Shown here: positions 1 to 64,000 of the stretch, piece after piece
How the letters are laid out: each line of letters opens with the position of its first letter
How positions within the stretch are numbered: the first letter of the stretch is position 1
Assembly: GCA_965203355.1 (NCBI GenBank)
Contig: OZ241889.1
Coordinates: 2,176,001-2,240,000, forward strand
Direction of reading: 5' to 3'
DNA from: Candidatus Latescibacterota bacterium
GTDB lineage: Bacteria > Latescibacterota > UBA2968 > UBA8231
Length of the DNA stretch: 64,000 nt
Made by a program: the position numbers and the translations under genes
Notes under the pieces: model-generated
Told to the model about the DNA's origin: nothing
Databases searched by the model: none
The model's input: the letters and a program-made list of their open reading frames with translations, nothing else

Positions 1-2
1 TG

Positions 3-197
3 GGCGGAGCCGGGCTGGACGTGTTTCCGCAAGAGCCGCTGCCGCACGACGATCCCATCCTCGATTGCGAGCAGGTGGTGCTAACGCCTCATGCCGCGGA
101 TCAGACGCCCGAGGGCGTGGATTTGCTGAACGAGGGCGCGGTGGATAATGTGATTGCATTTTTAGCGGGACGGCCGCGGCATAATGTGGCGGTGTGA
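3..197 (+). CDS. D-2-hydroxyacid dehydrogenase family protein, C-terminal part (cut by window edge)
   Basis: Manual translation GGAGLDVFPQEPLPHDDPILDCEQVVLTPHAADQT...* with the LDVF-xEP and LTPH motifs. Confidence 0.85.
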   Translation, partial: GGAGLDVFPQEPLPHDDPILDCEQVVLTPHAADQTPEGVDLLNEGAVDNVIAFLAGRPRHNVAV

Positions 198-230
198 CCA
201 AGGTGGATAAGGAGCGTTTGAGAAAAGGCT

Positions 231-941
231 ATGGACAGCGCAAAACAGCTTGAAAAAGAAAAAGAGAAGTTTGTCGCGGCGATAGGGCACGAGCCGTCTT
301 TGGCAACGGTGGATGATAAGGGGCAGACGGACCTACACCACGCAGCGGCCCTGTACTTGCCCGGCTTGGCTGGCTCCTTACTGGACCGCGGGGCCGATGT
401 CAACGCCGGGGATAAAGAAAAAATGACGCCGCTGCATAGTGCAGCCATGCGGAACGAGACTGAGGTGTCGCGGCTTTTGCTAGAGCACGGCGCGGATGTC
501 AACGCCAAAGATAAAGACGGCCTGATCCCGCTGCATATTGCGGTGGCGCGGGATAAGGTGGCGGCGGCGGAGTTTTTGCTCGACAACGGCGCGGATATCA
601 ACGCCAAGAACTACTACCACGGCCTGACGCCGCTGCATATTGCGACGATGCGGAACAAGGTGGCGGCGGCGGAGTTTTTGCTCGACAACGGCGCGGATAT
701 CAACGCCAAGAACTACCACGACAGCCTGACGCCGCTGCATATTGCGACGATGCGAAATATTTTTCGCGTCGCCGAGCTTTTGTTGGATCGCGGCGCGGAT
801 GTCAACGCCAAGACGCGCGATGGCTGGACGCCGTTGTTTCTTGCCATACACAAAAAAGACATGGTCAGTACGTTGCTCCGTTTCTTTGGGTTCGAGACGA
901 AGATGGTGCGTTTGTTGCGCCATTATGGGGGGCGGACGTGA
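231..941 (+). CDS. Ankyrin-repeat protein
   Basis: Repeated TPLH-A...LLDNGADINAK units; two repeats near-identical at DNA level. Confidence 0.95.
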   Translation: MDSAKQLEKEKEKFVAAIGHEPSLATVDDKGQTDLHHAAALYLPGLAGSLLDRGADVNAGDKEKMTPLHSAAMRNETEVSRLLLEHGADVNAKDKDGLIPLHIAVARDKVAAAEFLLDNGADINAKNYYHGLTPLHIATMRNKVAAAEFLLDNGADINAKNYHDSLTPLHIATMRNIFRVAELLLDRGADVNAKTRDGWTPLFLAIHKKDMVSTLLRFFGFETKMVRLLRHYGGRT

Positions 942-967
942 AGGTTGGCGGGTTCGGAGATAGGACG

Positions 968-2539
968 ATGCGTTTTTTTAATACGGCGGGGCCGATCAAG
1001 CCGGCAAGACACTACTGCATTCCACCGTTGGATCGGATCAACCTCGCCGAGGTGCGTGCGCTCATTCGCGACGAGAAGTATTTCGTTTTGCACGCGCCGC
1101 GGCAGACTGGCAAGACCTCGACGTTGCTGGCCCTGCGCGACCTGCTCAATCGAGAGGGGGTCTATCGTTGCGTGTACGTCAACATTGAAGCGGCCCAAGC
1201 CCTGCGCGAAGATGTAGAACGGGCGATGCCCATCGTGCTGGGTGGGTTGGCGTCTCGGGCGCGTTTGATGGGCGACGAGTTTTTGGATGCGATCTGGCCC
1301 GATCTTTTGGCGAAATACGGTTCGGGTGCGCTGGGCGAGGCGTTGACGCGCTGGGCGGCCGCCGATCCCATGCCGCTGGTGCTGCTGATCGACGAGATCG
1401 ACTCGCTGGTCGGCGACACTCTCGTATCCGTGCTGCGGCAGTTGCGGGCGGGCTACGATTTGCGGCCGGCGGGATTTCCGCAGAGCGTGGTATTGTGCGG
1501 GGTGCGCGATGTGCGCGACTATCGAATTCAGTCGACGGCAGAAAACGCCATCATCACCGGCGGCAGCGCATTCAACATCAAGGCTGAATCGCTGCGACTC
1601 GGCACGTTCAGCTTAGCGGAAGTGCAAACGCTGTTGGCGCAGCACACCGAAGAGACCGGGCAGGTGTTCACCGACGACGCGCAGTACGCGCTCTGGGAAT
1701 TGACCCAAGGGCAGCCGTGGCTGGTCAACGCCTTGGCGTATGAAGCCTGCTTTAAGAGTGCGGCCGGGCGAGACCGCAGTCGTCCCATTAGCGCGGCGGC
1801 GATTGGCGCGGCGTGCGAGCAACTCATCGCACGGCGCGAGACGCACTTGGATCAGTTGACTGATAAGCTCAAGGAGGAGCGGGTGCGGCGGGTGGTTGAG
1901 CCGCTGCTGAGTGGGGGACCACAACGCTACTTTGCCGACCGCGACTTGGAGTATGTGCGCGATCTGGGGCTGGTGGCTCAGGATCGTCCGCTGCGTATGG
2001 CCAATCCGATCTACGCCGAGGTGGTACCACGCGAACTGACGTGGGTGGTGCAAGAGGAGTTTGAGCAAGAGACCGCGTGGTATGTGGATGCCGATGGCGG
2101 CTTAGACGTGGGCCAATTGCTGTCGGCGTTTCAAGCGTTCTTCCGCGAGCATTCGGAGCACTGGGTGGAGCGGTTCCAGTACAAGGAAGCCGGGCCGCAA
2201 CTGCTGCTTCAGGCGTTTTTGCAGCGGATCGTCAACAGCGGCGGTCGGATCGAGCGCGAATACGGCTTGGGTCGGATGCGGACGGATTTGCTGCTGGTGT
2301 GGCCGCAGGGGGGGCAGACGCGCAAGGTGGTGATCGAGTGTAAGGTGTTGCACAAGAGTTTGGAGCAGACGATGGCTGAGGGATTGGAGCAGACCGCGGC
2401 CTACATGGATCGCTGTGCGGCCGAGTCCGGGCATCTGGTGATTTTCGACCGGCGAGCCGGGCGGCGGTGGGACGATAAAGTGTTTCGCTGCCGTCGGGCG
2501 GCGGCTAGTGGGGTGGCGATTGAGGTGTGGGGGATGTGA
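968..2539 (+). CDS. AAA-like ATPase with C-terminal PD-(D/E)XK-like domain
   Basis: N-terminal FFNTAGP, Walker A HAPRQTGKT, Walker B LLIDEID, C-terminal RTDLL...VIECK; ATG 968 chosen. Confidence 0.85.
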   Translation: MRFFNTAGPIKPARHYCIPPLDRINLAEVRALIRDEKYFVLHAPRQTGKTSTLLALRDLLNREGVYRCVYVNIEAAQALREDVERAMPIVLGGLASRARLMGDEFLDAIWPDLLAKYGSGALGEALTRWAAADPMPLVLLIDEIDSLVGDTLVSVLRQLRAGYDLRPAGFPQSVVLCGVRDVRDYRIQSTAENAIITGGSAFNIKAESLRLGTFSLAEVQTLLAQHTEETGQVFTDDAQYALWELTQGQPWLVNALAYEACFKSAAGRDRSRPISAAAIGAACEQLIARRETHLDQLTDKLKEERVRRVVEPLLSGGPQRYFADRDLEYVRDLGLVAQDRPLRMANPIYAEVVPRELTWVVQEEFEQETAWYVDADGGLDVGQLLSAFQAFFREHSEHWVERFQYKEAGPQLLLQAFLQRIVNSGGRIEREYGLGRMRTDLLLVWPQGGQTRKVVIECKVLHKSLEQTMAEGLEQTAAYMDRCAAESGHLVIFDRRAGRRWDDKVFRCRRAAASGVAIEVWGM

Positions 2540-2578
2540 TACTGTGAATGAGTTGATTTTGAACCAACCGGAGATATT

Positions 2579-4642
2579 ATGAGCGCAGCGCAACAACCTC
2601 TCAACGCCTTGCCGCAAGGCCATCGGTTGCAAGAATACGAACTGGTTCGCGTTTTGGGCTTTGGTGGCTTTGGTATGACCTATCTGGGCTTTGACCACAA
2701 CTTGGACAAAGCCGTCGCCATCAAGGAGTACCTACCTTCCGACATCGCCACCCGCATCGCGGACCACAGCGTCGCTCCGCAAGCCAGCGAATTTCGCGGC
2801 GACTTCCAGTGGGGGTTAGAGCGGTTCTTGGACGAGGCGCGTACTTTGGCCCGCTTTGATCATCGCCACATCATTAAGGTGTATCGTTTCTTTGAGGCGC
2901 ATGGCACGGCGTATATCGTGATGGAATATGCCGAAGGCGAGACCTTGTCGGCGCATCTGACGCGCAAAGGGACGCTGACGGAAGACGAACTCAAAGGGAT
3001 TCTGTATCCGCTTTTGGACGGTTTGGCGGTCGTGCATGGCGCGGATTTTCTGCATCGGGACATCAAGCCGGGCAACATTATCCTGCGGGATGCGGATGGC
3101 TCGCCGGTGCTGTTGGATTTTGGCGCGGCGCGTCAGGCGATCGGGGCCAAGAGTCGTTCGGTTACGTCTATCGTGACGCCGGGGTATGCGCCGCTTGAGC
3201 AGTATTCGAGTCGGGGTCGTCAGGGTGCTTGGACGGACATTTATGCGTTGGGTGGGGTGTGCTATCGGGCGTTGACCGGGGATGTGCCGGCGGATGCGAC
3301 GGATCGGGTGCGTCGTGATCCGCTGGTTCCGGTTTCGCAGCGGTGTGCGGGGCAAGCTAGCCAAGCGTTTCTTTCGGCGATTGATGAGGCGTTGTCGGTG
3401 GATGAGGAGGATCGTCCGCAGAATGTTGCGGCGTGGCGGACAGCGTTGGAGGCTTCGGTTCCCGTGCAAGAGGAGCGTCGTAGGGAGCAAACGGCTCCGT
3501 TAGTAGATACTGAGGCGGTAGCCGCGCAGGATACGGCAGAGAGTGCGCCTATCGTGAGGGATAGCAAGGAAAGTGCGCCGGACTCAAAGTCGCCGGATCG
3601 GTCGCCGTACAAACGGCTTGTCATAGCCTTGAGTGTGGTGGCGGTCGGTTTTATTGGGTTCATAGTTGACGAACAGTACGAGCAGCAGATAGTTGTCGAA
3701 CAGTACGAGCAGCAGGCGGCGTTAGAAAAGCAGCGCCGGGAGCAAGCGGCAGAGAAGCAGCGTCGGGAGCAGGCGGCACTAGAGAAACAGCGTCGGGAGC
3801 AAGCGGCGTTGGACAAGCAGCGTCGGGAGCAGGCGGCACTAGAGAAACAGCGTCGGGAGCAAGCGGCGTTGGACAAGCAGCGTCGGGAGCAGGCGGCAGA
3901 GAAGCAGCGTCGGGAGCAGGCGGCACTGGATAAGCAGCGTCGAGAGCAGGCGGCGTTGGATAAGCAGCGTCGAGAGCAGGCGGCACTGGATAAGCAGCGT
4001 CGCGAACAAGCGGCACTGGAAAAGCAGCGACGAGAGCAGGGAGCGTCGGTCAACGCGAAGGACAACGATGGCAGAACGCCGCTGCACCGTGCGGTGTTGA
4101 AATCAGCGGCGGTAGCGGTTTTGCTGAATCAGGGAGCGTCAGTCAACGCGAAGGACAACGATGGCAGAACGCCGTTGCACTGGGCGTCGAGTGAGAATGC
4201 TTCAGAGTCGGTGGCGGTTTTGCTGAATCAGGGAGCGTCAGTCGACGCGAAGGACAACTATGGCCGGACGCCGCTGCACTGGGCGGCGTTGGAGAATGCT
4301 TCAGCGGCGGTAGCGGTTTTGCTGAATCAGGGAGCGTCAGTCAACGCGAAGGACAAAGGTGGCGAAACGCCGCTGCACTGGGCGTCAAGTGAGAATGCTT
4401 TGAGGGCGGTAGCGGTTTTGCTGAATCAGGGAGCGTCAGTCAACGCGAAGGACAATGATGGCTTGACGCCGCTGCACTGTGCGTCGGAGATGAATGCTTC
4501 AGAGACGATAGTGTTGTTGCTGAATCAGGGAGCGTCGGTCAACGAGAAGAGCAACTATGGCCGGACGCCTCTATACGTTGCGTTGAGGGCGAATGCTTCA
4601 GATGCGGCGGCGGTGTTGCGCCGTTATGGTGGTACAAAATAA
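2579..4642 (+). CDS. Hanks-type Ser/Thr kinase - TM - coiled-coil stalk - ankyrin repeats
   Basis: GFGGFG, VAIKE, HRDIKPGN, DFG, TPGYAPLE; TM LVIALSVVAVGFIGFIV; EQAALxKQRR repeats; about 6 ankyrin repeats. Confidence 0.95.
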   Translation: MSAAQQPLNALPQGHRLQEYELVRVLGFGGFGMTYLGFDHNLDKAVAIKEYLPSDIATRIADHSVAPQASEFRGDFQWGLERFLDEARTLARFDHRHIIKVYRFFEAHGTAYIVMEYAEGETLSAHLTRKGTLTEDELKGILYPLLDGLAVVHGADFLHRDIKPGNIILRDADGSPVLLDFGAARQAIGAKSRSVTSIVTPGYAPLEQYSSRGRQGAWTDIYALGGVCYRALTGDVPADATDRVRRDPLVPVSQRCAGQASQAFLSAIDEALSVDEEDRPQNVAAWRTALEASVPVQEERRREQTAPLVDTEAVAAQDTAESAPIVRDSKESAPDSKSPDRSPYKRLVIALSVVAVGFIGFIVDEQYEQQIVVEQYEQQAALEKQRREQAAEKQRREQAALEKQRREQAALDKQRREQAALEKQRREQAALDKQRREQAAEKQRREQAALDKQRREQAALDKQRREQAALDKQRREQAALEKQRREQGASVNAKDNDGRTPLHRAVLKSAAVAVLLNQGASVNAKDNDGRTPLHWASSENASESVAVLLNQGASVDAKDNYGRTPLHWAALENASAAVAVLLNQGASVNAKDKGGETPLHWASSENALRAVAVLLNQGASVNAKDNDGLTPLHCASEMNASETIVLLLNQGASVNEKSNYGRTPLYVALRANASDAAAVLRRYGGTK
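3709..4040 (+). repeat. Intragenic tandem repeat, 11 units of 27-30 bp (EQAA[L][E/D]KQRR)
   Basis: Read directly in DNA and protein. Confidence 0.9.
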
Positions 4643-4670
4643 ACCAATCCTTGAAATGACCGAAGAGACC

Positions 4671-6242
4671 ATGAACGACGAACAGCATCGCTTGGCGTTG
4701 CCGCAAGGGACGCGCATACGGGATTTTGAGTTTCATCGGGTCCTTGGCCACGGCGGTTTTGGCATCACCTATCTGGGCTGGAACGTCACGTTGGATATCC
4801 CGGTGGCGATCAAGGAGTATCTGCCGGCCGACTTGGCGACCCGGGAACAAGACCTGTCGGTTGTGCCTCAGACCTCGCAGGCGGCGGCGGACTTTCAATG
4901 GGGTTTGGATCGGTTCTTGGACGAGGCGCGTACTTTGGCGCGCTTTCAGCATCCTAGTATCGTCCGGGTGCATCACTTTTTTGCCGCGCATAGCACGGCT
5001 TACATTGTAATGGACTATGTGGAGGGGGAGGACTTGTCGGCGTATCTGACGCGCAAGGGGACGCTGAGCGAAGCCGAACTCAAGGCGATTCTGTATCCCC
5101 TGTTGAGTGCTTTAGAAGTGGTGCATGGCGCGGATTTTCTGCATCGTGACATCAAGCCGGGCAACATCGTCCTGCGGGATGGGGATGGCTCGCCGGTGTT
5201 GCTGGATTTTGGCGCGGCGCGTCAGGCGATCGGGGCGAAGAGTCGTTCGGTTACGTCTATCGTGACGCCGGGGTATGCGCCGCTTGAGCAGTATTCGAGC
5301 CGGGGGCATCAAGGGCCTTGGACGGACATTTATGCGTTGGGCGGGGTGTGTTATCGGGCGTTGACCGGAGACGTGCCGGACGATCCGATGGATAGGATAC
5401 GCGACGATCCGCTGGTTCCGGTCTCTCAGCGGTGTGCGGGTCGTGCGAGTGCTGGGTTTTTGTCGGCGATTGATGAAGCGTTGTCGGTGGATGAGAGAGA
5501 TCGTCCGCAGAGTGTTGCGGCGTGGCGGACAGCGTTGGAGGCTTCGGTTCCAGTGCAAGAGGATCGTCGTAGGGAGCAAACTGCTCCGTTAGTAGATACT
5601 GAGGCGGTAGCGCCGCAGAATACGGCAGAGAGTGCGCCTATCGTGAGGGGCATTCTCGATGCACTGGTTACGCAGGTGGACGGCGACCCGCAGAATACGG
5701 CAGAGAGTGCGCCTATCGTGAGAGATAGCAAGCAGAGTACGCCGGACCAAAATCAGAGCACTAGACCGCACAAAATTACTTCCGCAATCAAACTGCTCTA
5801 TATCGCACTTGGGATTAGACTTTTTGAGGCCATTATCATTATGTCCAAATCAGTGGGGAGTAATGTTCCCGTCGGTGAAAGTATACTCCTAGCATTCCCA
5901 GCATTCATAGGATCAATAGTATGGGGTCCGTTTCAAGGACTAAGAATGGGGCCGTTTCAGTATGTACCCGGCGTATTAATAGGAGTAATAGGAGGGGGGC
6001 TGTTGCAGAGGCTCTTCATCCTCAAGATCGGAGAAGGCCGCAATTGGGCACGTATCACTTTTTTGGTATTGTCCATCATACGCATACCTATCTTTTTATT
6101 GATTCTAATATCACGTGATGTTGATATAAATGCTATGTCGGAATTGCTTGGCATCGTACAAAGCATCATAGAGATAGTTGCTATAGTCTTTCTCTGTCAG
6201 AAACCATCTTCTGACTGGTTCAGGGAAATGAAAGCGAACTAG
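4671..6242 (+). CDS. Ser/Thr kinase with C-terminal multi-TM domain
   Basis: Complete kinase motifs; hydrophobic, AT-richer C-terminus containing GRNWARI motif. Confidence 0.93.
   Translation: MNDEQHRLALPQGTRIRDFEFHRVLGHGGFGITYLGWNVTLDIPVAIKEYLPADLATREQDLSVVPQTSQAAADFQWGLDRFLDEARTLARFQHPSIVRVHHFFAAHSTAYIVMDYVEGEDLSAYLTRKGTLSEAELKAILYPLLSALEVVHGADFLHRDIKPGNIVLRDGDGSPVLLDFGAARQAIGAKSRSVTSIVTPGYAPLEQYSSRGHQGPWTDIYALGGVCYRALTGDVPDDPMDRIRDDPLVPVSQRCAGRASAGFLSAIDEALSVDERDRPQSVAAWRTALEASVPVQEDRRREQTAPLVDTEAVAPQNTAESAPIVRGILDALVTQVDGDPQNTAESAPIVRDSKQSTPDQNQSTRPHKITSAIKLLYIALGIRLFEAIIIMSKSVGSNVPVGESILLAFPAFIGSIVWGPFQGLRMGPFQYVPGVLIGVIGGGLLQRLFILKIGEGRNWARITFLVLSIIRIPIFLLILISRDVDINAMSELLGIVQSIIEIVAIVFLCQKPSSDWFREMKAN
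5613..5722 (+). repeat. 35-bp direct repeat (5613-5647 / 5688-5722) in the kinase linker
   Basis: CCGCAGAATACGGCAGAGAGTGCGCCTATCGTGAG twice, offset 75 bp (PQNTAESAPIVR x2). Confidence 0.85.
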
Positions 6243-6323
6243 TAACTCGTCGCCAAGAAATGGGGTTTGGGTTCCTATTTTTGTTTTTTCTTCTGATTTT
6301 TAGCTGCTGACAACGGAGAGGTT

Positions 6324-7961
6324 ATGAACAAACAATACCTATCTTTCATCGTGCATTTCGCAATAGCTTGGTTCCTTTGCATAAGCCCCGTCTCGGCGCA
6401 AATAAGTGTCGATGTTGTTTCTGAAAGCATCGTGCGGGTTCGCGCTTATGACGATCACAAAATCGCGGTTGAAGGGAGCGGGTTTGTCGTCAACGAAGCG
6501 GGCTACGTGCTGACGAATGCCCATCTTATAGCCAAGGCCGAGGGATTGACCGTGTTCTCTCTGAATACCGGGGCCGAACTCGTGGCGCAGCGGGTGTTCA
6601 CTAGCCGCGACATGAACTTGGCCCTGCTGCGCGTACAGGGCTTGAATTTGCCGTCCCTCAGTTTATCTGAGCAAGGGGCCGATGTAGGCCGGGTCGTGCA
6701 GACGCTGCGGTTTGAAGGTCCGAAGGATGTGCGGCTTACTCGCGGAACGATTGGCACATACCAAGCTGTCTTTGGCAAGAAAGCTAGCCGTCCTGTGGCA
6801 CGTTTGCTCCAACACAATGCCTTGATAACGGCCCAAGACTTTGGCATGCCCTTGTTCAATGAGTGTGGGGATGTCGTCGCCATCAATCTGCCAGATGCGA
6901 ATAGCGGCTCGTGGCCGTTTCGGAAAGCTAAGCCCAAAGGTACCATTTTTGCGCTGCGGAGCGGTGACATAATAACTGTGCTCAAAGAGCGAGAGATCGC
7001 ACATACAGTGGTTGAAGCAGAATGCCTGAGTGCTGTTGAACGTGCTGAACGCGATAGAAAAGCCGCCGCCGATAGCCTCAAGGTGGTTCAGGCTAAAGCC
7101 GACTCGGCAAGTAAAGCCGCAGAACAGGCTCAGGCTAAAGCCGACTCGGTAAGCAAAGCCGCAGAAAAGGCGCAGGCCAAAGAGAAGATCAATCGGCGCG
7201 CCGCAGAACAGGCGAGAGCGCGGTCTGATTCGGCCAGTAAGGCAGTCGCCGACAGTCTCAAGATGGCACAAGCCAAAGCCGACAGTCTCAAGGTGGCGAA
7301 AGCGCAGGCCGATTCCGCAAAGAAAGCAGTGGCCGACAGCCTCAAGATGGCACAAGCCAAGGCCGACAGTCTGAAGATGGCGAAAGCGCAGGCCGATTCG
7401 GCCAGTAAGGCGGTCGCCGACAGCCTCAAAACTATGGAAGAGAAGGCCGCGCAACGGTTGAAGTGGGGCCTTCTCGCCGGGGCGGGACTAGTTTTGCTCG
7501 CACTCCTCGGTTGGTGGCTTTCCTCGCGGCGCAAAAAGGAGCAATTACAGAGTGCCGAATCCCGCGTGAGCGAAGCCGAACAAACGGCCGAAGTAGCGCG
7601 TCAAGCCGCGGCGAACGCACCACAACCCGCGCCTTTTAGATGTCTATTGGAAGGTCGAGACAGCACCGACCGGCCCTTCGCATTGACCGTATCGGCATTG
7701 GCATTGGGTGATCGGGCTGGTGTGACGCTCGGAAGAAGCCCGGCCAATGCCGAATTTATCATTGACCACGAAGAAGTCTCCCGTGAACACGTCCGGCTTA
7801 CGTGCGTTGACGGCGAACTCTACGCAGAGGATTTGGATGCTCTAAATGGCACCAAGGTTAATGGTCGTCTGCTCAATCCCCGCGAACAGGTGCTATTGCA
7901 AAACAATGATCGGCTGGAGATCGGGCCGGTTGTTTTTGTCGTGCGTTTAGTTCAGGAGTGA
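6324..7961 (+). CDS. Signal peptide - degenerate trypsin-like domain - ADS repeat stalk - TM - FHA domain
   Basis: GSGFVV, LTNAH; the GNSGG position reads QDFGM; ADSLKMAQAK repeats; TM; FHA motifs LGR, VSREH, NGT. Confidence 0.85.
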   Translation: MNKQYLSFIVHFAIAWFLCISPVSAQISVDVVSESIVRVRAYDDHKIAVEGSGFVVNEAGYVLTNAHLIAKAEGLTVFSLNTGAELVAQRVFTSRDMNLALLRVQGLNLPSLSLSEQGADVGRVVQTLRFEGPKDVRLTRGTIGTYQAVFGKKASRPVARLLQHNALITAQDFGMPLFNECGDVVAINLPDANSGSWPFRKAKPKGTIFALRSGDIITVLKEREIAHTVVEAECLSAVERAERDRKAAADSLKVVQAKADSASKAAEQAQAKADSVSKAAEKAQAKEKINRRAAEQARARSDSASKAVADSLKMAQAKADSLKVAKAQADSAKKAVADSLKMAQAKADSLKMAKAQADSASKAVADSLKTMEEKAAQRLKWGLLAGAGLVLLALLGWWLSSRRKKEQLQSAESRVSEAEQTAEVARQAAANAPQPAPFRCLLEGRDSTDRPFALTVSALALGDRAGVTLGRSPANAEFIIDHEEVSREHVRLTCVDGELYAEDLDALNGTKVNGRLLNPREQVLLQNNDRLEIGPVVFVVRLVQE

Positions 7962-7964
7962 ACA

Positions 7965-9305
7965 TTGCATCGCTCCAGACGCTGGCGTCTCGTCTTTTTT
8001 TTGTGCGTACTTCTGCTGCCGTGTCGCGCTGTTGCCGCACCAGACTTTGCCGCGCTTGAAAAGAGTGTGGTACGCATTATAAGGCAGACCGACCAAGGGC
8101 TTGGTGCTGGTACTGGATTTGCCATAAATGATCAAGGCTATATTGCGACCAATATCCACGTCATAGCCGACGCCAACTCGATCAAAGTCATTCCAACAAA
8201 CTCCAACGAGCTATACGATGTGGAAGTAGTCGCCATGTCCGAGGAGCTCGACCTCGCAATCGTCTATATCCCAGATATAACCTTGCCGCCGATCACGCTT
8301 TCACTCGCACCAGCCACAAAAGGGCAGAAGGTGTGGTCCATAGGCTATCCCGGTGGTGCGGACCGGAACAGACCGGCTTACGATCCGACCGTGCAAGACG
8401 GCGTCATTGGGAGGATTTTTGCCGGAGCATGGCATACGCAAGAGCTCGCGATTATTCAGCACAATGCGCCGACTAACCCGGGCAACAGCGGCGGTCCTTT
8501 ACTAGATGATTGTAACCGGGCAATCGGCGTTAATACGCAGGCGTCTCTCGTCGTCATTACCAGTCCAGCTAGCGGGGTGACGCGGGTGCCCCACGCAGCG
8601 GGCATTTACTGGTCTTCGCATATAAAGGAATTGGCGAACCTATTAGACGACTACGGCATTGCTTTTCAATCGGAGAGCGACGATTGTGTGGCGGCGAGCG
8701 GTACGGGGAGTTCTGGCGGGGCAAAAAAGGCCCAGCGCGAAGCGGAGAAAGCACGACGCGAGGCCGAACAAGCGCGAGTGCAAGCAGAAGAAGCAAGCGA
8801 TCGATTTTTCTTCTGGCTTCTGTTGTTGGGCAGTGTGGCCTTGGCGGCCTTGGTTGTTGCCTTAAAGAAGCCGCGCCAGTTCGCTCAGCAGACCTTGGAA
8901 AAGCCACGCCAGCTCGTCCAACAGATGAGTCGGCGCGTAACCCAAAAAGAAGAGATAGAAGCCATTGCAAAAGGCCCAAGTCGCGGCCTCGTGCTGGCCG
9001 GTTTTGACGGTGGCGGCAATCGCGTCTGCATTGAGTTGTCGCCCGCCCGGTTTGTCGGTCAGCGATTAGGGCTTTCGCTCGGCAGGCATCCCGATTTGGT
9101 GGATGAAATCGTCGCGGATAAAAATGTATCCCGCCGGCATCTGCGGATTGCAGCCGATGGGGATCAATTTTACGTCGAAGATTTGAATTCCAGCAATGGG
9201 ACGTTGCTGAATGAGCAGCGTTTGTCGCCCTTTAAGCCAATGAGGTTGGACTATGGGGCCAAAGTCGCGCTGGGCGATTTGGTGCTCGTGGCGTCCAAAC
9301 TTTAG
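7965..9305 (+). CDS. Signal peptide - trypsin-like serine protease - TM - FHA domain
   Basis: GTGF, TNIH, DLA, PGNSGGPL triad; TM FFFWLLLLGSVALAALVVAL; FHA motifs LGR, VSRRH, SSNGT. Confidence 0.9.
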   Translation: MHRSRRWRLVFFLCVLLLPCRAVAAPDFAALEKSVVRIIRQTDQGLGAGTGFAINDQGYIATNIHVIADANSIKVIPTNSNELYDVEVVAMSEELDLAIVYIPDITLPPITLSLAPATKGQKVWSIGYPGGADRNRPAYDPTVQDGVIGRIFAGAWHTQELAIIQHNAPTNPGNSGGPLLDDCNRAIGVNTQASLVVITSPASGVTRVPHAAGIYWSSHIKELANLLDDYGIAFQSESDDCVAASGTGSSGGAKKAQREAEKARREAEQARVQAEEASDRFFFWLLLLGSVALAALVVALKKPRQFAQQTLEKPRQLVQQMSRRVTQKEEIEAIAKGPSRGLVLAGFDGGGNRVCIELSPARFVGQRLGLSLGRHPDLVDEIVADKNVSRRHLRIAADGDQFYVEDLNSSNGTLLNEQRLSPFKPMRLDYGAKVALGDLVLVASKL

Positions 9306-9319
9306 CTAGGGTATTGAGC

Positions 9320-10207
9320 ATGAAAAAACGCAGCCGAGAGGTCAGCATCTTTAGTATGTCTGCGCTTGATCTGTTCGCATCGGCTCTTGGTGCTTTTATA
9401 CTCATTACCATAGTACTACTGCCCTTTTTCCCGAATCTGAACATAGCGGAACGAGAGAAAGCTGAGTTGGAGCAGGCAAAGGCTCAGTTGGCGCAAGCGG
9501 AGGCCAAATTGGAGCGGGCCGAGGCCAAACTAGAACGGGAAAAGGCCAAATTGGAGCGGGAAAAAGCCAAGCTGGAGCAGGCAAAGGCCAAAGCGCCTAA
9601 AACAAAAAGTCAGCTTGTAAAACGGGTGGAGGCTTTGCAACGGGAGATAGACGACACCACTGTTTTGTTGGGCATTAAGACGAAGGCGAAGAAGTTCGCG
9701 TTCGTCATAGATATGTCGGGCAGTATTTATCAGCGTGGACAGCAAGATTATCGCCAGTTCATAACGTTGTCCATACAAGACATGCTCGCTGCTTTTAAGT
9801 CGGAAATAGCAGTCTGTCTCATTGGTTTTCAAGGCTCAAATCAGTTGCACTATTGGCCTCAAAGTAGAGGCTACTTTCAAGTGAAGAAGAATACGCGCGA
9901 TCGCGTTATGGGACAGGTGAGCGACTGGATGAAATCGGTGGGTGGCGGTACGCCCACACTCGCAGCCTTGCTGGCGGCGATTGCATTGCGCCCCGAAGAA
10001 ATCATCCTATTGAGTGATGGTGCGCCCTCAGAACCCTCAGAAGATTGGCGCATGGTCGTGCGGGCTGTAACGAATAAAAATAGGCAAAAAATACCCATAC
10101 ACGCCGTAGCCGTTGGCAATTACGTGTCAGACCGAAAATTCATTGATTTTCTAGTGGAGCTAACAGAACGGAACAATGGGTATGTCGTGGGAGCCAAGCC
10201 GGGTTGA
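9320..10207 (+). CDS. Membrane-anchored coiled-coil vWA-domain protein (ExbD/MotB-like TM)
   Basis: TM with Asp (SALDLFASALGAF); LEREKAK heptads; MIDAS DMSGS...GGT...LSDG. Confidence 0.85.
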   Translation: MKKRSREVSIFSMSALDLFASALGAFILITIVLLPFFPNLNIAEREKAELEQAKAQLAQAEAKLERAEAKLEREKAKLEREKAKLEQAKAKAPKTKSQLVKRVEALQREIDDTTVLLGIKTKAKKFAFVIDMSGSIYQRGQQDYRQFITLSIQDMLAAFKSEIAVCLIGFQGSNQLHYWPQSRGYFQVKKNTRDRVMGQVSDWMKSVGGGTPTLAALLAAIALRPEEIILLSDGAPSEPSEDWRMVVRAVTNKNRQKIPIHAVAVGNYVSDRKFIDFLVELTERNNGYVVGAKPG

Positions 10208-10208
10208 C

Positions 10209-10577
10209 ATGAACAAGTCGAGATTTTTGGTATATCGAATTGGTCGTGGCTCAGGCGTGGACATCCAGATTGACCATGCTTCGGTCTCTCGTATTCACGC
10301 CGAACTCATTGCGATGCAAAGCGGCTCTTACTACCTGACCGATTGCGCCAGCAGCCGAGGTAGTTATGTTGCGCGGAACGGCGAGTGGAGACGTATCCGG
10401 CAAGAATCTATAAGCGCGACAGACGCGATTTTACTCGGTCATTATCAGACGACCGCACCCGCACTTATCGCCATGGCCGCGCCGAGGGAATGCCGTTCAG
10501 AAGAGGGTGCATCCCGGCCCCAGGGACCAGTGCGGCGCAACGCAGATACGGGTGAGATCATTGGCGAGGAGGATTGA
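10209..10577 (+). CDS. FHA domain protein
   Basis: IGRG, VSRIH, SSRGS motifs. Confidence 0.85.
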   Translation: MNKSRFLVYRIGRGSGVDIQIDHASVSRIHAELIAMQSGSYYLTDCASSRGSYVARNGEWRRIRQESISATDAILLGHYQTTAPALIAMAAPRECRSEEGASRPQGPVRRNADTGEIIGEED

Positions 10578-10578
10578 C

Positions 10579-11364
10579 ATGGCAAAAGGGCAAGGGGTAG
10601 AGCTGGAACAACGCCTAAAAGCGAGCGGCATTAGTCTGTTAGGAGGCATCATATCCATAGCGATTATGAGTCTAATTTTCGCGGATCCCGATTCCGCGGC
10701 CGGTGCTTTCTTGCTAGATCGTCACACGGAAAATTTTCCCTATCCGTTTACGATCCAAAACGTCATGTGGCTCATGTTTTGGGTCGGCTGCGGTGAACTC
10801 TGGGTGCGGTTTAACCAAGCCAAGCTGGAAATGGAGCAGGTGTCAAAACGCTATCTGCCGGAGGACGATGAGGTCATGTTGCGGGCGCGGGATTTGGGTT
10901 CCTTTTATCAAAAGGTGCGGCCTATGGCCGAGAAGCCAACCTTTTATTTGCAGCGTCTGATCATGCGCTGTATTCTACAATTTCAGGGCAGCCATTCCGT
11001 GGACCAAGCCAATTCGCTGTTGAACTCGTCCCTCGAATTATTTCAGCACGAGCTCGAACTCAAATACGCGATGTTGCGCTATCTCGTATGGCTGATACCC
11101 ACGTTGGGTTTTATCGGCACTGTGGTGGGCATCGCGTTTGCCTTGGATTATGCCGCCAACATTGAAGACCCACGGGATCCGACCTTGCTGGCCGGGATCA
11201 CAGGTCGGCTGGGCGTAGCATTTTACACGACCTTGCTGGCGTTGGTCCAATCGGCCCTGCTGGTGTTTGCGCTGCACATTGCACAGAGCCGGGAAGAGAT
11301 GGCGCTAAACCAATCCGGCCAGTACTGTTTGGACAACTTAATCAATCGGCTTTACGAGAAGTAG
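10579..11364 (+). CDS. MotA/TolQ/ExbB proton channel family protein
   Basis: PTLGFIGTVVGI and GVAFYTTLLAL motifs; GAGGAGG RBS upstream. Confidence 0.9.
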   Translation: MAKGQGVELEQRLKASGISLLGGIISIAIMSLIFADPDSAAGAFLLDRHTENFPYPFTIQNVMWLMFWVGCGELWVRFNQAKLEMEQVSKRYLPEDDEVMLRARDLGSFYQKVRPMAEKPTFYLQRLIMRCILQFQGSHSVDQANSLLNSSLELFQHELELKYAMLRYLVWLIPTLGFIGTVVGIAFALDYAANIEDPRDPTLLAGITGRLGVAFYTTLLALVQSALLVFALHIAQSREEMALNQSGQYCLDNLINRLYEK

Positions 11365-11416
11365 CTGTGGGTGAGACGCCTGTACAGCCGGTATAACCCA
11401 AAGATAGGAGGGCACC

Positions 11417-12070
11417 ATGCCTGTTTATCGCGGCCCCGACGGAAAAATCATTGAGGAGAAGACCGCTAAGCGGAAAGAGGAGACCAAACGAACAGACCTA
11501 GCCAACAGGCCGTTGCCGCCGGCACCACAAGGCAGCGAGCAACCGGCTGGTGCCGGGCGTTTAGATGCGCCCACGCAGCGGATGGGTGAAAACCGCGCTC
11601 CGGCCAGTGTCGGCGCGGAGGAGCGGACGCGCTTGGTGGGTGGACGGCGGCGGCAAGAAGATGAGGAGCGGCGGCAAGAGCGCGCCGAAGAAGATCGCGG
11701 CATGGATGATCCGGTTGTAGGATGGTTGGTGATCGTTGAGGGGCCGGGAAAAGGGCGGGCCGTGCAGTTGGGTTATGGTTCCAATCCGCTCGGCCGCGGT
11801 GCAACCGATCGCATCAAGCTGGATTTTGGCGACGATCAGATTTCGCGCAGTGGTCATGCCGTTATTACGTACGATCCACGCGGCCGAAAGTTTTACGTGC
11901 AGCACGGCGGTGGCACCAACCTGACGTATCTCGGCGACCAGCCCGTGCTCACGCCGACTGAGTTGCCGGCGCTGAGTCACATCAACGTCGGTAATACGGT
12001 TCTTCGTTTCGTACCGCTGTGCGGTGCCGAGTTTGATTGGCAAGAGCCAGAAGGTAGTGAAGCGCGATGA
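11417..12070 (+). CDS. FHA domain protein with disordered N-terminus
   Basis: PVVGWLVIVEGPGKG, LGRG, ISRSGH, TNLT. Confidence 0.85.
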   Translation: MPVYRGPDGKIIEEKTAKRKEETKRTDLANRPLPPAPQGSEQPAGAGRLDAPTQRMGENRAPASVGAEERTRLVGGRRRQEDEERRQERAEEDRGMDDPVVGWLVIVEGPGKGRAVQLGYGSNPLGRGATDRIKLDFGDDQISRSGHAVITYDPRGRKFYVQHGGGTNLTYLGDQPVLTPTELPALSHINVGNTVLRFVPLCGAEFDWQEPEGSEAR

Positions 12071-13164
12071 ACGAACTAGACGGACGCTTTGCCGCGCGGC
12101 AAATTCCCGGCAAACGGGAGTATCAAGAGGATGATTACGGCCTGCTGGACGGGCGCGACCTCGGCCTGGATGGCAGCGAGCACACCATGTTGTTGGTGGC
12201 CGATGGCATGGGCGGTCACGTGGGCGGCGCGACGGCTAGCGGCCTTTTGAGTAAGACCTTTGTCGAGGCGTATCCGCTGGCATCCGGGCCCATTGTCGAT
12301 CGGCTCAGGGATTGTCTCGAAGGGGCGAATAAAGCCATCGCCGATGCTATTACCAAAAATCCCGAACTCGACAGCATGGGTTCGACCTTGGTCGCGGCGG
12401 TTGTTTCAAGCGAAGGGCTGAACTGGATCAGCGTGGGCGACTCGCCGTTGTGGTTGTTCCGCGAGGGGCAATTGGAGCGTTTGAATGCAGACCACTCTAT
12501 GGCTCCGGTTCTGGCGGATCTCGTGGCAACCGGGCGTATGACCGCAGAGGAAGCGGCTCTGGATCCGCGGCGGCATTCGCTGCGGTCGGCGGTCATGGGC
12601 GATGACATACATTTGGTTGACGTGTCGTCGCAGCCGGTAGCTGTAAAGCAGGATGACCGGCTGCTATTGGCGAGTGATGGTTTGATGACCCTCAGCGAGC
12701 AAGAGATTGCCGCTATTCTAAAGGAAACGCAAGACGCGTCGTTGGAGGATAGTGCTGCGGCCCTCATCCAAGCAGTGGAAACTGCCGAACAGCCCCACCA
12801 AGACAATACGACTGTCTTGTTGTACGCGCCGGCCGTGGGGACGAAATCGGCGGCGGCTGTTGACGAGAGAGAAGCTGCTCAGGACAAGCCGCGATCAGGC
12901 CGAAAACGCTGGGGCAGACTGTTAGGGATGTTACTATGCGTTGTTGTCTTATGGGGGGTGCTTTATTGGCTTAGGCAGGGCGAAGATGTGGCTGAAGATG
13001 TGGCTGTTGAGCCGCCAGCGGCAACGTCTGATGTTCAACGATCAATAGGAGCCGACGCCAAAGAGAATGCCCCGGCTTCTCAGGAGGAGGTGACAAGAGA
13101 CAGCATGCGTGTGGGCGAGAAAGTCGAACTTAACGAGCCACAAGAAGGAACAAGCTATGAGTGA
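12067..13164 (+). CDS. PP2C-family Ser/Thr phosphatase with C-terminal TM
   Basis: QED, VADGMGGH, MGST, VGDS, ASDGL, DNTT motifs. Confidence 0.95.
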   Translation: MNELDGRFAARQIPGKREYQEDDYGLLDGRDLGLDGSEHTMLLVADGMGGHVGGATASGLLSKTFVEAYPLASGPIVDRLRDCLEGANKAIADAITKNPELDSMGSTLVAAVVSSEGLNWISVGDSPLWLFREGQLERLNADHSMAPVLADLVATGRMTAEEAALDPRRHSLRSAVMGDDIHLVDVSSQPVAVKQDDRLLLASDGLMTLSEQEIAAILKETQDASLEDSAAALIQAVETAEQPHQDNTTVLLYAPAVGTKSAAAVDEREAAQDKPRSGRKRWGRLLGMLLCVVVLWGVLYWLRQGEDVAEDVAVEPPAATSDVQRSIGADAKENAPASQEEVTRDSMRVGEKVELNEPQEGTSYE

Positions 13165-14239
13165 GGAACAGCATCGCTTGGCGTTGCCCCAAGGGACGCG
13201 CATACGGGATTTTGAGTTTCATCGGGTCCTTGGCCACGGCGGTTTTGGCATCACCTATCTGGGGTGGAACGTCACGTTGGATATTCCCGTGGCGATCAAG
13301 GAGTATCTGCCGGCCGACTTGGCGACCCGGGAACAAGACCTGTCGGTTGTGCCCCAGACGTCGCAGGCGGCGGCGGATTTTCAATGGGGTTTGGATCGGT
13401 TCTTGGACGAGGCGCGGACGCTGGCGTGCTTTCAGCATCCCAGTATCGTCCGTGTGCATCACTTTTTTGCGGCGCATAGCACGGCTTACATTGTGATGGA
13501 CTATGTGGAAGGGGAGGACTTGTCGGCGTATCTGACGCGCAAAGGGACGCTGACCGAAGCCGAACTCAAGGCAATTCTATATCCGCTTTTGGACGGTTTG
13601 GCGGTCGTGCATGGCGCGGATTTTCTGCATCGTGACATCAAGCCGGGCAACATCGTCCTGCGGGATTCGGATGGCTCGCCGGTGCTGTTGGATTTTGGCG
13701 CGGCGCGTCAGGCGATCGGGGCTAAGAGTCGTTCGGTTACGTCTATCGTAACGCCGGGGTATGCGCCGATAGAGCAGTATTCGAGTCGGGGTCGTCAGGG
13801 TGCTTGGACGGACATTTATGCGTTGGGTGGGGTGTGCTATCGGGCGTTGACGGGAGATGTGCCGGCGGATGCGACGGATCGGGTTCGTCATGATCCGCTG
13901 GTTGCGGTCTCGCAGCGGTGTGCGGGGCGTGCGAGTGCTGGGTTTCTTTCGGCGGTTGATGAGGCGTTGTCGGTGGATGAGGGGGATCGTCCGCAGAGTA
14001 TTGTGGCGTGGCGGACAGCGTTGGGGGCGGAAGGGGTGGCAGGAAAGAGGCGGGAGACAGGAGGTGCCTCAGACGTGCAGCGTAAGGAGTCACGGCCGCG
14101 TCCTAGTGAGCCGGTTGTGAGAGCTGAACGGTCTGGCAATAAAGAAGAGGAAAGGGGTTGTATTGATAAAGGTCTTAGGATGTGTGGGATGCTATTTTTG
14201 TTTTTGATCGGCCTTATTATTTTGGTCAATAGTTGCTGA
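13157..14239 (+). CDS. Ser/Thr kinase with C-terminal membrane anchor
   Basis: Kinase motifs near-identical to those of the kinases at 4671 and 2579; terminal TM helix. Confidence 0.93.
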   Translation: MSEEQHRLALPQGTRIRDFEFHRVLGHGGFGITYLGWNVTLDIPVAIKEYLPADLATREQDLSVVPQTSQAAADFQWGLDRFLDEARTLACFQHPSIVRVHHFFAAHSTAYIVMDYVEGEDLSAYLTRKGTLTEAELKAILYPLLDGLAVVHGADFLHRDIKPGNIVLRDSDGSPVLLDFGAARQAIGAKSRSVTSIVTPGYAPIEQYSSRGRQGAWTDIYALGGVCYRALTGDVPADATDRVRHDPLVAVSQRCAGRASAGFLSAVDEALSVDEGDRPQSIVAWRTALGAEGVAGKRRETGGASDVQRKESRPRPSEPVVRAERSGNKEEERGCIDKGLRMCGMLFLFLIGLIILVNSC

Positions 14240-14260
14240 CAACCTCCCCGAACTTTTACA

Positions 14261-14354
14261 GAGAGGTTATGGACAAACAACACCTATCTTTAATCGTGCA
14301 TTTCACAGTGGCTTGATTCCTTTGCACAAGTCCCGTCTCGGTGTAAGAAGTCGA
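14261..14354 (+). pseudogene. Degenerate copy of the RBS and 5' end of the 6324 trypsin-FHA gene
   Basis: GAGAGGTTATG followed by MDKQHLSLIVHFTVA*, versus MNKQYLSFIVHFAIAW at 6324. Confidence 0.8.
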
Positions 14355-14410
14355 CCTTGTTTGATGAAATGGAATCACGCGCCAGCCATTACTCGCAAAA
14401 AGGAGAAGCT

Positions 14411-15256
14411 ATGTTTCGCTCGCTGTCGCCGGGGGCTATCGGCGTCAATGTAGAAAACCTCGCAGACGGGCTTGACTTGGCCGCGCGACACGGGTTTGCC
14501 GGCTATCACTTTAGCATCGGTGAAGTCGCGGTCCTGGGCGCCGAAGAAGCCCTCGCGTTAGCCGAGCGCCGAGGGGTGCGGCTGTCGGCGTGGGGATTCC
14601 CCGTTGATTTTCGCGGGGAGGAGGCCGCCTATCAACGGAGCTTGGCGCAGTTGCCCGCGTTGGCCAAGCTCGCAGCGGCGTTGGGGGTGCGGCGGACCGC
14701 GACTTGGATTATGCCGACCTCGGACGAACTGACGTACCAAGAAAACTTTGCCTTTCACGTCGAGCGGTTGCGGCCGGCCGCGGCCATACTCGCCGACGAA
14801 GGGGTGCGGCTGGGTTTGGAATATGTCGCGCCGAAAACGCTATGGACGAGCAAAAAGTACGAGTTTGTCCACGCGATGGCGCAAATGGAGGAACTGTGCC
14901 AAGCCGTGGGCGAAAACGCGGGCTTGCTGCTCGATAGCTGGCATTGGTACACGGCCCGCGAGGCGGCTGAGGATGTGCGCCGCTTGCATCCCCAGCAAGT
15001 GGTGGATGTCCACGTCAACGACGCACCGGCCAACGTAGAAATTGACGATCAGCTCGACCAAGTGCGCGAATTGCCCGGGGCGACTGGCGTAATCGACATC
15101 GCGGCGTTCCTCGGTGCGTTGCAGCACATTGGCTACGACGGCCCGGTCATGGTCGAGCCGTTCAGCGAACAGGTGCGCGCCATGAATCGAGAAGAGGCGG
15201 TGGCGACTACGGCCGCCGCGCTGGGCCGCGTGTGGGCGCAAGCCGGACTTGTGTGA
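14411..15256 (+). CDS. Sugar phosphate isomerase/epimerase (AP endonuclease 2 TIM barrel)
   Basis: LGLEY, LLLDSWHW, VHVND, GYDGPVMVE motifs. Confidence 0.85.
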   Translation: MFRSLSPGAIGVNVENLADGLDLAARHGFAGYHFSIGEVAVLGAEEALALAERRGVRLSAWGFPVDFRGEEAAYQRSLAQLPALAKLAAALGVRRTATWIMPTSDELTYQENFAFHVERLRPAAAILADEGVRLGLEYVAPKTLWTSKKYEFVHAMAQMEELCQAVGENAGLLLDSWHWYTAREAAEDVRRLHPQQVVDVHVNDAPANVEIDDQLDQVRELPGATGVIDIAAFLGALQHIGYDGPVMVEPFSEQVRAMNREEAVATTAAALGRVWAQAGLV

Positions 15257-17009
15257 CGTGGAAACTCGCACCATTGAATGCGACATCTTGGTTTTGGGCG
15301 GCGGTTTGGGCGGCGTGGCGGCGGCCGTGCGCGCCGCGCGCTTGGGCTACCGGGTCTGCCTGACCGAAGAAAACCCGTGGATTGGTGGCCAAGCCACCAG
15401 CCAAGGCGTCGCCGCCCTAGACGAGCATCCGCACATAGAGCACTTTGGCGGCACCGCCCTGTACGGCGAGTTCCGCGCTGGCATCCGCGCGTTCTATCGC
15501 CGCAAGTACAAACTGAAAAACCCCGACGACCCGCACTTCAACCCCGGGGCTGGCTGGGTCTCTGCCCTGTGCTTTGAGCCGCGCGCCGGTCTAACGGCCC
15601 TGCTGTCGTTGATCGCACCGCAGGTTGAAGCCGGTCGCCTGATGCTGTTTTACCGCGCCCGTGTGGCTGCCGTTCACGTCCAAGGCCAGTCCATCCACGC
15701 CCTAGAGGTCATCCAAGATGGCGGCCCGCACGTCTTGCGCTTTGCCCCGGCGTATGTGCTCGACGCCACCGAATTGGGCGACCTGCTACCCTTGTTGCCG
15801 GTCCCCTACGTTTCTGGTGCTGAAAGCCGCGCCCAGACCGGTGAGCCGCACGCCCGCGCTGAAGGCCCGGCCCCGCAGCTAACCCAGTCTTTTACCTGCC
15901 CGTTTGCAGTTGATTTCTGCCCTGGTCAAGATCACACCATCCCCCGCCCGCCCAACTACGAGCACCACCGCGACCAGCAGCCCTACACCTTGACCTTGCA
16001 GTACGCCCGCGGCCAGCGCACCTACCGATTTTTTGAGACCGCTGGCGATTTGCCCGGCTCCTTTTGGGCCTACCGCCGCTTGTTGTGCGCCGATCAATTC
16101 GCCGCCGGTCAGGTGCCTGGGGACGTGGCGTTGATCAACTGGCAGGGCAATGACTACACCGGCGGCACCCTCATTGACGTGCCGCCCGCTGAGCAAGCGC
16201 AACAGATAGCAGCGGCCAAGGAATTGAGCTTGGGCTTGTTGTACTGGCTGCAAACTGAGGTGCCGCGTGACGGCGGCGGGCGCGGTTATCCCGAGCTGAG
16301 GCTGCGCCCCGACATCATGGGGACTGCCGACGGCTTCTCCCAGTATCCCTACATCCGCGAGTCCCGGCGCATTGAAGCGCGCAAGACCATTGTCGAGCAA
16401 GAAGTCGCTGCTCCGCACCAACCCCATGCGCGTGCCGCTCCTTTTAGCGACAGCGTCGGCGTGGGCTGGTACGCCATCGATATCCACGGCCAAGCCACCG
16501 ACGTGGTGTACACCGCGCCTACCAAGCCCTTCCAGATCCCGTTGGGTGCGCTCGTGTCGCGGCACTTGGACAACCTGTTGGCGGCCGGCAAAAACATCGG
16601 CACCACGCACATCACCAATGGCTGCTACCGCTTGCATCCCGTGGAATGGAATATCGGCGAGGCCGCTGGTGCGTTGGCTGCGTTTTGCTTGGGACAGCAA
16701 CGGACTCCAGCGGAGGTGTGCAGCAGCGCGGCTTGGTGCCGTCAGTACCAGCAGACCTTGCTGACGGCTGGCGTGCCGCTGTATTGGTATGAAGATGTGC
16801 CGCTTGGGCATCCGGCCTTTGCAGCCGTACAGATGCTGGCCGTGGCGGGGATATGGCCGGGCTGCGCCGATCATTTGCGCTTCGATCCAGACGCCTTGGC
16901 CGACGCGCCCGTCGAGCGTCTGCGGGCGGCCGGGCTGTCGCCGGACCTGGCGGGCCGCGAGCCTATAACGCGCGAGGACTTGGCGCGCCGGATGGCCCAG
17001 CATTTGTAA
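15249..17009 (+). CDS. FAD-dependent oxidoreductase with C-terminal SLH-like segment
   Basis: LVLGGGLGGVAAA, DATELGD, YIRESRR, YRLHPVEWNIGE. Confidence 0.85.
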   Translation: MCDVETRTIECDILVLGGGLGGVAAAVRAARLGYRVCLTEENPWIGGQATSQGVAALDEHPHIEHFGGTALYGEFRAGIRAFYRRKYKLKNPDDPHFNPGAGWVSALCFEPRAGLTALLSLIAPQVEAGRLMLFYRARVAAVHVQGQSIHALEVIQDGGPHVLRFAPAYVLDATELGDLLPLLPVPYVSGAESRAQTGEPHARAEGPAPQLTQSFTCPFAVDFCPGQDHTIPRPPNYEHHRDQQPYTLTLQYARGQRTYRFFETAGDLPGSFWAYRRLLCADQFAAGQVPGDVALINWQGNDYTGGTLIDVPPAEQAQQIAAAKELSLGLLYWLQTEVPRDGGGRGYPELRLRPDIMGTADGFSQYPYIRESRRIEARKTIVEQEVAAPHQPHARAAPFSDSVGVGWYAIDIHGQATDVVYTAPTKPFQIPLGALVSRHLDNLLAAGKNIGTTHITNGCYRLHPVEWNIGEAAGALAAFCLGQQRTPAEVCSSAAWCRQYQQTLLTAGVPLYWYEDVPLGHPAFAAVQMLAVAGIWPGCADHLRFDPDALADAPVERLRAAGLSPDLAGREPITREDLARRMAQHL

Positions 17010-17041
17010 CGGATAATCCGATGGCGTAAATTTAAACGAGA

Positions 17042-17117
<76 letters not shown>

Positions 17118-17134
17118 ACCTTTTTCTTCAGTGT

Positions 17135-17223
17135 GCCTTACTTCGCCAATCCCCGCTCGGCCTTCTGCTCAAAATCTCGCATCTCGTCCGCCCCGTCCAA
17201 CACGCCGATTTCCATGTTGAACT
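17135..17223 (-). repeat. 89-bp direct repeat of the 3' end of the 19262-20350 gene (other copy 19259-19347)
   Basis: One mismatch between the copies (aaaatctc vs aaagtctc). Confidence 0.92.
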
Positions 17224-17340
17224 ATGGTCGAGGTGAGGATGGAGTGGTTGCCGTGAGCTAGGGTGCAGCCGGGGAGACAGGATGGGGCGTAAAATGCGGG
17301 TCGTCGCTGGTAGCCAACTGAATCCACGATTCCGAATTCA

Positions 17341-17844
17341 TCAAAGCGTCCGATCAGCCCGTTCCATAAGTTCTGGGCACAGAAATGACACTTTGATGCC
17401 GTGTCGATCCAAGACATTGCGATAGTTCCACCAGTCCGTGTCCGAGGCGTTGAGTATCGGAGGGTTGGTTTTGCTCGATAGTGCCACAGCGACAAACTTT
17501 CTGTCATCTCGGTCGAAGTTGGCAAGAGCAGAATCATCTGGGAACTCTGCAAAGCCGTGGTCTGTGTGCGGTGTTACTGCTACTTTGCGGCAGTGTTCAG
17601 GATTAGCCTGATTAAAAAAAAGCCACTTAAAAAAGGAGTCACCCATCCCGGGATGTCCGCTGAAACTCAGTGTCTTCTGATATTCGTCAAGTATCAATCC
17701 ATCCGAGTCAAGCACTACTACACATCCATTAACTACGCGCTCCAGTTCAGCAATGCATCGTTCAACACATTCATCACTTGCTTGTTGAGCAAAACCATTG
17801 GCAACTACTGCGACATTCGTATCCACTATGACCTCCGACATCAC
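17341..17844 (-). CDS. PIN-like domain protein
   Basis: VIVDTNV, ILDEY, DRDDRKFVAVA, SDTDW acidic PIN-type residues. Confidence 0.7.
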   Translation of the reverse strand: MMSEVIVDTNVAVVANGFAQQASDECVERCIAELERVVNGCVVVLDSDGLILDEYQKTLSFSGHPGMGDSFFKWLFFNQANPEHCRKVAVTPHTDHGFAEFPDDSALANFDRDDRKFVAVALSSKTNPPILNASDTDWWNYRNVLDRHGIKVSFLCPELMERADRTL

Positions 17845-19187
17845 GAGGTCCTATCGCGCTTGCGTTGTAGTGCAGCTTTACTCATGGCAGCGATTTCGCC
17901 AAACTGGTCACCAAAAAAATTTTGCGGCCAGTTAACGATATGGCCGAATAGGTCGAGTTTGAGTTCCGTGATATTCGAGCGCGTCCTATTTGTCTCGCAG
18001 AAATACAGTCCGATTGCTTCCTCTTTGACCTTGCCCTCAGCAAGCCGCCGCTGCAAACGATTCAACAGGTGTTCGCTGTGACTCTCTAGAATGACTTGCA
18101 CCCGTCGTTTGTCCCATGTGTCAATCAATATGTCCGCGAGACCCGCTTGGACTGCGGGATGTAGGTGGATTTCAGGTTGTTCTAGAATGATGGTAGAGTG
18201 CTCTGGCACATAGAAACACAGCACCAGTACGGGAAGGATTTGCGAGACACCGAAGCCGACATCGGTGATGAGGACCTCGGCTGCCTCCGAAGTACGGCGA
18301 ACCTTGACCGCAAAAACTGGGCTTCCTTCGGCAAGAGGTTCGACGCGGAAGTCGTGGATGAGTCCGAGCTTTTTGAGCCATTCCGCAACGTACTCCTCAA
18401 GGGTAAGGCGTCTATAGCCTCGACCGCGACTGATCTTATCACCTCGTTCCCGTGAGGCAAGGATCGCATCCACAACGAATTCCCCTGCCTGACCCACATC
18501 GATTGGTTGTGCTCCAGTCCAGGTATATCGACGCTCGGGGTAGGCACGTAGCGGACCAAGATAGTACACATCCTTCAGACGTTCTTCGAGTGCTAGTTCG
18601 AGATCGGCTACAAAGCCGGCATTTTGAAAGTAGGCTCGTGCTTGGTCTGGAAAGCCGTAACATTTGGTGGGCGCAGGCAATGGCCATTTCCGTCCCATAG
18701 CATGGACAAAGCTGAAATCTGTCCCGTGCGAAAAGAGTTCATACTGGGGTTTGTTCCCTGAGCTCCGGCGCATACCGAAAGTGGCGTCGCCGACGCGATA
18801 CGCCATTTCACGTACAATCTGTTCAGCCTGAGTCCGGAAGCCAAGCTGCTCGCTGTCGGCGACGACCTGATTGGCGTTCTTTGAGTTGACCACTTTGAAG
18901 GGGCGGGCGACTTTCCAGTCGATCTCCATGTCCAAGAAACCATTCGCATCGTGCCCATGAACGGTGCTTTGGAAGTCGCCCAAGTCTGCCGGCGTCTTTC
19001 TGTCGCCAAAATTGAAGACCAGTGAACGGTCTGGCGAATCGGCTGTCTGCTTTAGGAGGAGAAGAGCTTGGATCAGGCTCGTCTTGCCGGAACTATTCGT
19101 TCCGAAGATTCCCGTGATTGGGCGCAGGTTGATATCGCCGGTATCGGGCCAGGACTTGAAGCCCTTTAGACGTAGATGAGTTAGCAT
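17841..19187 (-). CDS. AAA_15/AAA_21 ABC-type ATPase with DUF3696-like C-terminus
   Basis: GFKS, GTNSSGKT, VGFGVSQILP, LEQPEIHLHP, ESHSEH, terminal WPQNFF. Confidence 0.85.
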   Translation of the reverse strand: MLTHLRLKGFKSWPDTGDINLRPITGIFGTNSSGKTSLIQALLLLKQTADSPDRSLVFNFGDRKTPADLGDFQSTVHGHDANGFLDMEIDWKVARPFKVVNSKNANQVVADSEQLGFRTQAEQIVREMAYRVGDATFGMRRSSGNKPQYELFSHGTDFSFVHAMGRKWPLPAPTKCYGFPDQARAYFQNAGFVADLELALEERLKDVYYLGPLRAYPERRYTWTGAQPIDVGQAGEFVVDAILASRERGDKISRGRGYRRLTLEEYVAEWLKKLGLIHDFRVEPLAEGSPVFAVKVRRTSEAAEVLITDVGFGVSQILPVLVLCFYVPEHSTIILEQPEIHLHPAVQAGLADILIDTWDKRRVQVILESHSEHLLNRLQRRLAEGKVKEEAIGLYFCETNRTRSNITELKLDLFGHIVNWPQNFFGDQFGEIAAMSKAALQRKRDRTS

Positions 19188-19261
19188 TAGAACGTCTCCT
19201 TCACGAGATGTCGGTCATTGACGTACATTTCTCTTTGATTCCGCTAACGCCCAGCGTGGCC

Positions 19262-20350
19262 TTACTTCGCCAATCCCCGCTCGGCCTTCTGCTCAAAGTC
19301 TCGCATCTCGTCCGCCCCGTCCAACACGCCGATTTCCATGTTGAACTCGCGCACCTCGCCCGGCTCGATGTACTGCAAGGTCCCGTGCTTGCGGTTCCAG
19401 GCGCGGCCGAGCACTGAGCAGTTGCCCGGCTCAATGCCGGTGACGTAAGTGCCCTTGTGGAAGTGCTGCCAGTGGTTGACGATGGGGAGCTCGCTGTGCT
19501 TGAACCGCCAATACAACCCCAAGCCGAGCGGCTCGTTGAGCAGGCCGATGTGGACGCGCCCTTGGCGGTCGGTTCGGGGGCGATGCACGTACACATCGTC
19601 GTGGGCGTGTGGTTGCGGCCCTTTGGCCACGGCGTAGTCTGCGGGGCCAACCGGGTGGTCCTCGGTCCATTCGGTGCTCTCGTGGCTGTGGAGGACAAGA
19701 CGCGTTCCGGCGTCGAGCAGGGGGAAGCCGGGGTTGCAGTGATACACGAACATGAGCGGCGAGCGGTCGGCCGCCAGGTTTTCGATGCGGTCGCGGATGT
19801 GGATGCTCCGCTCGCCGAGCACGGTCGAGATCTCGCGCGACAGCTCCAGATTCTCGGCAAAGACTTCGGCTTGGCGCATTTGGCCGCGGATGCGGACGAC
19901 GTAATCCGAACCCTCCCAGCCCGCCTCAATACCGACGTTTTTGGCCGGGATGTACGAGAGGCGGCCGTGCAGCGGCATCTCGGCGTTTTCTTCCTGGGGA
20001 TCGACTTCTGGGTGGCCGACAAAGTCGAGGCCGCAAGAGGTGACTAGCCCGCCGAACCAGCCGCGTCCCCATTTGAAGCCCTGTGACTCGTAGAAGGCCG
20101 GCCCGACGTCGCCGGGGCCAGAGCGGAAGCACAGCGACTGGCCCTTGTAGTGGGCCGAGGCAATGTCGAGGGCGCGGCCGGGCAAAACGGAAAATGCCAA
20201 GCCCGAAGCGTTGAACACGTCGATGAGGTCCGCGCCGCGCTCGAATCCTTCGCGACGCTCGGCGCGGCGGGCGTACATGAGTTGGCTGATGTCGCCGACG
20301 CGGTTGAGCAGTTGGCGGCGGGTGAAGTTGCGACCGAAGAGTTTGGGCAT
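19262..20350 (-). CDS. Aldose 1-epimerase-like (DUF4432) protein
   Basis: RALDI, GGLVTSCGL, PLHGR, YHCNPGFP, GIEP motifs; AGGAG RBS before ATG 20350. Confidence 0.8.
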   Translation of the reverse strand: MPKLFGRNFTRRQLLNRVGDISQLMYARRAERREGFERGADLIDVFNASGLAFSVLPGRALDIASAHYKGQSLCFRSGPGDVGPAFYESQGFKWGRGWFGGLVTSCGLDFVGHPEVDPQEENAEMPLHGRLSYIPAKNVGIEAGWEGSDYVVRIRGQMRQAEVFAENLELSREISTVLGERSIHIRDRIENLAADRSPLMFVYHCNPGFPLLDAGTRLVLHSHESTEWTEDHPVGPADYAVAKGPQPHAHDDVYVHRPRTDRQGRVHIGLLNEPLGLGLYWRFKHSELPIVNHWQHFHKGTYVTGIEPGNCSVLGRAWNRKHGTLQYIEPGEVREFNMEIGVLDGADEMRDFEQKAERGLAK

Positions 20351-20474
20351 GAGGGATCTCCTGTGTACAGGCGAAGCCTTGTAGATGTTTGGGTTTTTCA
20401 ATATAAGATTATAGAGCAAACGGGCGAATGGCTCTTCCCGGTCCCTGTAAACGCATTGAGAGCGATCAGAAAGC

Positions 20475-21386
20475 ATGGCTTTTACAACGGCGGTACAGCT
20501 CGAAGACGTGTGGAAGCACTTTGGCTCGGTCGAGGCCGTACGCGGGGTGTCGCTGCGCGTACCCGCGGGGTGTATCTACGGGCTGTTGGGCCCCAATGGC
20601 GCGGGTAAGACGACCCTGATCCGCATGATTATGAGCATCTTCTTCGCCGACTCCGGGCGCATCGGCCTGCTGGATGGGCAACAGGCCCTCGCGGTCAAAG
20701 ACCAGCTCGGCTACCTGCCCGAGGAAAAGGGCCTGTACAAGAAGATGAAGGTCGCCGAGGTCATGATCTATTTCGCGCAGCTCAAGGGGATTGCGGCCGA
20801 TGCGGCCCAGCAGCGGGCGGCCGAGTTGTTGCAGCGCTATGGCCTCGGGGGCTATCAGGATCGGCGTTGCGAGGTGCTGTCCAAGGGCATGGAGCAAAAG
20901 GTGCAATTGCTCGCGGCGCTGATCCACGAGCCCGAGCTAGTCATTCTCGACGAGCCTTTTTCCGGGCTCGATCCGGTCAACCGCGATCTGATGCGGGATG
21001 TCATCTTGCAGATGCGCCGCGACGGCAAAACGGTGATTTTCTCGACCCATCTAATGGATCAGGCCGAGCAGCTATGCGACTTTGTCGCGCTGATCCACAA
21101 AGGGCAAAAGGTAGTTGATGGCCCGTTGGGCCAAGTGCTCGCCAGTGGGGGGCGCGCCGCAGTGCTCGACTACGATGGCGACGGGCGGGTGCTGCGCGGG
21201 CTGCCGGGCGTTGTTCGGGTCAATGACTCGGGCAAGCGGGCCGAGCTTTTTCTGGCCGAGGGCGCGGACTCGCAAGCGCTGTTGGCCGCGCTCGTTCCCA
21301 AGGTGCAGATACGGGGCTTTGCCCTGCGCACGGCCTCTTTGCACGAGATCTTCATCCGCGCCATAGGGGAGGCCGACGATGCGTAA
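20475..21386 (+). CDS. ABC exporter ATP-binding subunit (NatA-like)
   Basis: GPNGAGKT, LSKGM, ILDEPFSGLDP. Confidence 0.92.
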   Translation: MAFTTAVQLEDVWKHFGSVEAVRGVSLRVPAGCIYGLLGPNGAGKTTLIRMIMSIFFADSGRIGLLDGQQALAVKDQLGYLPEEKGLYKKMKVAEVMIYFAQLKGIAADAAQQRAAELLQRYGLGGYQDRRCEVLSKGMEQKVQLLAALIHEPELVILDEPFSGLDPVNRDLMRDVILQMRRDGKTVIFSTHLMDQAEQLCDFVALIHKGQKVVDGPLGQVLASGGRAAVLDYDGDGRVLRGLPGVVRVNDSGKRAELFLAEGADSQALLAALVPKVQIRGFALRTASLHEIFIRAIGEADDA

Positions 21387-22911
21387 AATTGCTTTAGTTG
21401 CCCGGCGCGAATACGCCGAGCACGTCCGCACGAAGGGGTTTTGGCTCGGCGTCTTGGCCTTCCCGCTCATCCTCGCGTTGAGCGTTGTGGTGCCCCTTCT
21501 ATTGAGTGAAACCAAACAGGCGCGGACCTATGCGGTAATCGACCATTCGGGTTTTGCGTTAGGGGAAGTGGAAAAGGGCATTCTGGCCGAAGATCTGGGT
21601 ATAGTGCTGCGGGATGCTGCCGAGCGCTATCGCGATGGTGGGCAGGATTGGGAGCGTTTGCCAGATGCGATTCGGGCGGCCGCGAAGGGCTATGTGAGCT
21701 TGGACGAAGCGGAGCGGCCAGCACTGGTTCAGGGCTTCACGGCGGGCGAAGATGAGGTTGCGGCGGGCCTCGTCGAGTGGTGGCAGCAGGTGTCGGCCGA
21801 GGAGTTAGAGGCCCTCGATTTGGAACTCTCGCGCAGCCGCTACGTCCGGGTGGAAGTGCCCAAGGGCGACGATCCGCCAGCCGCACTCAACCGCATGGTG
21901 AACGACGGCGCGCTCTTTGCCTACTTCGTCATCGCTCCGGATCCCGTCGCTAGCGACGAGGGGTGCAAATATATCTCTTTGAATCGGACCGATCAGGACT
22001 TGCGCCATTGGTTTGCAGACCGGGTGTTCCAAGCGGTGCGGGCGCGGCGCATTGAACAGGCGGGCCTCGACGCAGCAACGAGCAACTGGCTGCATACTCC
22101 AGTGCATTTTGCCGAGCACAAGGTCGATAAGCGCGGCGACGAGGCCGAGGTTTCCACGGTCGATAGGGTCCAGCAATGGGCCGTCGTACCGTTCGTTTAT
22201 CTCTTGTGGATGGCGATATTTGTCAACGCGCAGACGCTTATGACCAACACGGTAGAAGAGAAGTCGTCGCGCCTCATCGAAGTGCTGCTGTCCGCGCTCT
22301 CACCCTTTGAGTTAATGGCTGGAAAAATCGCGGGCACGGCCGCGGTTGGGCTGACCTTGGTTTTTACTTGGGTCGCGTGCGTTGTGATAGGGGTGGTAAT
22401 CGCACCCGCCGCGTTGGGGGACGATGCGGCCTCTATCGTCCGTATTGCTAGTACGCCGCTGTACTTGTGGTCCTTTGTTTTTTACTTTTTGGCTGGCTTC
22501 CTGCTGTACGCCTGCTTGTTGGTAGGGGCCGGCTCGCTGTGCAATAGCTTAAAAGACGCGCAGAGCTTGATGTGGCCGCTCCTCGTACCGCTGATCGTGC
22601 CGTTGCTCACCATGATACCCGTCACTCAAGACCCCAACGGCACCTTGGCGCGCGTGATGTCCTACATCCCGCTCTTCACCCCTTTTGTCATGATGAATCG
22701 GGCCGCTGGCTCGCCGCCGCTGTGGGAGTATCTGGCGACCACCGTGCTGCTTTTGCTGTCCATCTACCTGGCGGTGCAGGGAGCGGGCAAGGTCTTTCGC
22801 ATCGGCATCTTGATGACGGGCAAGCCGCCGCGGTTGGGCGAGGTCATGCGCTGGTTGACGGCCAAAGAAAACATCGGCCCGGCGGCACACGAAGCGGACG
22901 AGGTCAGTTGA
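21379..22911 (+). CDS. ABC-2 exporter permease (NatB-like)
   Basis: VEEKSSRLIEVLLS and GKI motifs; multiple TMs; overlaps the ATPase stop. Confidence 0.9.
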   Translation: MRKIALVARREYAEHVRTKGFWLGVLAFPLILALSVVVPLLLSETKQARTYAVIDHSGFALGEVEKGILAEDLGIVLRDAAERYRDGGQDWERLPDAIRAAAKGYVSLDEAERPALVQGFTAGEDEVAAGLVEWWQQVSAEELEALDLELSRSRYVRVEVPKGDDPPAALNRMVNDGALFAYFVIAPDPVASDEGCKYISLNRTDQDLRHWFADRVFQAVRARRIEQAGLDAATSNWLHTPVHFAEHKVDKRGDEAEVSTVDRVQQWAVVPFVYLLWMAIFVNAQTLMTNTVEEKSSRLIEVLLSALSPFELMAGKIAGTAAVGLTLVFTWVACVVIGVVIAPAALGDDAASIVRIASTPLYLWSFVFYFLAGFLLYACLLVGAGSLCNSLKDAQSLMWPLLVPLIVPLLTMIPVTQDPNGTLARVMSYIPLFTPFVMMNRAAGSPPLWEYLATTVLLLLSIYLAVQGAGKVFRIGILMTGKPPRLGEVMRWLTAKENIGPAAHEADEVS

Positions 22912-23746
22912 GCGGGATCAAGCGATTGGCAAGAACGCGGATGTTGTGCTCGATGGTGGAGGCGTCCGCGGCGTCGCCGGCCCAGCGAAGGTACTCGTTA
23001 AAGGCTTCAATGGCCTTGAGGTACTCGCGGGTGTGGTGGTAGAGGAAGCCGAGGTCGCGGTGGTTTTCGGCTTCGGCCGGCTGTAGATAGGCGATTTTCT
23101 CGGCCCAGCCGATGGCGGTGGAAAACTCCCGAGCTTGGAGGTGTAGGCGTTTGAGGTTGCGGAGCATGCGCGCCAAGACATGCAGCGACGAGGCTGGCTC
23201 GATGAATTCAGGGGCCAATTTGAGTCGGCGGCCCTCAATGATCGGCAGCCGCTCGCCTAGGGACTCGCCATCGACAAAAGCACCGTCGGCAAAGGGATCG
23301 ACGAAGAGCGGCTCGTCGCCTTGGGTGCTGCGCACGAGGAAGTGATGCGGAAAATTGACCCCGGCTAGGGGAATGGACAGCCGCTTGCCCAGCGCCAGAT
23401 AGACGACCGCGAGGGTGATGGGAATGCCGAGGCGGCGGTCGAGGACCTCGTTGAGATAGCTGTTGCGGGGATCGTCGTAGTGGGTGCGGTTGCCGCGGAA
23501 GCCGAGGTCGCCGAACACGTATTGGCTCAAGTTAATAAGCGAGGCTGGCAGGGAATCGGCTGGGGCATAGCGGGCGCGAAACTCCTCGCTCAGCGCGTCG
23601 AGCTGCCGCAGGTAGTGTTTGATATCGAGGTCGGGATAGGCCGACAAGGCGATGAGCAAGGCCCCGTGGGCGAGGTCGATCTCGCCGGAGGAGTGCCGCG
23701 CCTGCTGGACGAGTTCAAAAAAAGGGTCGGAAGGCCGTGGACGCAT
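22904..23746 (-). CDS. SirB1/YchA family transglutaminase-like TPR protein
   Basis: GFRGN..Y.DPRNSYL, GIPITL, VNFPHHF, DPF. Confidence 0.88.
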   Translation of the reverse strand: MRPRPSDPFFELVQQARHSSGEIDLAHGALLIALSAYPDLDIKHYLRQLDALSEEFRARYAPADSLPASLINLSQYVFGDLGFRGNRTHYDDPRNSYLNEVLDRRLGIPITLAVVYLALGKRLSIPLAGVNFPHHFLVRSTQGDEPLFVDPFADGAFVDGESLGERLPIIEGRRLKLAPEFIEPASSLHVLARMLRNLKRLHLQAREFSTAIGWAEKIAYLQPAEAENHRDLGFLYHHTREYLKAIEAFNEYLRWAGDAADASTIEHNIRVLANRLIPLN

Positions 23747-23761
23747 ACGCTGCGGCCCCGG

Positions 23762-24751
23762 TTAGACGCAGCGGTTGTGGATCCAACTAAACTGCAACGG
23801 TGCGGTGTGTTTCAGCCGTCGCTCGCTGCGCTCGGCTAGCTTGGCGTAGCGCGGCCCGAGCGAGCACAAGTAGTCTTGGGCGGCGGCCGCTTCGCCAGTG
23901 AGGCCGCTGAGCGAGTCGAGGTTCCACTGGCGGACGAGGTGCTGGATGATTTCGGAGTAGTGCTTGGCCGTGTACACCCCGAGTCGCTGGGCTACTATTG
24001 AGAAGTGTTCAAAGAGGTTGGGGTCTTGTCCGTCGGTCATCAGGTGAGCGGGCATGACGATTTGGTGTTTCATCAGATCGTGGAAGGCCAATATCGCGCC
24101 TTTGGGATCTAGCTCGAAAATTTTCTTGATAAAGTTCGTGTACGCTTTTTCGTGGCGGGCTTCGTCGCCGGCCACGACGCCGCAGATGGTCTTGAGGTGC
24201 GCATCGCCGGCTTTTTGCGCTAGGCGGGCCACGTTGCTGTGCGAGATGCGGGTCGCCCGCTCTTGGAAAGATGTATAGACGAAGCCTTTGTAGGGGTCTT
24301 GGGCGGCCTGCGGGTTGAAGCCATTGCGCAGCAGGTATTGGATGGTCGTCTCGATGGCACGCATATCGACTCGGCCCGTGAGAAAAAGGTATTTGTTAAG
24401 CAGGTCGCCGTGGCGATTTTCCTCGGCGGTCCAACCGCGCGACCACTGGGCCCACGGACTGGGGTCCGTGCCAGTGGTGTCCGACACGCCTTCAAAGCTG
24501 TTGAGCAAGGTCTGGTAGGTGGGCAGGGCTTCCTCGGTGATCATGTCGCCGACGAGGACGACGAGGACATCGTCGGGAAGCGCCTGAGCGCGGGCGCGGA
24601 ACTCGCGTATGGAGTGTTCCCAGTTTTCCGCGCCCACATCCGGGAGAAAATCGTCGGGTTGCCAACTATCCTCTACGGACTTGAGCAATTTGAGTTGGCC
24701 CCTGACAAAATCCTCCATGCTCGCGATGACTTCTCTCTTGTGCGGATTCAA
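23762..24751 (-). CDS. Soluble acyl-ACP desaturase (diiron)
   Basis: WQPDDFLP, TEEALPTY, WTAEENRHG, FQERAT, DEARH. Confidence 0.93.
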   Translation of the reverse strand: MNPHKREVIASMEDFVRGQLKLLKSVEDSWQPDDFLPDVGAENWEHSIREFRARAQALPDDVLVVLVGDMITEEALPTYQTLLNSFEGVSDTTGTDPSPWAQWSRGWTAEENRHGDLLNKYLFLTGRVDMRAIETTIQYLLRNGFNPQAAQDPYKGFVYTSFQERATRISHSNVARLAQKAGDAHLKTICGVVAGDEARHEKAYTNFIKKIFELDPKGAILAFHDLMKHQIVMPAHLMTDGQDPNLFEHFSIVAQRLGVYTAKHYSEIIQHLVRQWNLDSLSGLTGEAAAAQDYLCSLGPRYAKLAERSERRLKHTAPLQFSWIHNRCV

Positions 24752-25007
24752 CGGAGTTTCTCCATCATTGAGTGTTTGAAAGGTACCGCAGGCGGCATGA
24801 ATTTATATATATAGATACGGATATAAGACAAAATGGACAAATTGAGCTATGGATTCAAGCCGCGCTTCCTCGGTGAGCCTGTGTTGACGTACCGCTGGCG
24901 ACTCGCGCCAAAAGTGGCGCACACCGCCATAAATGCGGGCGGTTTTCACCCGGCTATTAATGTCCTATCTATTTGTTTGTAAATAAGTTGCAAATCATGT
25001 AAATCAG

Positions 25008-25023
25008 CGGTACGCTCTTTGCT
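25008..25023 (+). promoter_or_regulatory. Putative sigma-54 promoter of the psp operon
   Basis: CGGTAC-GCTCT-TTGCT (GG-N10-GC); inverted repeat GCGCCA-AAAG-TGGCGC at 24905-24920 as a possible enhancer site. Confidence 0.6.
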
Positions 25024-25064
25024 AGTAAACGGGGTGAATCCCTTACCCCAACAAGGAGGATACC

Positions 25065-25262
25065 TTGGTGAACAAAGGATTTAGCAGAGAGCAGATCGAG
25101 CGCGTCGCTCGGATGTACAAATGCAATCAGGACGCCAGCCGGGCGCTGGGGATTACGAACCGCAGCTTTAGCCGGCTCTGCCGCAAATACGACATTGAAT
25201 CGCCTTTTGCGCGGCGGCAGCGGCAGCGCTCTCGGGTGGCCCAAAGCACTAACCCCGTATAG
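25065..25262 (+). CDS. Small Fis-like HTH protein
   Basis: AGGAGG RBS; NQDASRALGITNRSFSRLCRKY helix-turn-helix pattern. Confidence 0.6.
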   Translation: MVNKGFSREQIERVARMYKCNQDASRALGITNRSFSRLCRKYDIESPFARRQRQRSRVAQSTNPV

Positions 25263-25272
25263 GAGGCCTATC

Positions 25273-25938
25273 ATGGGAACAATGGAGCGGCTCGCCGCCA
25301 TCTGGAAGGCGAACCTCAACGAAGTGCTGGACCGGATCGAGAATCCAGCGAAGATGGTAGATCAAATCGTCCGCGACGCCGAGTGCGCTGTCGACCAAGC
25401 CGTAGATGCTTTGGTTAAGGCTCGGGCCACCAAGTGGCGTCTAGAGCGCGACCTCCGGCGCCACGCCGAGCAGATACAGATGTGGCAAGACAAAGCCGCC
25501 GCCGCGGTAGCGGCCGGAAACGACGAGGGTGCGCGGCTCGCCTTGATACAGAAAACCGAGCTGGATCAGGCGCGTGGACCGCTAGAACCGGCCCTCGCGG
25601 AGAGCTGTGACACCGTGGCCGAGCTAGAGGAGCAGGTCGAGATCCTGCGCCAAAAGCTGCGCGATATCCGCGCACGGAGGGGCCAGTTGATCGCCCGCTG
25701 TTGCGCCGAGCGCGAGCGCGGTGTAGTACTCGGCGAAGACGCGCCCGTGCTGCGCTTTGACGCGATCGCGCATCAGGTACAGCAAAGCGAGCGCGAACTG
25801 GCGCGCTTTGAGCAACAGGTGGATCAGGCCGTCGCTGAAGCCGAAGTGCTGCGCGAATTAGCCGCCAAGCGCCGCGTCGAGCGCGACCACAAAGTCGCGG
25901 AGGAACTGGCCGCGCTGAAAGCAGAAAAAACATCGTAA
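25273..25938 (+). CDS. pspA: PspA/IM30 family protein
   Basis: ANLNEVLDRIENPAKMVDQ...W...A..AGND..ARLAL; AGGAGG RBS. Confidence 0.85.
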   Translation: MGTMERLAAIWKANLNEVLDRIENPAKMVDQIVRDAECAVDQAVDALVKARATKWRLERDLRRHAEQIQMWQDKAAAAVAAGNDEGARLALIQKTELDQARGPLEPALAESCDTVAELEEQVEILRQKLRDIRARRGQLIARCCAERERGVVLGEDAPVLRFDAIAHQVQQSERELARFEQQVDQAVAEAEVLRELAAKRRVERDHKVAEELAALKAEKTS

Positions 25939-25950
25939 AGGAGGTCGGTC

Positions 25951-26319
25951 ATGTTAGCCAGAATACTAGGTGTGCTATTGCTACTTGGGAGCGTTGCTTG
26001 GGGAGTCAAGCTGATTTTGCCCTTGTTCGGCAGTCTCTTTGGTTTGCTCGGCGCGGTCGCGATCGGTCTCTTGGCTGCCGCTGCGCTCTACATGGGTCTG
26101 CGTTGGCTGCGCGGCGAGAGCATCTTGGGCCGGGTCGTCGGCGCCTTGGTCTTGCTCGTCGGGATCTGGCTGGCGTTTACAGCGGCGTTGAGCTTGGTGT
26201 CGGGTGTCTTTGGTGCCGCGTTTTTGCTGTTGCGGGTCGCTTTGGTGCTGGGGATCTGCTACGTGGGCTGGCGGTGGCTGGACAACGGCGAGTTTAGCCT
26301 GCGGCACTGGAGAGTTTGA
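25951..26319 (+). CDS. Membrane protein in the psp operon
   Basis: Highly hydrophobic; GGAGG RBS. Confidence 0.7.
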   Translation: MLARILGVLLLLGSVAWGVKLILPLFGSLFGLLGAVAIGLLAAAALYMGLRWLRGESILGRVVGALVLLVGIWLAFTAALSLVSGVFGAAFLLLRVALVLGICYVGWRWLDNGEFSLRHWRV

Positions 26320-26343
26320 GGACGAAAAAAGTGGTTAAATTAC

Positions 26344-26394
26344 TTGACAACTGCACTTATGTTCAGTATATTGATGACTGAACATAAGTGCAGT
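26344..26394 (+). promoter_or_regulatory. Sigma-70 promoter overlapped by a perfect 18-bp inverted repeat
   Basis: TTGACA-N17-TATATT; arms ACTGCACTTATGTTCAGT (26350-26367) and ACTGAACATAAGTGCAGT (26377-26394). Confidence 0.8.
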
Positions 26395-26460
26395 AAAGCG
26401 ATTTTCCCACGTCCTCTCTGGCGCATCCCCAAGCGCCAGTACTCCCTTAGGAGGTTGCCA

Positions 26461-26757
26461 ATGCACAGGCCCCGCGCATCATTCCCCACAGCCCCATCTA
26501 TAGCCCGTCTGGGCGGCGAGCTCAGTGCAGTCATCAATCGGGTGCGAAGTGCTTTCGGCCCCATTCCCATGCGCGGCTCGGCTACCCGTCCCCGAGTTCA
26601 ACGGGCCGAGCAAGTCGTCGATCAAACCGCTCGTCAGCTCTTGCGCGGCGAAGCAGACCTGAGCGCGTGGTACCGGGTGCTGCGTCAATACGAAGATGCT
26701 TGGATGCTAGAGTTGGAAAAGGTGCGCGGGGCGCGGGCCGAGCGCTGTGCGGCTTAG
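26461..26757 (+). CDS. Hypothetical protein (98 aa)
   Basis: AGGAGG RBS 7 nt before ATG, downstream of the strong promoter; no family recognised. Confidence 0.6.
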   Translation: MHRPRASFPTAPSIARLGGELSAVINRVRSAFGPIPMRGSATRPRVQRAEQVVDQTARQLLRGEADLSAWYRVLRQYEDAWMLELEKVRGARAERCAA

Positions 26758-27017
26758 CGGAGATGGATCTCGTCCACTTTGCCGACGATAGCTGCATCCG
26801 TAGGCAGTGGAGGGGCGAAGGCATTGCAGGCTTCGCGTGCGACCTCGACGATCACCGCGTCGCCCTCGCGCAAGGCTACCCAAGTCGCGCAGACCTCGGC
26901 TTCGCCCACAAGCGCTAGGCGCTCGTCAATGTCTTGGGTCAGGTGCAATATCTGGCCGCGGAACGGCTCAATGCACTGGGAAAGCACTACGGTGCCCACC
27001 ACCTTGGCTAGTTTCAC
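26754..27017 (-). CDS. EutN/CcmL BMC vertex protein
   Basis: MKLAKVVGTVV...GDAVIV...DAAIVGKVD; GTGA overlap with the upstream gene. Confidence 0.85.
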   Translation of the reverse strand: MKLAKVVGTVVLSQCIEPFRGQILHLTQDIDERLALVGEAEVCATWVALREGDAVIVEVAREACNAFAPPLPTDAAIVGKVDEIHLR

Positions 27018-27274
27018 GCGGCCGCTCCTTCGTCGATAATACCCACGATCACGCTCCTGCACGGGGGCCGCTCGGCTCCGGTCACCGCGGCCCCGGCAGC
27101 CCCGGACTGCACGACTAGCACTTTGACGCCGATCCCCGCCTGGACCCCATCCACCGCTACTTGCAAAGCACCGCTCTCTTCGGCTTCGGAGCGGACCACC
27201 ATGATCTTCTGCCCGGCGAGCAAGGGATGCTTGCTGCTGGCGACTACGTGGCCAATGACGCGGCAGACCCTCAT
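27014..27274 (-). CDS. EutN/CcmL BMC vertex protein
   Basis: VIGHVVASSKHPLLAG, VAVDGVQAGIG, IVGIID. Confidence 0.9.
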   Translation of the reverse strand: MRVCRVIGHVVASSKHPLLAGQKIMVVRSEAEESGALQVAVDGVQAGIGVKVLVVQSGAAGAAVTGAERPPCRSVIVGIIDEGAAA

Positions 27275-27573
27275 GCTACTTGCTTTTCTAGGGCGCGTCC
27301 AAACGCCTGTAGCGAATCCACGATGCCGATGATCAGCGCATCTACGGGCATCTTATCCATGCCCGGGGCCTGCCGTGCCGAGCTGCCCTGCACGACGACG
27401 ACGAGTTCGTCTTCGCCCGCTTGTACGCCATCGATGCAGACGAGGTGCTTCTGGGTGCGCTGCAAGCCCTCGGGCGTGGTGGCCAGGATCTCGACTATTA
27501 AGAGTTTTTCGCCTTCGAGCGCATCTACCTTGGCGCTGGAGACCACGTGCCCCTTGACGAGACCGAGTATCAC
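27271..27573 (-). CDS. EutN/CcmL BMC vertex protein
   Basis: GHVVSSAK...GEKLLIV, DGVQAG, GSSAR, PVDALIIGIVD. Confidence 0.92.
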   Translation of the reverse strand: MILGLVKGHVVSSAKVDALEGEKLLIVEILATTPEGLQRTQKHLVCIDGVQAGEDELVVVVQGSSARQAPGMDKMPVDALIIGIVDSLQAFGRALEKQVA

Positions 27574-28826
27574 GGGCTTTCCTCAAAGAGTTGCAAGCGG
27601 GTGGCGTTGATTTCTTGCGCGTCGTATCCGTACAAACCAGCGACCTTCTCCAACACTTGGTTTATGAGGATATCCGGGCAGGACGCGCCCGAGGTAATGA
27701 TTAGCCGCACAGGCAGGGGCCGCGGTAGCCAATCCTCGCTCTCGATTATCTTTTTAGTGAAGATGTCAAAATGTCGGATGCGCTGAGCCGATAGGATTTC
27801 GTCGCTGTTGGCGATGAGGAAGCTGGGCATGGATTGCAAGCACAACTCGACTAAATGCGAGGTGTTCGAGCTGTTGTAGCCACCGACGACCAGGGCCAAA
27901 TCGGCACCCGAGCTTAACAGCGAGCGCATGGCGCTCTGGTTCTGGTGAGTGGCGTAGCACAGGGTGTCATTGGTGTCGGCGCAGTGGTAGTCGAGGTTCT
28001 CCGATCCATAGCGCTGGCGCATGGCGCGGCGCAAAATGGCGGCCATTTCCTGCGTTTCTTCGGCGAGCATGGTCGTCTGGTTGACCACGGCCACCCGCTC
28101 TAGGTCCTTTTGTGGGTCGAAGCCCGGTGAGCTTTTGCCGGCAAAGGTGCGCTCGAAGTCGGCGATCGGTAGTGTACCAGTGATGTACGCGGCCACCTGC
28201 TCGGCCTCGGCGACGTCGAACACCACTAGGGTTTTGGTGTGTGCCTCGGTGTGCGAATGAGTCGCTTGGGTCTCCTCGTGGTTGTACTTGCCGTGGATGA
28301 TGATGGTATAGCCTTGGCGGCCGAGCTCCTCGCCGCGCTTCCACACCTTGGACACAAAGGGGCAGGTGGTATCGTAGTTTGCCCGGTATTCTTCGGATTC
28401 GATGTCGATGCCGCTGCGGCGGAGCGATTCCTCGATCTGTATGGTAGTGCCAAAGGCCGGGATGAGCGCGATATCGTCGCTGTTTAGCTCGGCCTCTGAG
28501 ACCTGGCGGTCTCCCTCGGAATTGTAGATGAAGCGGACGCCTTGCTTTTTGAGGTCATTGTTGATCAAGGGATTGTGGATGATTTCGCTAACGAGGTACG
28601 CGTTGCGATCTGGGTTTTCCTTGACGGCTGAAAAGGCCATGTGAATGGCCCGCTCAACCCCAAAACAAAAGCCAAAGTGCCGGGGGATTAAGACCTGTAA
28701 CTGACCGATTTGTAGGAGGGTTGGGCACAGCGAACGCTTGCCGTTTTTCAGGCGGTAATCCTTGACGCGCTGGATGATGGGGCCGGCGTAGTGATTGGGG
28801 ACTTGGTTGAATTGCGGATACGCCAT
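27570..28826 (-). CDS. ispH: 4-hydroxy-3-methylbut-2-enyl diphosphate reductase
   Basis: FGFCFGVERA, IIHNP, DTTCPFV, HEET, NQTT, TLCYAT, GGYNSSNT, SGASCP. Confidence 0.95.
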   Translation of the reverse strand: MAYPQFNQVPNHYAGPIIQRVKDYRLKNGKRSLCPTLLQIGQLQVLIPRHFGFCFGVERAIHMAFSAVKENPDRNAYLVSEIIHNPLINNDLKKQGVRFIYNSEGDRQVSEAELNSDDIALIPAFGTTIQIEESLRRSGIDIESEEYRANYDTTCPFVSKVWKRGEELGRQGYTIIIHGKYNHEETQATHSHTEAHTKTLVVFDVAEAEQVAAYITGTLPIADFERTFAGKSSPGFDPQKDLERVAVVNQTTMLAEETQEMAAILRRAMRQRYGSENLDYHCADTNDTLCYATHQNQSAMRSLLSSGADLALVVGGYNSSNTSHLVELCLQSMPSFLIANSDEILSAQRIRHFDIFTKKIIESEDWLPRPLPVRLIITSGASCPDILINQVLEKVAGLYGYDAQEINATRLQLFEESP

Positions 28827-28960
28827 GTGAAGATCCTTGTGGTATTTATGTTTAGCAGTACATAACAGCATCAGGTTAAGCTGTCAATAGCACCCTACTT
28901 GAGGCCGGGCGATTGGTTTGTTGCCCGGTGCGGAGTTCACCTGTACGGGAGTGTCAACTA

Positions 28961-30025
28961 ATGAAATTCGTCATTCGCGCCGGCGGGGTGGGTACGCGGC
29001 TGTGGCCCTATAGCCGTGTGCACAAGCCCAAGCAGTTCCACTGCATGGCCGGCGAGCAGACCATGCTACAAGACGCGGTCGCCCGCATTGGCGCGATTGC
29101 CGCGCCGACCGATGTGTACGTATCGACCGGAGATCCGTTGCGGTCCTTGGTGCGCGAGCAGGTGCCGACGCTGACGCCCGAGCGGCTCATCGTCGAGCCG
29201 GCCCGGCGCAATACTGGCCCGGCCATCGGCTTGGAGTGTGCGCTGCTAGAGGTGCGCCATCCGGGCTGTACGGTCGCTAGCTTGGGATCGGATCACTACA
29301 TAGGTCGGCCCGAGGAGTTCTGTCGCTTGTTGCAAGTCGCCGACCAAGCCCTAACCGATCGGCCCGGCTATTTGTTTACGCTCGGAGTCAAGCCGACGCG
29401 CGCTGAAACTGGCTATGGCTACATCCGCCGAGGCTCCATGCTAGCGCAGGTGTGCGGGACATCGGTGTACGAAGTCGCCGAATTTACCGAAAAGCCTGCG
29501 GCGCAGCAGGCGGCTGAGTACGTGGCTAGCGGCCATTATTTGTGGAACAGCAACATGTTCGTCTGGAAGGCGGCGACCGTGCTGGAGCTTTTGGCCCGCT
29601 TTGAGCCGGAAATGTACGCTGGGTTGCAGCGCATCCAAGCGGCCGTTGGCACACCGCAAGAGGAAGCGATCATCGCCCGCGAGTATCCAAAGCTCAAGCC
29701 GATTTCCATCGATCACGCCTTGGTCGAGCGCGCTCCCAAGGTAGCCACACTAGAAGCGGATATCGACTGGGGCGACATCGGCTCTTGGTCGGCACTGACG
29801 GACGTGTTGCCGACGGATGCGGCCGGCAATTTGTTGGCCGGCGAGGTGATGGCGTTGGATACGGCCCGTTCAACGGTGTATGGGCCGGCCGACAAGATCG
29901 TGCTGCTGCTGGGGGTGGAGGACTTGGTCGTGGTGGATACTGAAGACGCACTGCTGGTGTGCGCGAAGGGGGCGGCGCAAAAGGTGAAAGACGCGGTGGA
30001 TCTGCTGAAAGAGCAATATCGCTAG
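28961..30025 (+). CDS. manC: Mannose-1-phosphate guanylyltransferase
   Basis: AGGVGTRLWP.SR..PKQF, EPARRNT, ETGYGYI, FTEKP, WNSNMF, WGDIGSW. Confidence 0.9.
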   Translation: MKFVIRAGGVGTRLWPYSRVHKPKQFHCMAGEQTMLQDAVARIGAIAAPTDVYVSTGDPLRSLVREQVPTLTPERLIVEPARRNTGPAIGLECALLEVRHPGCTVASLGSDHYIGRPEEFCRLLQVADQALTDRPGYLFTLGVKPTRAETGYGYIRRGSMLAQVCGTSVYEVAEFTEKPAAQQAAEYVASGHYLWNSNMFVWKAATVLELLARFEPEMYAGLQRIQAAVGTPQEEAIIAREYPKLKPISIDHALVERAPKVATLEADIDWGDIGSWSALTDVLPTDAAGNLLAGEVMALDTARSTVYGPADKIVLLLGVEDLVVVDTEDALLVCAKGAAQKVKDAVDLLKEQYR

Positions 30026-30157
30026 GCTTAGGATTCTCGTTGCCTACCAGCGACATGCCCCGCACGATGGCGCAAGTGGAGCGCTGCTGACGACTCATCG
30101 CCTCTTATCAGCGGGAATGCTTTGTTAGGGCCGCTGGGGATTGCTACCTACAATGGG

Positions 30158-30409
30158 CTATTGAGACGCGATAAAAATAATGATGAGAACCATAACAAGT
30201 GCTACCACTAACCCGAAGCAGCCGAAGCCAGAGAAGGAGTGTTCGATCTCTCTGCCCCAACGTTCAGAAAACGTCCCGTCTTTCTTGTCACCTCCCATCG
30301 CCTTTATTGCCGAGAGTATAGCTAGGCCTAAGAAAATAATCGCTATCGGTGGTAGTGGTATTGTTACGAAGGCTAATATGAGTAAAACGACAGCAACAAG
30401 GCATCCCAT
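30158..30409 (-). CDS. Small membrane protein (island)
   Basis: 83 aa, mostly hydrophobic; GGAG RBS; last gene of the minus-strand island operon. Confidence 0.6.
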   Translation of the reverse strand: MGCLVAVVLLILAFVTIPLPPIAIIFLGLAILSAIKAMGGDKKDGTFSERWGREIEHSFSGFGCFGLVVALVMVLIIIFIASQ

Positions 30410-30430
30410 TGATTTGTCTCCGATATAGCA

Positions 30431-31243
30431 CTAAAACGCTTCACTCACCATCAGCTTGTAGAAACGCGACTCCACGGCCTGCAAGCGCTGCTGATAGAGC
30501 TTTTTGTCCGTTGGGCCGGTTGAATCAAAGACCCGCACGAAAAATCGACACTTTCTCGACTTGGACCACCCGAATAAGTCAGACGTTGAAGAAAGAAAAA
30601 GTTGTTCTGAAATGTCCTGATTCAAGACGATTTCTTGCACGGGTAGTGCCTGCCGTTCACTCGCTCGCTGCGGCAAGTCGGTCTCCCGCACGACTAAGCC
30701 GATGGGCGTCAGGTTCACGTCGTATATGTATTCAATGGTTCCGTCGTCATGCGTCCAACAGGATGGGACTTCAGTACCTTTGCCTACCGATTCCCGCACC
30801 AACTCCAACAGATGTTCTACATTCCTTTTTCCATCTGGTAGCAACTCCCGAATGGCTGAGTATTCACGTCCCAATTCTAGCGTGTTTATTATGGTTTCCG
30901 GTTCGGACAAAAAACCAGCTTCTTCTGTGGTATTCTGAAGCCTTTCAAGTTGTTGCTTTGTATCTCGGAGCAGTACCAGTTCACGCTGTAATTCCTCGAT
31001 ATTTTTACCGCTACTCGGCAACACTTCTTGAACAATGGAAAGCTGGGCTTCGAGTTGGTTGATTGTTTCTTGGCGTTCTTCCGCTACGCGCTTGGCTTCT
31101 TTCTGCTTGTCTTGTTGGTGTACCAATAAGGCGGCAAAGGCGAGCAGCAGAACGAAGATGATGAGAATGGCGATCTCAGCCATTGTGAGACCGAGGATAA
31201 GACCTTGCCGATAGGACGCGCTCCGCTTTTCAAAGTTTGCCAT
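30431..31243 (-). CDS. MotB/ExbD-like single-TM coiled-coil protein
   Basis: TM with acidic residue (LTMAEIAILIIFVLLL); coiled coil; C-terminal domain with PSCW...CRFFV. Confidence 0.6.
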   Translation of the reverse strand: MANFEKRSASYRQGLILGLTMAEIAILIIFVLLLAFAALLVHQQDKQKEAKRVAEERQETINQLEAQLSIVQEVLPSSGKNIEELQRELVLLRDTKQQLERLQNTTEEAGFLSEPETIINTLELGREYSAIRELLPDGKRNVEHLLELVRESVGKGTEVPSCWTHDDGTIEYIYDVNLTPIGLVVRETDLPQRASERQALPVQEIVLNQDISEQLFLSSTSDLFGWSKSRKCRFFVRVFDSTGPTDKKLYQQRLQAVESRFYKLMVSEAF

Positions 31244-32378
31244 CTGCGGGCCGTTGTTCGTCGGCTGTTCGTTTTGTCGATGTTTCAGACTGTTGGAGAA
31301 GAGTTGCGATGAAGTCTTCGGATGTTTGTATATTATTGATCCTCCCAACAAGGTCACTCACGCTGGCAGACACTGCCTCCGAATTGGATTTTATCGCGCT
31401 ATCTAAATTCGATACTTGTGCATTAAAATCGGATACGGTCTGACCGAAACTGTCGAGGTTGACTTGAAACTGCTGAATCGGGGATTGCAGAAGTCGTTCG
31501 AGTAGGTCTTTGGGCACGTCCATTTTGTTGATCTTTTCAACAAGGTCTCTAACACTGGCAGATAACGCATCCGAACTGGCATTTACTTGTTCGGCTCCGG
31601 TTTCAATGCTCTGTACGGAGGGACGTAGGAGTTGTTCGAGTAGGTCTTTGGGTACGTCCATTCTGTTGATCTTTTCAACGAGATCTTCCAAACTGGCAGC
31701 CACCGCGTCCGAACTAGAATTGACTACACTATTGAGATTTGACACTCGCTCGTTGAGGCCGGATACGGTATTGACGAAACTATCGAGATTGACTTGAAAC
31801 TGATCACGGCCCTCTTCAACAGTCTTAGTGAAACGAGTCACTGATGATTTGAATTGAGTAATAGCTTTCTTTTGTCTCTCGCCTGCCTCTCTGAGGATTT
31901 GCTGTAGCTCTATTCTAAAAGAGGAAAACTTTCTCAGTTCATAGTCGAGGTCGGACACGCCCTTGCTGAGCTTGCGTACCGTGTCGCTGAAATCGGATAC
32001 CGTGTCTTCCGGGTCTTTTTGCATTAAGTCAAAAAAGACCCGGAAAGCGATGCCAAATATCGTTGAAAAGATAGCGATACCAAAGTTCGTGATGATCGGG
32101 GCAATCGTTTCGACAGCTTCGTCACTTGAGGAGAACTCAAAAAGCGACATCGCCAAGCTGACGAGAGTATATAAAAATCCAAGGTAATATAAGTTATCTC
32201 CAACTTTACTGAGCTGAGATTGATGCTTTATATAATGATAGCACGCATAGACCAACATGATCGAGATCGGACAGGCAGTCACGAAAAACTGGCTCATGTC
32301 CAGTAGCTTGAGAATTATGATCCCTGCTGCTCCTATCAGGGCAGCAATCATGAAAATGTTTGGATTCAATTTCGTCAT
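31230..32378 (-). CDS. MotA/ZorA-like membrane protein with long repetitive helical tail
   Basis: YYLGFLYTLVSL and FGIAIFSTIFG motifs; tail with DLVEKINxMDVPKDLLE repeats. Confidence 0.65.
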   Translation of the reverse strand: MTKLNPNIFMIAALIGAAGIIILKLLDMSQFFVTACPISIMLVYACYHYIKHQSQLSKVGDNLYYLGFLYTLVSLAMSLFEFSSSDEAVETIAPIITNFGIAIFSTIFGIAFRVFFDLMQKDPEDTVSDFSDTVRKLSKGVSDLDYELRKFSSFRIELQQILREAGERQKKAITQFKSSVTRFTKTVEEGRDQFQVNLDSFVNTVSGLNERVSNLNSVVNSSSDAVAASLEDLVEKINRMDVPKDLLEQLLRPSVQSIETGAEQVNASSDALSASVRDLVEKINKMDVPKDLLERLLQSPIQQFQVNLDSFGQTVSDFNAQVSNLDSAIKSNSEAVSASVSDLVGRINNIQTSEDFIATLLQQSETSTKRTADEQRPADGKL

Positions 32379-33175
32379 TCATTCATCCCGGAAGTTCTAA
32401 GTACGCGCACTACTTGGCCTCCATGCTGAGAGAACCAAGACTGGAAGAATTTCAACAGAGGGCCACCGTCTCCCTGCTGCCGTTGCCGCCTTTGAATGAG
32501 CCATAGTTCTATATCGACGCCCCGAAGATCGGGGTTTAAGCCGCGAGATTCATGGGTTTGCCGGAAGCGGCTGAAGTCTGGCGACCCTCGATAGAACGAA
32601 CATACGTCACTATTTTGCATAAGATCTGAAATAACGATGAGACGCCGCGGAACGCTGCGCCGTTCGGTATCTTGGAAGTGCGTTAGAGAAACCGACTGAA
32701 TAGACTCCATAATTGGCGACGATGGTGCTTCTTTTTCATCAAGCAGACTTTGCAGAACTTCTTCCATGGGCTGCCGGAATTTACGCTGCCAGTTTCGACT
32801 AACTATTGCTTGGGATTGGATTAGCGGATCGACATCTTCTGGATCGCCGGGATTGCAAACCTTAATGATCGGCTCAAGGCTCTTTTCATGGGTGGATTCC
32901 ACCGTAAAAAGGCTGATTTCGTGATTTTCTTTGACCGTATCTAACAGGTTCTTGATCTGAACCTTCAGATCGTCCTTAGTCTGAGTACTAAAGGAATCGG
33001 TGCGATCAAGTAAAAGGGCTGTAATTGAATACGGCCCCTCGGATCTGCAAAGAGTTGCGGGGTCCCGGACGATGGGCTCGGGTTTCAACAATACGAGAGC
33101 AACCACACCTCCGAGAACTAGGGCGATCATCGCCCCGCCTGCGATGTAGTTTACGTTTATGTATTTTGATGACAT
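32375..33175 (-). CDS. Membrane-anchored vWA-like protein
   Basis: N-terminal TM; LLLDRTDS, SPIMESI, LIVISDLMQ MIDAS-like motifs. Confidence 0.6.
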   Translation of the reverse strand: MSSKYINVNYIAGGAMIALVLGGVVALVLLKPEPIVRDPATLCRSEGPYSITALLLDRTDSFSTQTKDDLKVQIKNLLDTVKENHEISLFTVESTHEKSLEPIIKVCNPGDPEDVDPLIQSQAIVSRNWQRKFRQPMEEVLQSLLDEKEAPSSPIMESIQSVSLTHFQDTERRSVPRRLIVISDLMQNSDVCSFYRGSPDFSRFRQTHESRGLNPDLRGVDIELWLIQRRQRQQGDGGPLLKFFQSWFSQHGGQVVRVLRTSGMNE

Positions 33176-33206
33176 GACGGCTCTTTCCAATAGTTTGCAA
33201 CTGGGC

Positions 33207-34613
33207 TTATTCGGTTGATGCTGATAGGCGATGCCCTGCCAATTTTCGCAAATCCCTACAGACAGCATCGTATTCTTTTAACAGTTCCTTCTCGCCGTTA
33301 TCAACTCTTGCTCTCGTACCAGAAATGACCTCTTTAATTTCTTCGAGTTTCGGCAAATCCTCTGGCAAGGCCCTGTCTATTGGCGATAATTCTTTGATTT
33401 TCCATGGGTCATTGAAGCGGTCAGGTGCTTCTCCACCTCGTGTCTCACGGTTGATCGATCGGTAGCGTTTGAGCAAGCGATTTCCTATCTGCTCCAAGTC
33501 GTTTAGGTAATCCTCATATAATTTGATAACGTGCCTATGGCCGTCTAAGATCGAAGCGCGTTCCACTTCTAATCCCATGAGTCTTTGTATGATGCTGTTC
33601 AGTTTTGCGACAACTTCATTAAATATCCTTTCTAGTTCTTTTAAATGATTGTCATAAGCATCTTTGTAGTTTTTATACTCACCCTCATAGCGAAAAAACA
33701 CCTTTCCATAACCGGGATAGGAGTCGCCGTCCCATTTTATGCCATCAATAAAGCTAATAATTGCAAAAAGGAACCCCATACAGAACAGCATCCATGACTG
33801 GAACTCCCTTAGCCCCAATGGATTCTCGAGAAAAGCGGACATGGCGAGTTGTCCGCCTTCGTCGAGTATGGTTCCCGTTATTTCTCGATAGTGTGCAACC
33901 ATTAGGTTAAAGAAGAATGCAAAGACTACAAATGCAATTGCGGCGAGGATGCCCGCTGATTTTCTACTCCACTTAATATGATGACAGTTGGCAATAAGCC
34001 GCCCGAGTAAGAAAGCGACGCCGAGGTTGGCAAACGAAATAACAATGGCCTCAGTATAGGCACCGAATAGCCCCAGTTCGTTGCCCTTTGCCAGAAAGGA
34101 GGCGTTACCCAAGGTTTCAATGAGAAAGAGCACGGCGATAATACCTGAAGCAAATAACCCGTATCCCTCACGGTGCTTACTCGCCTCACGATCTATGTTA
34201 TTCTTCTTCTGAAAATCCTTCAAGCGATATTCTGCTTTTTTTAGCAGAGGTCGTCTTGCTCGCAAATCCGTAATAGCCTTTTCAGCCGCCTTCTTGAGTT
34301 TTTCTCTACCAATGCGAATTTCGCTATCAATAGAGTCATCGCGGAATGATGGGATGATCTTGATAAGACGCTTTCGGTCTGAAGTTAGTTGTATGTCACT
34401 TGTGTCCTTTGCTTTTGATTGATATTCTTCGATTTTCTCGACAATCTTCACTTCGGTTTTATCGAAGTCTGTACTGTCTAGCAAAGGCAGTCCCTGTTTC
34501 CCCGCTTCTATAGCTTCTTCCTCTATATGTAAATCGGCTGCTATCTTATTTGCGGAGATTTTCTCAAACAGATCAGTTGGCATCTCGTAGTTCTCCTTTA
34601 TGGGTTCGCTCAC
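33207..34613 (-). CDS. Four-TM protein with long coiled coils at both ends
   Basis: Central hydrophobic helices flanked by charged heptad regions; AT-richer codons. Confidence 0.75.
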   Translation of the reverse strand: MSEPIKENYEMPTDLFEKISANKIAADLHIEEEAIEAGKQGLPLLDSTDFDKTEVKIVEKIEEYQSKAKDTSDIQLTSDRKRLIKIIPSFRDDSIDSEIRIGREKLKKAAEKAITDLRARRPLLKKAEYRLKDFQKKNNIDREASKHREGYGLFASGIIAVLFLIETLGNASFLAKGNELGLFGAYTEAIVISFANLGVAFLLGRLIANCHHIKWSRKSAGILAAIAFVVFAFFFNLMVAHYREITGTILDEGGQLAMSAFLENPLGLREFQSWMLFCMGFLFAIISFIDGIKWDGDSYPGYGKVFFRYEGEYKNYKDAYDNHLKELERIFNEVVAKLNSIIQRLMGLEVERASILDGHRHVIKLYEDYLNDLEQIGNRLLKRYRSINRETRGGEAPDRFNDPWKIKELSPIDRALPEDLPKLEEIKEVISGTRARVDNGEKELLKEYDAVCRDLRKLAGHRLSASTE

Positions 34614-34861
34614 TACCCAATGGCTTTTGATTTACCAGCGGGCATAAGGATGCAAAGACCCAGCCGCGGGCCGGGCCATGTGTGCATCTCACAGGTTTTT
34701 TGGAGAAGTTCTGCCTATTCGCCGGGCTTCAGGGAGCTACCCTGTGCCGAATCAGGCTGTTTTATTTAACAGATAACCCGACGGTCGCGGGTACCTGCTT
34801 GATGCACACAGAGAACAATATATAAACCAAAAACCTTCTTTGTCAAAAAATTATTTGTTCT

Positions 34862-35067
34862 CGGATGCGGTCGGTGAGGTGATGGCGTTGGATGCGGCCC
34901 GTTCAACGTATATGGGTCGGCCGACAAGATCGTGCTGCTGGGGGTGGAGGACTTGGTCGTGGTGGATACTGAAGACGCGCTGCTGGTGTGCGCGAAAGGG
35001 GGCGGCGCAAAAGGTGAAAGACGCGGTGGACTATCTCCGAGAGCAGCGGCGCGAGAAGTACCTCTAG
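34862..35067 (+). pseudogene. Displaced, indel-damaged copy of the manC 3' end
   Basis: 34862-35030 matches 29814-30000; ends DYLREQRREKYL* only 2 bp from the convergent phyH-like stop. Confidence 0.88.
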
Positions 35068-35069
35068 GT

Positions 35070-35828
35070 TCACTCCACGTCGAGTATATAACGCGCTAGC
35101 GGCGAGAGCCGTTGGGCCGTTTGTGGCCGCAGGTATTCGCGCTGGTTGGTCTGCTGGGGGTGCTCGCGGGCGATAAAGGCGCAGTGCAAGGTGCGGCGGG
35201 GCCTGCTGCTGTCGTTGCGATAGGCGCTGTGCCACAGGCTGCCGTTGAATACGGCGACCGAGCCAGCGCGGCCCGTTAGCTGCACTTGCTCGGGGTGATC
35301 GGCCAAGCGATCGGCTATGTAGTCGGTGATTCTGCCGGGTTTGCGGTGGCTGCCGGGGACGCAGCGGGTCGCGCCATTGGCCGCGGTGAAATCGTCGAGC
35401 ATCCACACCGAGTTGACGACGTGATACAGCCCGCCGGGCCCGGTGGGTTGCCCCCAATCGGCGTGCAGGATCTGCAAGCCGCTGCCGGGCAGTGGATCGT
35501 GTCCGTTGAGCGAGTGTAGCTTAAACGGACGCTGCAAGACGTGAAAGACCGCTGTCAGCAGGGCGGGCTGTAGATACACCGCGTCGAAAACCGTTCCCTT
35601 GTTGACCAAATCGGCGAGGCGGCGGACGCCCTCCATCTGGGCCACCTCAGTGCCGGCTTGGTTGCCCTCGCGGGCAAAGATCGCGTCAAAAGCATGGCGC
35701 AACTCGGCCAGCCACTCGGGGGCTATGACCTCTTCCAAGATGGTGAAACCGCTGGTGTCTAGCGCGCTGTATTGCGCGGGCGTCAGGGGTTGGGGGACGA
35801 ACCCCCGTTGCAACAGTTCGCGGTCCAA
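35070..35828 (-). CDS. Phytanoyl-CoA dioxygenase (PhyH) family Fe/2OG enzyme
   Basis: LHAD, DFTAANGAT..VPGSH, LWH. Confidence 0.9.
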   Translation of the reverse strand: MDRELLQRGFVPQPLTPAQYSALDTSGFTILEEVIAPEWLAELRHAFDAIFAREGNQAGTEVAQMEGVRRLADLVNKGTVFDAVYLQPALLTAVFHVLQRPFKLHSLNGHDPLPGSGLQILHADWGQPTGPGGLYHVVNSVWMLDDFTAANGATRCVPGSHRKPGRITDYIADRLADHPEQVQLTGRAGSVAVFNGSLWHSAYRNDSSRPRRTLHCAFIAREHPQQTNQREYLRPQTAQRLSPLARYILDVE

Positions 35829-35845
35829 AGAGAATGCTCCCTCGT

Positions 35846-37012
35846 TTAGCTGTCAGCTTGTTGTTGCGCGAATTCGCAGATGGCGGTCACGCCGCGGCAG
35901 ATGTGCTCTTCGGAAGCGGCGATGGAGATGCGCACGTGGTCGCGGCACATCTGGCCGAAGGTGCTGCCTGGAGCCACGGCCACGCGCTTTTCTTTGAGCA
36001 GCCGGACGGCGAATTCGCTGGAGTTCATGCCGGCCGCGGCAATGTCGATCATCAGGTAGATTGCCCCGCCTGGCGTGTAGCGGTACAAGCCGTATTCCCG
36101 CAGGACATCGAGGGCTGTGTCGCGGCGGCGGGCATAAGCGCGGCACATGGTGTCCACGTCGTCTTGCGGGCCGTCGAGCGCGTCGGCTGACGCGAGCTGG
36201 GAAAAGCCCGTGCCGCACGAGACAAAAGGCTCTTGTAGCTTGGCGGCCAATTCGATGTACTTGGGATTGGCGCGGGTAAAGCCCACTCGGTAGCCGGTCA
36301 TGGCGTAGCTTTTGGACATGCCAGAGACGACGATGGCGCGTCCGTCGGCGTCGTGCGGCAGCGCGCTCTGGTGCGGTTGGTCGAAGACGATCTGACCGTA
36401 GATCTCGTCGGAAAGCACCCACAAGTCGTGGCGCTGGGCCAAGTCCATGAGCCGGCGCATCAGGGCCTCGTCGTACACTTGGCCGGTAGGGTTGGAGGGC
36501 GTGCAGAGGAGGAGGAGTTTGGTGCGCGGACTGACTCGACGCTCGATCTCGTCAAGGTCGGGCAAGAAGTGGTTTTCCGCCCGCAAATTGTAAAAGACGG
36601 GCTGGCCGTGGACGATGGAGACGGCCATCTCGTAGTTGGGCCAACCGGGGTCGGGCAACAGAACCTCGTCGCCCGGTTCGAGCAGGGCGAGGAATGCGGT
36701 CGCTACGCTCATGACCGCCCCGGGCGTGACGAGGATGTTTTCGCTGGTGGTCGGCACGCCGGTGCGGCGCTCGAAGTAGCGCGCGGCGGCGGCGCGCAAC
36801 GCATCGACGCCAGCGTTGGGGACGTACTTGGTGTGGCCGGTGTGCGCGTAGCGACAGGTGGCTTCGACAATGGACGCTGGCGTGGCAAAATCGGGTTGAC
36901 CGACTTCGAGATGGATGACCTCGCCGGTCTTTTCGACGGCCCAGGCCAAGTCCATGATCGCGCGGATGCCCGAGCGGGGAAGGGCGGCGGGGATGCGGGC
37001 AAAAGGCTTCAT
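35846..37012 (-). CDS. Class I/II PLP aminotransferase (aspartate aminotransferase-like)
   Basis: GQPDF, PSNPTG, SDEIY, SKSYAMTGYRVG. Confidence 0.92.
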   Translation of the reverse strand: MKPFARIPAALPRSGIRAIMDLAWAVEKTGEVIHLEVGQPDFATPASIVEATCRYAHTGHTKYVPNAGVDALRAAAARYFERRTGVPTTSENILVTPGAVMSVATAFLALLEPGDEVLLPDPGWPNYEMAVSIVHGQPVFYNLRAENHFLPDLDEIERRVSPRTKLLLLCTPSNPTGQVYDEALMRRLMDLAQRHDLWVLSDEIYGQIVFDQPHQSALPHDADGRAIVVSGMSKSYAMTGYRVGFTRANPKYIELAAKLQEPFVSCGTGFSQLASADALDGPQDDVDTMCRAYARRRDTALDVLREYGLYRYTPGGAIYLMIDIAAAGMNSSEFAVRLLKEKRVAVAPGSTFGQMCRDHVRISIAASEEHICRGVTAICEFAQQQADS

Positions 37013-37806
37013 CGGAGGTGGATGCCCGGGCCGGTCGCGCCGATCATCTGCACGGTGTTGTATATGGAGGCGGGCGTCGAGGCGCCAGTGACGCCGGTGA
37101 TGCCTTCGGTGCGCGCGACCTTGAGGTCGAGGCCCGGGCCTTGGGCATGGATTTCGACGATGGCTTCGCTCCACTGCGGGCTTACCAACAACAGCGAATG
37201 GGTGCGGTCGAAGCCGAGGCCAGCATACGCGATGGCTGCGTGGGTGTTGACGTTGCGCGGGAAGAGCGGGCAGATGCCGCGCGTCGGGCCATCGTAGAGG
37301 ACCGTTTCTTCTTTAATGTCGTCAGGGTCGAGGCCGGCGGCCGCGCAATCGACGTTGTGTGGCGGCTTTTTCATCACCACCTCCACCGACTCCCACACGT
37401 CGCGGTTTTCCAACAGCGCGTCCATGCCGACCACGCCTCCGTGCGGGACAAAGGCGCGGGTGCCAGCGCGGCGGGTCGTCTCCTCAATGGTGGCTTCGAC
37501 GGCGCGGTCGGCGAGGGCGGTCACCGAGATGAACATGTAGTTGGTTTTTTCGAGAATCGTCTGGCCCCACTGGCGGGTGACGTCCGGGTGGGCCATCTCG
37601 ACGACGAGGTCGGGTTGCCGCGATTCAAAGTCGCTCAAATCCGCTAGGCCGAGGTCGGCGGGGAAGTTTTGCAAGGCCGCGGCCATTTGATCGTGGACGA
37701 AGACGACCTCCATGCCGTTGTCTGCGTCGGCGTCTATCATCTTGTGGACCGCTTGGCCGATCTGGCCGTAGCCGATTAGGCCGATGCGAGTCAATTGTTG
37801 GCGCAT
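37009..37806 (-). CDS. Aspartate dehydrogenase (DUF108) family protein
   Basis: IGYGQIG, VVEMAHP, KKPP, FPRNVN. Confidence 0.82.
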   Translation of the reverse strand: MRQQLTRIGLIGYGQIGQAVHKMIDADADNGMEVVFVHDQMAAALQNFPADLGLADLSDFESRQPDLVVEMAHPDVTRQWGQTILEKTNYMFISVTALADRAVEATIEETTRRAGTRAFVPHGGVVGMDALLENRDVWESVEVVMKKPPHNVDCAAAGLDPDDIKEETVLYDGPTRGICPLFPRNVNTHAAIAYAGLGFDRTHSLLLVSPQWSEAIVEIHAQGPGLDLKVARTEGITGVTGASTPASIYNTVQMIGATGPGIHLR

Positions 37807-37910
37807 AGTTTTGCTCCTCAAAACAAGGTGAAGGCGGAAGTAGCGAATATAGGCACTCGCCAAGGATATGGCGAACAAAGGGCGCGTCGAATCAAAGCTA
37901 TGGTGTTTGC

Positions 37911-40313
37911 CTATTTGCGCTCGGCGATTTTGCAGACCCAGATGCTGATTTCGTAGAGCAGGAGCAGGGGCAGAGCCATGAGAAGTTGGGAGACCGGATC
38001 GGGCGGCGTGAAAATCGCGCCGAGGACGAAGATGCCGATGATGGCATAGCGGCGGATATGGCGCATCCGCGCGGCGGTCAGTACGCCGACCTTGGCCAAG
38101 AAGAGCGACAGCACCGGCATTTCAAAGACGATGCCAAAGCCGGCTATGAGCCGCAGCACAAAGCCTATGTACTCGTCGGCCGCCCATTGCGAGGTCATGT
38201 CGGGCGGCTCTAGTGCGAGGAAAAAGCGCAGCCCGAGCGGGAGGACGATGTAATAGGCGATCAGGGTGCCGACCGAAAAGCAGAGGACGCTCAGCGAGAT
38301 AATGGGCAGCACGAGCCGTTTCTCGCGCTGCAAAAGCCCTGGGGCGACAAAGTGCCAAGCTTGGTAGAAGATGATCGGCAGGGCCAGCAGCAGCCCGCCG
38401 ACAAAGGCGATTTGCAAGCTGATGAAGAAGTAGGTCATGGGCCGGAGGGCTTGCAGCCGACGCGCTGGGGGCAGGTCGGTGCTGGGCGCGTCCGGTTCGG
38501 GCGCACTATCGGGTGGTCCCAACCACTGACTCACCAGCTTCTTGATCGCCCGCACCGCGCCCGAGGATTGCTGGCTTTCCAAACTGAGGACGGCCTCTTC
38601 GTATGGCCGGGTCAAAAGTTGCACGATCGAGTCGGAGAAGGCAAAGCAGATCACCGCGCCCACGGCGAGCGCGGCTAGGGCCTTGAGAATGCGCCAGCGG
38701 AGTTCTTCGAGGTGGTCGAGAAAGGGCATGTTGGCCGCTCGGGGCGCGTCTGGTGCGGGTTCGTCTTGATCGGCCGTTGGCTCGCGGGTGGGGCGGGGCT
38801 CGCGGAAACGGGCGACAAAAGCGACTAGCGCGATCAGCAGGCAGCCCACGGCGAACAGGTCGCCGTGCCGCGTGTAGAAGGTCGCGGGTTGGCCGACCGG
38901 CACGGTGGCCACGGCGACCGCCGGGGTGAAAAGGTCGGTCGCCTCGTAGGTGCGGCCAAATGGGTCGATGAACAAGGAGATGCCGGTGGTGGCGGAGCGG
39001 GCGATGGCTGTGCGGTTTTCAATGGCGCGCATGGCGTTGATGAGCGCGTGTTGGTAGGGGCCGGCGCTGCGGCCAAACCATGAGTCATTCGTGATATTGA
39101 CCAGTACGCGCGCCCCAGCCGCCACGTGCTGGCGCACCAGATCGGGAAAGATGGACTCAAAGCAGATGAGCACGGCAAAAGGGTGCCGAGGATGGGCAAA
39201 AACCGCATGCTCGGTGCCGCGTGCAAACTCGGCCGGGCCGAGATCGCCAGTCAGGCGGGTCCAGTCGATGTCGCGCAGCAGCGGGATCGCGTCGCGGTAA
39301 GGCGTCCGCTCGCCAAAGGGCACTAAGTGCATCTTAGCGTACGAAGGCAGCGATCCGGCTCCGGGTTGGACGAAGAAGGCTGCGTTGTAGTTGGCGTGCG
39401 GCGCGCCGGTCAGCAAGGGGATGTCCAACTCCTCGACGAGTGCTTGGACGCGGCTTCGGCAACCAGCCTGGCGCACGGGGTCGCACGGCACGGCCGTCTC
39501 GGGCCAGACTAGTAGCTCTGGATCGCGCTTGGCCGCTTGGCGCGAGAGCGTAGCGAGGGCTGAGAAAGTGCGCTCCAGCCCGTTAGGACCCCACTTGTCG
39601 GCGTATGTAGTGTTGGGTTGAATCAGGCCGATGCGCAAGCCCCCGTCCGAGACGGCTGTCGCTAGGGTGCTCTGGGCGTGGAGCCAAGGCAAGAGATAGC
39701 CCAAGGCAACGCCCACGAAAAAGACGCGCCGCTCGACGAGTGCTAGGTAGAGTAGCGCGTTGAGGCCGACGACCCAGCAGGAGACGCCAAAGACACCGGT
39801 CCAAGCGGCGTACTGGATGAAGTGCGGCAAGGCGGCTTGGCTGTGCCCCAATAGGAGCCAAGGAAAACCCAACTCCCCGAGCGAGAGCAGATATTCCTGC
39901 CCGGTCCATAATAAAGGTAGCAGCCCGAGTGCCTTCGCTCCCCACCGTGCGGCGAGCCCGTTGAACAGCCCAGTGCAAAGGCCGGTAAAAAGGCCCAAAT
40001 AAGCGGCCATCAGTCCGGTGCCCCCGACGACGGCCAGCCCGCCGCCTTGGGTATAGGCCACCCAGTACAGGGACAGCAGGTTCCACGCGAACCCGCTGAC
40101 CCAACCCGCGGCAAAGCCCGCTTTGAAGCCGCGATCCTTCAGCACCAGTAGCAAAGGCACCAACGCACAATGGGCCCAGAGTGGATGATAGAGAAAGGCG
40201 AGTGGGTGATCAGGATGGCTGGGAAAAGCCAGTGACAGCAAGGCCCCGCTCAAGGCGGCGAGCAGCAGGCGGGAAAGCGGGGTTAGAGGCAGGACAAGGC
40301 GCGGATTAAACAT
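37911..40313 (-). CDS. Fusion of apolipoprotein N-acyltransferase (Lnt) and TatC
   Basis: Lnt WPETA / KMHLVPFGE / ICFES / NITNDSWFG, then linker, then TatC MPFLDHLEELRWR, FVAPGL, FEMP, TPPD; no stop between. Confidence 0.9.
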   Translation of the reverse strand: MFNPRLVLPLTPLSRLLLAALSGALLSLAFPSHPDHPLAFLYHPLWAHCALVPLLLVLKDRGFKAGFAAGWVSGFAWNLLSLYWVAYTQGGGLAVVGGTGLMAAYLGLFTGLCTGLFNGLAARWGAKALGLLPLLWTGQEYLLSLGELGFPWLLLGHSQAALPHFIQYAAWTGVFGVSCWVVGLNALLYLALVERRVFFVGVALGYLLPWLHAQSTLATAVSDGGLRIGLIQPNTTYADKWGPNGLERTFSALATLSRQAAKRDPELLVWPETAVPCDPVRQAGCRSRVQALVEELDIPLLTGAPHANYNAAFFVQPGAGSLPSYAKMHLVPFGERTPYRDAIPLLRDIDWTRLTGDLGPAEFARGTEHAVFAHPRHPFAVLICFESIFPDLVRQHVAAGARVLVNITNDSWFGRSAGPYQHALINAMRAIENRTAIARSATTGISLFIDPFGRTYEATDLFTPAVAVATVPVGQPATFYTRHGDLFAVGCLLIALVAFVARFREPRPTREPTADQDEPAPDAPRAANMPFLDHLEELRWRILKALAALAVGAVICFAFSDSIVQLLTRPYEEAVLSLESQQSSGAVRAIKKLVSQWLGPPDSAPEPDAPSTDLPPARRLQALRPMTYFFISLQIAFVGGLLLALPIIFYQAWHFVAPGLLQREKRLVLPIISLSVLCFSVGTLIAYYIVLPLGLRFFLALEPPDMTSQWAADEYIGFVLRLIAGFGIVFEMPVLSLFLAKVGVLTAARMRHIRRYAIIGIFVLGAIFTPPDPVSQLLMALPLLLLYEISIWVCKIAERK

Positions 40314-40371
40314 TGGCAGTGGGAAGTAAGGTGCAAAAATATAGGAGGCCCCCCAAGGCGGAGCAAGATGC

Positions 40372-40387
40372 TGGCATAGATTCTGCT
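40372..40387 (+). promoter_or_regulatory. Putative sigma-54 promoter upstream of radC
   Basis: TGGCAT-AGATT-CTGCT (GG-N10-GC). Confidence 0.4.
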
Positions 40388-40486
40388 TTTATACGTCGGT
40401 TGAGCCTAGTGCCTAGGGGATAGTGGGGGCTAGACGATACATTCGCGTGGTTTTTTGTTACAACTTTGCCCAAGGAGGAACGCGCT

Positions 40487-41206
40487 GTGCCAACGCAAAT
40501 TCAGCCCATTGACCACGACTTTGTCGCCCGCACGGTGGGCGAGGGGCCGCCCATACACCGCCACGACCTGCCGCGGGAGCGGCTCTCGCGCTTGGGCCCC
40601 CAGGCACTCAAGGATCAAGAGTTGTTGGCCGTAGCTTTGGGAACGGGGTATCGCGGTCGGCACGTGGTAGATTTGGCTGAGGACATCCTCGCCGATTATC
40701 CCAAGGAATCGCTGGTCGATATGGACTTGGGGCAATTGAGCCGGATCAAGGGGTTGGGCAAGGCCAAGGCCGGGGTTTTGGTCGCGGCGTTTGAGCTGGC
40801 GCGCCGCGGGTTGCACAAGGGCTTGGGGGTGCGGCCGGTGATTAGCGCACCCGGCGACGCGCTGGCCATGCTGTCCGACATCAAGGATCAGCAGCGCGAG
40901 CACTTTCTCTGCTTGTATCTCAACGCCCGCAATCAGGTGATCCACAAGGAAGTCGTGTCGATCGGCAGTCTATCTTCGGCCATCGTGCATCCGCGCGAGG
41001 TCTTTCGCACGGCGGTAGCGCAGGCTGCGGCCAGTGTGATCTTGGCGCACAACCATCCCTCCGGCGATGTATCGCCCAGCCAAGACGACATCAACCTGAC
41101 GCGGCGCTTGGTGCAGGCCGGAGAAATCATGGGCATTGACGTGTTGGACCATCTCATCATCGGCAGCGACGATTTTCTCAGTTTGAAGGAGCGCGGCTTG
41201 ATCTAA
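40487..41206 (+). CDS. radC: RadC / JAB-domain protein
   Basis: PRERL, VHPREVF, HNHPSGD..PS..D, LDHLII; AAGGAGG RBS. Confidence 0.95.
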   Translation: MPTQIQPIDHDFVARTVGEGPPIHRHDLPRERLSRLGPQALKDQELLAVALGTGYRGRHVVDLAEDILADYPKESLVDMDLGQLSRIKGLGKAKAGVLVAAFELARRGLHKGLGVRPVISAPGDALAMLSDIKDQQREHFLCLYLNARNQVIHKEVVSIGSLSSAIVHPREVFRTAVAQAAASVILAHNHPSGDVSPSQDDINLTRRLVQAGEIMGIDVLDHLIIGSDDFLSLKERGLI

Positions 41207-41282
41207 TAGTAAAATTGTATTTGCTCGGCAAAAGCCTATATTACTGACGAGGACAGCAATTTATACTAAGGGTACGCGAGCG

Positions 41283-41960
41283 ATGAAAGACGAAGGAAGC
41301 CATTTAATTCCGGTGTACATTTTCGATATGTATCCCTATCCAGACGCGGAGCAGGGCTTGGGTATGCCACAGAAGTTCTTGGTTTTGCTCAAAAATAAAG
41401 AAAACAGCGTGGTGCCCATTACGATCGGCCATTTTGAGGGCGAAGCTCTCGTCATGGCGCTCCGCAAAATCGCCTTGCCGCGGCCCCTGCCGCACGACCT
41501 GTTGTGCAACCTGCTCAAGCGAATCGACGCCGTAGTCCACAAGCTGGTGGTCCACACGCTCAAAGAGGATGTTTTCCACGCGTACCTGCTGGTCCAAGCT
41601 CAGGGCCAGCCTTTCTATCTCGACTGTCGTCCCAGCGATGGCATGATCGTCGCCACGCTCTTGGGCATATCGCTCTTTGTGACCCCAGAAGTCATGGAAG
41701 CCGCCGGTCAGTTGCTGGAACACTCGGACGAGCCCACAGCAGCCGAGGACGAACAAGCCGCTGAATCCGCAGCGGACAAAGCGGCTGAGCGCGAGGAAGC
41801 CGCGAAGAAGTCGGAGGCGTTCGTGGATCCGGCGACGGGCGATCCGATAAGCCGATTGGAACAACTCAAGGCGCACTTGGACTGGCTCATCGCTCAAGAG
41901 GCTTACGAGCAGGCAGCCAAGGTCCGCGACCGCATCAGCGAGCTAGAGTCCGAAGACTAG
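41283..41960 (+). CDS. Bifunctional nuclease (DUF151) with C-terminal UVR domain
   Basis: PITIG..E, RPLPHDL, DCRPSDG, EAYEQAAKVRD. Confidence 0.88.
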   Translation: MKDEGSHLIPVYIFDMYPYPDAEQGLGMPQKFLVLLKNKENSVVPITIGHFEGEALVMALRKIALPRPLPHDLLCNLLKRIDAVVHKLVVHTLKEDVFHAYLLVQAQGQPFYLDCRPSDGMIVATLLGISLFVTPEVMEAAGQLLEHSDEPTAAEDEQAAESAADKAAEREEAAKKSEAFVDPATGDPISRLEQLKAHLDWLIAQEAYEQAAKVRDRISELESED

Positions 41961-42033
41961 AGAACACGCTGGCTGCGCTTCGCCCTAACGCTCTTGTACG
42001 GCTGTTGCCGTGCCGGGGCGTTTTTTATGCTAG

Positions 42034-43917
42034 CTAGCGGGTGGCTTGGGTGCGGGCGTGCAGGAAGACCATGAGCGAAGCAATATCCGCGGGCGAAACT
42101 CCAGAGATGCGCGAAGCCTGTCCCAAGGTCTGCGGGCGGACCGCCGCGAGCTTTTGGCGCGCCTCGGTTGAAATGTTCAGCCCGGGCGCGGCGAAGTCAA
42201 AATCGGTCGGTACGCGCAGGGATTCGAGGCGCTTGAGCTTTTGCGCTTGGGTCTCTTGGCGCTTGATGTACCCCGCGTATTTGATCTCGGCCTCGACGTG
42301 TTCGGCCGCGTCCGGCGAGAGGGGCTGTGGCGGTGGGGCGAATTCGCAGAGGTGGTCGTAGTTGAGTTGAGGACGGCGCAACAACTCGGCGAGCGAGGTC
42401 GATTCAGCGATGGGAGCGGTGCCCTGCCGAGCCAAGACCTCTCGCACCTTTTCGGTCGGTTTGACGCGCTCGTGCTGTAGGCGTTCGCGTTCGGTGGCGA
42501 CTTGTCGCTGCTTGGTTTGAAACTGACGCCACAGGTCATCGCCGATCAGCCCTAGTGCCCGGCCCTTGGCCATCAGGCGGTCGTCGGCGTTGTCCTCGCG
42601 CAAGAGCAGTCGGTGCTCAGCGCGCGAGGTGAAGATGCGATACGGCTCTAGCGTCCCTTTGGTCACGAGGTCGTCGATGAGGACGCCGATGTACGCATCG
42701 GCCCGCGTAAGTACCAGCGGATCGTTTCCGCGTGCCTTGAGCACCGCGTTGATGCCTGCCATGATCCCTTGCGCTGCGGCTTCTTCATAGCCCGTGGTGC
42801 CGTTGATCTGACCCGCGAAGAAGAGATTGGCCACGCGCTTGGTCTCTAGATGTGGATAAAGCTGGGTCGGCGGGGCGTAATCGTATTCGACGGCGTACGC
42901 CGGGCGTAGGATCTCGGCCCGTTCGAGGCCGGGCAGAGAGCGCACGACCTGGGGTTGTAGGGTCTCCGGCAGGCTCATCGACAGACCGTTGAGATAAAAC
43001 TCGAGCGTGCGCCGCCCTTCTGGCTCGACGAAAACTTGGTGTCGTTCCTTGTCGGCAAAGCGCGCGATTTTGTCCTCTATGGAGGGGCAGTAGCGCGGGC
43101 CGATGCCCTCAATGCGCCCGCTGTACATGGCTGAACGCGACAGGTTGTCTTGGACGATCGCGTGGGTGTGGGCGTTGGTGTAGGTGATCCAGCAGGGCAT
43201 TTGCGGCTGGGTAATTTTTGGCACCGCATAGGAAAAGGGGCGCGGCGGGTCGTCGCCGGGCTGTTGCTCAAACGCAGCAAAGTCGAGGGTGCGGCCATTG
43301 ACGCGCGGCGGAGTGCCGGTTTTGAGGCGCCCGGTTTCAAAGCCGAGTGCGACCAAGCCCTCGGCGGCCTTTTCGGCGGCCGTTTCGCCGGCCCGTCCTG
43401 CGCTATAGGAGAAATCGCCGACGTGAATCTTGCCGCGCAGAAAGGTGCCGGTCGTGAGGATGACGGTGCGGCTGCGGTAGGCGATACCGCCCTTGACGCC
43501 GATGCCTTGAACGGTTCCGTCCTCGATTAGCAAGGACTCCATCAGGCCCTGGCGGATGTCGAGATGCTCCTGCTGTTCGCAGGTGTACTTTAGCTCAAAT
43601 TGGTAGTCCTTTTTGTCGGCTTGGGCGCGCGAGGCGCGGACGGCTGGCCCGCGCGAGGTGTTGAGGCGGCGGAACTGGATGCCGGTGCGGTCGATGTTGA
43701 CGGCCATCTGGCCGCCGAGCGCGTCGATTTCTTTGACGATGTGTCCCTTGCCAATCCCGCCGATCGCCGGGTTGCACGATAGCTGGCCAATGGTGTCCAA
43801 GTTCATGGTCAGGAGCAGGGTCTCGGCTCCCATGCGCGCCGCAGCGAGCGCGGCCTCGGTGCCGGCGTGGCCACCGCCGACGACGATGACTTGGTACGCT
43901 TTGTCGTAGAAAATCAC
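42034..43917 (-). CDS. mnmG: tRNA uridine-5-carboxymethylaminomethyl synthase MnmG/GidA
   Basis: [49 protein letters not shown]. Confidence 0.97.
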
Positions 43918-44195
43918 GGTCGTTTATGCGCGGTGAGGATGCGGTCGCCTTGCTCTGCGGCCTCGCGCAAGAGCGTTTGCAACACATCTTCCGGGGAGCC
44001 AGCGCGCTCTTGCTTTGCGGACCAGTGCCACTGGTCTAGATAGGCGTCGGTGCCCACTAGTCCCTCCTGCATGGCGATGCGGTCGATTGCAAGCTGGAAG
44101 CGGGCGGGCAGGGGGTGCGAACTCGGCCGACGGCCAGCAAAGAGTTTGATTTGCGCGGGAATGTCGCGCCAATAGAGGACTTGGTATTGAATCAT
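43914..44195 (-). CDS. Small 'virulence factor' (Cvf-like) domain protein
   Basis: YWRDIPAQ...RFQ.AID..AM...TDAYL..W, a family found beside B12 methyltransferase genes. Confidence 0.7.
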
Positions 44196-45181
44196 GCGTC
44201 GAGTGCTCGGCGAAAGGCGCGGATGTGATCGGGTGTAGTGCCGCAGCAGCCGCCGATGATCTGGACGCCGGATGCCGCTAAGTCTGGGACGTACGCGGCC
44301 ATTTCCTCGGGGTTCTGCGAGTAGATGGTGCGGAGGGCACTGTTGAGCCGGGGCATACCGGCGTTGGGATAGGTCATCAGTTTCTTGTTGAGGCCGCGTT
44401 CCTGCATGGCGGCCTTAAACTGCTCAACGCCGCCGAGGGCGTACGGCATGCCCGTGTGCTCGCTACGCCGGGTTTCAGCCCCGCAGTTGACCCCGACGAG
44501 GTGGACGTAGTCGAGGAGGTTATCGCCGCCGGCGTATTGGCCCGAAGCGAGTACGTCCAACAGGTCGGCGGCCGAGTGCCCCCAATCGGTGCGATAGACG
44601 ACCTGCTTGCTTTTGCGGTCTTGCGTGTATTTGAGCGCGAGGTTGACGGCAATGGGCAGGCCGGTCTGACGGGCGATGTTGCAGACCATGGCCGCTTCGA
44701 CGGCTGAGAACTGGGTTTCAACCGAAAAAAAATCGACTCCCCCTTCATACAGCGCGTCGATGATGCGCTGATGCGCGGCGCGGACCTCGTCGTTGGCAAT
44801 GCCGAAATCCGTACTGCCGGCGTCGGCCTCAATAGCGCCAGGGGAGGGGCCGATGGAGCCAGCGATGAAAACATCCCGCGCGCCGAGTTCCCGGGCGCGT
44901 TGTGCCAGCTCGGCTCCGCGCCGGGCCAGCCCCCCGGCTTGGGCCGGGTCTTTCCCGGCCATCGCGAGATGCAGTTCCGAGGCGACAAAGGTGTTGGTGC
45001 CAATGCAGTCGGCACCAGCGGCGATGTAGTCGGTGTGGATATCGACGACCGCCTCTGGGTGGCTTTCGTTGGCGAGGGTGGAGTTGGTCAGTTCGACTTG
45101 GCGGGCGAAAAGCTGGGAGCCAAAACCACCGTCGTATAAGAGGGGGCGCGGGTCGGCGAGGCGCTGGAGGAAAGAGGACAC
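44192..45181 (-). CDS. Homocysteine S-methyltransferase domain protein
   Basis: DGGFGS, TNTF, GSIGP, GVNCG, PNAG.P, IGGCCGTTP Zn ligands. Confidence 0.9.
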   Translation of the reverse strand: MSSFLQRLADPRPLLYDGGFGSQLFARQVELTNSTLANESHPEAVVDIHTDYIAAGADCIGTNTFVASELHLAMAGKDPAQAGGLARRGAELAQRARELGARDVFIAGSIGPSPGAIEADAGSTDFGIANDEVRAAHQRIIDALYEGGVDFFSVETQFSAVEAAMVCNIARQTGLPIAVNLALKYTQDRKSKQVVYRTDWGHSAADLLDVLASGQYAGGDNLLDYVHLVGVNCGAETRRSEHTGMPYALGGVEQFKAAMQERGLNKKLMTYPNAGMPRLNSALRTIYSQNPEEMAAYVPDLAASGVQIIGGCCGTTPDHIRAFRRALDA

Positions 45182-45195
45182 AGATGGGTCTCCGT

Positions 45196-46113
45196 CTAGG
45201 ATAGGGTGTCGGGGCGGGAGTCGCGGAACAGCCATTTGAGCAAGTGTTGGCCAAAGTCTGGCGCAAGTCGCGGTACGTGCGCGCCTTGCTCTATGGTCCA
45301 CAACTCGATGGTGACGTCGTTGCGGCAGCCCGTGCGGTAGCGGGTGCGGACCGTCTCAGGGCCATCAATGCCTTGGTCGAGGTCGAGCGGGCGGAGCGTT
45401 TCTGGATCGGTGAGGTCGCAGCGGGCAAGTGCCGCCCAGCGCAAGGCGACTTCTTCTGCGCCGGCGTACTCGTGCTCGCCCGCGCTACCGTCGTAGGCCA
45501 CGGTCTCGTCGGCTGTGCCGTGGATTTGCAGCACTGAGACCGGCGATGCGAAAGCGCAATGGGAGGGGTCACTGAAGGAGGTGCCAGCGAGACTGGCAAT
45601 CGCCACCAAGCCCGGGAGGCCTTCGCAGGCGAGCCGGTAGGACATAAAGCCGCCGTTGGAGTGCCCGAGGGCGAAGATGCGCTCTACAGCGATATGCGTA
45701 GCGGCTTCTTCAAGTAGCCCGGAAAGGTACTGCACGTCGTCAACTTGGGTGTTGTGGAGGTCGCAGCAGAAGTCCGTGGCGTTCCAGAAGCGATGGCCAT
45801 CGGGGTCGTGCGTACCGTTGGCCATGATGAGGGCGAAGCGGTCGGCGTTCACCCGCTTTGAGAGGCCGAAATAGCGGTCGTGCTGAGCCGAGTGGCTGGT
45901 GAAGCCGTGCAAGCTGAGCACGACCGGGATCGGCGTTGCGGGGTCGTGATGGGCTGGGAGGATCAAGGGGGCCGGGCGTTGGCCGCCCAAGGTGTGGACG
46001 ATGTGATCTTCGCTCAAATGGGCAACCCATTCGGTATGGGATATTTCTTGGCTACAGGCGATGAGGGTCAACGACAGCAGAGCCGCAAGGATACAGATTT
46101 TGTCGTTCCGCAT
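45196..46113 (-). CDS. Lipoprotein PHB depolymerase/LpqC-like esterase
   Basis: Lipobox LIAC, LHG, WNATDFCC, GHSNGGFM, HGTAD. Confidence 0.85.
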   Translation of the reverse strand: MRNDKICILAALLSLTLIACSQEISHTEWVAHLSEDHIVHTLGGQRPAPLILPAHHDPATPIPVVLSLHGFTSHSAQHDRYFGLSKRVNADRFALIMANGTHDPDGHRFWNATDFCCDLHNTQVDDVQYLSGLLEEAATHIAVERIFALGHSNGGFMSYRLACEGLPGLVAIASLAGTSFSDPSHCAFASPVSVLQIHGTADETVAYDGSAGEHEYAGAEEVALRWAALARCDLTDPETLRPLDLDQGIDGPETVRTRYRTGCRNDVTIELWTIEQGAHVPRLAPDFGQHLLKWLFRDSRPDTLS

Positions 46114-46314
46114 ATGGCCCCTCCTTTCCGGTTGCAAGCTACAGAGCGACGGCAACAAAACCCGCTCGAGATTTTTTCGCGGCAATTGATTGCCGATAAG
46201 ATGCCCTTATCGTTGACGCGGCAGCTCGCCACACACGGGGCAAGGCCCATGCCATTCACCAGCCCCGGCGGGGCGAAAGGCCCAGCGCGGTTAGCCGCTG
46301 AAACAGCCCGGTCT

Positions 46315-46596
46315 TTAGCCCGGCAAGCGCGCCAAAATCAGGGTGCCGAGGGCTAGCAGGGTGGCTATTTGCATGCCGACCAGCCAGCGCGTGAGCGAGT
46401 CAAAGCGGGCGTTGGTCTGGCGGCCTTGCTCGGCGATGGCTTGCCGCAGTTCGCGGCCTTGCTCTTCGATGGCTTTTTCAAGACGGTCAAAGCGGGCGTT
46501 GGTCTGGCGGCCCTGTTCGATTAGTTGCTCGGCGATGCCTTCCAGCCTTCCAATGCGTCGGTCGTGGTCTTGGGCTTGTGTAATCGGTTCGTTCAT
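46315..46596 (-). CDS. Small coiled-coil protein with C-terminal TM (copy B, 93 aa)
   Basis: DRRIGRLEG...WLVGMQIATLLALGTLIL; internal EQGRQTNARFD duplication; AAGGAG RBS. Confidence 0.8.
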   Translation of the reverse strand: MNEPITQAQDHDRRIGRLEGIAEQLIEQGRQTNARFDRLEKAIEEQGRELRQAIAEQGRQTNARFDSLTRWLVGMQIATLLALGTLILARLPG

Positions 46597-46756
46597 AGGG
46601 TGTTCTCCTTTACTTTGCGCTCGGCGGCCTTGACACGCGGCCAGCCCGAATCGACACCACGGCGGAGCACTTCGGCCAACGAAAGCCCGTATTGGTCGGC
46701 CAGCCCTTCCACGCGGGTTTTGGTCTCGGCGTCCAGCCGCTGAAACAGCCCGGTCT

Positions 46757-46993
46757 TTAGCCCGGCAAGCGCGACAAAATCAGGGTGCCGAGGGCTAACA
46801 GGGTGGCTATTTGCATGCCGACCAGCCAGCGCGTCAGCGAGTCAATGCGGCGACCTTGTTCTTGGATGGCTTGCCGCAGTTCGGCAATGCCTCGCTCAAT
46901 GTTGTCCAAGCGGTGCGTGAGCTGCTCGGTGATACCTTCCAGCCGTCCAATACGGCGGTCGTGGTCTTGGGCTTGTGTAATCGGTTCGTTCAT
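46757..46993 (-). CDS. Small coiled-coil protein with C-terminal TM (copy A, 78 aa)
   Basis: Paralog of 46315-46596. Confidence 0.8.
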   Translation of the reverse strand: MNEPITQAQDHDRRIGRLEGITEQLTHRLDNIERGIAELRQAIQEQGRRIDSLTRWLVGMQIATLLALGTLILSRLPG

Positions 46994-47211
46994 AGGGTGT
47001 TCTCCTTTGCCTTGTGTCGCACGGCCTTGACACGCGGCCAGCCCGAATCGATACCACAGCGGAGCACTTCGGCCAACGAAAGCCCGTATTGGTCGGCCAG
47101 CCCTTCCACGCGGGTTTTGGTCTCGGCGTCTAGCTTAACGCCCATCTGCCGGGCATAATGGACTTGTCGGTGCGCCTTGCGCTGGCCTAAAGCATCTCGT
47201 TCAAAGCTCAT
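46990..47211 (-). CDS. Ribbon-helix-helix (CopG-like) protein
   Basis: MGVKLDAETKTRVEGLADQYGLSLAEVLRCGI; GGGAG RBS; ATGA overlap with the next gene. Confidence 0.65.
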   Translation of the reverse strand: MSFERDALGQRKAHRQVHYARQMGVKLDAETKTRVEGLADQYGLSLAEVLRCGIDSGWPRVKAVRHKAKENTL

Positions 47212-47600
47212 TAAAAAAACTCCCGGCGGCCTTGCATTCACAAAGAGAGTGTCGCGGCGGGCGACTACATTGTCAAGACGCGCTTCACGCCTCGCGTGAT
47301 ACTAACTGTATATTGGTAGTTGCTAGTTATCCTCTTCCGTCCAGCTTCGGAGTTGGTCAAGGGCTTTTTCGAAGTCTTCGATGGCTTTTTGTCGACCTCT
47401 GTTTGGGCTAGGCTCTGGTTTGCTGTTAGCAGGATAGCGAGTAGTGCTGTTACAGCCATTGTCTTGTCTCCTGAGCGTGTGAGAAGTGGTCTCCGGGTGG
47501 CTGGCCTCAAGCTCCGGCTGTGAATTGTTCCTGTGAACATTTCGCGCTCCCCGCACTCTCGCCGCTGGCTGCGCTAAGCAGGCCAATAATGACCAACGGA

Positions 47601-48629
47601 CTAGGCCGCGAGTTCGCCCTTGCGATAGGCGCGCAGGAAGGCGGCGCAGTACTCGTCGCGGCCCAGCAGCATGTCCTCGGCGAGTTGGTAGGGACGGGCT
47701 TGGCGGTCCGCGGCAAAGAGGTCGGCCAGTGAGGTAGTCGTCGGGTCCATGATCGCGCTGTCGGCACCGGCTTCGACGGCTAGCAGCAGGAAAACATCGT
47801 TGATCAAGTGGCGACAGGGCAGGCCGAAGGAGACGTTGGAGAAGCCGCCGGTAATGTGGACCTCGGCGCCCAATTCGCCGCGCAGTTGGCGGATGGCGTC
47901 AAAAGCGTGGTGGCCGAATTGTGCGTCAACCGAGATGGGGAAGATCAGGGGATCAATGTATAAGTCGGTGAGCGACAGCCCCAAGGCGAGGGCCTTGTCA
48001 ACCATTTGCCGGGCGTGATCGACCCGCTCTTGTGCATTTTGCGGCATGCCGGACTCGCCGGCCGCGGTGATGACGACTTGGGCGTTGTATCGTTTGGCCA
48101 GTGCCAGGGCTTCAGGCCGCTCTAAGGATGCGGAGTTGAGCAGTAGGCGTTGGGGGTGGTCGGCACCGGCTTCGAGGCCGACAGCGAGGGTGTCTAGCTG
48201 GGAGGAGTCAATGGCTAGGGGCGTGGTTGACAAGGCCGATACCGTCTGGACCAACCAACGCATGGCCTCTTGTTGCTCTATGGGCTTGATCGAGATCTCA
48301 TCGACATTGAGGTCGAGAAAATCGGTGCCGGCCGCTTCTTGACGCTGCACTTGGCGGCCGAGGTAGCCGAGGGCAGTCGCGTTGCCAAGCATGGCTTGTT
48401 GCACGGCGATCTTGAGGTGTTTGATGCGGCCTTCCTCGTAGTCTTGGGTTGTTTTGACTGCGGCGGGAATTTGGAGGAAGCAGCGCTTGTTGTCGGCGTC
48501 GCGGAAGCGCACGGATTCGGCGCCTTGGGGGTCTGGGCCGATGAGCTTGCCCTTGCGCAAGACGACGCGGGTGGTGTGGATGTTTTCGCCGATGACGACA
48601 AAGGGACGGCCCGTACCGGGGATGTTCAT
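47601..48629 (-). CDS. Pterin-binding methyltetrahydrofolate:corrinoid methyltransferase (AcsE-like)
   Basis: VIGENI, LDLNV, IDSS, LLNSA, DPLIFP, GFSNVSFGLP.R. Confidence 0.88.
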   Translation of the reverse strand: MNIPGTGRPFVVIGENIHTTRVVLRKGKLIGPDPQGAESVRFRDADNKRCFLQIPAAVKTTQDYEEGRIKHLKIAVQQAMLGNATALGYLGRQVQRQEAAGTDFLDLNVDEISIKPIEQQEAMRWLVQTVSALSTTPLAIDSSQLDTLAVGLEAGADHPQRLLLNSASLERPEALALAKRYNAQVVITAAGESGMPQNAQERVDHARQMVDKALALGLSLTDLYIDPLIFPISVDAQFGHHAFDAIRQLRGELGAEVHITGGFSNVSFGLPCRHLINDVFLLLAVEAGADSAIMDPTTTSLADLFAADRQARPYQLAEDMLLGRDEYCAAFLRAYRKGELAA

Positions 48630-48841
48630 AAGAGTTCCGTGTTTGTTTGTACGTGAAATGGGTGATTAAGACGGGCGTTGTTGCACGAAGCGGTGATCGC
48701 TTACAGTCTAAAAAAATAGGCGTTTGTACCCGTGCTTACAACCCCAACTAGCGCGTCGTAAGTCGGCTATTCCTGATACTGTCAGGGGCCAAGCAGAACG
48801 TCGCGTAGTATCTCTCGTCGTACTGCTTCGCTAGTCGCGTT

Positions 48842-50452
48842 TTACTGGGAATCTTTCTTGTTTCCCCGGTGATCTTTTTGCAAAAAGGCGTTGGTCCAAG
48901 CGCTGGTTCCTTGTAGGGCGGCGTCCTTGATAACGGCGCCGCCGCCGAGCATTTGCTCCTCTTCGCCATAGGCTTTGAGGCGGTCGTATGCCCGGGCCCA
49001 AATGCAGTCCTTGTCGCCGACTTCGCACTTGCCTTGGCGCGTACCACCGCAGGGGCCGTTGCGCTGGTTTTTGACGCACTGCGATTCCGGGCACAAATAG
49101 GCGATATCCGGCAGCGAGCAATCGCCGCAGTCGCGGCAGTCAAAAGCGGCGATTTTGAGCGCGTGCTCGGCCGCGTGGAAGAGCTGGGCGACTTTGGGCC
49201 GCTTGGTTAGAGCGCGGGCGAGTTGAGCACCGGCGCGAAAACCCGCGCTGTCGGGTGCAAAGACGCGGTCGTGGATGCGGCGATTTAGCTTGTAGCTCAG
49301 GGGTAGGCGAGTGCGTGCCTGGCGGCAGGCGGCTTGCTCCTTGGAGGCGCGGTAGGCGCGGTTGATGGTAGTAGAACTGAGCCCGGTGTCGCCTTGGGGT
49401 TCAAAAAAGTAGAATTCGTCGGCAAAGGAGAAGCAGAGTTCCTTGGCAAAATCGCGCCAATCGTCTTCCGAGTAGGTCGCTGCGAGCGCGAGGATTTTTT
49501 CGTAGTCGCCGTATTGTAGATGCCCGCCGAGATAAGCCCCCCGGTATCCGAGGCCCTTGGCGATGGCGTACTGCTTGGCGGCCAGTTCCAAGAAAAACGC
49601 CCGGCCCTTGTCGTTGGCTCGGGTCTGCCTTTCGACGACGGCCATCAGTTCGTCGGTGACTTCAACCCCGGGAATGTGGCCCTTGTGGAAGAAGCGCGCC
49701 GCCGACCGCGAAAGCACGTACACGTTGGCGATGACCGGGACCTCGAGACCGCACCAGGCCATGTATTTGAGCAACTCGTCCTGCTTGCGTGCGTCGTAGC
49801 CGATCTGGCTAATGACAAAAGCCGCGCCGACGTGGATTTTTTTGGCCAGCTTGAAGTATTGGGGCATGACTTCGCGCTCGTAGCGTTTGTGGTTGTTGAC
49901 TACGGCCCCCAGATAAAAATCCGTAGCCTCCATGCGCTGGCTCTGCTTGCCTTTTTTTATTTTTAGGCCCGCGTTCATGGCGGCGAACATTTCGAGCAGG
50001 CCGACCGAGTCGAGGTCGAAGACCCCACCGGCCGTGCCTTGATAGCCGCTGATGGGGTAGTCGCCGGATAGGGCGAGGATGTTGTTGAAGCCTTCGCTGG
50101 CCAGTTGCCAAGCGCGGCCTTGCAACGCGTTGCGGTTCCAGTCCTTGCAGGAGAGGTGGATGATGACGTCTTGGCCGCGCGAGATCAGGTCTGTGCCGAG
50201 GGTGTCTGGGTTGATCATGGCGTTGCCCCCGGGGTTGTCGGTGATGCTCAGGGCGTGGAATTGCGGGTGCTCGGCGAGGCGGCGGGCGAGGGCGAGGACC
50301 TGGCGGCCGTCGCGCTCGGTGATCAAGCCGCGCGAGGTCACTAACTCGACGATGTGGACGAAGGTGTCGGTGGCTTCGAGCAAATAGCGCAGAGGTTTCT
50401 TCTGCCAGGCACCCGAGTAGCGGGGGGGTGGATGGGGCGCGGTCCGGGACAT
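48842..50452 (-). CDS. metF: Methylenetetrahydrofolate reductase with C-terminal MetV-like Cys-rich domain
   Basis: ITDNPGG, HLSCKD.NR, LALSGD, ISQIGYD; CRDCGDC...CPESQCVK..RNGPCGG..CEV. Confidence 0.85.
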   Translation of the reverse strand: MSRTAPHPPPRYSGAWQKKPLRYLLEATDTFVHIVELVTSRGLITERDGRQVLALARRLAEHPQFHALSITDNPGGNAMINPDTLGTDLISRGQDVIIHLSCKDWNRNALQGRAWQLASEGFNNILALSGDYPISGYQGTAGGVFDLDSVGLLEMFAAMNAGLKIKKGKQSQRMEATDFYLGAVVNNHKRYEREVMPQYFKLAKKIHVGAAFVISQIGYDARKQDELLKYMAWCGLEVPVIANVYVLSRSAARFFHKGHIPGVEVTDELMAVVERQTRANDKGRAFFLELAAKQYAIAKGLGYRGAYLGGHLQYGDYEKILALAATYSEDDWRDFAKELCFSFADEFYFFEPQGDTGLSSTTINRAYRASKEQAACRQARTRLPLSYKLNRRIHDRVFAPDSAGFRAGAQLARALTKRPKVAQLFHAAEHALKIAAFDCRDCGDCSLPDIAYLCPESQCVKNQRNGPCGGTRQGKCEVGDKDCIWARAYDRLKAYGEEEQMLGGGAVIKDAALQGTSAWTNAFLQKDHRGNKKDSQ

Positions 50453-50454
50453 GG

Positions 50455-52347
50455 CTAAAGTGCGGCGGGCATGGGTTTGAATTGGCAGCCCTCGACGAAA
50501 AGTTCAAAAAAGTCCGGGGTCGTCTCCAGCTCGACGTGCTCGACGCGCTTGGCCAACGCTTCGATGTGGGCGCGTTTGCTGGCCGAAAGGAGTACTTCGC
50601 GGGCTCCTTGAACGGCGGCATTGCCTACCTTGGCGATGCGCGTTGTAGGCACCGGGGCCAAAAAGCCAATGTCGATGGCCGCTTGGACATCGACGTAGTT
50701 GGCAAAGCCACCGGCGAGGTAGAGCTGTTGCACGTCGCTTGGGTTTAGGCCCAAGGTCCGCAAGACGATGTACTGGCCGCAGAAATTGGCGGCTTTGGCT
50801 TGGGCGAGGTTGGACGCGTCGAGACGCGAGAAAGTGATGCCGCGCTCGGGGACTAGCTCAAACTGGCGTTTTTTGGCGGCGAATACGCCCTTGGGCGTCA
50901 TCAAGTCGTGGCGGCGCAACTCGGCGAGGAGGTCGATCAGCCCGGAGCCACACAGTCCCACCGGCGCGGTGTCGCCGATGGTGGCCCACTGCCAGCGTGC
51001 GCCGTCCCAGCGGATGGATTCAATGGCTCCGTCGCAGCCGGGCATCCCGTAGGTGATACCGCCGCCCTCAAAGGCCGGGCCGGCCGGGCAAGAGGCCGCG
51101 ACGAGGCGGCCTTGGTGCGCGACGACGACTTCGGTGTTGGTGCCTACATCGACTAGCATCGCGCACTCGCTGGCCAGGTCCATATCGACGGCGACTAAGT
51201 CGGCGGCTACGTCCGCGCCGACGTGGCTGGCGATCAGCGGCAGCGAGTACGCGCGCGCTTTGGGATTGGCCTTCAGGCCGAGGCGGCGGGTTTTTTCGAC
51301 TAGGCTGGTCGCGGTGCGTTCGCCGTTTAGGTATGCGTGCTCAATGCGCGATTTGTAGGGCTTTTGGCCGATGCTCTGCACGTCGAGGCGGAAGAGGATA
51401 TCGCGCATCGTCGAGTTGCCAGCGACCGCGATCTCGTAAATCGCCTGCCGCACAAAGCCGCCGCGCTGGCATAGGCCGGCGATCTCGTGGTTGAGTGCTT
51501 TGACTAGGGCTTGGCGCAGCTCGCCGGGGTGTTGCCCGTCGTAGGAAATGCGGTGCATGATGTCGCTGCCACCAAAGCGCTGTGGGTTTTCAAATGCGCT
51601 CAAATGCACGCTCTCGCCCGTCTCCAGATCGACTAAGTCGAGGACAATGGTGGTGGTGCCCAAGTCGATGGCTAAGCCGTAGAGGTGGCCGCGGTATTGG
51701 TCGATTTCCTCGTCGCCGTAGTAGATGGATTGCCCGCGCCGCTGGACTACGGGGTCGATAGCGGTGGGTCGATCCAAGGTCTGGGTCAGTATGCGAGGCG
51801 TGCGAAAAAGCGGTGCGAACTCGATATCGACATCCGCGTCCTCGACTTTAGCTTGGCAGGCGAGCCGGAACTCACCGCCGAGGAAGTCTTCGGCTGGCGT
51901 GGGTGCGCTGAGGGCTTGTGCGCCCCTTGTGACCTCGACGATGCACTCGTGGCAATGGCCCGTGCGTCCGCAGGAGGTGGGGACGCGGGCACCGAGTTGA
52001 TCCGCGTAGTCAAAGAGGGTGCCGCCGACCGACAGCGGATAGGAGGTGCCGTCGCTGCGGATTTGCCCGCGGCCGGGGGTGGCCGGACGTGGGTCCGTCT
52101 CCCAGGCCGAGCGGTAGTCGAGCTGGTCGTCACTGCCACACTGGAACAGCCCGCCCGACTCTTTTGGCTTGCGCTGGTTGCGGCAACCGAAATGAGCGGT
52201 GCATTGGTCGAAGCGGTTCTTGTACGGGCAGCGAAAGGTCGCCTGCACGTCGGCATGGGTGGCGATGCCCGCGAGGATGCCCGACAGGCGGTCGAGACGC
52301 TTTTGGTACTCTTGGGGGTCGATTTGGGTCATTGGGCGGAGCGTCAT
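50455..52347 (-). CDS. ASKHA-domain corrinoid reductive activator (RACE/DUF4445) with 2Fe-2S domain
   Basis: SCGRTGHCHEC, RLACQ, IDLGTTT, NPQRFGGSD, DVGTNTE, GPAFEG, GLCGSG, LAGGF. Confidence 0.9.
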   Translation of the reverse strand: MTLRPMTQIDPQEYQKRLDRLSGILAGIATHADVQATFRCPYKNRFDQCTAHFGCRNQRKPKESGGLFQCGSDDQLDYRSAWETDPRPATPGRGQIRSDGTSYPLSVGGTLFDYADQLGARVPTSCGRTGHCHECIVEVTRGAQALSAPTPAEDFLGGEFRLACQAKVEDADVDIEFAPLFRTPRILTQTLDRPTAIDPVVQRRGQSIYYGDEEIDQYRGHLYGLAIDLGTTTIVLDLVDLETGESVHLSAFENPQRFGGSDIMHRISYDGQHPGELRQALVKALNHEIAGLCQRGGFVRQAIYEIAVAGNSTMRDILFRLDVQSIGQKPYKSRIEHAYLNGERTATSLVEKTRRLGLKANPKARAYSLPLIASHVGADVAADLVAVDMDLASECAMLVDVGTNTEVVVAHQGRLVAASCPAGPAFEGGGITYGMPGCDGAIESIRWDGARWQWATIGDTAPVGLCGSGLIDLLAELRRHDLMTPKGVFAAKKRQFELVPERGITFSRLDASNLAQAKAANFCGQYIVLRTLGLNPSDVQQLYLAGGFANYVDVQAAIDIGFLAPVPTTRIAKVGNAAVQGAREVLLSASKRAHIEALAKRVEHVELETTPDFFELFVEGCQFKPMPAAL

Positions 52348-52412
52348 TATCGTTCAATCGCCCCAGGATGCGTGGGCCGGATGGTGCGTTTTTGCTCATT
52401 CGCGATAGCCAT
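52347..52412 (-). pseudogene. higA: HigA antitoxin N-terminal remnant
   Basis: MAIANEQKRTIRPTHPGAIER*, truncated just after the RPTHPG motif. Confidence 0.6.
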
Positions 52413-52424
52413 TACAGCCTCTCT

Positions 52425-52665
52425 TTAATGATAATCTGTGATCGCCAAGTCGTAGGCGGCCCGTTGACAAAGCGAAAGCAGATACGCCACTGGTCGTTGA
52501 TGGATATGGAGGGTTGGCCTTGGCGATTCCCCTTCAAGGAATGTAGACGATTGCCGAGCGGGACGAGCAAGTCGTTCAAGGTCTGAGCAAGATCAATGTA
52601 CTCTAATCGCCGCATAGCTCTTTGAATTAGATCGGATTGTCCTTCTGTATAGACCCTGTGTTTAT
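52425..52665 (-). pseudogene. higB: HigB/RelE toxin remnant (frameshifted, 5' end degraded)
   Basis: LNDL.VP..NRLH.LKG.R.GQ.SISINDQWRICFRF; terminal AITDYH* lies in another frame. Confidence 0.78.
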
Positions 52666-52683
52666 CCTAGTCGCTGGAGCGTT

Positions 52684-53430
52684 TCACGGCTCGCTCAGCA
52701 GGTCCTTGGCCAAGGCCACGCAGGCGAGAGCGTCCTTGCCGTAGCCATCGGCACCCATGTCGTCGGCAAATTCTTGGGTTACAGGTGCGCCGCCGACCAT
52801 GATTCTGACGTCGTCGCGCAAGTCGGCGTCGATGAAGGCCTCGATGGTCTTGCCCATGTTGGGCATCGTGGTGGTCAACAGGGCCGACATGCCCAAAAGC
52901 GGAGCTTGGTGTTCTTCGACAGCGTCGATGAACTCGTCTGCGGAGGTATCGACGCCTAGGTCGTGGACGACGAAGCCAGCCCCGCGCAGCATCATGATGC
53001 ACAAGTTTTTGCCGATGTCGTGTAGATCGCCCTTGACCGTGCCCATGATTACAACGCCGATGGGCTCGACGCCCGAGGCCGAGAGAATAGGCTCGATGTG
53101 GGCCATACCGGCCTTCATGGCGCGGGCACAGGCCAATACTTCGGGGACGAAGATGAAGTTTTCGCGGAATTTGATACCGACGATGGCCATGCCGGCGATC
53201 AGCCCGTCGTCCATGACTTCGAGGGCCTCCACGCCCGCGGCAATAGCTTGGCTGGTCTGCTCATCGACTGTTTGGTGGTCGCCGTCAATGAGGGCCGCGG
53301 CGATGTCCTGCATCGGTTCGCTGGCTTGGGCAAAGAGATTGGTGATGCGCTCGCGCTCTTCGTCGCGCTCGATAAACTCTTCGATCTCGTCGCGGATAAA
53401 TTCATTGGCGATGTCGTTAATGTCTGCCAT
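52684..53430 (-). CDS. Corrinoid (B12-binding) protein
   Basis: FVPEVL, GTVKGDLHDIGKNL, SALLTTT, MVGGAP. Confidence 0.95.
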   Translation of the reverse strand: MADINDIANEFIRDEIEEFIERDEERERITNLFAQASEPMQDIAAALIDGDHQTVDEQTSQAIAAGVEALEVMDDGLIAGMAIVGIKFRENFIFVPEVLACARAMKAGMAHIEPILSASGVEPIGVVIMGTVKGDLHDIGKNLCIMMLRGAGFVVHDLGVDTSADEFIDAVEEHQAPLLGMSALLTTTMPNMGKTIEAFIDADLRDDVRIMVGGAPVTQEFADDMGADGYGKDALACVALAKDLLSEP

Positions 53431-53451
53431 AGGGTCTCTTCTTTTCTTCTT

Positions 53452-54486
53452 TTAGTTGTGCGCTTGGTCGCGGTGCCACTCGGACACCGTGCGGGGAATG
53501 GCCTTGAGGTTTTCGATGGCAGTCTGCAAGGGGATGGCGCACTCTGGGCCGATGAGCTGGACGCCGGCTTCGAGATTGCGCACGACTTCTGCGCCGACGG
53601 CTTCCGGGCCTTTGGCAAAGAGGGTCTCCGGGTTGTTGATGTTGCCGACCAACGAGATGCGGTCGCGCACGATTTGGGTGGATTCTTCGGGCGTGTTCTT
53701 GGAATCGAAGTGGAACGCCGCCATGCCAGTTTGGGCGATGTACTCCATGCGGTCAACTGTGCGTCCGCAGATGTGGAGGATGATGGGCACGGATAGCCGC
53801 TCGGCAAACTCGATGTGCAAGTCGCGCAGGTAGCGCTTGTAGTACTCGCCGCTGACGAGGTCGCCCGTGGCGTGGTCGGGTAGGGTCAACGCGTCGGCAC
53901 CGGCTTCGATCTGTGCCTGCCCAAACTCAATGGTGATCTCCTTCATGCGGTCGAGACAGAGCTTGGTCTTGCCGGGATCGTCGAGTGATAGCAGCAGAAA
54001 AGGCTCGACTCCAAAGCAATGGTAGCCCAGCGACCAAGGCCCCATGGTCTTGCCGACGATGGCGACTTCGTCGCCGTATTCCCGGCGCAGAATTTTGATC
54101 GCCTCGGTGACGCAGGCCGTGTCGGGGTGAGTGCAGAGGTCGGCGGGGACTTGGATGTCGTCTGGCTCGTGCCAGATCGGTTCGCTCATGCGGACCGTGG
54201 GCCAGTTGTCCTTTTGCTCCCACTGGATTTTGCACCCGAGGGCCGAGGACTCTTGAATGATGGTGAAGACCGGCATGATGGTGTCAAAGCCCAGTTCGGT
54301 GTAGCCGGTGGCGGCCAGCCGTGCCATGAGTTCAGGCTCGCGGTTGGCCGCGGGGAAGGGCGCATCGACGAGGTCCATTAATTCGACGGTGGCCACCGAG
54401 GTCGGGTTGCAGAGTGGGGTGCGGTCCACAGGCTCGCGGGCGAGAGCGGCGAGGACGCGCTCGCGACTGGTCATCGAAAAAGGCAT
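53452..54486 (-). CDS. MtaA/CmuA (URO-D-like) methylcobalamin methyltransferase
   Basis: MTSRER, GPWS, LHICG, GNINN, GPEC Zn ligands. Confidence 0.88.
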   Translation of the reverse strand: MPFSMTSRERVLAALAREPVDRTPLCNPTSVATVELMDLVDAPFPAANREPELMARLAATGYTELGFDTIMPVFTIIQESSALGCKIQWEQKDNWPTVRMSEPIWHEPDDIQVPADLCTHPDTACVTEAIKILRREYGDEVAIVGKTMGPWSLGYHCFGVEPFLLLSLDDPGKTKLCLDRMKEITIEFGQAQIEAGADALTLPDHATGDLVSGEYYKRYLRDLHIEFAERLSVPIILHICGRTVDRMEYIAQTGMAAFHFDSKNTPEESTQIVRDRISLVGNINNPETLFAKGPEAVGAEVVRNLEAGVQLIGPECAIPLQTAIENLKAIPRTVSEWHRDQAHN

Positions 54487-54497
54487 GATAGACTCCT

Positions 54498-55139
54498 TTA
54501 TTCTCGGGCGCTAGGGGCGGCGAGGACGCCGCGGCTGGCCATGGCTTCGGCTTCGCGCACGGCGATGCGCACGTTGGGGGCGCGGACGAGCAACAGGCCG
54601 ATTAAGGCGTCGTGGGCATGGCCGCAGCCAAAGCGGACTTGGTTGGGTTGGTCGGCGACTTCCTCCATTTCGCCGAGGCGGATTAGGCCGCGGGCGATAG
54701 TGGTGACGCGGCGTTGTGCGCCGGGCACTTGTTCGGTGGCGCGGGCCTCGTACAAACCCTGCCCGAGACTGGCGACGGCGATGGAGGTGTTGGCCTTGTT
54801 GTCGAAAATGTGCAGCGGACGCGGCTGAGGGTCGAGCGCTGGATCGAGCTTGCAGACCTCGAGAAAAAGCCGCTTGACGGCGAACAGATGCGCGTGGCCG
54901 CAGGGGAAGCGGAGCAGGCCGTCGCTGGTTTGTTCCATGCCGCCGAGCACCTGCATGGCGGCCGCGACCCCGGCGACGCGCTCGGCGGCCCCGGGGAGAT
55001 GGCTATAGGTGTGGACTTGGTAGGCGGGGGCGTGGTCCGGGCTAGGGCCATAGAGGGCGATGGAGATGTCGTAAAAGTGGGGATCCATGGAGACCAACTC
55101 TATGCGCGGGCCGAGGTCCAAAGTCTGTGTCATCTGCAT
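54498..55139 (-). CDS. Hypothetical protein with two F-x-CGHAH motifs
   Basis: First gene of the methyl-transfer operon; GAGGA RBS. Confidence 0.7.
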   Translation of the reverse strand: MQMTQTLDLGPRIELVSMDPHFYDISIALYGPSPDHAPAYQVHTYSHLPGAAERVAGVAAAMQVLGGMEQTSDGLLRFPCGHAHLFAVKRLFLEVCKLDPALDPQPRPLHIFDNKANTSIAVASLGQGLYEARATEQVPGAQRRVTTIARGLIRLGEMEEVADQPNQVRFGCGHAHDALIGLLLVRAPNVRIAVREAEAMASRGVLAAPSARE

Positions 55140-55192
55140 TTCCTCTTGACAGCAAAACGTTAAGTTGAGTACTGTTTTGGACAAAATAGCTA

Positions 55193-55205
55193 ATGGTCAG
55201 ACCAT
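55193..55205. promoter_or_regulatory. GntR/FadR-type operator
   Basis: Palindrome ATGGTCAGACCAT (TGGT-N3-ACCA) between the divergent genes. Confidence 0.75.
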
Positions 55206-55276
55206 CGGCAAATATTTTCCGCCATCCGCGATCGAGTACCTTGGCCCACTTTAACAAAAAAGCCGCCGCCACGGCC

Positions 55277-55990
55277 ATGCGCCCGGTGCAGCGCACATCC
55301 GTCAGTGACGCGATTATCGCGCAGATAACGGACTTAATCGAGCGCAACATTCTCAAGCCCGGCGACAGGCTGCCGCCAGAGCGGGAGTTGTGCAAGCGCT
55401 TTCAGGTTGGGCGCTCCTCGCTGCGCGAAGCCCTGCGCTCGCTATCCATGATGGGCCTGCTCGACGGCCGCGTGGGCGAGGGCACATTTGTCTGTGACAA
55501 GGGCCAATACGTGGAGCGGGCGTTGCAGTGGGGTTTTTTACTCGATGGCAAGAAACTCCAAGACCTGAGCGAGACGCGGATGATGCTCGAGTCGCAAAAC
55601 GCCTATTTGGCGGCTGAGCGGGCCACCCCCGAGGATTTGACGGCCATGGCCGACGCGCTGGCCGGCATGGCCGGAGGGCTGGCCGACGAGGGACGCTTTC
55701 TCGCTAGCGATTTGCAGTTCCACCTCCTGATTGCCCGGGCCACGCATAATTCCATCCTCTACAGCTTGCTCGAGACCACGCGCAACTATCTCCAAGCATG
55801 GATCGAGAAAAGCTTGGCCGAGCCGTCTCTGGCTGGCCCCCGGGCCGAACTGTCGCTGGCCGAGCACCAGCAGATCCTAACGGCATTAAAGCGGCGGGAC
55901 GCGGAGGCTGCACGGCAGGCGATGGCAGCGCACATCCGCTCTAGTAGCGGAGATTTGCAGCGGACTAGCCGTCAATCAGGGTCCGATTGA
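55277..55990 (+). CDS. GntR family, FadR-subfamily regulator
   Basis: LKPGDRLPPEREL...VGRSSLREAL; FCD domain D.QFH...HN...EH. Confidence 0.93.
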   Translation: MRPVQRTSVSDAIIAQITDLIERNILKPGDRLPPERELCKRFQVGRSSLREALRSLSMMGLLDGRVGEGTFVCDKGQYVERALQWGFLLDGKKLQDLSETRMMLESQNAYLAAERATPEDLTAMADALAGMAGGLADEGRFLASDLQFHLLIARATHNSILYSLLETTRNYLQAWIEKSLAEPSLAGPRAELSLAEHQQILTALKRRDAEAARQAMAAHIRSSSGDLQRTSRQSGSD

Positions 55991-56969
55991 CGAATTCGGT
56001 GACCTCCTCGATTTGCTCCAACCCGGTTAAAATCAAGCTCTGGGCGATGCGCCGCGAGAGGCCGACGAGGCGCTCGTCTTCGAGCGCGACTGGCTGGCGG
56101 CCATCGGTCGCGCTCAATAGCAGGCAGCCGAGATCGCGCACGGCTTGGTGTTTGACTTCCTCGACTTTCTTGTAGTTCGCGCTCTGAAAATAGCTGTTCC
56201 AGAATACATTGACGGCCTCTAAATAGGCGGCTTTTTGGGCGGTATTCTGCATGGCCTTGATGCACATATCGGCCGTGTAGAAGGCGAGGTCAAAGGCGGG
56301 GTAGCCGTAGTGGGCGGTGGCAAAATCAACCCAATAGGGATGGCCGTTGGCGACCCATATATTGCGGGGCCGCAAGTCGCCTAAGACGAGGCAAAATCCC
56401 TCTTTGAGCAAGCGGTTGGTGTGGACGGCAATGGCCTTTTTGAGGTCGGGATAGGTGTTGGTGATGTAGTTGTAGTGCGGGTCGATGCGCAGTTGCTCAA
56501 ATACCTTAGTGGATTCAAACTCGTCGGCGACCTCGGACGAGTCGGCGGTCTCGTTGTGGACCGTGGCTAGCAGTTCGCCGCACTGGACGGCGATTTGCAG
56601 GTCGATGCGGCCATTGACCAAGTCGCTCTCCCACGACAGGGCGTTGTGCGGCGGTGGGGTTGTCACGAGGATGAAGTTCGTGCGGTCTTCGAGCAGGACT
56701 TCCGGCAAGATCTCGGGATCGAGGAATTGCGCTAAGCGCTCAATGCAGCTTTTCTCGGCGAAGATGCGCCGCCGATCGATCCACCAGCGTCCCTTGATTT
56801 GGGCGCGCGAGTGCGCCTGCTTGACGATCCAAGATCGATTGGCAGCTTCTACGTAGTACACCCGGTTTTTTAGCCCGTCACTCAAGCTCTGGACGCGGAC
56901 CGGCCCCTCGTCATCGAGCAGTTTTTTGCGTTTCAGATAATTGGATATAGCCTTTTTCTCTAGGTTCAT
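55965..56969 (-). CDS. APH / methylthioribose kinase-like phosphotransferase
   Basis: IVKQ, LATVH, GDLRPRNI, VDF, GYPAFD. Confidence 0.75.
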   Translation of the reverse strand: MNLEKKAISNYLKRKKLLDDEGPVRVQSLSDGLKNRVYYVEAANRSWIVKQAHSRAQIKGRWWIDRRRIFAEKSCIERLAQFLDPEILPEVLLEDRTNFILVTTPPPHNALSWESDLVNGRIDLQIAVQCGELLATVHNETADSSEVADEFESTKVFEQLRIDPHYNYITNTYPDLKKAIAVHTNRLLKEGFCLVLGDLRPRNIWVANGHPYWVDFATAHYGYPAFDLAFYTADMCIKAMQNTAQKAAYLEAVNVFWNSYFQSANYKKVEEVKHQAVRDLGCLLLSATDGRQPVALEDERLVGLSRRIAQSLILTGLEQIEEVTEFVNRTLIDG

Positions 56970-56978
56970 GGGCTTCTC

Positions 56979-57866
56979 TCAGGAGGTAATGGGGGTGGTG
57001 CCCCGCACCTGTTCGACTTGGCTGGCGGCATGGTACGAGCTGCGCACCAACGGGCCAGACTCGACGTGGCGAAAGCCCAAGCCGAGGGCAAAACGCCGCC
57101 ACTGGGCGAATTCGTCGGGGTGGACGAAGTGCTCTACGGGCACGTGGTGGGCGGACGGGCTTAGGTATTGGCCCAAGGTCAGAATGGCGCACCCGACATC
57201 CGCTAGATCTTGGATGCTCTGGGCTATTTCTTTTTTGGTCTCGCCGGCTCCTAGCATCATGCCGGACTTGGTAGGGGCTGGACTCATGTTGCGGGCTCGG
57301 TCGAGGAGCTCGAGGGAGCGGCCGTACTGGGCTTGCGGGCGCATGGTGGGGTAGAGGCGCGGCGGCGTCTCGATGTTGTGATTGAGGATGTCCGGGCCGG
57401 CTTCAAGGACGGTCGCTAGGGCCTGCCAGTCGCCCTTGAAGTCTGGGATCAGGACTTCGACGCTCGTCTCGGGGCAAAGGTGATGTACTGCCGCAATCGT
57501 CCGGGCGAAGATGCGTGCTCCGCCATCTGGCAGTTCGTCGCGATTGACCGAGGTAATCACCGCGTGATTTAGCCCGAGGCGGGCAATGGCTGTGGCAACG
57601 CGCTCCGGCTCTTCTTCGTCGAGGCGTTGGGGCCGCCCGGTCTTGATCGCGCAAAATCCGCAACGGCGGGTGCATACATCGCCCAAAATCATAAAGGTCG
57701 CCGTGCGTTGGCTCCAGCACTCGCCGATGTTGGGGCAGTGCGCACTCTCGCACACCGTGTTAAGCTGTAGGTCGGCGAGCAGGTTTTTTAGGGCGATGTA
57801 ATTGGGGTGGCCTGGGGCTTTGGCCTTGAGCCAAGGTGGGAGTCGGCGCTTGGAGTTAGATGTCAT
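56979..57866 (-). CDS. lipA: Lipoyl synthase
   Basis: CESAHCPNIGEC, CTRRCGFC, TSVNRD, RSSYHA. Confidence 0.97.
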   Translation of the reverse strand: MTSNSKRRLPPWLKAKAPGHPNYIALKNLLADLQLNTVCESAHCPNIGECWSQRTATFMILGDVCTRRCGFCAIKTGRPQRLDEEEPERVATAIARLGLNHAVITSVNRDELPDGGARIFARTIAAVHHLCPETSVEVLIPDFKGDWQALATVLEAGPDILNHNIETPPRLYPTMRPQAQYGRSLELLDRARNMSPAPTKSGMMLGAGETKKEIAQSIQDLADVGCAILTLGQYLSPSAHHVPVEHFVHPDEFAQWRRFALGLGFRHVESGPLVRSSYHAASQVEQVRGTTPITS

Positions 57867-58106
57867 AGGATAGAAAAAGAAAAACTAAAATAGATAGGAT
57901 ATAATACGACTCCAGTACGTTAATATCAAGACTTAGTGGGCACTGGTAATGGTACATTTTGCAATCTCCAATTGTTGCGGTACGGTTGAGGTCGGGCTTG
58001 GGGTGCCGGGGTTCAGGCGGAGCGGGAGTGAGGGCGTAAAGCTAAATACCACTACCGACGAATGGCCTTCGGCATCTGCCGCTTCTTGCGACGAGCCGCG
58101 GCCAAA

Positions 58107-58514
58107 CCCAGAACATTGAGGTCCCATTTTCGTGATTCGCGGTGTCGTGTGTGCTACTTGAGCAGCAGCATCTTCTGGACGGCGAGGAACGTTTCATCCG
58201 CTTGCAAGCGGTCCGTAGGCTGTCGATCGGACGTTCATAAAGGAAAAGAAAATGGGACCCCAGAACATCGGGGTCCCATTTCCGTAACTTGCGGTGTCGT
58301 GTGTGCTACTTGAGCGACAGCATCTTCTGGACAGCGAGGAACGTTTCATCCGCTTGCAAGCGGTCCGTAGGCTGTCGATCGGACGTTCATAAGGAAAAGA
58401 AAATGGGACCCCAGAACATCGGGGTCCCATTTTCGTGCTTCGCGGTGCCGCGTGTGCTACTTGAGCAGCAACATCTTCTTGATGTCGAGGAAGTCGCCGC
58501 CCGCTTGCAAGCGG
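58107..58514 (-). repeat. About 151-152 bp tandem repeat (about 2.7 copies) of the surface-gene 3' end plus terminator
   Basis: Palindrome CCGCTTGCAAGCGG at 58198, 58350 and 58501; each followed on the minus strand by a KML[L/S]LK* coding end and a hairpin. Confidence 0.9.
58399..58434 (-). terminator. Rho-independent terminator of the surface protein gene (copy near 58248-58282)
   Basis: GAAAATGGGACCCC-N8-GGGGTCCCATTTTC followed by a T-rich tract on the minus strand. Confidence 0.8.
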
Positions 58515-61500
58515 TAGAAGTACATCCCGGACGACACGCTCTGGCCGCTATCGTTGGTCGCGTCCCACTCCACCGCGTAGCGACCCGCCGCCTGATGCTC
58601 GGCGACCAGCGTCCGAATCGGCTGACCCAACACGTTATACACGGTCAGCCCCACGTCCGCCGCCTGCGGCAACGCATACTGAATCGTCGTCTGCGGATTG
58701 AACGGGTTGGGATAGTTGGCTGCCAGCGAGAACACGGCCGGGCGCGTCTGCACCGAAATCGGCGCGGGCAATGCCAGCCGGTTGAAGCCCAACGCCCGGT
58801 CCCACGTCCGGTTGTCGGTGATTTCGAGGGTCGTGTGCGCGATCTCAGTCATCGGCCGGAAGACCAAGCGCAGCATCAGCTCGCCGTCGGCAACGACGTT
58901 GCCGTGCGTGGCTACCGTCAACACGCCCGCTTCGGCCAGCACCTGCGGCGGCGCCCACGCACGGAGATCGGTCCGCGCCTCGACGAAAGTTAGCTGGTCG
59001 GCGTCATAAGCCACCTGCAAGCCGTAGCCCTTGACCGCTACGAAGTCGGCCAACCGCACATCGACGATGAACTCTTCTCCCACGCTCGGCAGTTCTGTCG
59101 GCGCATCCAGATACAGCCGCGCCGCCGCATTCAGCCCGGCCCGCAACGGCACCGGCTTGCCCGCTCCGCTGTTGAACCGATCGAACAACGCGCCCAAGTC
59201 GCCAAAGTCCAGCATCGCGTTGACCGTAATCGTGAACATCAGCGAGACGCTTTCTTCGCCAGCCGTCGCCGTGTAGGTGACTTCAACGGCCCCATCGGTC
59301 GCCGCTTCCGGGGTGCCGGAAATCGTCCGGGTCGCCGCGTCAAACGCCAGCCCGGCCGGCAGACCCGACACGCTATACGTGATGGCTCCCTCGCCGCCCA
59401 ACGCCATCGGCAGTTCTAACGAGTGAATCGCCGTGCCCGCCGTATAGTTCTGGTTGGGAATTGAAGCACCATCAATAAACGCCAAGGCGATCATCATATC
59501 CTCATCGCCGTCCATATTGTCGTCCATCATGCCGCGGTCCATGTCGGTCAGCACCAGCGTCGCCGAACCCGCCATCAAGCCGGGCAGCATCGCGTTGAGG
59601 ATGATCGTCTCGTCGCCTTCGGCCAGGCCGTCGGAGACTGGATCGATCAACAGGCGCGTCGAACCCATAATCGAACCGGCGGCAATGGTAATGGTCGGAT
59701 TGAACAGCGCCGAGTAGTCCGTGTCGCGGGTGGCACTGCTCGCAGCCGCATCAATCGAAACGGAGACCGTCGCGTTCTCGGCCAACGGCTTGCCGTCTAG
59801 CGCGGCCATGACCATTACTTCCGTCAATTCGGCTGACTCGCTGATCGCGCTCGGCGTCACCGACAGCACCAAAGACGTGCTGGGCGTTTCGTCGTCGGAA
59901 ATGCGGATGTCCACCTGCGCCCAGCCGCCCGAAGCCGCCGCTCGCACCCCCAAGTGCTTATGACCGGCCGCTGAAGCATTGTCAATCGGCGACAGGAAAA
60001 GCGTCGTCGAACCCATCGTCTCGCCAGCCGCAATCGTGATCGTCCCCGCTAATGTCGCGGTGTAATCCACGTCGCGGGTGGCCATCGCGCCGCTGGCCGG
60101 CGGCACAATCGTGAAACGGACCGTCTCAGCCGCCGGAGCCGCGCCCGACAAGGTCGCCGTAACTCGGATTTCAGCCGTCTCGCCGTTCTCGCGCACGGCC
60201 GATTGCGAAGCCATCACACTGGCGACGCCAATCGTAACCGGCGCGGCGTCAGCAACCGTGATGGTGAAAGTCCGTACTCCGCCATCGCCGTCGGCATCGA
60301 TCGCCGTATAGACGACCGAGGCCATGCCCGCCAGCGTCGGCGTCCCGGAAAGCGTCCGCGTGGCCGCGTCAAACGACAGACCCAGCGGCAGGTTCGACGA
60401 AACGCTGTACGAGAGCGTTCCTTGGCCGCCCGTGGCCGCGGGCAACACCGCGCTAAACGTTTGGCCAACCGTCGCTTCAAAGGCTAACGCGGCCGTGCCG
60501 AAACTCGGCCATCCCGTGTCCGCGGGCGTCTCGGAAGAATCATCCATCATCGCCGCGTCTTTCAGCTTGATCGCCACGGGGTCGACCGCGATCTTGTCGT
60601 CGTCTTGGTTCTTGAGATTGTCCGTGAGCGGCTCGATCGTGATCGTCTCGTCGTTGTCGGCGGCTCCGTCGTTGACCGGCGTGATCGTGATCGTCGTTGA
60701 GCCGGTGATCTCGCCCGCCGGAATCGTCAGCGAGCGAAGCACCGCCGTGTAATCCACATCCCGCGTCGCGGCACCGGACGCATCCTCATCCAAGACCAAC
60801 GAGATCGTCGCATCCGCGTCGAGCCCCTTGCCGTCTAACGTGCCGGTCACCGTAACCGTCGTCTCACCCGCGTCCTCTTTGATTTCACCCGGGCTGACCG
60901 ACAGCGTGATGTTTTCGCTCAGCGTCTCATCGTCCGTGATCGTGAACGTCTGCTCGTTCATCTGAGACGTTTCGGAGCCGACTTTCGCTGTCACCGTGAA
61001 CGTCCGCGCATTATGCGAAGTGCTGTTGTCCACCGGCGTGACGCGCAGCGTCGCCGTGCCTTTCGTATCGCCGGCCGGGATCGTCAGCCCCTCAATCACT
61101 TCCACCTCGTAATGCACATCGCGCGTCCCCTCACCCGCCGTAATCTGAAAGTCCACCGCCTTCGCGCCGGTTAAAGCCGTCTCCAACTCAACGGTCATCG
61201 TAACGTCCGTCACCCCGGCGGCCTCGCGGATCGTTTTCGGACTCAGCGTAAACGCCTTGATCCGTGCCACCGCAACGTCCTCAACCGTGATGGTGCCGGG
61301 GTTGACCACAATAGGAATGACAAAAGAGTCCACACGCTTTATCGTTGCCCCATTGGCGAAGGCACTGTTAGTGAATTGCCCATCGCCGTTAAAGTCAATA
61401 CGGAGTTTGAGAACAGCGTTACCGTCGGCGGCAGTCGTGGCCCCTACATCAAGTAAGACGGCACTTGCTTCCGTTAGCACTTTTCCGGCGGGCACCACAT

Positions 61501-62698
61501 AGGTATCCAACAAATCGTCATCCTCGAAAAAGTCGATCCCCAAGTCTGCTTCTACCAAGACGGTCCCCGCCGGGATTTTGTCGGAGGTGCTAAAGTCTTC
61601 ATTCGCCCATACACTGGTGAATTTTCTCCCAAATATCTTAGTCCCCCCAAGAGTAGTAGCCTCTGTTCCAATATCCCCATCGCCGTTGAAGTCAATGCCG
61701 ATGACACCATAGGTGTTATCAACGTATTCGTTAAGCTTGACTCCGTCGTTTGTCGAATGCACATAATTATCTCCATTTAAGGTCCCTTCATGCCTTAAGT
61801 CGAACCGGACCTGCTTACCCGCGCTATTGATCCGCTTCTTGAACTCCACCAGCAGCGTATCCTTGGCCCCCAGCACGATATTGCCGTCCTTATTATTCGG
61901 ATCGACGGTGATCGTCGTCGTCGCGTCGATCTTCCGCTTTGGAATGGTCAACTTCCCCAGCCCTCGAATCGAGTAATCCACATCGCGCGTCAACGTACTG
62001 GTAGAAGCAACAACCAACTGGGTTTCAAGGTCGCGCTCCGTCCACGAGCCGCCATCCAACATCGCCGTTACTTCAATCGGAGTCGCATCCGCCTGCTTGC
62101 TGAGCTTGGACGGCGAAAAAGAGAGGTTGATCCTGGGGACGAACACATCGTCGTCAATAATATCAATATAGAAGACGCCAGTAACACCAGTCCCACTCTC
62201 CGTATAGGCCGGGGTGGTTTGGCCTTTTAAGGAGATGTCTCCAGTGGAACCCTCTACGTCAATCACGATAGGAATATTAACCCGCTTTAGAACCTTCATT
62301 GTATCAACAGTACCCGTTATGGTCAGGGTATCAACATTCGCTGAAGCATTGGTCGGGTTCGTTCCAATCCGATCATTGTTTATCGGGGTTATGGTGATCG
62401 TCCCGGTCGCCTTGCGCGCGCCCTTCTTAATCACCAAAGAGGGCAAGGATATTCTGAAGTACTCGTTGAGATAGCGGGCCGTGACACCGACAAGACTCAT
62501 CGGAAGATGAAGATCGACCTTCGCCTTCGCGTCAGCCGTTCTTAGTTCGGCTGTCACCATAATATCCTGCGCCCCTCCATCCTCGCGGACGGAACGCCGG
62601 TCAACGGATATGTCGATGTCCTCGGTCTGCGCCACAGCCTCGCCGGCCCAGCCCAACACCAAACTGGCAACCAGCAAACAACAAACGCCGTAAGTCAT
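58457..62698 (-). CDS. Large secreted surface protein (Calx-beta-like repeats, He_PIG Ig domains, FlgD/Por-tail-like C-terminus); true start probably 62775 across a G17 tract
   Basis: Signal peptide, TRDVDY repeats, LP.GL.FDAATRT.SGTP x2, NYPNPFNP C-terminal domain. Confidence 0.85.
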   Translation of the reverse strand: MTYGVCCLLVASLVLGWAGEAVAQTEDIDISVDRRSVREDGGAQDIMVTAELRTADAKAKVDLHLPMSLVGVTARYLNEYFRISLPSLVIKKGARKATGTITITPINNDRIGTNPTNASANVDTLTITGTVDTMKVLKRVNIPIVIDVEGSTGDISLKGQTTPAYTESGTGVTGVFYIDIIDDDVFVPRINLSFSPSKLSKQADATPIEVTAMLDGGSWTERDLETQLVVASTSTLTRDVDYSIRGLGKLTIPKRKIDATTTITVDPNNKDGNIVLGAKDTLLVEFKKRINSAGKQVRFDLRHEGTLNGDNYVHSTNDGVKLNEYVDNTYGVIGIDFNGDGDIGTEATTLGGTKIFGRKFTSVWANEDFSTSDKIPAGTVLVEADLGIDFFEDDDLLDTYVVPAGKVLTEASAVLLDVGATTAADGNAVLKLRIDFNGDGQFTNSAFANGATIKRVDSFVIPIVVNPGTITVEDVAVARIKAFTLSPKTIREAAGVTDVTMTVELETALTGAKAVDFQITAGEGTRDVHYEVEVIEGLTIPAGDTKGTATLRVTPVDNSTSHNARTFTVTAKVGSETSQMNEQTFTITDDETLSENITLSVSPGEIKEDAGETTVTVTGTLDGKGLDADATISLVLDEDASGAATRDVDYTAVLRSLTIPAGEITGSTTITITPVNDGAADNDETITIEPLTDNLKNQDDDKIAVDPVAIKLKDAAMMDDSSETPADTGWPSFGTAALAFEATVGQTFSAVLPAATGGQGTLSYSVSSNLPLGLSFDAATRTLSGTPTLAGMASVVYTAIDADGDGGVRTFTITVADAAPVTIGVASVMASQSAVRENGETAEIRVTATLSGAAPAAETVRFTIVPPASGAMATRDVDYTATLAGTITIAAGETMGSTTLFLSPIDNASAAGHKHLGVRAAASGGWAQVDIRISDDETPSTSLVLSVTPSAISESAELTEVMVMAALDGKPLAENATVSVSIDAAASSATRDTDYSALFNPTITIAAGSIMGSTRLLIDPVSDGLAEGDETIILNAMLPGLMAGSATLVLTDMDRGMMDDNMDGDEDMMIALAFIDGASIPNQNYTAGTAIHSLELPMALGGEGAITYSVSGLPAGLAFDAATRTISGTPEAATDGAVEVTYTATAGEESVSLMFTITVNAMLDFGDLGALFDRFNSGAGKPVPLRAGLNAAARLYLDAPTELPSVGEEFIVDVRLADFVAVKGYGLQVAYDADQLTFVEARTDLRAWAPPQVLAEAGVLTVATHGNVVADGELMLRLVFRPMTEIAHTTLEITDNRTWDRALGFNRLALPAPISVQTRPAVFSLAANYPNPFNPQTTIQYALPQAADVGLTVYNVLGQPIRTLVAEHQAAGRYAVEWDATNDSGQSVSSGMYFYRLQAGGDFLDIKKMLLLK

Positions 62699-62715
62699 TA
62701 AAAAACAACGACTTA

Positions 62716-62732
62716 CCCCCCCCCCCCCCCCC
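62716..62732 (-). repeat. G17 homopolymer (C17 on +) in the 5' coding region
   Basis: Lies between the RBS/ATG at 62775 and the ORF at 62698. Confidence 0.9.
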
Positions 62733-62908
62733 GACTTTCCGAGGACTGCACGAGCAAGTTGAAATGGTTCATCATTTAGCCTCCTCTGGGCTTAGGTAAG
62801 TGAATAAATAATGAATAAAATGAATTGTGCTTGACGCAAAAGATAAAGAAAAGCCACGCTTTCGAGCAACAAAAACATGTTGAAGGGATAAAATCTTCAA
62901 ATTGCCCA

Positions 62909-64000
62909 CTACCTGGGCACCGCGGCTACGCACATGCGGTACAGCCCGCACCACAGATAGCCGACGGGAATGAGTTTAGTGCTGCGATAGGCGATGGAAG
63001 TGCCCGGCCCCCACGTGCGTTCAGGGTCAATCGGCCCATAGACCCCCGGCTCAAGGTCGAAGCAGACAAAGGGCGTCGGCAGAGCGATAAAAGCAAATAT
63101 CCACAAGAACTTAGGATTGCCTGAGTGCGCGTACAAAGCCACGAGTACGGGCTGGAGAAAGACATAGTGATGTTCCCAAACGTCTTTGTACACTAAAAAA
63201 AACGTACATATCCACAGCGCGAGTAGCGGCAGGGCATCGCGGCCCCGATAGGTGGCCACCAGTGCCGCGACGAGGATGGCCGCCTGCGAGCAATAGATGA
63301 CCGCGCGGCCCGCCAAAGGAAGATCGGCGAGGGTTGTCAGCTCGGCGAGCGGCTGCGCGGCTAGTTGGGCCACGACGCTGACTAGCCCGCCTTGCAGCCC
63401 GAGGTTGCCCGCATGGGTGAGGGCCCCTTGGACCGGGGCGCCGTAGATGTTGGCGGCGAAAAAGGCCGCCGAACTCTCGGGATGCGTCAGGAAGTAAGGC
63501 AGCGAAGTGAACAAGCCCGCTAGCAGGCCCAAAGCGAGGACGCGCCCGGCGCGAAGCCGCAAAAGCGCGGGCGCGAGGATCAAGGCGTTGGGCTTGATCA
63601 AGAGGGCCCCCGCCCAACAGAAACTGGGGCTCCATTTCCGGTCGCGGTGGACACCGACGAGGAGCCAAAAGAGCAGCGATGCCGCCCAAAAGCTGACCTG
63701 CCCCATGTAGAGTTCGAGAAAGTAAGGCGAGAACGCCAGCCACATAAACAAGGCCAAGCCCCGGCGCGGCTCTTCGACCCACCGCCAAGTCAGGTAGAGG
63801 TTGGCCGCGAGGAAAAGCTCAGTGCAGCAGAGATGCAGAAAGTATGCGGTGAGGGGCTGAAAGTGGGTGAAAAGGCGGGCGACCCAGGCAAAGGCCGGCA
63901 GATAGCGGAAGCCGAAGGCGCCCGACACGGAGTAGATGTCGCGGCCTTCGGCTAGGGCTTGGCCCGCCAAGTAGAAAACCCCGAAGTCAAAGCCGCGGCG
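62909..64000 (-). CDS. GT87/DUF2029-like GT-C membrane glycosyltransferase (5' end outside window)
   Basis: DFGVFY..G, FRYLPAF, GQV, IKP, WEHHYV motifs; many TMs. Confidence 0.75.
   Translation of the reverse strand, partial: RRGFDFGVFYLAGQALAEGRDIYSVSGAFGFRYLPAFAWVARLFTHFQPLTAYFLHLCCTELFLAANLYLTWRWVEEPRRGLALFMWLAFSPYFLELYMGQVSFWAASLLFWLLVGVHRDRKWSPSFCWAGALLIKPNALILAPALLRLRAGRVLALGLLAGLFTSLPYFLTHPESSAAFFAANIYGAPVQGALTHAGNLGLQGGLVSVVAQLAAQPLAELTTLADLPLAGRAVIYCSQAAILVAALVATYRGRDALPLLALWICTFFLVYKDVWEHHYVFLQPVLVALYAHSGNPKFLWIFAFIALPTPFVCFDLEPGVYGPIDPERTWGPGTSIAYRSTKLIPVGYLWCGLYRMCVAAVPR

Follow-up and report, generated by a model that had tools for sequence, protein, structure and literature searches.

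A conserved four-gene membrane cassette with a probable ZorAB-like motor and a vWA-fold protein in an acquired island of a Latescibacterota contig

Ion-driven 5:2 motors power flagella, Ton/Tol transport, gliding, and Zorya defence, and each new context in which such a motor has been found so far has been a new way in which ion flow becomes work. In Zorya, the Asp of ZorB (Asp26 in Escherichia coli) is essential and "universally conserved," Thr147 and Ser184 of ZorA are conserved pore-helix positions, and the peptidoglycan-binding domain of ZorB has two disulfides (PMC11946911). Among the type-specific partners, ZorF corresponds to DUF3348 and ZorG to DUF2894 (PMC11890865). Motors have also been linked to vWA proteins. 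PMC12204202 (Mol Biol Evol 2025) describes vWA proteins that are tethered to the inner membrane and encoded beside tolQR-like genes, and proposes force transduction for them; members of its family 1 combine a TolA/TonB-like SHLS/His helix with a long linker, and in its family 2 the vWA protein is itself the Asp-bearing axle and a TolR gene is absent.

The window analyzed here is a 64,000-nucleotide stretch of a Candidatus Latescibacterota contig. It has a minus-strand operon of five tightly packed genes at 30158-34613, with overlaps of 4 nt (g2/g3) and 14 nt (g3/g4) and a gap of 21 nt between g4 and g5. The operon is richer in AT than its surroundings (GC of 0.42-0.50 vs. 0.57-0.67 in the flanks). 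It is flanked on one side by an intact mannose-1-phosphate guanylyltransferase gene, whose 3' end faces it (manC; 28913-30025, plus strand; phmmer to 2x5s, E 5e-58), and on the other by a decayed repeat of that end, 180 bp in length. The last ∼180 bp of manC (29836-30015, plus strand; repeat families D2-D6) recur as a remnant at the far edge of the island (34869-35045, plus strand), in pieces that are 86-97% identical and with small indels that break the frame. Because the manC 3' end is repeated on both sides, the island is bounded by a target duplication; no integrase is encoded inside it. The remnant is also present in two syntenic loci (L001 and L002). Two other loci (L003 and L004) have the cassette, and no homology to the flanks of the window was detected in them. 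Across 65 loci, GC of the cassette is more than 3 points below that of its flanks in 28 and above it in 5. These observations support horizontal acquisition and agree with a previous reading made from the sequence alone (hereafter the sequence-only reading), which had described an acquired, AT-richer island at the manC 3' end. A promoter-like site upstream of g1 (TTGACA-18-TATATT, 11 of 12 positions; 34817-34846, minus strand) is a consensus match only, and the number of such sites in the region is not above that in shuffles.

Genes g1-g4 are a conserved unit that travels as one cassette. Of 80 related loci, 69 contain the complete set, and, as the sequence-only reading required, the genes are kept together, being colinear on one strand in 69 of 69. 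Individually, g1 is present in 70 loci, g2 in 73, g3 in 80, and g4 in 78. Judging from record titles, the loci represent about a dozen phyla, and g1 alone, used as a marker, has 4198 representatives (50% identity, E <= 1e-3). The cassette is also found in 24 plasmid records, including plasmid pRL11 of Rhizobium johnstonii 3841 and other large rhizobial and Paracoccus replicons, where it sits among ordinary genes. Among its plasmid neighbors, a PBP1A gene and a T6SS VgrG gene were each seen once. None of 50,697 phage records contains the cassette, and one viral contig does. The fifth gene, g5 (30158-30409, minus strand), encodes a small hydrophobic protein of 83 aa that has no Pfam, PADLOC, or NCBIfam family match and was detected by phmmer in only 2 of the 80 loci (L001 and L002). 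It is lineage-specific and outside the conserved core, so the earlier description of a five-gene island is right for the operon but the conserved unit has four genes.

The product of g3 (31230-32378, minus strand; 382 aa) has a MotA/ExbB/TolQ-like four-helix core (residues 1-120) with two pore threonines, followed by a helical cytoplasmic tail built from repeats (residues 121-382). Three diverged 99-nt direct repeats encode tail modules (31297-31725, minus strand; repeat family D1, 68-83% identity), and repeat number differs among orthologs, which range from 298 to 546 aa. The MotA-like protein with a long, repetitive, ZorA-like tail that was read from the sequence is thus upheld. Among PADLOC models, ZorA2 matches at E 9.3e-5 and ZorA1 at E 3.6e-7, though the strongest ZorA1 match (residues 87-361) is mostly confined to the coiled-coil tail, a region whose composition inflates scores. 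No curated cut-off is reached: NCBIfam antiphage_ZorA_4 scores 21.6 bits (E 8.4e-5) against a cut-off of 500, ZorA_1 scores 13.3 bits against 190, and residues 51-115 align to positions 44-106 of PF01618 with 13.0 bits (E 0.09), below the gathering cut-off of 22.9. Orthologs of g3 in five genomes were not among PF01618 matches at E <= 1e-5. Alignment of 81 g3 cores to the MotA/TolQ/ExbB sequences of five genomes with hhalign yielded E 3.9e-4 and a probability of 35%, with the GT and TT positions of the pore falling on T71 and T106. In 80 of 80 aligned orthologs both threonines are kept, as are D61, G67, G109, and R113; g3 has a three-helix pore core with conserved Thr/Ser in its two inner helices.

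Structure searches, which the sequence-only reading had named as a way to look for a MotA fold, returned matches of that kind. In Foldseek, the first three and most of the top 11 matches of the g3 core are TolQ, ExbB, or PomA chains, none at E <= 1e-3. VIA aligned model residues ∼26-125 with one chain of 8vvi, a type II ZorAB entry (Z 10.0, rmsd 2.5 Å, 95 of 99 residues), with TolQ (Z 9.2-9.5), and with ExbB (Z 9.1-9.5; about 92 residues for both); its matches overall have an rmsd of 2.5-3.8 Å over 88-95 residues and a Z of 9-10, a range that the tool itself calls common for helical bundles and that is weak for helical proteins. A profile search of PDB sequences with g3 is dominated by coiled coils.

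Directly downstream, g4 (30431-31243, minus strand; likely start ATG 31243, 270 aa; full ORF 30431-31357) encodes a MotB/ZorB-like protein with a single TM helix (motif LTMAE), a coiled-coil linker, and a C-terminal domain that contains Cys (PSCW...KCRFFVR). PADLOC ZorB1 matches it at E 9.5e-6 and its first 99 residues alone at E 6.6e-6; matches on the TM region have E values of 7.8e-6, 5.6e-4, and 7.5e-3. Alongside the ZorA1 match and the fold match of g3 to a ZorAB chain, these bear out the proposed resemblance to ZorA and ZorB. Residues G14, G18, E23, and F30 are invariant in 56 sequences (alignment A3), and the membrane carboxylate is Glu in 78 of 78 orthologs and Asp in none. The N-terminal helix is thus of the MotB/ZorB type, with an invariant carboxylate that is Glu rather than Asp. 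Comparison of the g4 N-terminus with ExbD-like and MotB-like neighbors by hhalign was not significant (probability 1-2%). The single-TM partner with an acidic TM residue and no OmpA domain, as first described, fits g4 of the window, which has no Pfam OmpA match, but does not extend to all orthologs: OmpA (PF00691) matches at E <= 0.01 in 7 of 10 divergent orthologs that were picked for weak similarity to the window g4, one of them above cut-off, and RefSeq names three plasmid orthologs "OmpA family." The C-terminal domain is either of a new Cys-containing type or, in some orthologs, OmpA-like.

It could be argued that g3 and g4 are no rotary motor and resemble one only as generic helical membrane and coiled-coil proteins, the cassette being, for example, a membrane scaffold or channel. 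All sequence matches are under curated cut-offs, structural Z scores are in the noise range of helical bundles, and hhalign probabilities are low for g3 and lower for g4. Nevertheless, independent lines share a single register: PF01618, hhalign, and fold matches all put the same two invariant threonines in pore helices. In addition, the TM helix of g4, which bears an invariant carboxylate, independently matches ZorB models, and some g4 orthologs have an OmpA-like domain, as do MotB and ZorB. We consider such a non-motor reading very improbable and a ZorAB-like motor in the cassette well supported.

The anchored vWA-like protein that the sequence-only reading had recognized is encoded by g2 (32375-33175, minus strand; likely start ATG 33175, 266 aa; full ORF 32375-33268, 297 aa). 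Its AF2 model (pLDDT 92.8, pTM 0.87) has a Rossmann-like vWA fold behind a signal anchor or, in some orthologs, a lipoprotein signal. Foldseek found 235 PDB matches at E <= 1e-3, the best 50 of which are mostly integrin I domains, vWF A3, BatB, and Sec23/24; Pfam VWA models match only 2 of 71 members. In loops that come after strands 51-57 and 178-184, D185 is fully conserved, and D58, D61, S154, P155, and S184 are almost so. The canonical MIDAS is D-x-S-x-S ... T ... D, and the g2 pattern is MIDAS-like (D-x-[TS]-D ... SP ... SD) with an altered first motif. The N-termini of orthologs are rich in Arg/Lys, with a lipobox instead in four (L065, L069, L075, and L079), on which grounds we judge g2 to be periplasmic. 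Among the anchors of 36 of 71 members, neither His nor an acidic residue is conserved and an SHLS-type motif is lacking, and in the AF2 model the vWA fold starts ∼20 residues past the anchor, leaving no long linker to span the periplasm.

These features of g2 bear on whether the cassette, rather than defending the cell, could serve housekeeping or surface functions as a proton-driven machine of the envelope, its motor powering the periplasmic vWA protein in adhesion, envelope maintenance, secretion, or gliding-type work. Such a role would accord with the force transduction proposed for motor-linked vWA proteins in PMC12204202, with the predicted periplasmic location of g2 and its co-conservation with the motor, with the presence of the cassette amid ordinary genes on large replicons of rhizobia and Paracoccus (PBP1A once, VgrG once), and with near absence from phages. 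But the short distance from anchor to fold, the lack of a conserved His or SHLS-type motif in the anchor, and the lipobox of some orthologs are not suited to it. Nor is it obvious how the long g3 tail and the g1 coiled coils, both cytoplasmic, would help to transduce force outward. The patchy distribution and deviating GC, together with carriage on plasmids and insertion between target repeats, suit accessory genes. We regard this alternative as somewhat unlikely.

The remaining core gene, g1 (33207-34613, minus strand; 468 aa), encodes a protein in which four hydrophobic helices are set between N- and C-terminal coiled-coil regions, in line with the 4-TM coiled-coil protein of the sequence-only reading. 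Alignment A5 shows conserved polar membrane residues (E166, N170, N236, H241, and R243) and a DDPYPGYG motif. It has no Pfam, NCBIfam, PADLOC, or PDB family match; in PADLOC at E <= 1, Cas12c alone appears (E 0.023). We suggest g1 as a candidate membrane effector, and no cytoplasmic effector is recognizable in the cassette.

Nucleases are encoded near some cassettes. Most neighbors are ordinary metabolic or transport genes. A signal-peptide SNase gene is present in the fetched flanks of 13 of 80 loci, and of 6 plasmid loci examined, 4 have an annotated thermonuclease beside the cassette. Among the 132 nearest-neighbor ORFs, Pfam matches include SNase (6), Endonuclease_1 (2), S1-P1 (1), resolvase (2), and PIN (2). 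PADLOC gave single matches to type II restriction and methylase, DRT, HEC-01, PDC-S04/S24/S52, SoFic, RmrA, and pVip, which are raw counts with no background comparison. The absence of a nuclease or helicase effector, as first noted, is correct for the island in the window but is not general, given the 13 loci with adjoining signal-peptide nucleases. These genes, together with Endonuclease_1 and S1-P1, raise the alternative that motor and vWA protein act with a secreted nuclease in extracellular or periplasmic DNA handling (uptake, scavenging, or degradation). We find this improbable: most loci, the window included, have no nuclease close by, the side, strand, and distance of the nuclease vary where one is present, and plasmids and mobile elements often carry secreted nucleases too.

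Our preferred reading, which we hold to be about evenly poised between right and wrong, is that the island is an acquired four-protein inner-membrane machine built on a ZorAB/MotAB-type ion motor, with a likely role in envelope surveillance against invading DNA. A g3 ring would surround a g4 dimer and would turn as ions pass the g4 Glu. On the periplasmic side, g4's C-terminal domain (OmpA-like in some) and the membrane-proximal vWA domain of g2 may serve as anchor and sensor, and the g3 tail may signal to the cytoplasmic coiled coils of g1. The machine could thereby guard the envelope against phage or other mobile DNA with a Zorya-like logic that dispenses with cytoplasmic nucleases, the secreted nuclease being an accessory part in a minority of genomes. 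The anti-phage role is our inference. A bolder claim, which we regard as rather doubtful, is that the cassette represents a new and widespread class of envelope immunity with a Glu-based 5:2 motor, a periplasmic vWA sensor, and a four-TM coiled-coil effector, acting at the membrane or in the periplasm instead of by cytoplasmic nucleases. If so, it would have the first MotB-type axle running on glutamate, and some genomes would add a secreted nuclease that destroys invading DNA short of the cytoplasm.

The cassette is common, spans about a dozen phyla by record titles, is wholly unannotated, and replaces with Glu an axle Asp regarded as universal. If it functions in defence, it would be an all-membrane system with a periplasmic sensor, which bears on how Zorya-type motors sense infection at the envelope; otherwise, it marks out a motor-driven envelope function that is new. 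Tractable hosts such as R. johnstonii 3841 make it directly testable.

Could the cassette instead be an ordinary member of a catalogued system, either one of Zorya types I-III or something else in PADLOC? Only weak matches to ZorA and ZorB point that way, and this is hardly credible. No product of g1-g5 reaches a curated PADLOC, Pfam, or NCBIfam cut-off, and g1, g2, and g5 have no PADLOC or Pfam match to the ZorC/D, ZorE, or ZorF/G partners. For g2 there is no PADLOC family at E <= 1, for g1 Cas12c is alone, and neither has DUF3348 or DUF2894, the family names given in PMC11890865. Gene order also differs, and the carboxylate is Glu. We found neither a match to curated ZorA models at their cut-offs, a membrane Asp in any of the 78 g4 orthologs, an OmpA domain in the window g4, nor type-specific partners. 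With no curated cut-off reached and ZorC/D/E/F/G absent, the cassette is not Zorya I-III. RefSeq labels orthologs as hypothetical and our literature searches turned up no description of the four-gene set, consistent with the sequence-only reading of an undescribed system.

Comparison with known systems places the cassette near several of them. BatB (3ibs, E 1.4e-5) and an aerotolerance-related vWA protein of B. fragilis (4jdu) are among the fold matches of g2, which shares the N-terminal anchor of BatA/BatB; the cassette differs in having no MoxR ATPase, DUF58, or TPR partners and in its altered MIDAS motif. As in the vWA proteins described in PMC12204202, a predicted inner-membrane-tethered periplasmic vWA protein is encoded beside a MotA/TolQ-like gene, but g2 has no SHLS/His helix, long linker, or Asp axle, and the axle is a separate protein, g4. 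A second MotA and vWA pair in the window, at 9.3-11.4 kb (VWA_3, E 1e-9; MotA_ExbB, E 6e-10), does look like family 2 of that source, since its vWA protein itself has a ZorB-like TM helix. The pair had been noted as a parallel to the island; it is real and BLASTP shows no similarity to g2 or g3, but its architecture is different.

Like MotA/TolQ/ExbB motors, g3 has three last helices that match and aligned LG-x-x-x-T and T-T/S-T motifs, and its downstream partner g4 has the N-terminal carboxylate helix of MotB/TolR/ExbD. Unlike them, the cassette has no TonB/TolA-type partner or flagellar context, the g3 core is minimal (120 residues; 13 vs. 22.9 bits for PF01618), and the partner uses Glu. 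Likeness is also seen to ZorAB: a MotA-like protein with a long C-terminal helical cytoplasmic tail adjoins a MotB-like single-TM carboxylate protein, T71 and T106 of g3 parallel Thr147 and Ser184 of ZorA in two pore helices, some g4 orthologs have an OmpA-like domain, periplasmic-domain cysteines are conserved, and distribution is patchy and mobile. Relative to Zorya, however, HMM scores are far under family cut-offs, and g3 has four short helices without a membrane-proximal cytoplasmic domain. At about 260 residues, the g3 tail is much shorter, and its repeats are modeled, with low confidence, as hairpins. ZorC/D, ZorE, and ZorF/G are absent, g1 and g2 are additional membrane proteins encoded ahead of the motor genes, and all 78 g4 orthologs carry Glu where ZorB has Asp.

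The five genes of the AT-richer island (30158-34613), here termed g1 to g5, are all on the minus strand and arranged head to tail: g1 (33207-34613; 468 aa), g2 (32375-33268; a 297 aa ORF, for which orthologue lengths favor ATG 33175 and a 266 aa protein), g3 (31230-32378; 382 aa), g4 (30431-31357; a 308 aa ORF whose likely start, ATG 31243, yields 270 aa), and g5 (30158-30409; 83 aa). Spacing is operon-like, with overlaps of 4 nt between g2 and g3 and 14 nt between g3 and g4, and a gap of 21 nt between g4 and g5. GC content is 0.42-0.50 in the island versus 0.57-0.67 in both flanks. The gene ending at 30025 is manC, encoding mannose-1-phosphate guanylyltransferase (E 5e-58 to PDB 2x5s), and its last ∼180 bp (29836-30015) recur on the far side of the island at 34869-35045, in pieces that are 86-97% identical and have small frame-breaking indels. 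The island is thus flanked by a target duplication, like integrated islands, and the sequence-only reading of an AT-richer five-gene insertion at the 3' end of manC holds. No integrase is encoded within the island. A near-consensus promoter-like site (TTGACA-18-TATATT; 34846-34817) is upstream of g1, in a region where the number of such sites does not exceed that in shuffled sequences. Elsewhere on the minus strand of the window, a run of three short ORFs (86-102 aa; 26754-27573) may encode microcompartment vertex proteins of the EutN/CcmL type. A single 800 aa ORF (37911-40313) matches apolipoprotein N-acyltransferase over residues 15-507 (E 5e-32, PDB Lnt chains) and TatC over residues 614-800 (E 7e-43). 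Lnt and TatC may be fused here, an unusual arrangement, or the assembly may have a missed stop or frameshift.

Four of the five genes form a conserved unit. A scan with the g3 alignment, in one genome per species, identified 80 loci, and profile searches of their six-frame ORFs detected g1 in 70, g2 in 73, g3 in 80, and g4 in 78. All four genes are present in 69 of 80 loci, and in each of the 69 they are on one strand in the order g1-g2-g3-g4. Eleven loci are incomplete. Six of these are in records shorter than 5.4 kb (L018, L043, L044, L059, L061, and L074) and a seventh, L055, has 1.3 kb of sequence upstream of g3, so the absent genes may fall outside the available sequence. In the other four (L054, L058, L063, and L064), the flanks are complete and profile search detected g3-g4 but neither g1 nor g2; the g3-g4 motor pair may have other partners. 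Conservation of the neighborhood therefore applies to g1-g4, hereafter the cassette, but not to g5, which among the 80 loci is confined to L001 and L002 and is ruled out as a core component. No conserved fifth gene was found. Record titles of the loci include Latescibacterota, Alpha- and Gammaproteobacteria, several Acidobacteriota orders, Nitrospirales, Verrucomicrobiota, Bdellovibrionales, Desulfobacterota, Cytophagales, Obscuribacterales, Saccharibacteria, a Dehalococcoidia MAG, and Binatia. The g1 family is large: of 1.84 billion cluster representatives, 4198 match its profile at E <= 1e-3, and 2239 still do so at the stricter threshold of 1e-30.

L001 and L002, from Latescibacterota MAG chromosomes, are syntenic with the window and have 82-89% nucleotide identity over the flanks, island, and manC remnant; the insertion is therefore older than the split of these species. 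In two other Latescibacterota (L003 and L004), the cassette is 71-75% identical and homology to the flanks of the window was not detected. Among the 65 loci with sufficient flank, 28 have a cassette whose GC content is lower than that of the adjacent DNA by more than 3 points, and in five it is higher. Relatives of g2 are on 24 of 72,556 plasmid records (Rhizobium, 12; Paracoccus, 6; Sinorhizobium, 3; Microvirga, 2; Tistrella, 1) and on none of 50,697 phage records. All four cassette genes are on one IMG/VR contig.

Sequence evidence that g3 is MotA-like is weak but consistent. The protein matches the PADLOC models ZorA1 (E 3.6e-7; residues 87-361, mostly tail) and ZorA2 (E 9.3e-5; residues 51-265), as well as NCBIfam ZorA_4 (E 8.4e-5; 21.6 bits, where the cut-off is 500). 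When the first 125 residues alone were searched, residues 51-115 matched profile positions 44-106 of PF01618 with an E of 0.09. Local hhalign of 81 g3 cores to a set of MotA/TolQ/ExbB proteins from five carrier genomes gave an E of 3.9e-4 and a probability of 35%, pairing LYYLGfLyTLvSL of g3 with the LGxxGT helix and NFGIAL-TTI-G with the ALxTT helix. Eight of the aligned residues (D61, Y64, G67, T71, F99, T106, G109, and R113) are each conserved in all 80 aligned orthologues. Overall pLDDT of the AF2 model is 63, with confidence limited to the membrane part (78-93 over residues 1-80; about 81 over residues 101-120). Foldseek gave no match at E <= 1e-3, but its top three are TolQ chains and much of the top 50 consists of ExbB, PomA, ZorA, and MotA chains. 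VIA-align, run after removal of low-confidence stretches, matched a chain of 99 residues from the type II ZorAB entry 8vvi (subunit not given; Z 10.0, rmsd 2.5 Å, 95 residues), TolQ (Z 9.2-9.5), and ExbB (Z 9.1-9.5), all across model residues ∼26-125, although Z values below about 13 are common for helical bundles and alone are no proof. Residues 121-382 form a helical tail with three diverged repeats, each with LVxKINxMDVPKDLLExLL, consistent with the repetitive helical tail first read from the sequence. Orthologue lengths lie between 298 and 546 aa (546 aa at L001:6004-7644), differences that are accounted for by repeat number, and tail length appears to be set by repeat expansion. An open frame of about 1000 aa is present for g3 at L036:5947-8955. 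Profile searches of PDB sequences with g3, g1, and g4 retrieved only coiled-coil or designed helical proteins, except for one ZorA-type chain, 8vvn_C (E 2.6e-4), matched via its tail.

The expected partner, a protein with a single membrane helix bearing an acidic residue, is likewise supported. The N-terminal helix of g4 (first 99 residues) is matched by three PADLOC ZorB1 models (E 6.6e-6, 9.5e-5, and 7.5e-3). In hhalign comparisons with small sets of ExbD-like and MotB-like proteins, the N-terminus reached a probability of 1-2%, which is not significant. G14, G18, E23, and F30, within YRRGLVLGLTMAEIxILIIF, are invariant in 56 aligned orthologues. The membrane carboxylate is Glu in 78 of 78 g4 matches and Asp in none. 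A Zorya structure paper describes the Asp that motors of this class have at the corresponding position as "universally conserved and mechanistically essential" (PMC11946911), and on that description the Glu is a real departure. Evidence for g3-g4 as a motor is sub-threshold and agrees across methods, and we consider this reading well supported.

Most g4 orthologues continue into a coiled-coil linker of variable length and a C-terminal domain with two conserved cysteines (PxCW ... CRFFVR) that likely form a periplasmic disulfide. In the ESM Atlas, the best score of this domain was 0.87 and no family was assigned. The absence of an OmpA domain stands for g4 of the window but does not extend to the family: among ten orthologues picked for their weak match to this g4, seven match Pfam OmpA at E <= 0.01, one of them with a score above the cut-off. 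In three of six plasmid loci inspected, the g4 orthologue is annotated in RefSeq as "OmpA family protein".

Assignment of g2 as a vWA protein rests on structure, because Pfam VWA models (VWA_3) match only 2 of 71 members. The AF2 model, based on a 71-sequence alignment, has a pLDDT of 92.8 and a pTM of 0.87 and yields 235 PDB matches at E <= 1e-3 in Foldseek; integrin I domains, BatB, vWF A3, the Sec23/24 trunk, and calcium-channel alpha2-delta lead among the matches listed. N-termini of orthologues are Arg/Lys-rich followed by one hydrophobic helix, and those in L065, L069, L075, and L079 are lipoprotein-type signals with a terminal Cys, which is why we place the domain outside the cytoplasm. 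The anchored vWA-like protein proposed earlier is thereby confirmed. D185 is invariant and D58, D61, S154, P155, and S184 are nearly so, in loops where a MIDAS site would fall. The first motif is D-x-[TS]-D; the canonical one is D-x-S-x-S. The near-invariant C44 and C108 would fit a periplasmic disulfide.

The four-helix membrane protein g1 has no match in Pfam, NCBIfam, PADLOC, or PDB sequences, and its nearest ESM Atlas clusters are unnamed hypothetical proteins. Polar residues in or beside its membrane helices are conserved (E166, N170, N196, N236, and H241/R243 in FNLxVAHYR). Helix four is followed by a DDPYPGYG motif, and the C-terminal coiled coil contains the motif YRxANxxAR. With hhalign probabilities for the membrane part of 3% to MotA/TolQ/ExbB, 0.2% to the g3 core, and 0.15% to ExbD, g1 is not detectable as a second MotA. 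A predicted complex of g1 (residues 140-330) with g2 scored 0.03, which counts neither for nor against binding.

From the folds, motifs, and co-inheritance of g1-g4, we infer a mechanism in which a ring of g3 would rotate about an axle of g4 as a 5:2 motor, powered by the passage of ions along the Glu of g4 and the threonine pair of g3. The C-terminal domain of g4 and the membrane-hugging vWA domain of g2 would together act as periplasmic anchor and sensor, and the tail of g3 would couple to cytoplasmic coiled coils of g1. The strongest candidate for the output, for example as a channel, is g1, in view of the conserved polar residues in its membrane part.

The commonest neighbor family of the cassette is a staphylococcal-type nuclease with a signal peptide, found in 13 of 80 loci (L006, L010, L011, L012, L017, L035, L037, L039, L040, L041, L063, L066, and L067) on either side and either strand, often less than 650 bp from the cassette. 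Among 132 nearest-neighbor ORFs (one per side, three near-duplicate loci excluded), Pfam identified SNase in six, Endonuclease_1 in two, S1-P1 nuclease in one, resolvase in two, and PIN in two, and a PADLOC SNase-type model matched five. Single PADLOC matches, counted as matches rather than distinct ORFs and without a background control, were to type II restriction and methylase, DRT, HEC-01, PDC-S04/S24/S52, SoFic, RmrA, pVip, and mad2. Several of the nucleases have a Cys-rich C-terminal stretch, and Pfam Excalibur matches 2 of the 132 neighbors. In four of six annotated plasmid loci (L111, L112, L115, and L117), a thermonuclease gene, of this staphylococcal type, adjoins the cassette; CHAT, DUF4041, and antitoxin genes are near one of these, and IS transposases flank another. 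In the other two, the cassette is among transport and regulator genes.

We favor a role in which the cassette, by analogy to Zorya, would sense invasion at the envelope, because g3 has a ZorA-type tail, the cassette behaves as accessory and mobile, defense and mobile-element genes are scattered nearby, and secreted nucleases recur among neighbors. A serious rival is that g2 transduces force in a role other than defense, as has been proposed for other motor-linked vWA proteins (PMC12204202).

The window has a second pair of this kind, a vWA gene (9314-10207) and a PF01618 MotA_ExbB gene (10507-11364). It is rejected as a paralogue of the island, in agreement with the lack of close similarity noted from sequence. 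The N-terminal membrane region of its vWA protein matches PADLOC ZorB1 (E 1.9e-4). The pair is embedded in a phospho-signaling cluster on the plus strand (6324-14239) that encodes two trypsin-like+FHA proteins, the vWA and MotA_ExbB proteins, an FHA protein, a PP2C phosphatase, and a Ser/Thr kinase, and in which no separate MotB/ExbD gene was seen.

A description of the cassette was not found in the literature searched; supplementary lists, outside that search, could include it. Of the two vWA-motor families of PMC12204202, the second pair fits the second, in which the vWA protein is the motor axle and TolR is lacking. The cassette is distinct from both because g2 has neither a TonB-like nor an axle helix. 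It is also not a member of Zorya I-III: g3 scores below the curated ZorA cut-offs, the axle Asp is replaced, g4 of the window is missing the peptidoglycan-binding domain, and ZorC/D/E/F/G are absent. By analogy, the cassette would nevertheless work like ZorAB of Zorya.
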